Source: Yuukianura sp. NJ FZ-2021 (Eukaryota). From it: DNA of 64,000 nt. Below the pieces are notes generated by a model. It was not told where the DNA came from and searched no databases. It saw only the letters and a program-made list of their open reading frames with translations. The position numbers and the translations under genes are program-made. Location: the NCBI GenBank assembly GCA_046563655.1, contig CM102290.1:992001-1056000 (forward strand), in the 5' to 3' direction. Positions 1-64,000 of the stretch are shown here, in pieces (within the stretch, counting starts at the first letter, position 1; the number at the start of each line of letters is the position of its first letter).

Positions 1-2515
1 ATCAGTTCCCCACCAATTCCTGCGGTGGTGGGGACTTTACAGAAATCGACTTCTGTTAAGAAATGTGCCAGACAGTGCACAATTGCATATCTCCTTTGGT
101 GTCATGTCCCATTAGGTATCTTCTGCAATTGAAGTCATCGTCATCTTTGGAGTTACAAGAGGCAGAGTGAATTTGGGAGCGATAGCTGAATCTTCCATGT
201 TGTACGACTCCTAAATCATTAGATCTCTGAACAAATTCAACTGACTACTACAGTTTTCATTTGATCAATTGGCCTTGAATGACTCTTTGTTCCCATTAAA
301 AAGCGAACAGCGATTACGGTGCGGTTTTGGTTGGTTGCGGTTAGACGACCAGGACAATATGCGTCTAGTATTTACAATTCCCAGGAACACAGATTCTACT
401 TAGAAGCAATCAAATCAAATGATGTTAATTCAACAATTGATGTCATAATTTTTTTTAACAAAGGTACAACATGAGTTAACAGGAAGTGTCCATTCAAACA
501 GTTTTTGTCATATTTGTTATTCAGAATTTTGAACAGATTAAATATTCAAATGTGCTTTTTTTGTCTGTAGGTACTGTTTGTAAACATGACATATTCGTGT
601 ACAACTACTAAAAACTTTGAAAAGTCATACAAATAACAACTGTAAAACTGGAACAGTACAGTTTTTGTTTACGATAACAAATCTAATACTTACTCCAACT
701 TTTCAAGATTTCATTCATTCAATAAAAAATTAATTTTGACACTCATGAAGTCGTTTGGTGACGTCCAGCAACCGGAGGATGCGGATGTGGTCGGGGGTTG
801 TCAAAATTCGTAGCAGTTCATAATGGCGAAACCAAAATGAGCTACTCCAATAAGAGCTAAAAAATATGGGCTACTCCAGAAAGGGCTACACTCCAACGAC
901 TGTACGTCAGACCAGTAAAAAATGACACTCCCATGTCATTCAGTTTTGCAAGCGATGCAGATGACCTCGGTTAGTTTTTTTTTTCGTTGTATCAATGACC
1001 CCAATCCAACCCCAAATGTTATGAAAATTGTAAGTAAAGTGCCGCAATTTCAATTAAAGCGCTTTCCGATATCAGAGATTTGAAGTTCTAACTTTGCGGT
1101 TGCAGCGTCTGCTTCTGTCGCAAGTATAGCAAGTGTCACTCACAACATCACGACTTGAAGATGGTATTTGCAATGTAAAGGACTCGTGTCAAGTGATAAA
1201 ATAATACAAAGACCAATTGAGCAAAGTTAACAAGGTTAAAGTTTACTTTGTAGTAAGGTTCTTTGGAATAGTGTTCCTGGATGAAGCTTTATGACGCAGG
1301 TTGTCAAATAAGAATTTGACAAGCGGCGTCATTGTAATCTCATGTTTCAAAACGCCCGGCGTCTTTCCGTGTATAACCGTCTGAGAATTAAAGAACATTC
1401 ACGATTCACAGAAAAATAAGCGTCTCATGCGGAAAAGTGTTTCAATTTGGAAAAAAAAATCCTTTAATTTTAGAACATTTTCATCGACATTTGCAAAAAA
1501 AGAGTGAAATTGTAATCAGGATGAGTCCTAAAGTGTGTTCTAATTGTAAACTTTGACAATCTAATTTAAACTTTCCGTTTAAAGCATATCTTTCCTTGAA
1601 ATTTAGTAAAAAATCAATTCTAAGCGCGAACGCTCAAAAAATTGTTCGTGTAATAAATTCTAATGCAGGAAGTGAAAAGCCTCGAAAATGGACCAATACG
1701 ATAGAAATTGCGAAATAGGCGCGTGCTTTTTTTTTCTTTCGTTTTTGGTGTGTATTGTAAAGGAAGATGGCAATGAAGAAATCCATTTTCATCATTCTGC
1801 ATATTAAAAACCATGTTATATGTTTTTACTTGAAACATGATTCAACTACTAACAAGGTTATTACGATATACAATATACATAGTTGTACATTGCAAAGTTA
1901 ACTATTTTTTTTAACCATTAATAAACAATGCTTCTGTAATGCTTAATAGTTAGTTTCTATATTAAGTAAAAAAAAAAACTTTAAACACACTTAATTTGAA
2001 ATTAATACGGCTTAATTTCAAAGTTCGAGTCAAACAATAAAAAACGTTTTGACTATAATGGGGTTCCAATTAGGAGCGATCAATAGTTACTTTTTTGATA
2101 ACCTTAACATTTCAGAGTAAGCAGAAATCGGCAAGCCCAATAAACTTGCATATGAACAGTAAAATATTTTAGTGTTCAATGACTGTCTAATTCCAATTAC
2201 TTGTTAACATTGCAAGAATCGACTGTTAAGTATGCAATTTGAAGTTACAAAACAATTGCAAAAAAGTCATTCGCTAAGTTATTGCGTAAATTTGTCAGTC
2301 TAAAAACCAAGTTATGACGTTTTCATCAGTGATGAGTCATTACTCCAATCCTAGGAAGCATCGTTACCTAGAAGCAGCTTCAAGGTTAGTACTAATTAAA
2401 AAAAACTTTCATTTTAAAGTATAAATAGAAATAGGAATTTTACGCATAAATACATCTTAAGTTATAAACTACGAACCTGATGTGACCTCAGAATGATATT
2501 GAAAATGAGCCCATG

Positions 2516-7917
<5,402 letters not shown>

Positions 7918-10400
7918 CGCCGTCCGTGGAAGACGAGAGAGAAACGTTGACCTCTGACACGGATCTGTCCAACCAAACTTATTCTGAGATGTCTGTAAAA
8001 ATCAAAACCCAAATTTAGCACAATGGAGGCAATTCTATTCAGTCCACACCTCCGTGTTTACGAACAATGCTTTTGTTCAATCTAAACCTACAAATGGTCA
8101 CTATTTAGTAAGAATTGTTTCCTTTCACTTTTATTATTGTGTATACTCGATTCACAAATTGTATTGTTAATTGTTTGTTTATGAAAGTATGCATTAAATA
8201 AGTTAAGTACTACCGACACAGCCAGCCGACTCTTGTTTGTCCTGCTAGTGGAAAAGTTTACGATTGAATCAAATGTTTGACATTGTGAATTTATTATACT
8301 ACGACACATTAATAATTAAATTTAGCAAAATCTTAAGAAATTTGAGAGATGCCTTACCACCACTTCTAGCGTAGTTTCAGTTCTAGCAGTTTTCAACGGC
8401 GTAATTCAGTAAACACTGGAAATTCGAAATCGAGGGAAACTTTTAAAAGTTATTTCCGTTTCGAAAGACTTTATATACTTTTACATTTTAAATAAATTTA
8501 ATCATTGCAATAGAAATAAACCCAGAAAACAAATTTAACAGAGTTGGACTCGTTTCTCTTACAAACAATTTTTGATTATAGTTTTGTGGGCAGTGACCTC
8601 AGAAGTGCTTGGTGAATTGCCTAGCACTGCCGCATGTTCCGAAGCCTAAAACTTGTTAGGTTTTTAGCATCCTACCATCATACCATTTTAAACCTATGCC
8701 ACAACGTTAGGTCCCAGTAACCAAACAAGGATTTAAGCCTATAGAAAGAAAGTGGTTACCACCACAAGTAGGGTGGGAATATGGTACTAGGTTGGCGCAG
8801 ATGCCAACTTAAAACTTCCCTGCTACAGTACATAAATCCAAGCATTTCCCTGGTCCTCAGGATTCTGGTGTAGGTAAATTCAAAGTACTTAAGGATCATG
8901 ATGCTAAAAACTCTTTTGTTCTTTTCCGTGCCTGGTGGCCAAGTTTTTCCAAGACGCATCAACAACAATGAAAATCCATTCACTCCAACCTTAAAACACT
9001 CCGTTTAGTACTTGAAATTTAAAACTGCAACCAACATGCTTTTTTCAATTTGAAATTCCAGTAAAACTGTGGAAGATTTATTAGAATTTAATGATGCACT
9101 AAGACGCTTAAGAATTTGACGGTTCCACGATATTGTACATTTGGTAAAACGCACTGACTACATTTTTAGTTGAAAACGGCGTCTACTGAAAGTTAAAAAC
9201 AAATTCTTATATTAATCCAAACCCAATACTAGTAGTTATTAATATTAATAGCAGCGAGAGCTACTTTTTCTTGTTGACTCCACTTAATCGACATAAATGA
9301 TTACTTAGCTATCTACTATTGGCTACTATTGGCAATGTACTATTCTAGCCTGGAGCTAGAACAAACGAACAAAAATGACAACAGACAAGGCAAACAATGA
9401 ATTGCGTCACATCTACACTTGAACCACATCTCCTCCATTACCGTGAACTGAATTTAAAATTTTCAAGTCTAGCTTCACTAGTTTTCTTTGAAGAAAAAGT
9501 TTCAAAATAGGATAGGAAATTGAACAAGGTAGACGCCAGTTACAGGTTTCAGAACCTCTCTAAAGTCAAATTTCAAATTTTCCAAGTTCTTAAATTTCTT
9601 GTTGCTTCACTCAACGTGATTAGTGTGGTGATGTTATCGCATCGCTTCATAATTTTTGATATCATCGCTTTAACAGTCAGTTAACTCCAATTTCAATTGT
9701 CTTCAATACTGTTGTTATTTTTGATTTAGAAACAGCTAAACTTTTAGTAACACTTCGTACAACCTATCGTCAATTCTCGTTGTTCTGAATGGAAGTGAGT
9801 GTTGTTTGCTTTCTACAAGACTTGAAACAGTGGTGTAAGTGTAACCTTGTGGTTAGTTAATTTCAGTTTCAATTACTTATTTGTAATTTTTTCATTTCCA
9901 AAACCAGAAAAATGTGAATTCGTTCCAAACTGGAATTTGGTCATGTTGATGCTGAAGTTGATTATAGTAGAAGTGTTAAATTCTATGAGGACTTTGGTCT
10001 CCTTTAAGAATTGCTTCTCCAATCAAAAGTTACAGCACAATAAAGTGTCTTTCATCGTCAATTCTGGATAGTCTTCTCGATTAATTAGTCAGGGCCAAGG
10101 CGTCAACAGATTTTGACTCAGTATTAAACTGGAGTAGTTCGCACATCAGCAACTCTTACGTAGTTTACATTTCAGCATCAAGATTATCAGCAGCCTCTCA
10201 GTCATTAAGGCCAGATCATTAACTTAAACTGTTAAACACCTACAGCACCAGTGGTGACACAGCAAAGAAGACTACTCCATGAGTGTGTTTTATATGTGAG
10301 TAGTTTGAATTTTACTTCCGGCAACTTTGATGTTGCTTGCCCCACAAATCCATCAAATTATTTTTAATTGACATTGTGTTGTAACTAACTAATGAAGAGG

Positions 10401-13394
10401 ATGAGCAATTCTGGAGATCATGGAGGATACTACAACTATGGTTACAGTTCTTCTCTGCCAAGTATTCCAAATCAAGCTCACAATGAACTGCACTCCGTAA
10501 GTTACGTTTTGTTAAGTACTACAATTTATATGTGTTGATTGTTGAATAAGAGAAATATTTCCGGAAGAGTGTAGTGTAGTAATGTAATAAGGAAAAATGC
10601 TTTCACTGAAAAAAGAAAAGCATTTTCTCCAGAAAATGGAAATAAAAGAGAAAGTGAGGGGCGTCATTAACAATTCGGTAAGGATAAAACTGATAAAAGT
10701 ATAATTAATTACCATAACCTGAGTTTTCTAAAGTAAACTTTTGTGCAAAGTATTTTTTTAAATAAATTTTAATCGACAATTATAATTAATTTGTCGATAA
10801 TTTAAATCAAAGTGAACTTTTCTAAATATTTTATGGAGAAAGCAGAGGTGAAAGATGCAAAGAAAAAAAGCAAAAGGCGGAAAAGTCGTGGCGCAAATTT
10901 CGAAGGCTCAAAAAGTTTTGAAATTTTTCGAATGACACTATGGCACATACGCAGCCTGGCGCGACCGAGTCGCAAATCGAAAAGTCGCTCCCAGGAGCGA
11001 CTAGTCGCAGCTGACAGCGACCTGGTCGCAGCCAGGTTAGGAAAAGTCGCAAGTGGAAGCGACTTTGTAGTTTTTCGCGTTTAGGACGTATTTCCCACCG
11101 GTGAAAGTTTGAGTTTTTTAATTTAATAGAAAGAAAAATACTTTTTTTAAATTTTCACCGTGGGGTTTCTTGCCCTTCGGACCGGTTACAAAGTTATTCA
11201 AAAAACCGTTTTCAAACCCCAAATTCTCGCTGTTTAAGGCGTTTATTTTTCATAAGCAGGGTACCACGATTTAGGAAATTTTGTCTAGTTTTTTAATCAG
11301 TAATTTGTATTTCGATTGCTTAAACAGTTTCCGAGATATTTTCAAAAAAGTGAAGGGAAGTCGAGAAGGTCGCCGCTAGGATAGGCCGGGCCGCAGCCTG
11401 GTGCGACCCGAGAATTAAAACCAGGGCACAAATCGGCAACGTTGCAATGGATTAATTTCTCATTATAACCTGAATTAATCCAATGTTCAAATAAATGAAA
11501 TAATTCTTAATAATTTTAACTGAAATATATTTTAGATCAACTAGCTTTTAACACGACATGTTCATGTTACCCTTACTATCTTTGGTATGTTAAAGCAGTG
11601 CACGTAGTTCGTATAATTCGTATAATACAACGTACAATAGTTAATGCCCATAGTTTTCAGGATGCCCCAATGCTAAATACATTCAGTTTGTAAAATACGT
11701 ATTATACAATTATACGTATAATACGGTAGAATACTGTATCCCAAAAATACAGTATTTTACGTGCCCTGTGTTAAAGTATTAGTTCAACCTCACAAGTTAA
11801 GAATTTTAATATCAAGGACTTTTTAAGGGTAATTTTAGGGTAAAGAGACAATTTTGATATTTTAACCAATTTTTGTCAAAACAAAAAAGAACGTGGTTTA
11901 AACCAAGAACCAGGTTTCTTTTGTTTTTTTTTTAATTAAAAACCGAAAACCAAACAACCCTGTGTCCACTGTATTCCGTGTCTATTGGTTCTGTTTTTGT
12001 CTTTCAAAAGGATCATCATGGCTGACGTGCTTCGTCATTTCGTTAAGATTTATTTTATTATAAATAATTTATACGGATTTTTATCACAAGAATAATTATT
12101 ATTCTTGTGATAAAAATCCCTTTAGAAATTGTATTTACCAAAAATTAAAAACGTGATTTTAATCAGTATATAATGTATAAAATAGTGCTTGAATGTAAAA
12201 CTGCACACTAAATATAGGCAACAGCGCTTTTCAAAAAAATTTGCGACCGGTCGCTTCCAGTAGCGACTTTCCGTGCTTTGGTAACAAAATCAACAGATGG
12301 CTCTCGCAAGCGGTCGCTCCTGGAAGCGTTTTAGTCGCAGCCTCGAGCGACCCAGGGTCGCTCCCAGATGCGATTTGGTCGCTCCAGCTCGCGTAAGTGC
12401 CATACTGAATGAGAGAAGAAAATGAAAATTATCCACAAAAAATTTCTAAAAACGTAGATTTTTATCTTTAATTGAAAATTTTTGAAGTTTAAAGTTGGTA
12501 CTTGAGTAATTAATTGTCAAGATTGGTTACACGGATTCCTATTTTCAGCATACCATGACGGGAGGTGGTGGCGGCGGTGGTGGGGACAGAGCCACTTCCG
12601 CAGCTACCCTTCTGTCTTGGAGAAAACTACATCTGAGTCGTGCTAAATTAAAGGCGATCAATAAAACATCCGCCCTGATGTCAGGGTTCGCAATGGTAAG
12701 CCATTTTGTTCAATTGATTAATGAAACTAACTAGATGATGAAATAATATTGGATTGTTGACTCCACAGGTAGCCATGGTCGAAATGCAGTTGAGCGAGAA
12801 AACTAAAGTACCGCCTGGCTTACTGGTGGCCTTTGTCATTTGTACTAGTCTATTAGTGGCAGTTCACATGCTGGCTCTTATGATCAGCACTTGCATTCTA
12901 CCCAATGTGGAAGCCATTTCCAATTTACATAACATCAATATTGTTGAAGAATCTCCCCATGAGAGGATGCATTGGTAAGAATTGAAGCAAAACTTACCCG
13001 GGCTCGGTAGCGTTACCATCATCATGTCGACTTTGTTTCTCAACTCCTGACGATTGACCTCTTTCCTTTGTATTCTAGGTACATTGAAGCTGGTTGGGCG
13101 TTTAGTACCGTTCTGGGTATATTCCTTTTCCTATGTGAACTGGCGATTCTCTGTTGGGTCAAGTTTTACGACTACTCAATAATGGCCGCGTCGTCTGCCA
13201 CCATCGTCATGGTTCCAGTTCTTATTCTATTCATGGGCTTCGCTGTACACTTCTACCATAAGTTAGTAGCTCATAAGTATGAACTCACCGAGTCCGGACT
13301 CAGAGAATTAGAGCAGCTTAAGATCCAGTTGGATTCTACTGTCACAAGTCTTGTCTCCAACTCCAACAGCAGGAACGACGTCAGTATTGTTTAG
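10401..13394 (+). CDS. Orai: Orai CRAC calcium channel; exons about 10401-10496, 12549-12695, 12769-12974, 13079-13394
   Basis: [66 protein letters not shown] and FAVHFY are Orai TM1-TM4 motifs. The upstream exon 10401-10496 joins in phase 0. A further micro-exon at 10279-10295 is possible. Confidence 0.92.
10936..12407. mobile_element. Non-autonomous Transib-like DNA transposon in an Orai intron
   Basis: Imperfect ~38-bp TIRs: CACTATGGCACATACGCAGCCTGG... at 10936 and the reverse complement CAGTATGGCACTTACGCGAGCTGG... ending at 12407. Exact 5-bp TSD AATGA at 10931-10935 and 12408-12412. Many GCGAC/GTCGC subterminal repeats; no transposase ORF. Confidence 0.8.
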
Positions 13395-13983
13395 ATCCTG
13401 AAGTGAATGGATACCACCGACCGGGTTGAAGGCCGCAGGAATCGTCTTCATGCCCAAACACTCCTGTACATTTCTGGTGCGAACAATTTGTAAACATTTT
13501 CCTGTGATTACTCTACTACTTTTACCTACCGATATTCGCTAACCAGACATGACGTTTCCCCTTCATGCGCTAAAGGTTTTTGATATTTTAAAACCTTTGT
13601 CAAACGATTCTGGCGAGATTTGATTTATACAAAGTGCTTTTTATTTTAATTATTTCTTTAAATCACAATCAAAATCCTCTGCTTCCAGGTACATCCGTTT
13701 GAATTCAGAGGTAACATGTGACGTTTATCACTATTAGCAATTATAGTAGTATCTTCGTCCCGTCCCGTTCGCACTCAAAGGGAGTAAATAACATTTTTGA
13801 ATAACATAAGCAAAAGATGAGGTTGACCGTGGGATAGGAAGATGTTAAAAACTGACTCTTCATATAATTGATGCTAACCTGGATGGTTGTATACTAAAAT
13901 CGAACACGAAATAAACAAGTGAATAATTAAGACTGACGCTTTTTCAATTGGTTTGATTAGAAGTGTTCGAATTCTTACCATTT

Positions 13984-16900
13984 TTAAAGACTTGATTGAA
14001 TACTGACGATTAGACTGGCAAGGAGAATCAGCGGAACAGAAATTGGTAAAAATTGAGACGATCCGCTAGAAGTCTCTGATGGTACCACAAGCTCTTGTCC
14101 GTAGCGCGCCAAAAAATCTAAAATTACGCCATTGCTCCATCCAAACCCAATGACAACTTCGTACTCCCCTCCGCCTCCGGCATTTCCTGGTGTAACAACA
14201 TCATACTGCAAAAGAAAAACAAACTTGATTAACTTTACTCTTAACTACTAATTGAAAACCATCAACTATAACATGCGTTTCCTACTTTCTCCATCATGAT
14301 GCCGTTCTTCTCATAGTGTTTAAAGTTTCCAAGGGTCCATCTTTGGGCAATATCAAAAGCTAGAGTTTGTGCAGTCTTGCTACTGGATTTGGCCAAAGCG
14401 TCAACAACGAGATGCTCCAAAGGAGCCCAGCCGTTGGGGTAGTCCCATTGCTCGCCTAAGTTTGCCAAAAACGTAACGATTAATGCTTAATTTCCGGAAT
14501 TATTAATGTTGTTTTACCTACCAGTCTGTTGAAGTGAAGTGGGCACTCCGCCTGGATACACGAGGGCTCCACTCTGGCCGAGATAGTTGACAACACGGTC
14601 AACCTGGGTGTCGTTGACCCCGGCCCAGAGTGGAATGACATTGCTCATATAGAACCCTGTTCTTTGCTGGCGTTCCTTCAAGTCATAGTCAAACCATGCT
14701 CCCTGTTCTTCATTCCATAATACTGCCATGATAGCATCTTGTAGCCTCAAAGCGTAGTCAGTAAATTCGGTAACTTTTTGAGAGTTTCCAATCTAGGCAA
14801 ATAAAAACTTCGATCTAGAAAAAAATTTCATAAAATAGTATTTAAAAAAAATCAAAAGAAGAGTTACCTCTGTTGCGAATTGGGAGAGAATGATGGCATT
14901 CTTGTACAAGTAAGCGTTCAAATCTGCAGGTACGACATTCGTTGTTCGAGTGTGGACGAGACTTCCTGTAAAATCAGACAGCAGTAATTAATTGTTAATT
15001 CAAAACTCATACCGGAACATTACTCAACTAACCAGTTTCTCCTTCCGGTACATTCCACCACCTAGAGGAGAAATCCCATCCAGATTCTGCTCCAGAGTGA
15101 AGGTCGGTATACAGTCGAGTCCGTTCGGCTTCTGGAAGGTGGTGAGCTAGCTCATAATCCTCCCTAAGAACAACAAAATTGTTAAAAAATTATACATGTC
15201 TTAGTTAAAACCAGTCAAGGTTCGTAAACAAACAAATTGTTTATTCTACACCAGGTTGTCCAATAACTCGACGTTTTTAATTTTCTCAAATAATTTGCAA
15301 AACCTGCGTCGCCGTGCCTTTCTATGGTAATGATTTGTATGTAATTTAATAAGAATTGGGGGAAAACGGAGGGGGGGGGAGGAGGGGAATTGTTTGCAGG
15401 AAGATTTGGGTTATTGGACAACCTGTTGAAGGAAATACACTTCGTTGTATTTCGGTTGTAAAGGCACCTTGAGGGTAGTTCCATAATTTGTTGTGTACCT
15501 GAAGGATTCTGGGCGCGGTTCATTCTTCGTACTGTTGAAAATAGCTAATTTGTGAACATTGTTGTTTAGATCGGTGACTGAAACCATGTGGTGGTCAATC
15601 CAGTATTTAAATTCCTTCTCCAGGGTTGGGAAAACCTTGTTCACATACGTCAGTACGTCGCCGCCATTTTTCCGCAGTGAGTCCACATAATTTTGAACCA
15701 TAGGAATCAATAATGGTGGCTGACTCCGGCGGTAGTAAATGCGACCTCCATTAGGAACAAAGCCATAGTCTTCATTCTCAACCATCTCCAGAAAATTGTC
15801 AATCATTCCTTGAACAGTGACGTTCATTTGCGAATGTAGGAGTCCAATTTGAATCCAGTATGAATCCCAGTAATAGAACTCTCTAAATCTCCCTCCAGGA
15901 ACAATGAGTCCATTGCTAACGTATATAATTGAGAAGCGTTCGGGTTCCCTCTTCACTGCCTCTTTGATTTTCCTCCCTAATTTATTCCAGAATTCGTTGA
16001 GCTTGAGTCCCCAGTTGTACAACTTAGGATCTTTAATTTTCTCCAGAAAAGCGGGATCTGGAATCCAATCTTCTGGAAGCCATGGTTCAAATTCGTTTCC
16101 TAAAAAAAACAAGATTTAAATTGAAACAGATTCACTTACTACAAACAATATAGAAATGTGTAAACGTTTTCAAAGTCAAAAAAGTTGATCTGATTACCTT
16201 GATCAAAATACAAATGGACGAATTGTCGAAGATCATCTTGACTTGGATTCTCTAACCGATCAAATGCTGTTAGAACAATGTCCGGTGTGTAGCCCGGACG
16301 AATAGACATATCCACAAATGTTTTTGAATCTTTGAACAACTTTGCCATTTGAATAGTTTCTAGGAACTTCCCCGTGCAGTAGATTTCACTAAAATTAAGA
16401 AAAAATCAAATTAAATTTTAAATCGAACAGATAACAACGAAACCATCACACATTCCAGTAGTATTGAATCAGCACTGGCGAGGCGTCTTTTAGCCACACG
16501 TCAACGTAAAGGTCAATGTCATGAACTAAAGTGAAATTTCGTCGTGCATACCAAATAATTCATGTTTGAACGTGTTTTTAAAAAATCGTCAGTTTTACGA
16601 TTTTAAGAATGCTACCGGTGAGAGGTGTAACTGTCATCGTTAATTTTTTCCAACCTTGTATTTCAATTGAAGCGCTGCTGTCAAGTAAGCGAATTGTAAG
16701 CGAATACGAATGAGCAGTGCTACTCTGATTTCAATGTCAATACAATCGCCTCATTTCCAACTTCCGCAATTGAACTTCATTTACACGAGTCACGCTTTTT
16801 CACAATTAATACTTAAACTAAAGTGTTAAATTTTTACTTATGTTGGAGATGAAATAGGCCCAAGTCCAGAAGCATTCTTCTGTACAAAAAGCAGGACAAA

Positions 16901-17068
16901 AGAGTCTACTTTTTCAATGTCATTGCCAAATGACATTGTAGTACTCCACATGTTTCATTTTTGAAATAATTTTGAAAATTGTGCTTACCTACTGCATGGC
17001 GGTTCAATTTGAGCCAGAAGGTTAGGTACGGAGAAAGTGAAGAGAGAAAGTATAAGCGTCCACTCCAT
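13984..17068 (-). CDS. Treh: Trehalase (GH37), signal peptide and hydrophobic C-terminus; multi-exon span
   Basis: Signatures PGGRFREFYYWDSYW, GFVPNGGRIYY, RSQPP, PRPESFR, GAESGWDFSSRW, QWDYPNGWAP and GFGWSNG. First exon from ATG 17068 reads MEWTLILSLFTFSVPNLLAQIEPPCSS|EIYCTG. Confidence 0.93.
15216..15471 (-). mobile_element. CAAGG-ended MITE, copy 1 (trehalase intron)
   Basis: Internal inverted repeat CAGGTTGTCCAATAAC / GTTATTGGACAACCTG and CAAGG...CCTTG ends. Homologous, in reverse orientation, to the copies at 28750 and 32081. Confidence 0.75.
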
Positions 17069-17254
17069 GGTCCAGTCGTGGGCAGTTTTTGGCGGCGGCA
17101 AACTAATTCCTTTTATTCTAACGTTTTTCTCAATTTTTTTTTGTTACTTACACAGTAGTATAAAATAATTTGAAACCACAGTTAGTAGTTGCACTTTCAG
17201 TTCTAACCGATGAGTCCTAATTGTAATTCTTGACTTTTTAATTACAATTACGAA

Positions 17255-20200
17255 CTACTTCTTCTTGAAAGATCCTTTTACTTTCACTTTGTCCGGCTTC
17301 CCTCGAAGAGCATTTGTACGTCGCATCTCTTCGATGAAGTCTTGATGTTCATCTCTGTAAAAAAATTATAAAAATGAGAAACATTCGAATGATTGAAGTA
17401 CTCCGTGGTTCAGAATTATTCTACTCAATTAATTCGAAACATGTCGTTAACAAACTATTGTCCTTGACCTATTAACCTGCAGAGTAAGTTACAAAAAGGA
17501 TTGACCTTGCCCTAAACTACACACAATCTACTCTTGAACTCATTATTTACCTGGTTCAATTTTTTACAAACCCAGTAGTATTTGTTTCAAAATTCAGTCG
17601 TGTATACTCAAACTTAAAAAGTTTTTAAAAGTTAAATGTTAATAAGTTAAGCAGAGACACACTGACAGTCGTAGCCTGCGCAATTGAAAATAATGGCAGT
17701 AAAGAGTTTACAACAAACAATTCCAGCAGTAGCTTTCCTGGAAACTCATTCCCAAAACCACTTCATTCCATATCAATAGGAACATCAGTAAGCCTATTCA
17801 GCCTATTCAGGTGATGATCATTTCAAATTTGAGTGACGCCAAGTTAACAAAAGTGTGAAAACCTACTGGCTAATGAGCATCTCAACGAAGATTTGTCTAT
17901 GTAGGACGTCTATGTTTGTCTTAGAAGAGGTTAATTATTACTCTCAGACTAAACTGACCTATTCACCCTACAGCAGCGTCAAAACATCTCAATCTCTCAC
18001 AACTAAAAATTAAAAATTTAATTATTACGCAATTTGGACTTTAGCGTCATGACTTCGGTATTTTTCCGCGTCACATTTTTTATAAAAACGTACTTGAGAA
18101 CGACAAATGACAATTGAATTTAAATGGATAATAAGATAGGGTGCTGCTGGTGTTAGTAGATAAGTACCGTATAAACTGGATTGGATTAAACACATCCACT
18201 CAACTTACAAACACGGCTAAAATTTCGAGAAAAAAAATGCACCGCTTACTCAAAATTTTGGAAAAGTAGAAACTGTAGATTTCGAAACTCTGGAACTAAT
18301 TACTGATCGCGTGACACCTTTGTGAAATAGGGTAAGTCCTGGACACAATGAATGTAAATGGGTACTGGACTGGACTGGAGTGGACCGCTGGACAGGGACT
18401 GAGTGACTGAGGGACAGGAGATGGCAGACAAGAGGTTTTGGTCTGTGCCACCTCTAGTAAATGTCACCGAAAATAAAAATGGAACTAAGACATCAGCCTT
18501 GGCGGGACACTTCAAAGCGCTTTGCGTGTCGTGGCTCTAAACCTGTGACCGGTAGCGTCACTATGTATTGCCTAAACGCTGTAAATTGGCAAATGCCCAC
18601 CTCACCAGACAGACAAGCCGGGCGTTCCGAAGTGCTGTTCTGTCTGGAATTGGATTTCAGCCACATCTTTCTTGGAGCCCATCCCTAGTTTACATCAATG
18701 ACAAGACAATGCAATATGCAATTGAGCAAGTTTTTGCGAATGGTTTTCTGACCTTCGGTAATATGGAACGTATCGTACATTTGCATTTAATGCCGAGGTG
18801 GAAATAACATCTAAAGATGCACTTATACATTAGGTATACTGATAACAAGTGCGCACTTCGAATTAACTGGAATTGCTCGATGAGATCCTAAGATGGCAAG
18901 AGTCGCACGCGCAACACGGAAAAATCACGCACGCAAGCAGGCTTTCGTAGAATTTACGATATCAAAACAGCGATGAATTTTTCATGCATAAATGTGAAGT
19001 CTTCAATACGACGGTCAGGGTGGCGCAAAACATCAAGGAGAAAATGACGTCCGAGGGAATTTCAAACAAAAACTGATTTGTACGGAACGAATACTGAGAA
19101 TTCAGACTATAAATGCTAATAGCGGCGACATTCAAGGTTTGCTGAGTTTTTCTTTAACAGGTTGGGTAATACCTCATGTTTTTTTCGATTTTGCAAAAAA
19201 AAAGAAAAGAAAAAAAAAGAAAGTATCTTTTCATTTCGGGGTATCATTCATAACAATACAGCTAGTTTTTTTTAAATTTTGCATACGAATTGGTACCAAT
19301 TTTTCGGATTAATACTGAATTGGTGCTAATTTTTTTTTTGTCAACAAGCGAGGTAGTACCCAACCTGCTAAAGAAAATTAACTTTTCGTTGTCAAGGAAC
19401 CATGGCGACATTAGAGATAAGTCCATCCATACTAATGGTATGGATGGACTTATCTCTCATACTAATAATGTAATGTAGGGTATGCTAGCCAAGGTCAGGA
19501 GGTCAGTGGTCGGGAACAATGAACTTATATACGTCTGTACTGAAAAAATACAATCTCGGCTCTTGAGTCCAGAGTCTTGGTTGTAGTAATTTAATTTTAG
19601 CCATTAACTTTTAGTTTCCTATCAGCCATAAAATTTAACAAAGGCAGACAACAGAGGACAATAGAAAATACAAAGGTTCTGCTACCTCCCATAAAAATAT
19701 AACCAATGGACACTTTTGTCTTCGTCTGACCTGACTAATTCCCACATAATTATAAATAATCACGGAAAATTCAGCTGAATACAACTAGGAAATTCAGGCT
19801 ACGACATTCCCAGTAGTTATAAATCGAGCATGTAGCACGACGAAGGTTATAAGTTGTTAGAACTAATAATATCATTACTAGACTTTATGACGAAAATGAT
19901 GAAGTTGCAATCTTAGAACAAGGTGGATTCATTTCATTCATTTAGTCTGCACCATGTTCATCTTCAAACAAGAAAATTCATTGAAGAAGCTCCAAAAATC
20001 TTATACTATGCGTCAGTTTCTTTTAATGCATCACTCGACAAAATTTGTCTCTGTCTACGGATCAAAAATAATTGAAAGAACACATGAACACTTTAACCTT
20101 GGAATTATACTTGTTTCGACACTCGTGTCTCTTCGTGATATAGCTGGTTAACGTAAATCGCTAAGGTGGATGAATTTTTACGTTGATTTCTTTGGCATTT

Positions 20201-20898
20201 AAAGGAGTATTTGAGTAACGCTAGTATGCCCACGATTTTTTATGATTTCATTGCACGGGATTTATATAACAGACGTAGGTACGCTCACATCACACCGTGT
20301 GATGTGTGAATGTATCTACGACTGTTATTGAGGCAAATGATTCAAGGTATACATGGTGTTATTCACACTGGGTATAACTTGAATCATTTGCCTCAACGCA
20401 AAGTGTTGAGACAAATGATTGTTTATAAAAAATAACCATCGATAATTGATATTAACCTTAAGTCTAAACTTCATCACCTTTTCCATGTTTCGTCAACGTG
20501 TTAGTTTAGTTTTCCAAATTAAAATACTTGCCTATAAAGCCCGTAGTCCCTTAAATGCTTCATCAGGAAATGAGTCTCTACGTGTCTAGGATAGTATTCA
20601 ATGACACCAGGGTCTTTGTGATACGGTTGCCTTCCGAGTATCTGTCCCACCTAAAGTATAAAAATAGTGTCAAATCAATTCGATACAAGTCATCATCCAA
20701 AAATGACAATCTTCATTCAATTCACGCTCGGTCAAGTATAAGATAGGATGTAAGTTGTATTCTTACCTTGGCATGTCTAGGTTTTGCCAGCGGTTTAACG
20801 ACGTTTCCGAAGATTTGATTGCTTAGCCTCACCATCCTTTTGGCATAGGGTGTATCATTTTTTATTAATTGCAGGTATCTGTAGAATCCAGACGTCAT
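17255..20898 (-). CDS. mRpS33: Mitochondrial ribosomal protein S33 (116 aa); exons 20898-20767, 20650-20532, 17354-17255
   Basis: Manual splicing gives MTSGFYRYLQLIKNDTPYAKRMVRLSNQIFGNVVKPLAKPRHAK|VGQILGRQPYHKDPGVIEYYPRHVETHFLMKHLRDYGLYR|DEHQDFIEEMRRTNALRGKPDKVKVKGSFKKK*. The Y..RM.RLS..IFG, YP.H and GLYRDEHQDF..E...LRGK motifs match MRPS33. Intron 2 has a GC donor. Confidence 0.9.
19148..19377. mobile_element. Small inverted-repeat element (MITE-like) in the mRpS33 intron
   Basis: TTTTCTTTAACAGGTTGGGTAATACCTC (19148-19175) versus GAGGTAGTACCCAACCTGCTAAAGAAAA (19350-19377): 28-bp inverted repeat with 2 mismatches. Confidence 0.55.
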
Positions 20899-21292
20899 GT
20901 TTTCTTGAGAGCTCGGTCAGTGAGGTCAAGGCAGTAGACAGTCAAGTTAATACCGGTACTTCCTTACGATTTACGCAACAAAACAACAAAAAAATCAAAA
21001 GTTAACTAAAGGTTCGCCCGAAAAATATTGTTGATTACAACTTGTCTATGCCTTACCCTGTTCCGTAAGTATTCGCCCAGTTGTTTCCCGATCTAATAAG
21101 TTATAATAAACCGGTTGTAAACCGCCCATACTGATAATAGCGAAGCAATAGGCCCCCCGAAGGGGGATTGTTCCCCCACTTTCCCGCCTCCCCCCCCGGG
21201 GGGGAGTGGGGGTGTGTTTTCCCCAGTTTCCCGCCCCCCCCCGGAGTAGTGGGGGTGTGTTCCCCCCACTTTCCCGCCCCCCAGGGGGTTTT

Positions 21293-21857
21293 GACAGGTG
21301 AGACGTGACAGCTGAGGCGTGACAGGTGACACCCGGCAGTTGACACTTGAGGCTGACAGGTGACACCCGGCAAGTAACAGGTGACAGCTGACACCCAGCA
21401 CGTGACAGGTGACACCCGGAAAGTGACACGTGAGAGGTGACACCCGGCAAGTGACAGGTGACACCCGGAAAGTGACAGGTGACAGGTGACACCCGGCAAG
21501 TGACAGGTGACACCCGGAAAGTGACAGGTGACAGCTGACACCCAGCACGTGGCAGGTGACACCCGGAAAGTGACAGGTGACAGCTGACACCCAGCACGTG
21601 GCAGGTGACACCCGGAAAGTAACAGGTGACAGGTGACACCCGGCAAGTGACACGTGACACCCGGCACGTGAGTGACAGGTGACAACTGACACCCTGCAAG
21701 TGACAGCCGTGACAGGTGACAACTGACACCCTGCAAGTGACAGCCGTGACAGGTGACACCCGGCGCGTGACAGCCGTGACAGGTGATATCCGGCGCGTGA
21801 CAGGTGACACCCGGCACGTGACAGGTGAAGTGACAGATGAAGTGTGACAGGTGACAG
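21293..21857. repeat. Complex minisatellite built from GTGACA / GACAGGTGACACCCGG units (central tandem repeat of the HINE)
   Basis: Dozens of GTGACA-containing units. They explain the overlapping Cys/His/Val-rich ORFs in all three minus frames. Confidence 0.9.
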
Positions 21858-22649
21858 TTGAGTGTGTTAGTCAACTGCGTAATGGATTTTTTGGTAAGCA
21901 GGGAACCAAGTCCCATACCAACAGTGTTGGTGGATATCCACTTTTTCGACATTTCATCCACGGCTGGATATCCAGTGGAAGAAATGGACGAAATGGATGA
22001 ATCCAAAGGGGCGGAGCTTTGCCCTCTGAATTTGAATTAATTGACTACAAACAACTAAAAAAACCTGAAAACACAGTTCAAAAACAATGTATATATCGTT
22101 TTTAAATACGTTTTAAATAATATATTAACTATAATCGCGAAAGTAAAGCTTTCTGATATCATTTCGTAAATTTAAATTTGAATTGATTTGAATTTCGCGC
22201 AAAATTTGTGATTTCTTCCATCCACTTTTAGTTTCGTCCATTTGGGGTGCGTTTCTTCCAGTGGATATCCACTGGAAGTGGCAATTAAGCCACTGGACGT
22301 TTAAGCGTCCACCAACACTGCATACCAATTGCCTTTCCAGTCTCACAAGCAGAGTTTTTGTTACACACACTTGCATTACAAATGACCTTTGAAATCCATT
22401 TTGACCCGGAAGCAGGTGACCTAGGGTCACACATTACACACAAAAGTTGTTCCCCTCGATGAGATGAACAACTTTTGTAGAGGTCATTTTCCATGTTACC
22501 GGGGATGAAACCGGTTGACCTTGACCTTTGACCCGGAAGGAGTTGACACCCGGGGGTCATATTCAATAGTGACCAAGCCCGGGTCATGACATGGTCACTG
22601 GTGAAAACCGGAATCAAATCGGACCAGTAGTTTCTGAGATAATTAATCT

Positions 22650-22710
22650 GGACAGACAGACAGACAGACAGACGGACAGACAGACAGACGGACAGACAGA
22701 CAGACAGACA
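22650..22710. repeat. (GACA/GACG)n microsatellite
   Basis: About 15 tetranucleotide units, directly visible. Confidence 0.95.
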
Positions 22711-23188
22711 AACCACTTTTATCATAATAGCTTCGCTATTATAATAATTAGTTAATCCGTAAATTAACTAATTGTTACACCGCAATTTAATTCAATGTTT
22801 ACCAAATGCTAAACATTCGCATGCACGGTAAATGATCCTCGTTGTAGCCACACAATGTATCCACTTGGCAAGTAACATGGGTGGCTACAGAATGCGGCTA
22901 CTTATGCTGCCATTTTAGGTTAAGCGTTGGTTACCCTACAGCGGCTACAAACGGTGCCGCTCAAGTTTAGCTGCCTATTATATTCGCACAAGATGGCTGG
23001 AGTACTTCAGTTTGCGGTTACATTGATCTTCGTTATTCCGTATGTCAACCATTTGTAACTGAAACTGAAAGAAAAAAATAGATACCAACGAGGTTCCTAA
23101 AGAACGAGAGTAAACAAAACTTTTTTTTTCGTTTTTTTCCGCATGTGCGCCTTGCAGCTACGCTCCGTCAACCCAAAATGTATTTTTG

Positions 23189-23226
23189 CTCTTTGTAAAA
23201 TTTGTGGCCCTTAAAAGGGCCTTTGG
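23189..23226 (-). promoter_or_regulatory. Histone-type 3' end processing signal (stem-loop plus HDE-like AAAGAG) downstream of the transposase
   Basis: Minus strand reads CCAAA-GGCCCT-TTTA-AGGGCC-ACAAA-TTTTAC-AAAGAG: a 6-bp stem with a 4-nt loop and the consensus flanks of the metazoan histone stem-loop. Confidence 0.8.
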
Positions 23227-23244
23227 GTACGGAGATTAAGATGT

Positions 23245-24390
23245 TCAGATATCAGGGTCATTTCGGTTGAGGTTCTTCGTTCTTCGGTGCTCAAAATTTT
23301 CTCCATTAACTAAGGCACATTCCTCCAGTCGCGATAGAAATCCGGCTCTCACATTTTTCAGCATCTCAGGGGTAATTGTGTTGATTAAGTTTTGAATTAG
23401 GATTTCCATAGGAGCAGCAGTGGTCGGTTTGTCAAATATTTTCGCTATTTTGTTTTTAATATAAGGCCAGAGAAAGAAATCACAAGGAGCCAGGTCTGGA
23501 CTTCTGGCAGGCCAACGAATAGGTCCCCCCCTTCCAATCCACCTTCCAGGAAACTCCATGTTCAGAAGATCCATCACTGGTCTTGTGTAGTGAATTGAAG
23601 CGCCGTCTTGTTGGAAATATACTTCATTAAATGGAATTCCTTGCTGAACACAGTAATTTTTCAACTCCGGGAGCCAGTCTTCAATCATTGTTTTATAGTG
23701 TTGCGAGTTAGCGTTGGTATTTAGGTCGAAAAAGTGAATCCAAACTTGATCGTGAAACATAGCTCCCCACATCATCAGCTTCACTTTCGAGGTTGACTTA
23801 CAGGCGTTGACAAATTCAGGGCGAGATTTGGAATAGATCTTAATTTTCCCTGCTGAATTCAAGTAGACAATAGCCTCGTCTGTAAAAGCTGTGTGCCGGA
23901 ACATTGTTGGATTTTGATTCCTTCTGTTCATAAGGTCAACACAAAATGAGGCTCTAGTGAAATGATCAGTTTCCTTCATTTTGTGGTGATTTCGGACCGA
24001 GTAGAGCTTGATTTTTTCTTCGTTTAGCATTTTCTTCACCGATTTCTTAGAACACGGACTTGGCAGTTGAGCACCTAACTGAATTTGAGATACTGGTTCC
24101 CGAGCGTTTTCATAATTTTGTACCAGTTGGACTAAAGCTGTACGGTTCTGTAGAGTGGTTACTGTTTTGCGTCTGCCTGGGGACTTCTTATCAGCCAGGG
24201 TATTTTCATTGTCAAATTTGGAAACGATTCTTTTGATTGTCGTAAGTGATAATGCACGTTGAAATTGTCCAAAGAAATCTTCACGAACACGCATCGCACG
24301 TCCTCTATCAAGTCCTGCATGTTCAAACCATTTTTGGACGATGAAGCTTCGTTCAGTTAAAGTTGTGTGAGTCTGCGGAGTTCTATTCAT
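23245..24390 (-). CDS. DD41D transposase (381 aa, uninterrupted)
   Basis: N-terminal HTH region with an SPGRRK linker. Catalytic FTDEA...FQQDGA...WPARSPDLAPCDFFLW, with 41 residues counted between the second and third Asp. Confidence 0.93.
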   Translation of the reverse strand: MNRTPQTHTTLTERSFIVQKWFEHAGLDRGRAMRVREDFFGQFQRALSLTTIKRIVSKFDNENTLADKKSPGRRKTVTTLQNRTALVQLVQNYENAREPVSQIQLGAQLPSPCSKKSVKKMLNEEKIKLYSVRNHHKMKETDHFTRASFCVDLMNRRNQNPTMFRHTAFTDEAIVYLNSAGKIKIYSKSRPEFVNACKSTSKVKLMMWGAMFHDQVWIHFFDLNTNANSQHYKTMIEDWLPELKNYCVQQGIPFNEVYFQQDGASIHYTRPVMDLLNMEFPGRWIGRGGPIRWPARSPDLAPCDFFLWPYIKNKIAKIFDKPTTAAPMEILIQNLINTITPEMLKNVRAGFLSRLEECALVNGENFEHRRTKNLNRNDPDI

Positions 24391-25964
24391 AGTTCACCAA
24401 TTTTCTGTCAAAAAAACAAGTTTTGGGTAATATAAACATTAATTAAAGTCATACGGTTGGTAAACACCGACATACTTTACAATTGAATCAATGAATTCTC
24501 ATTTACTTACGTTTCCAGTCAAAACGAACTGTCAGTGGTCCAATTTGATGGTCCAGCGTAGCTGGCGGGCGGTAGAATTAATTAGTTAATCGAAATTAAC
24601 GAATCAGATGATGTGACGTAACCGTAATTGGCAGTGAAAGTGGTTTGTGAGTGTTAAAGAACAGAAGTGTGAAACCGGAAAGTGTAAAGTGGGTGAACCG
24701 TATGTGGAGGGAAATTTTTTCGCGCGCAATCTATTTTCGAAATTTTTTACTCTCGTTCTTTAGGAACCAAGTAAACTTTTTCTGTTTCAAATTTTTGCAT
24801 TCGCGCTATGTCGAAATATGCTGAGATCATACGTGAGAACCAGACAATAACTTTTTAGATCAATTAATTTAATTAATTCACAAACTTGCTGATGCTAACA
24901 CGCGAAACTTGTGTTTTATTAAAGTCTAAAACTGTAACAATTCATGTCGAAAATGTAGACAGGGATTTAAATAAAAACATTACAAAGGCAGAACAATACA
25001 TTTGACGTTTTGAGAGTAAAAAGTTATAGTAAACGCCTTTCCGGTTATTTCTTTTCAATAATTCGACGACCAAATTAAATGTTATTTAAATGGAAAATAG
25101 TGCTCTTCGTTTTGTTTTAAACAAAATTCGAGAATTATAAAAGCCGCATGCTCCTGCAATTCTACAAGTTCATCTTTTTCCTTCTTGTTTTATTGTATTA
25201 ACTGCGTTATTATGCGCAAGTGCTCACGGGATTTTGTCACCGTATTTGGAAACCACTGTAGCATTTTTATTCTGTGAACGTAATAAGTTACCTGAGTGCA
25301 TCCAGCATTTCTTCAATTGTATCGCCATGTCCATAACTTCCAAAAATTAGCATACGTCATATTCAAGGGCACTGTGTCTCTTTTGTGCTTATTTTAGACA
25401 AGGAGTGGCTCATAGGATCCACTTGTTAAGTAAATTTGCTTTGCAAATTAAATTGGACATCACCTCTTGAACACTTGAATTCAAGTATTTTCAAAGCACT
25501 AAAACCCAGTAACAACCTTAGCATCATCTCCATTGTGTTCATCTTTTGGAATGACAGTTGATGCAATTCAAAATTCAAAAGCAAGGTCTTACTTAGGGCG
25601 ACAGATTAGTCTTGGACGAACAGTTTCTCGGATCAAGTTAAATTATAGTCCTTGTACTGTATTTTTGTGTGTTTTTTTTTCATGAAAACGAAGGAGACGC
25701 TAATAACATTGGAGGTTCCATCTTCTCGCCTTTTGACATTGAAATCGTGTTGAGTAAATATCAAAATCTTGCCTGTTTCATTTTCTTAACAGTTTATCAT
25801 CAACAGTCCTTTTTGTTGCATTCAAGGACCTAAACTTAAAAAAAAAACTTCGAATTCGACACGGAAAGTTCTAAATCACCGCCTGTTAAGTGTTGTCCAA
25901 AATTGCGCAACAGTAATTACAATAAAAACGCAACTTTTCCTGCCCAAGACATTCAAAGACGACA

Positions 25965-28900
25965 ATGGGAGCAGAACATAGCAGGTAACTTTTGAAATTT
26001 TTTTTGCCAATAAATTATAAGTTAGCACTGTGCACGAGATTATTCTTCATTCAAGTGCGGACTTGAGTGGGAAAAATTGAAAGTCAAGCACGTTTTTATC
26101 TTCGTTGTCTTTTACCTGAATCGGCGTCTGTTATTGGCACTCGGTCGTGGAGTGAGCATGTCCAGTGTTTTCGTAGAACAGTGGGAGAAATCAAACGAAA
26201 TTTTATTTGATAAATTTTGAAAACTGAGCAATAATTTTTTTTGAGTGCTCTGGATGATGTAATGACGACTACCAAGGTTAACTTTTTGATCAACGGAGTT
26301 GAACACAATGGTAAGAATAGACAAATCTTCCTATTTGTTTTAAAATCTTTTTTTGTTCCGTTTTGCAAATTGTAAAAAGTTTTCAATTGACATTCCGTTT
26401 TATTAGTGAACGCTGATTCTATGCCCCACTTGGGGCCAGAGACGCTGCTCGTCGATTACATTCGCGACGAAGCTGGACTTAAAGGAACCAAATTTTCCTG
26501 TCGAGAGGGTGGTTGTGGAGCATGCGTGGTGCAAGCCAAATCACGAGATCCTGCGTCTGGGGCTGACGTTATTCGGCCAGTGAACTCCGTAAGCAAGTCA
26601 CGTACAACATTGTCAATCACTATAGTAAAAGTATGTTTCCCTTGTTTGAATTTAGTGCCTCACTCCATTGTTTGCCTGTGATGGATGGGACATCACAACG
26701 ATCGAAGGACTGGGAAACAAGAAAGATGGCTACCATGAAATCCAGAAACGCCTTGTCACGTTTAATGGCACGCAATGTGGATTTTGTTCCCCTGGAATGG
26801 TCATGAACATGCACAGGTTAGCATTAGCGTAGCATAGGGTTTAGCCACTTTGAAGCGTTTTAAAACTTGATCTGGATGACTCGGCAGCTTAATGAGTTCG
26901 AGGACTGGAGCAAAGATGAAGGACATTGAAGATAGCTTTGATGGAAACATTTGTCGATGTACGGGCTATCGGCCCATTTTAGATGCATTCAAATCACTGG
27001 GAAGCGATGTTTCCGAAGAGCTCAGGAGAAAGTGTGCAGATATGGAGGTAATAATTGCGCGTGCGCAAGGCCTGATAGTGGGTGGTAGGTTACGTCACAT
27101 GGGTTATCAGTCAACTAAAGTGGATTTATCAATCACTTCAAACCGCGTCTAGCTTATTCCTAAAAGTATGAAATTCCCAATTGAAAAATTTAGCCTGGTT
27201 TCCAGCGGAAGTGTAAACATTATGTCATGTCATCATCAGTTGTCACTCATGTCTAATGAAAACGTTTCAATGTATTTGTTATAATCCAGGATTTCACCGG
27301 AAGTCCCTGTCCGCTGAAAACACAATGTTGTCAAAAGGGGAAATGCATAAAAGCGGCTGAAGAAGAGCATGACAGTTTTACCGATGTTGAACAATTGAAT
27401 CCGGTTCATTTGACCTTGAAAAACGGAGAACAATGGGTCAAACCAACACGACTGGAAAATTTCTTTTCCGCGTTGCAGCAGTTCGTGAGTGCCGGTTTAA
27501 CGTATAGACTCGTTGCTGGCAATACTGCAACAGGTATGAGCTCTAATGTTGGACAAAACCAACGAATGACGGATAATTTGGCACAAATATATTAAAAAAT
27601 AGCCTTCTTAACTTTACTGATACATCAAATTGTTCAGGAATTTACAAACATGATGGGCCGTATCAAGCATATTTGGATATTTCCAACATTCCGCAACTCA
27701 AAAGCATATCAATGGACAGTCGAGCAGTAGTTTTGGGAGGAGGAGTCACATTGGCCGTCGCAATTGAGCAGTTGCTTAAAGCTTCGACAATTGATGGATT
27801 TGAATATGCCGAGGACATTAGCAAACATATTGGTCGAATTGCGAACGTGCCTGTTCGAAGCGTAAGTCAATCGATCGCTGCACTCTTTCTCTCATCACTT
27901 TTTCTTGTAATGTAACTTTTTATCAAAGAACGGAACACTGGCTGGAAACTTGATGATCAAACACGACCATCCAGAATTTCCATCGGATATTTTTATGCTT
28001 CTGGAAACAGTCGGAGCATCTCTGAGCATTGGTAAGGTCCGGCAAGCCAATTTTTTAAATGCTGTTTTATACATTATATACAAAAAATTCTTGTTATGAA
28101 TCCAGCTTCTGCTGCAAATCTTCAACGATCATATCCTATTCTGGACTTTCTCAAATTGGACATGACTGGAAAATTGATTCTTTCCATTAATCTTCCACCT
28201 TTACCGAAAAGTAGAGGATACGTTCTAAGAACTTTCAAGGTTAGAAACATATTACATAAAAATCGAAGGAAAATACCATGAAATTATTTTTTTTTTGATT
28301 TGTTGCAGATCACCAGACGTTACCAGAATGCGCACGCATATGTTAACGCTGGCTTTCTTTTCTGCGTTGATGCTCGACGAAACTTCAGTATTCGCGAAAA
28401 GCCCTCCATCGTTTTTGGTGGCATACATCCTGATTTTGTAAATGTTTTTACAAAAAGTTTTGATGTTGACGTTTTAAAACAATTCGACTTTCATGTCCAA
28501 ATTCTTTTTTCAACAGGCGCACGCAAATGCCACCGAAATTTACTTTCTCGGTAAGTTCTTGGGCGACGCAGCCACGGTTTCTGGAGCACTGGATACGCTG
28601 GATCGTGAAATCGTTCCAAATCACCATCCGCCCGATGCGTCACCAGAGTATCGAAAGTCTCTAACGGTGTCACTTTTATACAAGGTACGGTTGCCAAAAA
28701 TGAAAATGCTAAGCTATAACTTTAAATTAATTCGGTCCGCCCGGCATTCCAAGGTTCCTTGACAACCAAATTGTATTTTCTACAACAGGTTGTCCAATAA
28801 CTCAAGATTTCCAAAAAATCTTACTTCAAACAAATTTCTACACCAATTCCTATTACTTGACATACAAAGCATGACCATAGAAAGGCACAGCAAGTTTTGC

Positions 28901-31900
28901 AAATTTTTTAACAAAATTAAAAACGTCGAGTTATTGGACAACCTGGTGTAGAAAAAACTATTTGTTGTTGTTTGTTTACAAACATTGCTGCATTTCTTCA
29001 GTAGTTGTTGATGTGTTAGGTTATTCTTGGAATTCTTGGAACTACGGCCCAATCCACGGTGCGTTCTGGAGCTGGTGACATTGAGCACAACGTTACTTAC
29101 GGCCGACAAACTTACGACACAGACAAAAAGGAATGGCCGCTCAATCAGCCGGTTTCTAAACTTGAAGCAACGGTGCAATGCTCCGGTAACTTCAAATTAC
29201 ATTCGAACATTCACAGTCAACTTATGCATTCAAAATTAATATAAACTATTGATTCAAGGCGAGGCTGAATATGTCAACGATATTCCCATGAAACCTGGTG
29301 AACTAGCTGCTGCTTTTGTACTTACCACTGTAGCAAATGCTCGTCTCAAGAGCGTCGATCCGTCAGAAGCTTTGGTAAGGTCACCCTACGAATGGAGTAA
29401 TGCAGAATTTTATGATTTTTCAAGTTTGTTAGGATTTGAAAATAAGTTAGGATAGGATTTTGAATTTGGTTGTTCGAATAGAGAATGCCCGGCGTCATAT
29501 CGTTTCTTCAAGCCAAGGACATTCCAGGGACCAACAACTACTATTTGTACTCTGCATTTCCAGAAGAGGTTTAAAAAAAAATTCACCGCACAACACAAAC
29601 GACGCGGCAAATTTGAAATTCATGTTACCGGTTTTTCTTAATTTAGATTTTTGTGACGGAGAATGTTCAATATGCTGGAGCACCCGTTGGAATAATTATT
29701 GCGGAGACTAAGGAAATAGCACTCCAAGCTACACGTAAAGTTCGAGTGACGTACGACAACATTAAGAAACCGATTCTGACAATTGCTGATGCACTGAACA
29801 AAGCCGAGGCTGAAGGAAAACTGTCCGAGTGCTTCCTGAAAGAAAAAGGTGAAAGTCCTACAGTGGCCACTGGCCAATCCAAACATACTATCAAAGGTGA
29901 AATGGAAATACTTGGCCAGTATCACTTCCAAATGGAGACGCATACTTGTCTTTGCGTTCCAACGGAAGATGGTATGGACGTCTTTGCTACTACGCAGTGG
30001 ATGGACCTTGTCCAGGCCACCATTGCCTCAATGCTCAAGATTCCAAACAATACGTAATCACTTCAAATCATTTTTCAAATTTCGACCAAACTATAATTTT
30101 TTTTGGGTTTTTGGCGTAGCATTAACGTCCAAGTTCGTCGTCTAGGAGGTGGATACGGTAGTAAAATTTCTAGAACTACGCATGTCGCATGCGCAGCTGC
30201 CCTGGCAGCACATGTAACCAACAAACCAGTTCGAATAGTTATGGACTTAGAATCTAACATGAAGATGATCGGGAAGCGTCTTCCTTACTTGGCAAAATAC
30301 GAAGTGACTTCTGAATTTCAAACGTTTTTTACAACCCATAGCTCAGTTCCTGGCTCTTTGATTCAAATTTTTTGTTTAGGTTGGATTTGATGACAACGGA
30401 AAAATTGACCGTCTTGATGCTCAACTATTTTGCGACGCTGGACTACTTTCAAACGAAATCACATCGGCCTTGGCCATGGTCTGCCTCCAAAGTTGCTACG
30501 AAACAGTTGGGTGGAAAGTGGCTCCAGGAGCAGTCAATACTAACAAAGTATCCAACACTTACTGTCGTGCACCAGGTAAAGTTCCTCTAATAATTTCAGT
30601 TCCTGGTGACCTTGACCATTTTGACACTTTGACCTTAGGAAGTACTCAAGGATTTGCTATTATTGAGACTATTATGGAACATATTGCATTCGAGTTGAAC
30701 AAGGACCCACTGGATGTGAAGATGACCAATCAAATCAAAACGGGAGACGCTATCTACAGCGTTCCAGGAACCAAGTTTGAGGGAACCAACTTAATTCCAC
30801 AAATGGTCGACGAAATGAAGAAAACAGCGGATTACGACGAACGCAAGAAATATATTGAGAATTTCAATAGCGTAAGTTGAGATATTGAAAGTTTCTGGTC
30901 AAAGATGGAAATTACATTTCATTTTTTAGGTTTAGGTTGACTAGGCTAAAAAATTATGATTTTGAATTTTCATAAGTCCGAATTTTATAATATAATTTTT
31001 GTATTAGACGAATCGTTGGAAGAAGCGTGGAATGGCCGTAATGCCAATGCGTTACCCGGTTCACTACTTCGCTGTGGCGTATCCAGCATTTGTTACAATT
31101 TATCACGCAGACGGAACAGTAGCCATTTCCCACGGTGGTATTGAAATGGGCCAAGGAATCAACACCAAAGTAAATCAAATTCAAAATGTCAAATTCAAAT
31201 TCAAAATTCAAAAAAAAATCAAATTCATAAAATCCAAAATACTAAACGTGAAAAAAATATTATGATTTTTTTTCTGCACATAGGCTGCACAAGGAGCTGC
31301 TTACGAGCTCAAAATTCCACTAGACAAAATTAAAGTGAAACCATCAAATAATTTGACATGTGCGAATGCAATGATTACGGGAGGAGCAATCACCAGTGAA
31401 CTCGTTACGCATGTTCGTACTTTTTAGAACAGTTTTTTAAACTTTCTATCAATCGATTTCATATTTAACTTGTTCACTGTCTTTCCAGTCGACTGTACAA
31501 GCTTGCAAAGTTTTGAATGAGAGACTACAACCTATCAGAGACAAAATTAAGGACGACAAGTGGGAGAACGTTATTGCCGCAGCACATCGGGAAGGAGTCA
31601 ATTTAGCAGCTCATCACATGTAAGCAAATTAGTATTTCCTTTAAAATTTTAAAAATTTTGTTCAAATTTTGATAACTCCGTTCTAAATTTTTAGGCCGAA
31701 TGCTTCCGATGACCTGCAACCATATGACGTCTGGGGGTTGACTGCTACCGAAGTCGAAGTGGATATGCTTACAGGAGAGTATAAAGTTAGTACATCCCTC
31801 AGCACAACGAATCCAGTGTACTCAAGCCTCAACGTCCTTGAATTAATTGAATTTCGGTTTTTGCTTTAAGATTGTACGCATGGACCTCATTGAAGATGCT

Positions 31901-32798
31901 GGAATTAGCTTGAGTCCGGAAATTGACATTGGACAAGTTGAAGGCGCGATGATGATGGGTCTCGGACTCTGGACAACGGAGAAACTCCAGTATGACGAAA
32001 CTACTGGAGAACTGCTGACATTTAACACTTGGGTAATTGTTGCACAAGCGCTGATTAAAACATCAAGTCAAGCATTTCTCCAAGGTTCCTTGACAACCGA
32101 AATACAACAAATTGTATTTCCTACAACAGGTTGTCCAATACCTCTGGGCTTCTAAAAATCTTACTTCAAAAAAATTTCTGTACCAATCCTATTTACATTT
32201 CATGCAAAAAAATTAGCATAGAAATGCAGATTTTTTTTTAAAACAAATTTCAAAACTTCCAGTTATTGGACAACCTGGTGTAGAAAAGGTTTTTTTTGTC
32301 TACGATCCTTGGATTTCTCTGCCATTGCCTCATCATTTCATCCTTGCATTTTGTTTTTTTAGGACTACAAACCTCCTATGGCAAAGGACATTCCAGAAGA
32401 TCTGAGAATTACTATGCTCAAAAATGCACCCAATCCATACGGCGTGTTGAGGTCAAAGGGTAGGTCAAATTCTCCATTCTCTTTAATTTTTTCAATTGTA
32501 TTGTGTGAGATAATTTTCTGTCTCTTTAGCTACTGGAGAACCACCACTTTGTATGGCTGTAAGTGTAATTTTTGCTATGCGAAATGCAATCAATGCCGCT
32601 CGAAAAGATGCCGGACAAAGTGACTACTACCAAATGGGTAATTTGAACCCTCCATTTTAAAACTAACTTTTGCATTGTCAGCAATTAATCTTAAACTAAA
32701 CAATTCATATCTTAATTGTCATTTTTCTAGACGGTCCAATTACTCCAGAAGATATTCTTCGTCTCGCCGGAACCAACAAATCCCAATTTACTTTTTAA
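25965..32798 (+). CDS. Molybdo-flavoenzyme of the xanthine oxidoreductase family, aldehyde-oxidase type; about 20 exons
   Basis: 2Fe-2S motifs [22 protein letters not shown] and [15 protein letters not shown] region with AGN motifs; Moco motifs [27 protein letters not shown] and [16 protein letters not shown] (no XDH Glu after the Lys) and YCRAPG favour aldehyde oxidase over XDH. Confidence 0.92.
28750..28987 (+). mobile_element. CAAGG-ended MITE, copy 2 (AOX intron)
   Basis: Same internal inverted repeat as copy 1. Flanks CGGCATTC and CTGCATTT match 6/8, consistent with a decayed 8-bp TSD. Confidence 0.75.
32081..32311 (+). mobile_element. CAAGG-ended MITE, copy 3 (AOX intron)
   Basis: CAAGG...CCTTG ends and the same internal inverted repeat. 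Flanks CATTTCTC and GATTTCTC match 7/8. Confidence 0.8.
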
Positions 32799-33021
32799 GT
32801 TAGGACAGCCGCACAATGGTGTTTATAAGAAACAGGACATTAAATTAGAGATGGGGTTTAGTTAACGACTTTTCTGTTTACAATAATGCCATGAAACAAA
32901 GCGTCATGTCAAATGTCACTTGAACTCTTTAGTATTATATCGTAACTTCAAGAATGAAAGTCCAGGAACAAATGGAAAATATACTTATCACAACTAGCTC
33001 ACCAGCACAATGTTGGCAATA

Positions 33022-33355
33022 TTATTGGGCAGGAGGCGTGACCTCATCCAGCATCCAGAGAGCCAGCTTCAGCTGAAGTTCCTCAGCATCCGAATCCTCC
33101 GTTTCGTCGTCATCGCCATAGTCATCATCTGAAAAAATACTTCCGCCCTGAGCGTTTTCCTGGACGACTGCTGGAGTATTGCCCTGGATTTGAACAAATA
33201 ATGACCAAAATATTAAATGCTTTGAATTTACCGAAATAAAAATGCTTGAATAAGAATACTGGCAGTACTTGTTGCTGGGCTTGCGCGGATGTTGATGGTG
33301 TAGGTTCTTCTGTTGCTGGAGCAGTGTTGTTCTCATTGTTAGCTGAATTGTCCAT
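33022..33355 (-). CDS. Small acidic orphan protein (about 82 aa); exons 33355-33269 and 33183-33022
   Basis: Two ORFs join in phase 0 across a GT-AG intron: MDNSANNENNTAPATEEPTPSTSAQAQQQ|GNTPAVVQENAQGGSIFSDDDYGDDDETEDSDAEELQLKLALWMLDEVTPPAQ*. Confidence 0.55.
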
Positions 33356-34767
33356 TGTCAGTTACAATTTGTAACTTTTAATAAAATGATTTGTGCTGGA
33401 GTAACTGAGTGACTTGGAAATTGTTGAAATCTTAACAGCGACTTGACACTGCGATTCCTTGATTACGAATGAGATCAAATCGAAATGACGACAAGGAACG
33501 CGGAATAGTAAGAATAGCAAGCAAGCGAGCTGATAGTTAGTTACTTGCTTGTAACTTGAGTCTGAGTCACACAGGGTTCCCTCTATTTTCAAAATCTAGA
33601 AGTCATGTTGGAAACACTGTAAATTGTAATGGCGCCCATCCGTAAGCGGGAATAACTTTAGCATCCAACGTTTCAGTTTTTATGAAAATGCGAAGATTAA
33701 ACTTCTAATGACTGACAATTCGTATCTCAGGAATACAGAGTTTCACCCCTGATTTTTTAGCGGCGACGTGTGAGTTTTCGTTGTTTAGAAAACAATCTAT
33801 CATACACATATCGTTTATCGTAGTCTATGGTGTTGTATTCATATTTTAACGCAGTTACAGAGGTGCTTTTCTGAAAATTTTCCCCACCAAATTGTGTGCC
33901 ATAGATTTACTCAAGCGCTAGAGCGACAGAAATACAAAGCTGGAAAGTTGCAATTTTTAAACGCTAAAGAGTGAGGTGAAAAAGTTGAGTGAAAAAATGT
34001 CATTTTTTGAATGGATTAATCTTGAAAGTTTTTCTCCCCAAACTAATTACAATTTTTTTTTAAATTCATATGTTAGTTAAATTCTACTAAAATATCTTTT
34101 GAAAATTCCAGGAAGAAAGTTCATCTGTTTTAGTTAGAAATTCCTGATTTGTAGCCTATGATTTTTTTTTTCAAATACTGACAATAATACGGTTTTTGGA
34201 AAAAGTTTTATGTCAAATGACGTGAAATGATCTTTTATAACAAACTTTCTAATTTGACTTTCAACTGACTAACTTTCTAACTAACCTAGTGTCGAACCGG
34301 ACGATGATGCGAACGAAATCATTCCAAAATTGAAATTTCGGAAATTCTCTCAACATTAAAAAATCTGAAATTTTCCATGATACACATTGATTGTTTTTAT
34401 TTGACGCGTGAGGCGGGAACGTACGTGAAAAGTTGCAATTGAGTAAATTTTTCATGCTGAATTTTTAGTTTTGGATTACGTATTAGCAAGAAAGTTATGT
34501 AAAGGCTTTATTACTTCACCACACTACTTTAATCATAGTATACTTAATCGTAATTAACTTTTTTCCCAGCTGTCTTTCTATTTCTCCTTTACTATTCTAG
34601 GTATTAGCTATTACAAATTTACCGAATACTACTGGTAACATACTACTGCTGACCAACATCGTCGACCTCTTGCATTACAATTTAGGGTGGTCTTCATTGT
34701 TGACCGGCATACTTTCCCTCCTTTCCCTTCGCGTAACAATTAGCATACTACCAAGAAATACCCCGAA

Positions 34768-36007
34768 ATGTCTAGTAAGAAGCCATAAATTGACTACAAA
34801 TTTACTTTGGTACGGAGAGTTTTTAATGTTGTTACTTTGTTTTTTACAGTATTTCGCTTAGCACTGGTGCAGATGAGTGTTGGATCTAGCAAAGCAGAAA
34901 ATCTCGCAAGATGTGCCAAATTAGTTGCTGAAGCAGCATCTAGTGGAGCTAAAGTCGTTGCACTACCGGAATGTTTCAATTCATCTTACGGAGTCGGTAA
35001 GAGACCAATTCAAAAACTTAAAATGCTATAAAATACATACTGTCTGAATGACAAGAAAGTACATGCTGAGTTAATTAACTTTGCAGATCATTTCCGAGCC
35101 TACGCTGAAAAAATTCCCGGAGGCACGAGTTGTGAAACATTGTCAAAGTTGGCAAAGGAACATGGGATCTATTTGATTGGTGGATCGATTCCGGAACTAA
35201 GCGAAGATGAATCTTGTATGTACAATACTTGTACAATCTGGAGTCCAATGGGAGAACTTTTAGGACGTCACCGGAAAGTTCATTTGTTCGACATCGACAT
35301 ACCTGGGAAGATTACGTTTCAGGAATCCAAAACTTTATCTCCTGGCTCCGAATTTACAATTGTACAGACTCCATTTTGTAAGTTTGGAATTGGGATTTGC
35401 TATGATCTGCGATTTGCGGAAATGGCACAGTGGTACCGCAGAAAAGGATGCGAGGTTTTGATATACCCGGGAGCTTTTAACATGACTACTGGTCCAGCTC
35501 ATTGGCAAATTTTGCAACAAGCAAGAGCCGTTGACAATCAAGTAATAACATCAAATTAACAACTAATTGTAAGCCCTGTTACAACTTTTTATATACAAAG
35601 TTTCATGTGATTTCGTTCTGGATTTAGCTATACGTGGCAACAGTTTCTCCAGCACGAGATGAAAAGGCTGATTATACTGCATGGGGTCACTCAATGGCAG
35701 TGGTACGATTTTGTTTTCTTTCAAATAAATTTGCCACAATTCCGGCCAACATTTTTCACTAACTTGTGATAATTTTTGTCGTATTGCAGGATCCTTGGGG
35801 TAAAATTCTGGTAGAAGCTGATCATACGGAACAAATAGTCTATGCAGAAATAAGTAAACAACAAATTCTTTACGAAGTTTTTTTTACTCCACTTTGATAA
35901 TCTCAATTAATTTTTTTTTACTTTAAACAGACTTAGCCTACATGAAGGAAATCCGTGAGAACATTCCGTTGACACGCCAAAGACGAGAGGAATTATACAA
36001 CAACTAA
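34768..36007 (+). CDS. NIT2: Omega-amidase NIT2 (nitrilase superfamily); multi-exon span
   Basis: [15 protein letters not shown] (catalytic E), [20 protein letters not shown] (K), GICYDLRF (C), [21 protein letters not shown] and AWGHS. Confidence 0.92.
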
Positions 36008-36938
36008 ATTTTTGGACAAAAATTGTTCAAACCAAAGCCTGTCATTTCAAAAACTTACAAAAAAAATTGATTAAAAAATTCAAATAAGACGGATTCAACT
36101 TAACCAACCTGAACGCGATGTGGCTGGCGAAAACTCTTTTGCTACATTTTAACAAAAGTTTAGTTTTGAGACTATACGCGTTACCTAATTTACAGAGGTG
36201 CTGATTTTTTCAATTGAAAGCGCTAAGAAATAAGCCATAAGAGAGGGGCCCTTAGATAGTCCTCAACATAGGGTCCTTAGAAAATCAATTCCATAGCATT
36301 GTAGGCCTCGAAAAAAAGCGACGTAGCTTTAGCAAATCTATTTCCGTTATTCCGTTTTGTGACCATTGACTTTCTGCTCTATTTCTTCTGATCCGAACGC
36401 AGGTTGTGGGTTCCCTTCCATTGTTACAGAACTGAAATCACAAGCAGACATTCAATTGAGTATGTCATTCTACCGAAGAATTTATGATTTAAGTGACACC
36501 CGAGGCAGGTACCCTTAAACCTGGTCTGAGGAGACCCTTATACCTTGCCATTATTCAATGGTATATTTTTTCAAAATTTCCAAAAAATCTTGCATATGTT
36601 GCAGCATAGATCAGAAATTTGATATTTAGAGGAACTTACTTTCAATGAGAATGATGATGAGAATGTAGAACATGGCGAACAAAACGAAAGTTACGAATCC
36701 CCTCATTGTATTAAATCAACAAGTCCCCTGGATTATGAACAGAAGATTTTTATAACTTTTTATTTTTTGGTTTGGAACAATTTGGAAATATAATTGAAGC
36801 TGTATGACTTTTCCTAAGTTTTTACTTTTTAGAAAATTAAAAAAATTATCACGAACTGTGATACTGACGCCTTTTGGCTAAAAAATGTCAATGTTTCAAT
36901 ATCATTTGTTAATTTATTCCAATTTTACACTCTGCTTC

Positions 36939-37610
36939 TCATTTGACTTGAAGATTGTCAGAAGATTGGACATACTCCAGGAGTTCTACCATGTTCTCCA
37001 GGAAACTAACACAAGCATTGACGTCCAACGTCCAATCAGAAGCCAATGACCGCGTTCCCGGCAGAAACGCAATTCCAAACACCCACATTGCATATCCTTG
37101 GAAAATCATCATTGCCATCATTGTAATCAGTCCAAAGAAGATATTAGCAAGTCGACCAGGCTGAAAGTCTGCTCCTAGCAGATTCTGAAAGTTTAGCGGA
37201 TTCTTCATGTTGGCAGCAATTTCTTCTTCGGCACTGTCACTCTCCTCGTCGTCCTCCGTCGAACTGTCTTCATCATAATCCTCACGCTTGTCTGCATATT
37301 CATAATTTTCCTCCTCCAAATCCTCAGAACTGATTGTCTTGGTTGAATTTCTGTCCAGAAAATTATGTCCAGCAACAGCGTCTGTGGAATTGGACGCTGA
37401 CAGATAAAGTGCTGGAGAAGTTTGAGGTGAAGTAGGAACTTGCTGTATGACATTTCCTTGAGCAATGGGGATTTGCAGCGCTGGTTCATTGGTGGCTGAT
37501 TTGAAAAATGGCGGCAGCGCGGGATCTTTTGAAATAGGTTGCGAACTTACTGAAATGACTCCAGTTGACAGAGCTATGACAAGCACTTGAAATGTCACCA
37601 CAATAACCAT
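36939..37610 (-). CDS. Uncharacterised signal-peptide, single-TM protein (cluster gene A)
   Basis: Hydrophobic N-terminus from ATG 37610, acidic middle region, TM segment IFFGLITMMAMMIFQGYAMWVFGIAFL, then TRSL and a terminal amphipathic helix. Confidence 0.7.
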   Translation of the reverse strand: MVIVVTFQVLVIALSTGVISVSSQPISKDPALPPFFKSATNEPALQIPIAQGNVIQQVPTSPQTSPALYLSASNSTDAVAGHNFLDRNSTKTISSEDLEEENYEYADKREDYDEDSSTEDDEESDSAEEEIAANMKNPLNFQNLLGADFQPGRLANIFFGLITMMAMMIFQGYAMWVFGIAFLPGTRSLASDWTLDVNACVSFLENMVELLEYVQSSDNLQVK

Positions 37611-37947
37611 TGTAGTTGTCCAACTGAGTTGATCTTGCAACGGATAAATAGGAAATGAAAGGGAACATGATCGTTTAAGTGGCCTCTTACTTCCTTATTT
37701 TAGAAAAAGGAAATGTTTTGGGGAAGATGGAACGTTAGGGCAAGCAAACCTTCCAAAATCTTACTGTGTCAAATCAAAATCCCATTTCTCAGTTTAAATC
37801 AAAACCCAAAAATTTCTAAAAGTTTAAATCAAAATCTCAAAATTTAAATCAAAAGATTTTATTAAATTATTCTAGATTAAGTTTCTTGAAATCGCTTGAA
37901 AGACTAATCGAGAAGAATTTTTTACCCTATTTTTAGGAAACTGGTAT

Positions 37948-38480
37948 TCAGCCATACAGGTTTTGCATAACTGAGAGTCCTTTCATTACCGCATTTGACA
38001 GCAGTTCCCGAGAAGCTTCCTGTGCAATCGCTGATTGCAATGCTTGGACCGGCGCAGTGGTCATGTAAGGACCAACCCAAATTAGCAGCGTCTTCAGCAA
38101 CATTGCCAGTCCCAGGCCCAGCGCCGCAGCACCAACTTGAACAATTCTGTTTCGAAATTAAGGGAAAAAAAGTATTTAGGAAAATTGCTCGAAAATTGGT
38201 TTACACTTCAAAATCAAAATCAAAATTTCACTATAAAATAAAAAAAAATCCTTTACCGCTGCCACTTCAGTTTGAAAACATCGCTCAGAATGCCCGCCTG
38301 ACCCATCCATGACGAAAACTCTGGTCCGAATGACTTCTGTATGGACTGAAGAAAAGTCGCTAAGTTTGGCGGTGGTTCCGAAGCATCCGGTGACGCTTCT
38401 TGGGCAGAATTGAAATCAACTAAACTTAGAATGAGAATTGACGAAATGGAAAAAATCACAATAGATCTGGAGGCCCGCAT
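37948..38480 (-). CDS. Uncharacterised signal-peptide, single-TM protein (cluster gene B), 2 exons
   Basis: MRASRSIVIFSISSILILSLV...KWQR|IVQVGAAALGLGLAMLLKTLLIWVGPY...ASRELLSNAVMKGLSVMQNLYG* across a phase-2 GT-AG intron. Confidence 0.65.
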
Positions 38481-39282
38481 TCTGGTGCCAAAACTAATAA
38501 AAGTTCACCAGTTCAATTCTATATTTTGAAATCTACTAAAATTCTTGAAAGTTTTTCTAGTTTAGTTCCTACGTCTAAACGAATATTCTGTAACTCTATG
38601 ACTGATTTGAAATTTGGCTTAAGACTACACTAAAAAGCAGTCAAAGATTTCTGCCATCAGCTTATATTACAAATTCAAATTCATCTGTTTTGTATCCCTG
38701 CGAGAAATGAGTTTATTTCTGCATATTTTTACTGAAGATGAGTCGAAGGTACACACTATGCGAAAAGGCAAAATATGTTCCCGATATTCTCAAACCTTTT
38801 CCAAAAATTCATTAAATCTGCACGTAGGCAACGAATTTTCAAAAACTTCATTTGTTTAAGACGTGCATTCACTTGCATCGACTGTGCATATCGCTAACAT
38901 TTGCAGGAAGTTTTCCAAATATTCAAAAACGCCAAGAATGAATCAAAGGCGGAAACGGGACTGTCATGTGCCTGAGCACAGGCATTGTTGCGGCGCCAGA
39001 ACTAACGGTAACGTTTCATTTGAACAGAACATTTACTAAGCCATTTATATCGCTTGGGATACACAGATTCCTTCAAGTCATCCCGACATGCAGATCCCTC
39101 CTGAATCCTCCCGCGCATGTTTCTTGTCTCTTAACCTTAATTGAATATACGAGAATAGGGAAGTGATGAGCATCTAATTTCAAGGGGGCCCTTGTTCAAA
39201 CAACTTGTAAAACTGGACACATAAAAAGGGCTCCAGGGACACTAATGTCTCCCACTCTGTGTCAAGTGGTTCGGTTCACAAC

Positions 39283-40338
39283 ATGTTCAAACTCATAGTG
39301 TTCGTTGGGACGCTGATTGGTGGATCCTTAGCAGACTCTCCGGAGTACCCTCCAGAAGGGAGCCCTTATGCAGGCCACCCTTACTACCCGCCGCTAGAGG
39401 GCTCTCAGCATTTTGTTTCACCCGATGCGCAACCGCGGTCCACTCACCACTACCACCCTGAAGGAATGCCCCCAATGGATCAAGGTTCGTAAACAAGAAA
39501 GTACGTTTTTCTTCACTAGGTTAGGCAATAACTCCAACTTTTTGTTTTGTTACAAAATTAACAAAACTTCACTATGCTTTTGAGTGGCTATGATTTACAT
39601 GTAATTCAATGGGATTGGGGGAAAAAAGTGTTAGCAGCGAGATTTTTTTTTAAAACACGTACTTATTGCCTAACCTGTTACAGAAAAGCTATTACGTTTC
39701 TTTAGGAACCTTGCCAATGGATGAACGTTTTGGCGGTTTTTTCCCACCACCGTTCCCCGGAGCCGCCTTTGGAGTTGGATTTGGTGGCCCCCCGCCACCA
39801 CCGGCAATGCCACCACCAGGCCTCCCGGATGGATACAGACAAGGCCCACCCCCAAATGGACCAATTGGACCCCCACCATATGGATTCCCAGATCCAGGGT
39901 TCCAGACGCAAACGGGATTTGAAGGCCTCTTGGTAAATGCTCGGAATATGTTCAGAAGAATGTCAAAAATTCAAATCTGATTTGAGCGGGGAATTTGAAA
40001 TGATGTGTTTTGTTCACATATAGGTTCCAAATACATGGTACGGCCTTCTCCCTTGGGGTATTGAAGGAGTGATCATTGTCATCGCTGGAATCATTGTGTT
40101 TGCAATCATCGTGATTGCTATTCTTGGACTGCTGGGGTGGCTCTGTGGAGTCAAAACTGTATTGCCAATAATCAAAAGCGAAGATGCTGAAGCAGAAGCT
40201 CGTTCCCGATTTGGAGATCAGTGGGCAGAGTCTTTAACTGACCTTTCGGCCAATGTGATCCAGGCAATTGAAAGATTCAATGATGTCATGTCAGAAGAGT
40301 CAGAGGGCGAAGAAGAAGATTCCAAGCACACGGCGTAA
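39283..40338 (+). CDS. Uncharacterised Pro/Gly-rich signal-peptide, single-TM protein (cluster gene C), 3 exons
   Basis: Signal MFKLIVFVGTLIGGSLA, a PPPG-rich exon, TM VIIVIAGIIVFAIIVIAILGLLGWL, then ARSR...LTDLSANVIQAIERF. Confidence 0.75.
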
Positions 40339-41090
40339 CTCAAATTCATCAATGTGTGTTATTTGACAAATTTTGGAAAAATGAATGACCAAATTATTTA
40401 ATTTTATTATTTGAAGTAAGTATAGGGTATTATTTGTTTTTGTGATGAAATTAAACTAAAAAAGGAAATGACACGGTTAAGTCTACCTCCTGGCTTCTCC
40501 TATTGTTTATTTCTTTAAACTGTATTGCAAAATTTGAAATCTACTTTGGAAATGAAAAAATTCATTTTTTTAAACTAATTTTTATGGATGTTTCTTACAT
40601 ATTCAGTATCGAAATATGCGTTGAATAGCGTGACACACTTACGGACGTTTCCTGCTTCAACACCGTCTATTTCTTTTTACAAACACGAAGAAAAACTTGG
40701 GATTATGAAAAAAAAAAAAGTTTAATGATTCCAGTAGCACTAAAGCTGGCAAGTTTATGGCTTCTTTTTTTTAATTTCGAAATGTCCGGTCGAATTTTTA
40801 TTTTTTATGGAAAGGTTTGTTCAAAATTAAAAATGAATTTCTTCTTAGCATTTTCGTAATGCCTTTGAAGTTTTCGGTCGACAAGAACTTTTCACACAAG
40901 TCGTTACAGTTATTAAAGATATTAATACGTACATTGGTGCAAATTTATTTTTAGAACAACGGGATCAGTGATGGAGTTACTAGAATAAAAGGTAGGCTTA
41001 AGAAGAAAGGGATTCAAAGGAGGCCCTTAACCATAACGTCACTTTGATAAGGGCTCACCTTCTCCGGATCAAGTGCAAACGTTCAGTCCA

Positions 41091-41533
41091 ATGCCGCGAG
41101 TTTGGAGTTGGTTCTGGGCTGTGAGTATCGTTTTTGTGAGTACCGAGGTCACCAAAGGTCAAGTCCCAGAAGTACATCAGGCAGCGTCTATTGCCAGTTT
41201 CACAGGACTATCGTAAGTAATAGAGTAATTCCAGCATTCTTTACACCCCCAACTTCTTTTCATTAACATTTTTGATTTTATTTTTTGTAATCGTACCGCT
41301 GATTTAAAAATTTCAGTACATTTTTTGGAGCGTCTATTGGTATTCGCGAAATCTACTACCTTGCATCCATCATCTCGGTGCTCCTCGCCTCGTCTGTTCT
41401 CTTTACATTTTTGCATTTCCCAAACTACTACCTTCCAGTACATCGTGTTCAGCGTCGCAGTATTGGCTTCCAGCCCGGAAAATTTGAATTCGAACAAAGA
41501 ATCTTCTCAAGCATTTTGAAATCTTTTGAATAG
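41091..41533 (+). CDS. Uncharacterised signal-peptide, single-TM protein (cluster gene D, about 112 aa); exons 41091-41212 and 41317-41533
   Basis: Manual splice: MPRVWSWFWAVSIVFVSTEVTKG...GLS|TFFGASIGIREIYYLASIISVLLASSVLFTFLHF...VQRRSIG...EFEQRIFSSILKSFE*. Not in the ORF track in this frame. Confidence 0.6.
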
Positions 41534-41633
41534 ATCGTGGGCATCAATAGTACTAGGTATGAGTCCCAAGTTTTTGAACAGCGTACAACTTTTCTTTTAA
41601 AACAGTTTTAAATTATTGTAAATTAACTTTGTT

Positions 41634-42002
41634 ATGGTTGCTAATTTGAGTATGGGAGAAGTTATGCAAGTAATCCATGGACACCCAGTTCTCTCTGTAC
41701 CGAATCCACATCCGGGTGAGGACCATCCTGGCCTTGCGCTCTTCACGTCGTCCTCCATAGTGCCTGTGCTTCGGTTCTACTCTTTCACTTTTCGAACGCT
41801 AATTCTAATGAGTGTTGCTCTCCTTGTATTAGCACGACCGCTCTACCGACTCATCAGACAATACGGCTGGAACGCTCCAGAAGCGTTCAGAAATCAAACC
41901 GGAATGGCTACATACCACCCCCTATTCAAAACCAATTACAACTCCCGGCAAGACTTACAACAAACTGTTCTAGACTCCATCGCAGATTATGAATACGATT
42001 GA
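41634..42002 (+). CDS. Uncharacterised TM protein (cluster gene E); 5' end unclear, possibly degenerate
   Basis: TM-like TLILMSVALLVLA and C-terminal SRQDLQQTVLDSIADYE, like its neighbours. No clear in-frame signal peptide. Confidence 0.5.
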   Translation: MVANLSMGEVMQVIHGHPVLSVPNPHPGEDHPGLALFTSSSIVPVLRFYSFTFRTLILMSVALLVLARPLYRLIRQYGWNAPEAFRNQTGMATYHPLFKTNYNSRQDLQQTVLDSIADYEYD

Positions 42003-42818
42003 AAGTGCGCTTACAAGGAACTTATGTTCGTATTTTTCAAAGCAAATATAGCCCGCTGTAATTAAATCAACTTTAAGACCATCATTTATATTCAGATATG
42101 ACAGAAACCAGTTTAAAAAAAAGTTAACTCAGGTAGAAATCAATTTAAAATTAGTTCAATCATTTTCGAAACTTGAATAAATGTCGCTTTGGTATTGATT
42201 GCTCAACTTTTAACATGGACATTTCAGCTTTATGCTTGCTTCCGTTCTATGGATGCAAGAAACGCCCTTGGCCCTAGTAAAACATTCCAAACTATTTAAA
42301 AAACAGCAAGTTGGACAAAAGGTCCTATGCTTTTTACATTGAAAATTTTTCGTTTCGTTTTAAATGAAACTGCAGGTAATTTTTAAAAATAACTTTGTTT
42401 TTTAGAAAAAACGAAAGATGAAATTCCAGATGGACACTTTCCCTGTTCCACCTTCAACCACTTGTCGCCAAGATCGCAGCAGGGAGCATTCCTAGGTATT
42501 CCTAAAACATGTTACAACCAAACGTACTCAGGGAAGTGTCAAATGTTAAGGAAAAAAGACTTTTCAATTTAAAAAAAAGTACTCAAAGAGTTTTTGAAAC
42601 CGAAAAAAAAGAAGGTTCTCCAAGAAAGAAAACTTTTAAAATTGAAAGGTAAAAAAGTGACGCTTCGGGAAACTGCTAACGGACACTTCTTGGCCGTTTT
42701 CTATTTAAGTGGGATTAAAAACTTCAGTCAACCTCAGTTTGAACGTGAACGTTGTCAAAAAATCAGCTTCCTGATTTTCTAAAAAAAAAAAAGTATTTCA
42801 AATTCTGAAGTTTTCAAA

Positions 42819-43521
42819 ATGTTGAAGCAGTTAGTTGTGGTTATCATTTCCATTGGATTGGCTTCCGGAGCGTCTTCGGTTGTGAACACTGTTCGGGCGG
42901 ATCCAAGGTCATCGCAAGCTCCAATTGCCACGGCCAGTTCTGGTGGAGCAGTGGTGGCACATGAGCAGGAAACAACAGGATCAAAACAGACGGAGGCTGC
43001 GACTGCCTACGGAGAATACGTAACTGCACAACGCCCAATGCCAAATGCTTTTGCAACTCCAGCGGCCTTGAGTAAGTCAAAACATAGATGCTCATGCGAT
43101 TTCATGTCCTGACTCTAAATATTTAGAATTTTGAAGTCATCGTTTTTAAAAACTTTCAAAATGTGGCTTGGTAGTTCATTTTCATTATGTTACTGTAGAT
43201 TCTTACGTGTATGGCAATGGACTGGGCCATCCAAATTCTGTTCCCGCCAACAATCCAATTTTTGGCTTAAGTTCTAATGGTGACGTCAAGCTGTCCGCAT
43301 ACTTCGGTCCCGCCTTCTGGGGGTTTGTTGCTGGATTGGCAGCAGCCATCATTGTCGTTCTTATCGTGAATATCTTTGGGGGATTTGACTACTTGGGAAC
43401 TGCCATCCGCGGAATTGGGGCCGACGATACGAAAAAAAGCGCGAAGGCACGCGCAATTGATGTAGATCGCCTTGCTGCCGTCGTCTGGAACGCTTTGGAC
43501 AAATACAACAAGTGGAATTAA
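42819..43521 (+). CDS. Uncharacterised signal-peptide, single-TM protein (cluster gene F), 2 exons
   Basis: Signal MLKQLVVVIISIGLASG, TM FWGFVAGLAAAIIVVLIVNIFG, then KARAIDVDRLAAVVWNALDKY. Confidence 0.75.
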
Positions 43522-43953
43522 AGGTCTTCTGGAATTCAAAATTTCGACCACTTTTTGACAACATCCAACCGTTTTTAACAAAATTTTAAATAATGGTGCT
43601 TTTCACTTATTTCTTGTTAAGATTAGTACAAAATTTGAAGAGAGAGTCAAGAAAATTCAAATTTAGACGACTAAAGGTTGACCTTCCACTTAATCTGGAG
43701 GGAGTAAACTGTAAACTATCAGGATTATGAGTTAAAAAATCATTACAAATTCGACGTGTTTTTGAACAAATAAAAAGAATCATTTCAAAGTTAGTCTAAA
43801 CAGAAGTTAAAAAATATCGTTCTTGGATCTGGGGAAAAACTTTGTAAGAATTCTAAACACTTCAGTTAAAAAAACCTTGACAAAAAGCACTTCTAAAATG
43901 TCTATTTGATATTGTTTTGATTTTAAAATTTCCAATTAAATTTTCAGAATTCA

Positions 43954-44619
43954 ATGGATAGAGAGATACGAAAGCGGAAAAGTTTCCATTTTCATGTTTT
44001 TGTCGTCCTACTGTTCACACTGCATTTTGTTCAAACGGTGGACTCAAGCCAAACCCCGGCAAATGGCACGCTGATTAATGGAATTTTGCTGGAACAGGCC
44101 CTAAGACAAGCCTGGACAGAATATGGTCCATCGTACATTGAGCAATCAAAACAAATTGTTCTAGAATCAAGGTCAGTCCGCAGTACTTTCGATGAAGCCA
44201 TGCCGCTACTCTTGTCGCCATACTTCCAGCCCATGACGTCCGAATGGGATTCACTAGTGACGTTTCCACTTAAAAAAGTCCAACCACCGAGCCCCAATAT
44301 TTTCAGCATCCTGCTTGCTAAGACAGTGGAATTCCAAATTACGAATTACCAACAACTGGAGAAGCTGGAAGACGTTGGTGTTGCTATCCTGTTAGGTGTG
44401 TTGATCAGCATTTGGATTCTACTGGGCGTAGCCGTCGGCAGTATTCCACTGACACTGATATTCTTGCAACATGAAGCTGAGCATCTCAGACGACTGTTCG
44501 ATCAACTGAAACTCAAAAGCAAAGCCCATCATCCGCGGGATATCGACGAAGTTGAGTCCAGAGTCCAATCTGCAATTCACGGTAACTGGATGTATGGAAG
44601 AATGAATTCACACGTCTAG
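43954..44619 (+). CDS. Uncharacterised signal-peptide, single-TM protein (cluster gene G)
   Basis: 221-aa ORF with hydrophobic N-terminus, TM VGVAILLGVLISIWILLGVAVGSIPLTLIFL, then PRDIDEVESRVQSAIH. Confidence 0.65.
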   Translation: MDREIRKRKSFHFHVFVVLLFTLHFVQTVDSSQTPANGTLINGILLEQALRQAWTEYGPSYIEQSKQIVLESRSVRSTFDEAMPLLLSPYFQPMTSEWDSLVTFPLKKVQPPSPNIFSILLAKTVEFQITNYQQLEKLEDVGVAILLGVLISIWILLGVAVGSIPLTLIFLQHEAEHLRRLFDQLKLKSKAHHPRDIDEVESRVQSAIHGNWMYGRMNSHV

Positions 44620-45002
44620 GAAGAAAGGTAAAGGATAAATCAATTGAGGATTGAAATCAACGCAACTGAAAGAGAGGCATACAGTGATTAAAAATTTAAT
44701 CGGAATTGTGAGAGAACCGTTAAGAATGTGTAGATAATAATGTTAATAGTGTCTACAATATAATTGTCCCATGAGAAATTACATTTCGAATTGAATTTAA
44801 ATTAAAAAGATAAATTAATACCAAGTACTAGTTTCTATTAATTTAGTTTCTGCTTGATTTAGTTTCCAAAATAATATTAAAATTATTTAGTCAAAGAAAT
44901 TGGTTGAACCAGGGGATCTTAACTACTATGTGTCTGCGCCAAATGTCGCAGCGTTGTAAGTTAGCAAACCTTTCATGATGACATCCCAATCCTAGTAATT
45001 GG

Positions 45003-46830
45003 TTAATTGGTACGGAGTTGGTAATCTCCGTTTTGCGTTATGTAGCGAACCCAAGGCAATGCTTGATAGCCACTCTTCTCAATGATTTTTAAGTAGCGTA
45101 CCTGAATTCCAACAAAGTAACACAAAAACATTCAGAAACATCATCAAATGTACTACAAACTTTTGCTTATTGTTTGTTCACTCTGACCTGAATACCGGAA
45201 GTAGTAAAATATGGGATCTCAAACTTCACTTGAATCGGCGGGCGTCCTTCGGAATCTTCTCCTTCGACGGAAGGTAATCCAAAGTGAGCCCTCATCAAGT
45301 ACTCTTTGCCACCGGGGAACGATTTAATTGTCCAAATAATTGCACTCAGCTCGGGAGCATACTTAACTGAACCAATCCCAGCTTTGAACTTAGGTGAGTC
45401 AGCATCACCCGGCACTGGAATCACAATTTCAACATTGTTTGCAGTAGAACGCCGTTTGAACTGAGACTTGGCTTTGACCATGTACTCCACCCTGCTGTGA
45501 GCGTGTCGCTCAATGACTGATTCTATCCAAATCAGAGGCTTCACCTGGAATAATTCACAACAGGTTTTAAATAATTATTGCTTCCTACGTTTACAAATGG
45601 ACCAAAATATTTTACGTGTGTGTTAAGTCGGTAGGACATCAATTCAAATTCTCCGTCTGGGGGAATGAAGGAAATTGTTCGATCTACTTCGAATCTAGTA
45701 AACAAATGATCACAAACTGAATTACTCTAAAATATACGACACAGTCGGAGGCACAAGTGTTAAAACCGTACCTAGACAGTCGAACGCATTGATGAAACTT
45801 GACGTCTTCCAGTTCAACCGACTTGGATTTCCCTCGCCCCGTGCTTTCAAACAAAACTTTATCGTTTAGTCCTAGACGAAGCTCAGGCATTCCGGATAGA
45901 TACACCCTCATTTTTATAGCACCCACAATTTCGCTTCTAAGGATATGACCATTCGCATTCGCCTGTAAGGAACAGCAAAATAAAGTCGTGTAAATTTTAA
46001 CAGGTCAGCCATAATATGCTAGTAAGTAATGTTGTTGAATTACCAGCAAGTTGACTGATTCAATCACATCCAAAAATACTTCATTCTTCCTATATTTGAT
46101 CCCCTCGGAACGCCAAGAAACGGCATTTGTGAGAGCCATGGGAGGTTTTGGTGCAATTTCCAACTTATGACCTTCTTGTGTAATGAACCTGAAATAAAAA
46201 TTAATAAAATAGTTGGCGATTGTCAGTATTTGCTTGGGAAAACAACCATTGATAAAAAACAAAACGAAGAATGACTAAATATAAACATACTCTTGTAAGA
46301 TTTTGCTATCCGTAGTTTGAGGATATCCGAAGTCAATGAGCTCGTCCATCAGTTCGTAAATAATCACAAAATTGTCTCTAATGCTCTCCTCTTCAAGTTC
46401 TTTAAAATACTCCCCCATTACCTGTTCACAAAATGAGAAAATAAAATCCCGTTGTGAATTTTTGGAATAATAAGTGTAACTGGCAAATAAGACATACCTG
46501 GACCAGCTTATGTAAAAATGCAAAAACTAGTGCAATATTGGAGTTCATCTTGCTAACTGAAACTATGTATAAATTGTTGTGCTTGATGTAGCCAAAGGCT
46601 GCCTCTGGTGTTTGTAGAATTGGGGTCACCTGGCCTTCCTCTTCTTTTTCCATCAATAAGGGCATAAACTTGTCAATTACGCCCATGTCAATGTCTCCCC
46701 GATAATTCCGGGAAATCAGGACCTGAAAAATGAAGAAGGGATAAACGCTGAAAATCTTGAGTGAATTCAGTATAATTTCCACTCTTACCTTTCCTTTGAC
46801 ATCGAGGATGAAAATTGCTGAAGACGACAT
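45003..46830 (-). CDS. AP1M1: AP-1 complex subunit mu; multi-exon span
   Basis: MSSSAIFILDVKGKVLISRNYRGD, EEESIRDNFVIIYEL, VSWRSEGIKYRKNEVFLDVIE, LSGMPELRLGLNDK, FEIPYFTTSGIQVRYLKI and YQLRTN*. Confidence 0.96.
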
Positions 46831-48192
46831 TATAGCACAAGCACTAGCAGTCGTACAAAATGGAACCAAGCAAGTACACGTAAGTAATGATAACTTGGTG
46901 CTCTGGGCGTCAGGCACCGACAGGCTACAGAATACCTGGAAAGCGGAAAAATTGATCGGAAATTCAGTTCAACTTCTTCTTCCTCACTTGCACGATACAA
47001 AATACCTTCGACTTACTTGAATCTAGTACTGGCAGAAGAAGCAACGAACAAGGCACGCCCTAATCCGAAGTCCAGGGACAATGCGATTAATGTGACATAC
47101 GTCTTGGTCTGGACGAAACAATTCAACAGCTGGTAAGCAGTATGGACTTGCTATCACGGATCACAGCGATGGAACGTTCAGATTCTTAATTGAAAAAAAA
47201 ATAAATTTAGCTTGTATTCGTAATAAAGACTGCTTCACAATATTCTGTAATCGTAGCACTTGCTGCAAGTGTAAAATAGACTTACCAAACCGGCAATGAA
47301 AACAGCAGGTTGCACACAGGTCATCAAGCCGAAATCAGAAGGGAGTATATTAGTGAGGTGTTGCTGCAATGCATTAATACAATATTTATTACACTAATTA
47401 GTACTGCTTTTTGCGTTAAATATTTTAGTAACAGTTTTCTATATTTTGTTCTGCAAAGGTGAGTAATTAATGGAACAAGGCGAAACTCACCTCTCTCATG
47501 CCACCTAAGTTGTTTTCAGTTTTAAGTGGAATCAGATGAAGTATACCGTAGTTATTCTAACATTGGCGTAAGTATATTCCCAAATCCCAAAATAGTATTA
47601 TATCCGAGTTACATCTTGAGCGTAATGACTTTCATTCTTATTTTATAGTGCAGCATACTATTTTACGTACACATCAATTAATTAACGTTTGACCAGTTCT
47701 TGACCGCAAAGAATTCTTGGATAAATGCACAATTTAGGTTTACCAATGGCACGTAGTTTCCATAACCCGGGATAATACGGTATAAGATTCAGTGCAGTAT
47801 CGAGTGAGAACTGACAAGGGACGCGCCATTATTCAAAATGAGAAGATATTGAATTCAGGTTCCCACAGGCATCGAAATTACACAATCCATACATGGGAAT
47901 CAATTGCTGTAATCAGAAATGATTGATGCATTTGGTAATCGAATTGTTTTTTCGATGTATTTTTTCTTGCAAAGTCATTCTAATGACTTACAATAATTAT
48001 AAGTCATAGAATGACTTTGTCCTTCGGGAAATTAGATAATGTCACGAAGGACACGGTCAAGAGATTCAATTAGAAAAAAGTTGTCCTTCGATGAATAATA
48101 CGCCAACGCAACAAATTGAGTACTAGAGACAACTCTCGATTTAATACATCTGGAAAACACTTGATAATGAGGACGATGAGCACCGGATCGAT

Positions 48193-49786
48193 CTATTCCA
48201 CTTTCTTCGGAGGTTTTGTGACCTTGGACTGCTGCATCATAGCAGGAATATCTGAGTACAGAATAGTTCCCACAAAGACGCAGAATGTGCCAAACCAATG
48301 AGCAAGAGTAAATGGGTTGTTGAAGTAGAATATTGAGAAGATGAGACTGAAGAATTTCCGAAGAGTCACGACGAGAGTAACTGTCAAAGATGCACACTCC
48401 GTTGTAAGGACAAAGACGGAATTAATGCACACACATCTGAAACGACAGAAGAGAATGCGATGAGCGAGAAATAGTAATTGTCAGTTTCGGTACAAATTAC
48501 GAGACTACGGTATCAAATGAAAATTTTCGTTGTTTACTGTGTGAAGACGTTTCCTAAAATGTACAGCCATATACATGGAATGGCGAGTCCAAGCACCGAA
48601 ATCGGTTCTGAGTTATTTGCAATTATCGTATGAGTCCACAAATCTGACGCGAGGAACAGAAATCCTGGCAGCGGGAGACAGTGCTGCAAAATTAACATAG
48701 TAAAAAGTTAAGAAACGAACATTAGAAATTAATTTTAAGGTGATGATTTACCGAAAAAAATAGAGCTTCACGAGGATTCTTTCCGTATTTTTTATGCATC
48801 ACTTCTTGATGCAAACCCATCCGAGCAGACATAAACAGAGCAAAGGTAAGAATCGATATACCTGAAAAAAACGAAAGTTATTTAAATTCCCATAAAAATT
48901 TCAAAATTTTTTGAAACTATAATCATCAGTAACCTACTTAACTTACCACAAACCCACCAAAAGTAGTCGGAGAACCCTTCCTCAGCAACTGCCTCCGAAG
49001 ATTCCTTGAAACAGAACAATGTTTGACTTATTTCGTATGTCGGTTTATTAAAAAAAAACTGCACTCACCTCGAAACTTTGGCCAGATGCAATTGTGCAAA
49101 CAGTGATTCCGACGGATATCAGTGCTACTGAAATGTATTTGGTCATGTCGTAGCGTTTGTTCATTATGATCATCCCTAAAACCATGTTGGCCATCAGAGA
49201 GCCCTAAATTTCGTAAATACAAACAAACGGAGGAGGTACATGAGAATTGGAAATAATATTAAAGAAATGTAAGTTCTAAACTGTTTACTTACCGATCTGA
49301 AGATTAGATGTAGAGTCATTGAGATGTTGAAATTAAATGCGATATTATTCGTGGTACTAACCAGGAAAAAATACACAACCAGTGTCACATACTCCCTAGA
49401 CATAAATAGTATCAGCCAATTCAATACAGTTTACGCAGAAGTATCCAACCCAATGTGTCGGATATTTATCCAGCACGGAGCTTTCACATGGATGGTCAAG
49501 TATCTTTGTATTACCTCATGGGAACGTTCGGCTTCTTCGTTCCACATCTCATAGTAATTATAAAGCCCTCCAGAGCAATTACTACAAACTGGCTAAATGT
49601 GATTAGGTTTCCACTACCCGGGTCAGCGCTGCAACATTTAAATGAAAAACACCATTTGAGGAAATCAATCTCTTTTTGTTTCTCGGTGATGAATATTACT
49701 TACACCACCAGTAGTTCCAAAAAAACGACATTTACTGAGCATCCGATGAAGACGAACAGGATTCCTAGTAATGCCTTTGTGTTCAT
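48193..49786 (-). CDS. SLC35B4: UDP-xylose/UDP-GlcNAc nucleotide-sugar transporter (SLC35B4/YEA4 family); multi-exon span
   Basis: FIGCSVNVVFLELL, DPGSGNLITFSQF, NNIAFNFNISMTLHLIFRS and ECASLTVTLVVTLRKFFSLIFSIFYFNNPFT. The C-terminus ends in KKVE. Confidence 0.9.
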
Positions 49787-51479
49787 GATAGCTGCTCGCT
49801 TGTACAATTAAAATTTGGAAAGAAGACGGACAATCGATGAACAATCCAGCATCTAATTCCAGAAAATCTATGGAATACAAACAATCGGTTTATCAAGAAA
49901 TATTAATTGCATCTCGATTTCTGTGACCTTAACTTACTTCCAATGCCGCTCCAGTCTGTTATTTGTTTGTAAACAAATAGTTTACCTTTTTAATTTAAAA
50001 ATTTTAAATAATATTTAATTCGCTGCTGTCTTCTACGAGATCCAGTTAGGTATTAGGCGTAGGCCTGTCGCCTATCCAAGTTCTACCGACAGACTGCCGT
50101 GCCGTTTAACTCAAGTTACACTCGCCACATATGGATAAAAAGCTGGAAATCTTCTATGGGCATCCAGGAAGCCCAATGCTCAAGTGATGAATGCAATTAG
50201 TTAGTAGTTGCACTCCATGTAATTGCCCAAATTAAATTGACCTCATATGACCTAACACAAACTTCAGCATAAATCTCTGGAACCACATGCACACATAAGC
50301 AGCATCTGCATAAACAAAAAAGTTAAAGTAATGGATTGTACACTAACAAATATCCGCCTTGCAGCTAACTGCTAGCAAAATTTAAAATTAAAATTAAATT
50401 AGCAAACAGTTATTAATGTCGTTACTTTCAAGAATTTCCTAATTTCCAAGGCCTCTTTTAGTTATTTTTAGAAATGGCATTCGAAAAACCATGGCGTAAG
50501 CCCGGCCTCTAAAGTATTGTTTTCTGTATATTTCCCGTAAACTCCAAAAATATTCAAAACAATCATTTGTTTTATTAATTAACTTTCCTAACATTAGTTA
50601 ACTTAAGTAAGTAATATTGTATTGCTCCCATTGACAGTTTGAAGTGAATTAATTCTCCAGCCATTAACTCCATGTATATTCTAACGACGGTATTAGAAGA
50701 GATCATGAGGCCATGGATACTTGTAGGTCGTTGCGCAGTGGTTTTTCAATGAATGTGGAGGCCATAATGGACAATAGTTGGCTAACGTTAAAATCAATCC
50801 TGGAATTTAACAGTGGCCTACTTTGTTTCTAGGTTTGTTTAAGCTCATTGCGTTTCAATAAAGTGCAAAAATTGTGACTGGATTGCAGGTAAATACAATA
50901 GGGAATTGGTTATCTTTAAGTAGGCTTTCATCACATGTAGACACTTGAGTTAACTTACGCAGTTAAGTTAAGTAGGTGAACCGTAATCAATTATAACCAG
51001 GGCAAAAACAACTCCTGCTTAGGATAGGCACAAATTAAGGGAGCACGCATTGTATCAATTGAGTGACAATTCAATTGGCACAATGCATGGAACCCAAATT
51101 AACACATAAAAGTGCAATGTGTGCTATAAATCAATCTAACACTAGTAATCATATACTAATAAATGCATTAATACATTGAAGTAAACAATAAGTATCTAAT
51201 ATGACACCAAGTTACTTAAATCACAGTACATTAACCGGAAATGGAGGAACACAAAGGTTCGTACGTAGCTGCTAAACAATCACAAGTACTTATATTGCTC
51301 GTACACAGTCTCCCAATCTCGTTTTGGTTTAGCTGCTAATAAATGCCCTTTCTAAAGGTAATTGAACACCATATTTGGTAACAAAAAGGAAAATATCAAG
51401 ACTTATTACACGTTTTGGAAACAATAAATGAATAACATTGGCAATTTGATTATATCGTAAGTTTTTAGCAGCATTTTCT

Positions 51480-52444
51480 TTACCGACGTTGTTTGAAGAA
51501 TCTGCGGACAGCGGATTTATCATCGAAGAAACTTCGAAGCGAAAATACCTAAAGGATTAAAATTACGGGATGAATAGATGTAACTATCATTGTGTCTGGC
51601 GAATAACTTAAATTAATGTCGTGGTTTCAAAAACGTACCTGAAGCAACATCACAGTAATTGTACATCCAAGGCACAACATAGAATACCAATTGACACGAT
51701 CAAAATTGTCTTCTGCAGTACGACGATCATGATTTTCAACTTGGCGATACAGACGTTGACTGTCCCGGACTCCATTCAAGTGAACTCTCACTTTTTCAAG
51801 TCGTTCTATCACAGACTGTGAATCACAATGTAAGTTAAAAAACGTAAAGGTGTTAAACACATCTTGGCAAAGATTTGGTTAAGTTTAAAAATAAAAATAC
51901 GTTACCACAGTTTGCATCGCTCCACCATAACTAGCTTCAGCAGCTAAATCGGATTGGTTAGAAGTTTCCCAGTCAGTTCCACCAATTGTTTTGAGGCGAA
52001 GAAACACAGTCTTCTTGCTATACCTTGTGTGTGTATTGTCGAAACAGAGCCTGTACGCACCATCCTCAGTCGTTTTGAATCTAGAATATAAAATATTGAG
52101 TGCGTTAACGAAAACCTAGAATTGGCTAGAAAAGTAGGACAATCCACTTACTGAGACCAGGAGGAAGGTTTATTGAATTCGGTAACCAATGGCCGTCCGC
52201 GAATGTCAGACAGTTGAAAGCCAATCACATGGTCTTGGTACGTTGCACTCGTAACTTTGTACTCCAGCATTACAGTCTCTCCACCTGGGTAATACTGGTA
52301 AAAGCATGCTTCATCCGAAGGGTTCACAATGAAATTAATTGTACGAGATCCCGATTTGTTAAGAAGAGGAACGTTTTCGGATCCAAATACTGTCCATGGC
52401 AGCAGTAGCAGTGCGAGGGCAAACACAAACTTCATTACGGCCAT
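51480..52444 (-). CDS. p24/TMED (GOLD domain) cargo receptor, gamma-type; 4 exons
   Basis: Signal peptide, EACFY, YRLCFDNTH, RDSQRLYRQVENHDRRTAEDNFDRVNWYS, TM, then QVFSLRSFFDDK...RR* (stop at 51480). Confidence 0.85.
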
Positions 52445-53662
52445 ATCTTCCTGAAACTGAAAAACGTTGACGACATAAAGAAAATCCAGCTTGTATTGTT
52501 ATCGTTCAAGATCTTCGCTCTGGAAAGTCTTACCTCAATTTGTCGTCACTGTCAATTCCGCTTTTCACGAACTTTGCAAGAAAAAAACGTCAGTGTGGTT
52601 AGTCGATAACTCCGTAAATCCGACCCAGTATCTAAGGAAAGATCAAAAGGCAAAACTTAATTAACTGACACCAATATGAAATGAATTGTTGGTGTTAGCA
52701 TCTAGTAAATTAAAATTTCAGTTAACAGTTTAAAAAAGTAGTACCAAAAAGACGTTTTTAGAAAATCCGTAGTGGAAGCTGTGTGACTGGCGACGCTGCC
52801 TGTCTTAGCTTTTATTTATCGACAAATGTCAAGCCAAGTTAAATTAAATAACTCAATTAATTTAACGTAGTTACAGTACTAAATATGATTCTCTGCTGCC
52901 AGTGCCTGCTTTCCGGAGTTATTTATTATGACATGTGAGATCTTCCGTCTCACTTGCCGTTTCTTTTATTCGTGAGAATCGTGATAGAATAGAAATTCGC
53001 ACTTTTGTTTGAATTTGCTAAGGTGTTTGGCGGGAAGTCAATTTGAATTTTAAGTTAGAAATTTAGAAAATCTAAAATACACGCGGTTTGTTCCATCGCG
53101 TATTTATAACCAACACACGACAAATGAGAATGATTGTTCAAAAAAAATCGAAATGCAGAACTCTATTCCCATTCGGCGGAAAATCGTTTCAATAAACTAA
53201 AGTAATTGACAGATGAGTGCTTCCCTAGTGAACGTAGTAAAAAAAATTGTGCATGCATATAAAGAAAGCAATGTTGGAGCAAAAACCCCAATCCAATGGC
53301 ACTCTTTACGAAGTAAAGAATCAGGATAACCTTCCGAAGCAGGGTGCGTTTTAAAATCCCGCCTTCAATGATTCTGTTTCTTCTTGGCAGTCTTGAATTT
53401 TCGCTTTCCTGTGTCCTGTGTTGTTGGTTGACCCACTCAACTCATCATCAGTCCTCCCCTGTCCCCTGTTTAAAAGTCAACGACCTTCTAGAACTGTCTG
53501 CGCTTGATAATGTGTCGTTGACCTTTTACGTTTCCAATTCACTCAGTCTTCAATTAGCTTTCGAAGAGAACGGAAGTCTTGACTCTTGAGTATCACTTTT
53601 AGCTTATTGCTTCACTTTTCGCTACTGCAACACTTGGATTGGAAGTGCGATTCGAACACCAG

Positions 53663-55716
53663 ATGACCACTGGTTTTCCTCGAAGTTGTTCTAGTAGTTC
53701 GCGCAGATTCGAAACTGAAGAAGGAAACATGAGCTCTGGTTCTGACGAGGATACACCGCCGATGACCTGGAATAACATGCGCTACGGTGAAGGCGAAGGG
53801 AACCCGAACACATTTGGTTTGACTCGGCAAGACTCCGGGAGCGGAAGGTAATGACTTTAAAATTAAGGTGAAGCGTAGGATGGATGATAGACTTTTTTTA
53901 ATCTAGGTATTTACGGAACAAGATGAGGCAAGAAATGGCGGCTAAAATGACCGAGTCAATGAAATCGACGGAAGGTAATGGTGATGGAATGGAAGACATT
54001 GGCAGTACATTTTCAAACATGGGAGTTCGTGAAGAAAAGGTTGCTTCCAAACCTTCCAGTATACTAATGAAGCCTGGTCCGTCAAAGTCCGCATCACTTG
54101 GCCTGGGGGAAAACGGAATTGGGTCAAACGAGGACAATGGGAAGATAATGTACAGTGTGCTCAAGGTATTTCAATGATATGTTTCAATTATTTAAGTTTT
54201 AATGGATTAGTGAGTTTTTGTAGAAGTACATCTGATGCCAAAATTTTCTTTATTAGACACATCGCGACGGTTTTGACGTTTCCTTTGAAGAGAGAAGAGC
54301 CGAAGCTTTCAACAACCATAGAGCTAAAGCTCAGTTTGGGTATTTACAAGAGTACCTTGGATCTCATCCGGATCAGAACAAAAATGAAGATAGCACCGAC
54401 TCCCGTGGGGTATGGGTTGCATTGACTGATTTGGAAACGCTTGCGAATGAAATGCGTGGATACAAGGAGCTGCTTTCTCTAGAAAAAACAGCTGGTAACA
54501 ATACGTTAACTTCGAATTCAGCGGCTGCGGAGCTGGAAAGTCTTCGCAATGAACTCATTAGTCTGAAGGAACAAGTTTGCGCCAACGCCAGAGAGTACAA
54601 CGAGTCAGCAATTCAGGCTCTGGAGGTGAGTCAGCTAGCTGCTACGGTGCTAGAGAAAATGCGTACTGAGCTCACTGCTTACAAACAACAAATCAGCAAC
54701 GAAGTGGCTTCTTATTCTTCGCGTGTTGGGGAGTTACGCAACAGTCTCGAGGTATGCTGCACACAATGGGCCATAGCCATGCAAAAGGCCGGGAATTTAG
54801 AAGAGGAAGTCGAATCTCTAAAACGGAAGCTTGCTGAGGCAGAGAACGCAGAAAATCGAGGCATTGTGCAAACAACTGGATCTTCTACTGGGGATTATCG
54901 GCTTCTCCCATTAGGCCCACCACCGCCTCGTGCTCCTAGACGCACTTATGTCGTTTCTCGTGACGAGAGAGGAATTGATGACGAAAATTCTGGAATCGAT
55001 TTTATCCGTCGACAACAGCAACAGATCAACAACAGCTTCACTTTCAATACTTCTGTTCGACGGCCACTCACTACTCTCGCCGCTTCTGAAGACGTAGACG
55101 TAGTTGAGGATGAAGGCGATGATCAAGATGAGAACGGTGGTGACGGAACGGAATCGGATGGTGAAGAGGTAGATGTGGCGATTCCTCCTGGTGTTGAACC
55201 AACGGCAGCCGTTTTCGGAGGGAACCAGGACTTTAATGTCACTAATTTGACTGACGCTCTTCATTTCCAGCCAAAACCAATCCATTCCTCTTCACCTGAT
55301 AGACGAGGCAGAGACTCGGAGAATGATTCTGGAAGACGTGGCGAAGAAGAAAATTGCGTCGTATTGCCAATTGCTCAATTACACCAACGCTACATGTATC
55401 CTTACGTGAAGCGAAACACGTTCAATCAAACTATGGAGCAGTAAGTCTGTTTCTATATCCTAACACTTTATAACTCTAACAGTAATTTTTTTTTTAATTC
55501 GATACTGTTTTCTATAGAGTGGCCCATGATCTGAGTACAATTCAAGAGACTTCTAAGGAACGTTCATCTACTACCAGCAGCAGCTCTTCAAATATGACTG
55601 CTTTCGGGTCATCGCGAGGTACTTCCGTTCTTCAAATCCGTTCCGCCTCTAAGCCCGGTGCAACCACTTCTAGTACTTCACTTGGCCAAGGCCAATTCGG
55701 CCAGAATAATCAGTAA
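53663..55716 (+). CDS. Uncharacterised coiled-coil protein with acidic/low-complexity tail; about 4 exons
   Basis: Consecutive ORFs bounded by GT-AG sites. Heptad-rich segment LETLANEMRGYKELL...LEEEVESLKRKLAEAE. Start codon uncertain. Confidence 0.6.
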
Positions 55717-56209
55717 GCGCAGTTTCTACTTTCTTACACTACAACTACTAATGATCATCAACCGTAAGTCACTTCGTCTGGCTCAGTTTGTTCAAATGAA
55801 TTATCGATAGTATCCTAGAAAAATCACTGCCAGCGGCAACCATGTCTCAAATATTTTGTCGTACTAATCGTAAGGAAGATAACTTATCCACTTATCCATT
55901 TGAAAAGTAAATGTTGTTCTGTGTAAGATCAAAACTACTAAAAGAACGCGTAGGGATTTATTGCAGTCCGAGTTTATGATTTATGAATTAATTGAGTTTA
56001 AAGAAGGTTATTAGCGTTACAGAGGTAGATAGTGATTGTGTTATTTCTGGTTGGATTCGTACGCTCATGAATTTAGATATATTGAAGTCCCTTCTTTTTT
56101 TAAACAGATAGAAAAATATCACAAGAGGACAGTGTTTAAGTGTTAATTTAGTGTTTGGTTTGTAGTTACTTTTACTTTGTTTGTTTCTTTTGGAAGACTG
56201 CATCCATTT

Positions 56210-59200
56210 TCAGTCCGATTCAGTTGCCTTTTCCGGCGGGTATGGTGGCTTAGGCACCATGGATTTGTTGAGCTTCCGAATCTTTGCAGCAGCAAAGTTT
56301 CTAGCAGATCGATTAATACTTGCTGGTGAAATTGAGGAACGAGGTGATGGTGGTGGTGACGTTGATGTTGGTGGTGGTGACGTTGATGTTGCTGGTGGTG
56401 GTGACGTTGATGATGGTGGTGGTGACGTTGATGTTGCTGGTGGTGGTGACGTTGATGTTGGTGGTGGTGACTTCGGTGGTGGTGGTGACATTGATGGTGG
56501 CGGTGACGTTGCTCGTGGTGGTGACGTTGCTGGTGATGGTGACCTTGCTCGTGATGGTGACGTTGCTGGTGATGGTGACGTTGCTGGCGATGGTGACTTC
56601 GGTGGCGGTGGTGACATTGATGGGTACGACAGTCGTCGCTGGCCCTATAAAATATTAATCTCAGTATTAACCATGCCCTTTTTTTTGGAAAACATTTGCT
56701 ACCGATAACGTAAACCTTATCGTGCGTCTGTTTACCCGAGGACTCTCTACGAGATGCATGTGAGCATACAGGGTCACTCCAATGTCCTTGTGGTTGGCCT
56801 CCATGGCCACGTTTAATGCAGTACTTCCATCCTGCAATAGGTGAACAATCGCTTAAAGTAATTGGCTTCATACGAACGAAAATAATTCAGTTTGACCTAC
56901 GTTGTCTTTAACATGAAGATCGCATTCGGAAAGTGTCACAAAGTAGTTGACGATGTCTACATGACCATGCTCAGCAGCACACACTGTTTCAACATAAAAC
57001 GTTTAGTTTGTTACGATATTCAAGCAATGTAAGTTGAATCTTACTCAAAGCAGTGCTTCCATCGTCATCCCGAATGTTGATGTCAGCGCCTGCGTCGAGC
57101 AGGATTTTGCAAGTTTCCAACCTTCCATGGGAAGCTGCCAGCACTGCAACGGAAACAAAAATTTACAACTTTACTAAGAGTTTTAGTTAATTTTTATAAA
57201 AGACGGACAGGAAAAATGTACTTACTCAAGGCTGTCTGACCGTGCTATGAGAATATCATTCAATTTATGTTAGTCTTTTTGAATACATGTATTGAAAATG
57301 TAAGTTAGCCGTTTAGTTTACCTGTGTGGCTTTGATATTTACATCTCCGAGGCTACAGAGTCGACAGACGACATGACGATCAGCTTCGTAGGAAAGTTTA
57401 GCCAAGGCAAGAAGCATGATACAAGTGTATCCAGCCTTGTTGGCACGATTGATATCACAGCAGTTTGAATCCAGAAGAATAGAGACTACGTCAAAGTTAC
57501 CATGGGACACGGCGTAGTGGGTTGCCGTATTTCCCTGTAACAAACATTCCGTTAATCGATTAACACTAACTTAATAATTTCTTTTAGCAACTGTACATTT
57601 CCGTCCGGCATGTTGACGATGTACTTGAGAAGCTCTGGAGAGAAACCCTCAAACAAGTCCAAGTAGTCTTCCACGTCCAGGGCATTTGCACTTTTACTTC
57701 CAGAAATCTATCCAAATTATTGTTAATTTTCAGTTTTTAGTTCAACTCAATTAACTTTTAGTTAGTTTTTCACCCACTCGAAACCATTCGTGTAGAATAA
57801 TTCCAATGGCACTTGTGACATGCTCCGTAGTCTTTCCACGAAGTAGAGCATCGTTCAGCACTTTCAAAGCACCTTGCATTTCCTTGGAAGGTCTCACTCT
57901 GAAATTCAAAACCTTGTTTTAAAACCTTAAGAAATCTTAAACTCTGGTAACTTACGCTTCCCGTCGTTCAGGAATAGTTGGAATAGACAAGTCATATGAT
58001 CCCGGGCAGTATCTAAGTTCATTAGAACCAGAGGCCGCTAGTTCCAACATCTCTTCAGAAGAATGTTCTCCTGGTGAGAACTCCTCATCCAATGGAATCT
58101 CCTTCACGTACGTATCTGATCGCATTAGGACCGGCTTTGATCTGATTGGTGCACAGCGAGGGGAATCTGTCTCGGACGTTGGAAAGACAATGTTGTGAGC
58201 GATCAAAGTAGAACGATATGTTGATGGAATGCGGTTGTACGACTCCAAACTCCGGGAAACTCTAGGTCCTTTCTCGGCAACGGCGGTGAGTGAAGCAGAA
58301 GCAGTTAGATTTGTAGAACTGATTTGAAGTCCAACTTCATGTTGCTCGGGAGTTTCTGTTTGAACAGAGTTGGATTTGTGGGTGAACAGCGTCTAAAATT
58401 ATTGAAACCACGGTTAAAATTGAAATTCTGGAGAATTGAAATGTTTTTTTTTGAAGGATTCATCCGAATTTTTGGCTTACAGAAGTGCTTGATGCGACGG
58501 TAGCAAATTGTGGCCCGGAAGTATTTACGCCAGTACTTTTCAACACAATGTTTTCATTCGACGGGCTCATGTCTCCAGATTCTTTTTGGAAAAGTACAGG
58601 GATTGTCGTGCCAATACATTTGTTTCGTGTGTCCGTCGGGATTGTGTTGGTCATTCCATCCCGAGTAGTAGGCTAGAAATTCGGTAATCGTTTCATAAAA
58701 ATTTTACAAGTTGATTTCATCGTTTTCTTTAATTGTGATTTAGTAGTAACTACCTTGAAGTAAACTCCACATTCGCTGGTGGTTGGCTTAACATTGATTC
58801 CAATGTTCTTCATTATCGGTTTGGAAATTTTGGAAACTTGTAGTGACGGATCAAATCCAAATTTTGATGTCAGAATTTCACCCAAGTCAGCCTGAGCACC
58901 AACATCACATTTTTCGATAATCGTAAGGACAGGCGTAGATTCCTTGGAGACCAGTTCAGATTCATTGACTTGCAGCCCAACTTCAAAAGTTCTGCCACGA
59001 CGACGACCATTTACACTTCCAGTGGGAGAAGCCGAGTCTCTTTCCAAACTGCCCGTATCAATCCTTCCGCCTACACCGATTGATCTATGTACAAAAACAT
59101 CCACAAATCAAGTTCATCTTTGTGATTTCATTCTTTCATCTGTGTACCAAACTACATAAAACTTAACACAACAACATACCGCATCGGGACTTGAGCATGG

Positions 59201-60679
59201 GAAACGCCAACTTCTCGAGTAGTTACTCCTACGCTAACTGAAACATCACGCGTGCGCTTTCGACTGGCTGAAGACGACTTCTTCTCTTCTCCCAATTTTG
59301 AATCCACAGATTGTGGTCGACGACGACCTCTCAAAATTGAGTTCATTTCTTCTTCTGCTTCAACTCGACGCTTTTTTTCAATTTCCAGGAGTTCAACGTA
59401 CTCTTTGTTTTGCTCTCGCAGAGCAACCAGTGAAGCCTAGAATTGATTCAATTTTTAATTAAACTCAATTTGACACTTTGGACTAAAACAGGTAATTACT
59501 TGAAGTAGCGGAATCAATTGGAGTTGTCGTTCCACCGCTTGTTCGTTCTCTTCCGTGTTGTCAGGATTCAATTTCGTCAACAATTTGTCATTGCCTGTTG
59601 CATTGTCGCCCAATAGGCTGGGCGCGGTGCTTCGACGCTGCTCTTCTCTATCCAACTGTTACAGAATTGTTTACAAAATAGTGATTCATAAACGGAATTT
59701 AATTACTTTCCATTGTTATAACAACCGAAGAACAAAAAACTTTTGGAATTTTTACCTTATGACGAAATGTCACTCCCGCGGTAGTTGGAAGCAGCGCAAT
59801 ACGAGATTTGATCAATTCACCAGTCTCTGTCCGTCCATTTGTAGGCTTCTGTCTCGGAAATGTATGAAACTTCTGATCGTCCGGAAATTGAAAGTAAGTT
59901 GTATTGTATTGAGGTTTGGCTCGTGACAAAACTTCTTCAAATTCTTCCACCGCTTGATCCAGTTCAGCTCCAAACGTAAAGTCATGACTGTCATTGAAGT
60001 CATTGAGCTCAAGTGGCGGAACAGAAGTGGCAAGGCTCTCATGCAAACAACGAATTTTTGAATCAACCTCCCAAATGTCACGGTTTGGTCGTGAAAGCGT
60101 TTTAATTTCCCACTAGAAATCAATACAAAATGACATTTGAAATGGTTCTACAATTCCAATGCACCTCTGCATTTAGGCTAAAAATCAAAAACGTCTGATG
60201 CCTAAATGTTGCTAGTATTGGAAAATGGAAGGTTTCAGGGGATAGTCATTTGCAAACGAAATAATTTCAAACATGTTTCATTAATTATTCACTTGGTGTC
60301 AAAATGGATCGAACTCTGTTTCTGTCCGTTATGACTCGAACGCCATGGCCACATAGCCATGAACTAAAAGTGGCATTTTCTAATAACTTAATTGCTATCC
60401 AATACCAAAACGAACAAGAAATGACCGAATTCATACCGACTCTGTTTCAATTCCAAGAAGTTTGTCCATCGACTGTCGCTTGGAGCGCCATTTGTCTTTG
60501 AGTGCCTGTACTTTCTCCACATCTCCTTCCCGTGACAACATTTTGGCGGAGAATGGAACAAAGTCACGGTCGATATGGTAACCAAATGGACAGCATTCGC
60601 AGCGTTTGTACCCCAGCATCATCTCCTCTTCTTCATGTCCATTGACTGTCGTGTTTGAATTTTCGTCCACGCTTGGCAT
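56210..60679 (-). CDS. Kank: KANK (KN motif and ankyrin repeat protein); multi-exon span
   Basis: KN motif [11 protein letters not shown], coiled-coil ([12 protein letters not shown]), ankyrin repeats ([39 protein letters not shown]) and a terminal Ser/Thr/Pro repeat exon. Confidence 0.88.
56340..56620. repeat. Coding minisatellite (GGTGACGTTG(A/C)TGGT variants) in the last Kank exon
   Basis: About 14 units of 18-24 bp encoding (A/T)TSPPP / ATSPSP on the minus strand. Confidence 0.85.
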
Positions 60680-63600
60680 TTTATATGGTCCCGGTATTAC
60701 GCAACAGATGAGCGTCTTTCAGCTATGAGCTTCGTGAATGCAGATCAGGCAAACGTCCTGCCTGGAAATCAACAAACACAAATCAATCAAACTTGTTGAG
60801 TTTTTATCTAAATTGCATCAAAAAATCGTTCGGATCAATATGAAAGTGTATAAATATTGAAGCAGCCCATTTTTTAAACATGTCAAAGTGAAAAACGATG
60901 TCAATACCTTTTGATCCAAGTTTATGCGAAAAAAGTCACTTCAAATCGGAAACAGCGCCCAATTAATTACAAAATAACGTGACAAGTTCTGGACGTGCTA
61001 ACCGCTAAGCTACAAAAACAAAAGTGACTCACACACTAAGCCAAAAAAAGCTACTGATACCAAGGCGCCCAAAATTTTTGACGTAAACAATATGCTGCAA
61101 ACAGTTGCAGATTCCGTTGCCATGAAACTTGGAAAAAGGAAAAACCGTGATTTTTTTCCCGACATGCCCTATGTATATTTGAACTTATATTTGTGTGAAT
61201 GGAGGTGAATGACCTGTACATTTCTCATCAACTTTATTGAAGTAATGGAAACCATAAAAAATATTGGATTTCATCGTTGCCACTTAAGTGCTACGTGTGT
61301 GTAAGATGGTTTCTGGGATCTGTGTAGACTAAAGTGCGAACCAGCAAATGATTGTTACAATCATAAACAATAAATTTCTAACAATCACACTTTATCCGTT
61401 TTCTTGTTTTCTCCGCAGAGTGAAACGATGAACGATGAAGAATGAAAATAACATAGTACAAAGTATTGAAAAAATTAATGTTGTGTTAGTGTTGACGGCA
61501 AAGTACTTTGTATAGAGAGCTGTAATCAGTGCCAAAATAAATATTAAAAGAGATAGGGATGAATTGAAGATGTGTAATCTAAGCGAAGCGGTGAGCTTAA
61601 ACGTAGTATTTATCCGAGTGTCAAACTGCTAAATATCATACGGGCTTTAGGGAGAAAATGATTTATTAGTACCGTAGTTTTTCAAGACGAAAGCAACGCT
61701 ATTGGTGCTAGCGGGAATTTTTTTAAAAAGATTTTCTTTTTTAACATTCTTTATATTGCCGTATTAGAAACAGCTTGCGACTTTCGAGTTCTGCGGCTGA
61801 AGATTTTCTTCTTTGCCTTTGTTGAGAAAAAGTTTAATAGCACGATATCGAAAAAAAGTAAAAGAACAAAAATGTTTTATGGAGAAAAAATTTGCATTTA
61901 TGCGAAAGTGCATAAATGGCTGAAGAATCTTATTTTTCTTTAATAAAAAAAAGTCCGAAAACAGCAACTGTTTTAGCCCGGAAATTTTCAAGTGTAATTT
62001 GACGTTTTCAAAAAAATCACGTACGTTTAATGGTGTGAAAATAAGGAAAATTTTGTTAGATGATGTGAATCATATCATATCTGAGAAGATTTTGGTTATA
62101 TGATCATATCGTATCAGTTCAAATTTTAGCGGAAAAAGTTTCAAAACATTTGCAACATCATAAAAAGTGAAAAGAAAAATATAAAGAATTTTTTTAACAT
62201 AACTTAAGCGAACACGAACGGCATTATAACTTCAGGCTTGAAGTTGTGTTTGAGAACTTAACATCGCACGTTTGTTTATATTTATGACAGATATTCAGTT
62301 ATGAGTTGAACAGGTTCCGTTGTTGATAGTACAAATCCCGAGGATTTTAATTGCAAATCCTAAACCTCAATTTATCATGGCCACGACACGAAATTTAGCA
62401 AAGGGAGAGGAGAAAGCATTACCTTGCGAAACTAATGGTGTGAACTAAAGTTAATCAGAGGAGCCGTCGTGCAAACGGTTAAAAACTTTTTAAATTAAAA
62501 AGCTTTCAAATAAATAACTTTTGCATAGTTCAGAGAGGTTCTAAATTGAGTTGCATTTAAACGAAGTCTACTTTCAGCACCCGTGTGTTTGGTTAATTTA
62601 AAACTTTTTTGAAACGTACAATTTTGAAACCTCTTTCGCTTTACAAACCTTTGGCTCCTCGATAAACGGCGATCCGGTAAAAAACTCAATTTTTTTGTTT
62701 GGTGTGTTAACTTTCACACTGCCGTTAGAATCCTAGTCGTTCCCAACTGACATGATTGTGAAAACTTCAGTTGAAAATTAAGTTTCACTGGTTCTGACTA
62801 CTTGTTGTGAAATGGTTTTGCATAGGCACGAATAGGCGGCACTTAACTCAATGACCGACAAAAATGGATCGCGAACTGGATGAATTGCAACAACCAAAAA
62901 GAAAAGCTTTTGTTGTGAAAATTGAATCCACTTTAATTGAAAGCCTTTCTACACGCGACTGTTAGTGGAAGTGTTACTTGAAAGAGGCAATTCCCAACTT
63001 TGGAACTATTGCTGAATGGATGTGTGAAAAATGACTTGACCTCTCTCTTCTGGCACCAGCAGTCCATTTTAAAAGCAACGTTCATCCCCTAACGCTGAAC
63101 AGATCCTACGATGACTTGTACCTGGTGGGAATGTTTCCTTATATTTTCCAAGATGGAAACCGTGATAGTCACTGAGGCATGGCCATGGCACTGCATGTCA
63201 AATCCATCTCTAGCAGATGAATCATACACGGTCCTCACAAATTTACAACTTTACATTAATTAGCTAAACATTATTACCCTGCACGATTTAGTGTAGAAGA
63301 AATTCTACCTCCGCTATAGAAGAAAACGAAAGATTGAGTGTTCATTTTTTAATGTTTAACCAATCATCTTCCTCGCTTACTTCCGATCAACCAACCTCGG
63401 AAACTACTTTTTTACAAAGCACAAATAAAGTAACAACAGTTGAAACTTCCAAGTTAAAAAAAATCTGAAACGTTACTGATGGGTTCCAACGACGACGTTG
63501 CAGCAGACTTAAGTTGGAATTACGACTTCCAGAAAAATACGAATCTTTAACTACAAAATAATAAATTAACTTACATTTTGTTAAATTAACATCAGCCAGT

Positions 63601-64000
63601 AGGTGAGATTCGAAGATCGGTAAACTTGTGATCTTCTTGGCCCCTACGTCTTATCCCAAATCCATTTGAACACAATTCACAATTTTTGTGGAAATGTAGA
63701 CCATGTTGAGCATTCACTCTCACTTTTGTGACTGAACTTAAAATTGCGGTTGTTTGGAGAGATGAAGTTGGTGATGGATGATCATATCCATTGGAGATCC
63801 ATGCTGCCTAAAACACCACGCACACAGATGAACTTTCACAGATTTCCACCCCGCCCGTCTATTTCGACAAAGGTTGTTCTTCACTTAAGCACAACGCACC
63901 TAAATTCAATTGAATTTTACAAATCTGTGCGTATCTGTGAAGAAGATCATGTTGAGAAGCCACTTCCGTTTCCAGAAATAGACACAAAGTGACATAGGGT

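Follow-up and report, generated by a model that had tools for sequence, protein, structure and literature searches.

DNA transposons are able to capture fragments of host genes by transduplication, as in Pack-MULEs. DD41D elements (Visitor/VS, rosa-type) make up a defined family, with members of 1024–2258 bp (PMC8472432). ENE triple-helix elements are found behind plant and fungal transposase or retrotransposon genes, for example in the rice hAT element TWIFB1 (PMC13541005), and U7 snRNA mediates the repression, in human cells, of HERV1/LTR12 sequences whose motifs resemble the histone downstream element (HDE; PMC11417402). Histone-gene stem-loops typically lie 23–31 nt past the stop codon and are diagnosed by G-C at stem position 2 and U at loop position 3; the histone pre-mRNA is cleaved 5 nt downstream of the stem-loop, according to the available part of a 2026 survey of eukaryotic histone 3′ processing (10.64898/2026.10.14.759114).

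The window analysed here, by which we mean the whole stretch of 64,000 nucleotides, contains one copy of a DNA transposon. As an insertion relative to the empty site, it occupies 1685 bp (23084..24768, minus strand; delimited by contigs and joints). Its terminal inverted repeats (TIRs) are 26 nt each. In the transposase sense, the 5′ TIR is at 24743..24768 (minus strand) and is 96% complementary to the 3′ TIR at 23092..23117 (minus strand). The left arm starts 8 nt inside the insertion end, with 8 further element bases (23084–23091) outside the repeat. Between the repeats lies an intact transposase ORF of 381 aa followed by TGA (23245..24390, minus strand), recognized from the ORF list, its homologues and their alignment.

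The transposase is only distantly related to known proteins. It was matched by 211 proteins at E ≤ 0.001 (best 6.5e-45), each of them at most 35% identical to it (range 29–35%), and the Pfam search of the transposase itself gave no match at E ≤ 0.01. Among the 29 aligned members, DDE_3 was found in 11, HTH_Tnp_Tc3_2 in 11 and DUF4817 in 19, and the nearest atlas clusters were those of DDE_3/HTH_Tnp_Tc3_2. Judged by its homologues rather than directly, and with TIRs present, the transposase belongs to the Tc1/mariner superfamily. A search of viral contigs returned one irrelevant match of 22 residues. The catalytic residues D171, D262 and D304 all fall in invariant columns of the alignment of the transposase with its relatives, and the protein keeps all 21 invariant columns of the alignment with 28 relatives. 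The spacings of 90 and 41 residues, deduced from the motif positions, with D as the third residue, are those of DD41D, in line with the preliminary description of this DNA. Like members of the DD41D family, the transposon has a 41-residue spacing with a third D, short TIRs, one ORF of ~350–380 aa, a total length of ~1.7 kb and an arthropod-type host, the host here being arthropod-like. It differs from the family in the low identity of its transposase (29–35%) to anything found and in the lack of a Pfam match, and no clean TA duplication was seen.

The site was present both with and without the transposon in public contigs (runs X1, X2, X4 and X5) that come from the source organism and from a closely related one. 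A 1682-nt contig in X1 spans 23087–24768 with 2 differences. A joint in X2 (23083→24769) skips exactly 23084..24768, with 30 letters on its shorter side, and a joint in X5 (23084→24770) skips the whole transposon, with 3 letters in between. The filled junction contig (X1 record 1) and the empty-site joint of X2 both come from runs of one sample. In the related organism B, the empty site is present together with pieces of the transposon. The sequence of the empty site is ...GAT|AAG... (joint 23083→24769). When filled, the site shows TA on the left (23083–23084) but only A on the right (24769), and no clean TA-TA target-site duplication was seen. The finding of an empty-site joint suggests that the insertion is recent. 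The transposon is low-copy: its depth in X1 was ~2x that of the flanks, and the family copies in the contigs were near-identical copies and deletion derivatives only. With its intact ORF, all invariant columns kept, and filled and empty sites, the transposon looks live. An assembly artefact was ruled out, as the sequence recurs in independent contigs of four runs.

The 3′ non-coding part of the transposon contains a complete signal of the metazoan histone type. The transposase stop TGA (23247–23245, minus strand) is followed by a 23-nt spacer (23222..23244, minus strand) with CCAAA at its 3′ end, and then by a stem-loop (23206..23221, minus strand; supported by Rfam, sequence and fold). The 6-bp stem is formed by GGCCCT and AGGGCC (23221–23216 and 23211–23206), and the 4-nt loop is TTTA (23215–23212); this hairpin was present in both the minimum-free-energy and the centroid folds. 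The second stem pair is G-C, the third loop base is U and AC follows the stem, and the hairpin's distance of 23 nt from the stop falls within the range of 23–31 nt for histone genes. After the stem come, in order, ACAAA (23201..23205, minus strand), TTTTAC and AAAGAG (23189..23194, minus strand), and cleavage is predicted ~5 nt past the stem, near 23201. AAAGAG, a candidate HDE core, lies 12 nt after the stem and is the exact complement of the core CUCUUU of human U7 (PMC11417402). The signal is in sense with the transposase ORF and lies between the TIRs at 23092–23117 and 24743–24768. The minus-strand read agrees exactly with the order of stem-loop, flanks and downstream element behind TGA given in the preliminary description, and its claim of a stem-loop 23 nt past the stop, in sense and inside the TIRs, is borne out by the ORF and TIR coordinates.

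The comparison with the Rfam Histone3 model, proposed there as a check, was also positive. In the cmscan search, Histone3 (RF00032) matched 23226..23182 (minus strand) over model positions 1–46 of 46, at 39.0 bits, where gathering requires 34 (E 6.4e-8), and this was the sole match of any Rfam family above gathering in the 64-kb window. With ≤3 mismatches allowed, the window contains the 23-nt core of the signal a single time, and none of 100 dinucleotide shuffles contains it. Short hairpins are common, and the window contains one other hairpin of the strict pattern, at 27454; in the 3′ flanks of related transposons (the best 80 of 487), a loose hairpin pattern was met 9 times, as compared with 3.2 +/- 1.7 times in shuffles. 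Nevertheless, the Rfam score, the shuffles and the 41–44 nt, spacer and HDE included, in which the signal matches host loci practically exclude that the hairpin and purine run only resemble a histone signal by chance, and we regard such a coincidence as extremely improbable.

In contrast to the metazoan histone signals that it matches in score, 6-bp stem and 4-nt loop, diagnostic bases, flanks, distance of 23 nt from the stop and AAAGAG, the signal follows a transposase ORF inside a mobile element and not a replication-dependent histone ORF. The region 18000–29500 has 32 ORFs of at least 70 aa, of which 29 were compared with Pfam (two overlapping tandem-repeat frames and the transposase itself were left out), and none of the 29 had a match to a histone family. 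Thus, in agreement with the initial remark that no histone ORF is nearby, no histone gene was found within ~5 kb among these ORFs, and there was no other Histone3 match in the 64 kb.

As stated in the preliminary description, AATAAA is missing from the 161-nt 3′ non-coding part, as is ATTAAA, and only AATACA is present, at 23184. The absence of both hexamers is weak evidence for a histone-type 3′ end, because 76% of the shuffles of this stretch also lacked both of them. Among relatives with enough flank, taken from the best 80 of 487, 21 of 42 had AATAAA or ATTAAA within 160 nt. In the minimum-free-energy and centroid structures, the stretch 23164..23178 (minus strand) forms the 3′ arm of a predicted 13-bp helix, which pairs with 23222–23234 and encloses the stem-loop and HDE. 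This helix would pair the CCAAA flank, and may hence hinder the binding of SLBP. Taken as a whole, the 177-nt 3′ region folds no better than is usual (z -1.64), as 15 of 200 shuffles folded equally well. On the 5′ side, a possible 106-nt 5′ UTR intron (GTAAGT ... pyrimidine run ... AG) was noticed by eye at 24405..24510 (minus strand); such an intron would set the transposon apart from histone genes.

The signal was found to be part of a host-like block (23183..23236, minus strand) common to other, mostly multi-copy host loci in the public contigs. Most of the matches cover 23183–23226, and one locus, present in both organisms, matches out to 23236. Many other loci match the block of stem-loop and downstream element (23183–23226) only, at 7–10x the neighbouring depth. 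The summed contig depth of the bin 23184–23254 was 394.7 in X1, 2279 in X2, 1220 in X4 and 49.2 in X5, versus 61–78, 232–351, 175–267 and 1.5–6.5, respectively, in the adjacent bins. Similarity stopped at 23183, with differing flanks, in 4 contigs of X1, 9 of X2, 4 of X4 and 5 of X5, and therefore the shared stretch includes the downstream element, beyond the hairpin. The match to host loci over 41–44 nt, including the spacer and HDE, has 2–3 differences and one gap, and the copy in the transposon is nearly identical to the multi-copy versions of the host. Contigs with an extra G after 23203 (ACCAAA in the RNA sense) accounted for 70%, 75%, 76% and 73% of the depth at that place in X1, X2, X4 and X5, respectively, and all host versions listed have 1 nt more between hairpin and HDE than the transposon.

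We infer from the depth, the number of contexts and the Rfam-like boundaries of similarity that the multi-copy loci are histone genes. To judge by these matches, the signal resembles those of the host, and its probable source is a host histone gene. As not only the stem-loop but also the spacer and HDE match multi-copy host loci, the signal appears even more histone-like than the sequence reading of the preliminary description had implied. The block loci could instead represent another repeat, such as a MITE or a different transposon family with a histone-like hairpin module, of which the transposon would hold a nested copy or with which it would share the module through recombination. Some of the block-matching contigs do have non-canonical bases at the stem foot, with matches ending at 23220 or 23221. 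No histone stop region can be recognized in the 30-nt loose ends upstream, and two of these ends have a short motif in common, as would be the case for paralogous repeats; a 13-bp inverted repeat brackets the block in the transposon. However, in nearly all contigs the similarity is limited to 41–44 nt, which coincides with the extent of the Rfam Histone3 model, and it stops short of the bracketing inverted repeat, contrary to what would be expected of a MITE. Moreover, tandem sets of histone genes would account for the 4–9 contexts per run and for the high depth of the canonical ACCA version. We consider another repeat as the source improbable.

Relatives of the transposon were sought in metagenome contigs, where 487 were confirmed, and the best 80 of the 487, all of them distant, were analysed; 53 of the 80 had a stop with at least 60 nt of flank, and 42 had at least 150 nt. 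A histone-type stem-loop was not found in 79 of these 80 relatives (53 of the 80 having at least 60 nt of 3′ flank). In the Rfam scan of the same best 80 of 487 at E up to 1, the only Histone3 match was in one relative, L001, and the strict hairpin pattern in their 3′ flanks gave the same lone match. Eight of the nine matches of the loose pattern were AT-rich or otherwise non-histone hairpins. The L001 hairpin has the same stem sequence and is in sense, 145 nt past the L001 stop, with a score below Rfam gathering. L001 is a member of the same superfamily but not a sister of this transposon. Its contig ends 46 nt past the hairpin, and no TIR pair was found between the L001 5′ region and its 206-nt tail. 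As far as these sequences go, the histone-type signal is not a trait of the family, and as 79 of the 80 distant relatives are without it, no argument from conservation can be made for the signal. The statements of the preliminary description about the sequence itself were correct. The comparison with related elements that it proposed gave no support to a family-wide trait, the sole candidate for conservation among the best 80 of 487 being the sub-gathering hairpin of the non-sister L001. The distribution fits a lineage-specific capture of the host signal and not an ancestral feature of DD41D elements.

A capture need not imply a function. A 44–54-nt piece of a host histone 3′ end could have been copied by accident, for example by template switching in gap repair after excision, and play no role in transposase expression; transcripts would then read through it, or the copy would be silent. 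DNA transposons do pick up host fragments, and the low copy number of this one, the presence of the signal in only 1 of the 80 relatives (best 80 of 487) and the spacer shorter by 1 nt than all host versions would agree with a passenger. Also, the flanking 13-bp helix and the 13-aa C-terminal tail of the transposase, which extends past the point where its relatives end, suggest a messy rearrangement of the 3′ end, and a related host family (X1 record 5) diverges from 23283 onward. On the other hand, the cassette is complete, with hairpin, flanks and HDE, and lies in sense 23 nt past the stop, within the narrow range of histone genes. By a rough estimate, a random landing in ~540 nt of non-coding DNA would hit the right place and orientation in only a few percent of cases. 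In addition, the transposon shows signs of recent insertion while the cassette was aboard, and a second, unrelated element, L001, has the same arrangement. We consider an accidental passenger unlikely, though it deserves serious attention.

The whole is best explained by a captured host cassette that works in the 3′ end formation of the transposase mRNA, an explanation that, in our view, could equally prove right or wrong. A low-copy, recently mobile DD41D transposon of the Tc1/mariner type would carry a complete cassette for histone pre-mRNA 3′ processing, composed of an SLBP-type stem-loop and a downstream element that would pair with U7. The cassette would originate from one of the stem-loop-bearing loci of the host, most simply a replication-dependent histone gene, and it would occupy the usual place of a poly(A) signal, in sense, 23 nt past the transposase stop. 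The Pol II transcript of the transposase would be bound by SLBP at the hairpin and by U7 snRNP at AAAGAG and the following bases, and would be cut ~5 nt past the stem, near 23201. The resulting mRNA would be non-polyadenylated, and its stability and translation would follow the histone pathway, in S phase and possibly in maternal stores. What we observe is a cassette that has the canonical features, resembles host loci and lies in sense behind the stop of an intact ORF, in a transposon with signs of recent insertion; from this we infer the use of the cassette, replication-coupled expression and a benefit to the transposon. Cut-and-paste transposition can raise copy number in replication, either when an element leaves DNA that has been replicated for DNA that has not, or when the sister chromatid serves as the template for repair.

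That the signal may serve in 3′ end formation is plausible. The location of the cassette is not a histone locus, and this counts against its efficient processing, as the histone locus body aids efficient processing (PMC4896052). The body is not strictly required for processing, because in flies with mislocalized FLASH or U7 snRNP most H2a mRNA is still properly processed, according to the available text of the same study (PMC4896052). The cassette could also be used otherwise, as a compact terminator against read-through into neighbours, or to feed transcripts into a small-RNA pathway shared with histone transcripts. Precedents for this can be found in the coupling of fly histone 3′ processing to transcription termination (PMC4896052), in histone-derived piRNAs of a mosquito (PMC5416884) and in the repression of LTR12 elements by U7 via HDE-like motifs in human cells (PMC11417402). 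However, nothing in the sequence points to these uses over plain mRNA 3′ end formation, and LTR12 is without a stem-loop and acts on transcription, as far as its published description goes. We regard these other uses as highly improbable. In a broader proposal, a live cut-and-paste transposon would have taken over the SLBP/U7 machinery of its host in place of cleavage and polyadenylation, so that the transposase message would lack a poly(A) tail, be coupled to S phase and perhaps be stored maternally. Such a takeover would have arisen independently in Tc1/mariner elements at least two times, here and in L001. This proposal is tentative and may well not hold.

Both parts of the locus are known, the Tc1/mariner transposon and the histone stem-loop signal, but their combination was not found in print. 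A full-text literature search, judged by titles and the beginnings of abstracts, revealed no case of a histone stem-loop at the end of a transposon or transposase gene. No mention of a histone-type 3′ end was seen in the available portion of the DD41D family literature (PMC8472432), and the string 'transpos' is absent from the accessible part of the 2026 survey of histone 3′ processing (10.64898/2026.10.14.759114). LTR12, as described in the available text, is similar in that a sequence of a mobile element resembles a portion of the histone 3′ signal and has the potential to pair with U7. Unlike the transposon, it has the HDE-like motif only, often in several copies near the 5′ end, with no SLBP hairpin; its effect is the repression of transcription via NF-Y and not 3′ end formation, and it is a retroviral LTR and not a DNA transposon (PMC11417402). 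ENEs are likewise specialized RNA 3′-end elements directly behind a coding gene that control transcript fate, but, by the part of their description at hand, they clamp and protect the poly(A) tail (PMC13541005), whereas the cassette described here would replace polyadenylation via a cell-cycle-regulated host pathway. ENE and histone-type structures are unrelated. As in Pack-MULE-type capture, a short host piece was probably copied into a non-coding part of a cut-and-paste element; in contrast to it, what was taken up is no fragment of a gene but an entire RNA-processing signal, in the right place and the right orientation.

Should the signal be idle, the transposon would be a neat but unremarkable example of the capture of a host fragment. 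If the signal is used, the transposon would provide a simple and testable case of a mobile element that times its expression to DNA replication, as well as a rare natural example of a non-histone protein-coding message on the histone pathway, and poly(A)-selected RNA-seq would underestimate how active elements of this kind are. As a small (~45–55 nt) and self-contained unit, the cassette would then also be of practical interest as a natural example of signal portability. Were the takeover to have arisen twice, host histone 3′ signals would be a recurrent resource for the control of transposon expression, invisible to poly(A)-selected RNA-seq.

On the minus strand, the stop codon of the transposase, TGA (23247-23245), is followed after exactly 23 nt by a 6-bp stem with a 4-nt loop (23221-23216 paired with 23211-23206), which is flanked by CCAAA on the 5' side and ACAAA on the 3' side, and the candidate core of a histone downstream element (HDE), AAAGAG (23194-23189), starts 6 nt beyond ACAAA. 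Thus, every detail of the histone-type layout claimed in the preliminary description was borne out by this reading and by the suggested comparison with Rfam Histone3 (RF00032), which gave a full-length match at 23226..23182 (39.0 bits, gathering score 34, E-value 6.4e-8). Histone3 aside, no Rfam family reached its gathering score in the 64 kb. The 23-nt core occurred once when up to 3 mismatches were allowed and was present in 0/100 dinucleotide shuffles, and the hairpin appeared in both the minimum-free-energy and the centroid folds predicted for the 3' region. In a 2026 preprint (10.64898/2026.10.14.759114), the distance of histone stem-loops from the stop is given as typically 23-31 nt, cleavage is placed 5 nt beyond the stem-loop, and a G-C at pair 2 of the stem and a U at position 3 of the loop serve as diagnostic features. 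CUCUUU, the human U7 core quoted in PMC11417402, is complementary to AAAGAG, which in sequence comparison is also common to the host's own loci. Judged from sequence, no component known to be required for forming a histone-type 3' end is missing from the cassette, and its placement is as such a signal demands.

The comparison with public contigs covered four runs, three (X1, X2 and X4) from one sample of organism A, which is probably the source of the window DNA, and one (X5) from the related organism B. Depth in the bin 23184-23254 was 394.7 (X1), 2279 (X2), 1220 (X4) and 49.2 (X5), as compared with 61-78, 232-351, 175-267 and 1.5-6.5, respectively, in the neighbouring bins. The excess came from contigs similar to ~23183-23226 alone, with 2-3 differences and one gap among the matches listed. 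On the HDE side, the similarity ended at 23183 in 4 (X1), 9 (X2), 4 (X4) and 5 (X5) contigs, beyond which the flanks diverged; on the other side, it ended at 23220-23226, or at 23236 in one locus present in both organisms. These limits coincide with those of the Rfam Histone3 model. An extra G at 23203 (ACCAAA after the stem in the RNA sense) accounted for 70-76% of depth in all four runs and came from 2 (X1), 5 (X2), 3 (X4) and 3 (X5) contigs, and the remaining variants among the matches listed were likewise one base longer than the element. The hairpin, spacer and HDE of the element thus closely copy a host sequence that is present many times, and the cassette is in all likelihood host-derived. 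On the simplest reading, the multi-copy loci would be replication-dependent histone genes of the host, one of which would have been the source of the cassette. In the predicted RNA fold, the stem-loop and HDE are enclosed by an inverted repeat of 13 bp (6 + 7 bp, 2-nt bulge; 23234-23222 with 23178-23164, minus strand), the upstream arm of which lies inside the host-like block and the downstream arm outside; this repeat may be a relic of the capture or may act as a regulatory helix that masks the SLBP site.

The cassette lies, as had been described, within the terminal inverted repeats (26 nt, 96% complementary; 23092-23117 and 24743-24768) and on the same strand as the intact transposase ORF (381 aa, 24390..23245, minus strand), the only ORF noted between them. 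The transposase itself gave no significant match in a Pfam search. Nevertheless, 211 database proteins matched it at E 0.001 or below (best 6.5e-45), at just 26-35% identity; DDE_3 was found in 11/29, HTH_Tnp_Tc3_2 in 11/29 and DUF4817 in 19/29 of the aligned sequences, and its protein-atlas neighbours were of the same kind, mainly from arthropods. The catalytic aspartates D171, D262 and D304 occupy invariant alignment columns with spacings of 90 and 41 residues, in agreement with the DD41D spacing implied earlier. Together with the domains of the homologues, this spacing identifies the element, by sequence, as a divergent Tc1/mariner-type transposon. A clean TA duplication of the target site is not seen (TA at the left junction, 23083/23084, and A only at the right, 24768/24769), and 8 element bases lie outside the left inverted repeat.

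The proteins of relatives stop a few residues past a conserved FEH motif, and the ORF of the element extends 13 residues further, a C-terminal tail encoded in the 23245-23283 region (minus strand). A related, internally deleted host family in an X1 contig loses similarity to the element at 23283, and everything from 23283 to the HDE, the whole 3' end, may have been acquired as a unit. The 161-nt 3' part of the element contains, as previously claimed, no AATAAA and only AATACA, at 23184, and it has no ATTAAA either. AATAAA or ATTAAA was present within 160 nt in 21/42 relatives whose flank reaches 150 nt or more; however, the absence carries little weight, because it is expected in 76% of shuffles of the same part. 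Upstream of the ORF, by eye, a stretch of the 5' UTR looks like an intron (24510-24405, minus strand; GTAAGT at 24510, a pyrimidine run and AG at 24406-24405). Replication-dependent histone genes have no introns, so this candidate bears on whether the histone-type end is used.

The window is eukaryotic nuclear DNA (G+C 39%) from an arthropod-like host, as judged by a trehalase exon (15411-16115, minus strand) whose matches, at up to 56% identity, are trehalases of insects, crustaceans and springtails. Further host exons belong to a xanthine dehydrogenase/aldehyde oxidase-type gene starting near 26.4 kb (26391-30880, plus strand; Fer2, Fer2_2, FAD_binding_5, CO_deh_flav_C, Ald_Xan_dh_C and MoCoBD_1, in that order) and to a carbon-nitrogen hydrolase (35032-35559). 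No histone fold was found in 29/32 ORFs of at least 70 aa within 18000-29500, which upholds the claim that no histone ORF lies nearby, or in 16/31 window-wide ORFs of at least 130 aa; the site reads as intergenic DNA, not a histone locus. Upstream of the element region lies a tandem array (21354-21835; 49-bp unit, 9.8 copies, 81% matches) that gives long spurious ORFs in three frames, followed by a MITE-like palindromic stretch (~21910-22330; arms 21965-21989 and 22247-22271, 88% complementarity; further matching ends by eye) and, between it and the transposon, a (GACA)n-type microsatellite (22640-22710). An X4 loose end at 24724 resembles the terminus of the MITE-like stretch, as if a MITE-like copy may sit beside or within another transposon copy.

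Conservation of the signal in related elements, to which the preliminary description had looked, was not found. A scan of metagenome contigs, for which the transposase had been aligned with 28 homologues, confirmed 487 relatives; among the best 80, the stop was followed by at least 60 nt in 53 and by at least 150 nt in 42, and only one, L001, had a Histone3 match at E up to 1. This match (2408-2453, plus strand) reached 23.1 bits, less than the gathering score; its E-value was 0.036 across all 4227 families, or ~1e-5 by our arithmetic if counted for Histone3 alone. The hairpin is in sense, 145 nt past the stop with a CA/CATA microsatellite between; its stem is identical to that in the window and its loop is TTTC. 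An upstream histone ORF is ruled out, because the transposase, frameshifted in this copy, occupies that place. No inverted repeat was detected in the tail, where the contig stops 46 nt beyond the hairpin. The contig also carries an inverted partial second copy of the transposase C-terminal region (3-117 and 2137-2261; 82 nt at 93% and 33 nt at 88% complementary). The L001 protein shares 50-55% identity with the main homologue clade, and that of the window ~30% with all homologues, so the two are not sisters; if each hairpin belongs to its element, they were acquired independently. By this comparison, the signal was not inherited from the ancestor of the family. Its rarity among relatives, as well as the untidy 3' end of the element, would fit a cassette captured by accident and without function, the main rival, which we consider less likely, as the cassette is complete, correctly oriented and placed, and L001 provides a putative second case.

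A 1682-nt contig spans 23087-24768 with 2 differences, and the element is low-copy, since its depth in X1 is only ~2x that of the flanks (54.9 vs 22-25). In X2, a joint 23083->24769 omits precisely the element; its shorter side has 30 letters, where the rule of thumb for a bridge asks for 31. An X1 contig (22900-23116) crosses the filled left junction. In organism B, the flanks of which differ by ~2%, a joint 23084->24770, also with a short side, has 3 extra letters, explicable as an excision footprint or as an ordinary indel. Taken together, these joints and the filled junction suggest a recent, still polymorphic insertion; alternatively, the flank may itself be a repeat. The transposon is probably young and apparently competent. 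An internally deleted derivative in X5 (857 nt; 23086-23212 joined to 24163, and 24403 to 24576) has its first breakpoint in the loop of the hairpin and retains, in unchanged position, the HDE together with the hairpin's 3' half, and therefore the cassette is older than this deletion.

The cassette fits the sequence and structure of Rfam Histone3 but does not follow a histone gene; as the upstream ORF encodes a transposase, it would be like a histone 3' end in its working, yet not one. The nearest published overlaps located between transposable elements and this machinery are human LTR12 elements, which carry HDE-like motifs and are repressed by U7, but lack the hairpin and involve another mechanism (PMC11417402), and plant elements whose transposase genes are followed by ENE triple helices, an unlike structure that protects the poly(A) tail (review PMC13541005). 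Full-text searches outside the subscription journals gave no paper that, judged from its title and the start of its abstract, deals with a transposon gene ending in a histone stem-loop.

With the cassette complete, well placed, complementary at AAAGAG to the human U7 core and matching host loci, we favour processing by the SLBP/U7 pathway, and regard the chance as about even that transposase transcripts would be cut near 23201 and left without polyadenylation. Against such use stand the spacer, which lacks 1 nt relative to every host version, the 13-bp helix, predicted to engage the CCAAA flank, the putative 5' UTR intron, and a position outside the histone locus body. The last objection is eased by findings in flies, where most H2a mRNA was still correctly processed in mutants in which FLASH or U7 snRNP is not concentrated at this body (PMC4896052). 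The proposed function of the cassette is plausible. From the known behaviour of histone mRNAs, and from cut-and-paste transposition during replication, we infer that transposase expression would be coupled to S phase and that this coupling would benefit the element.
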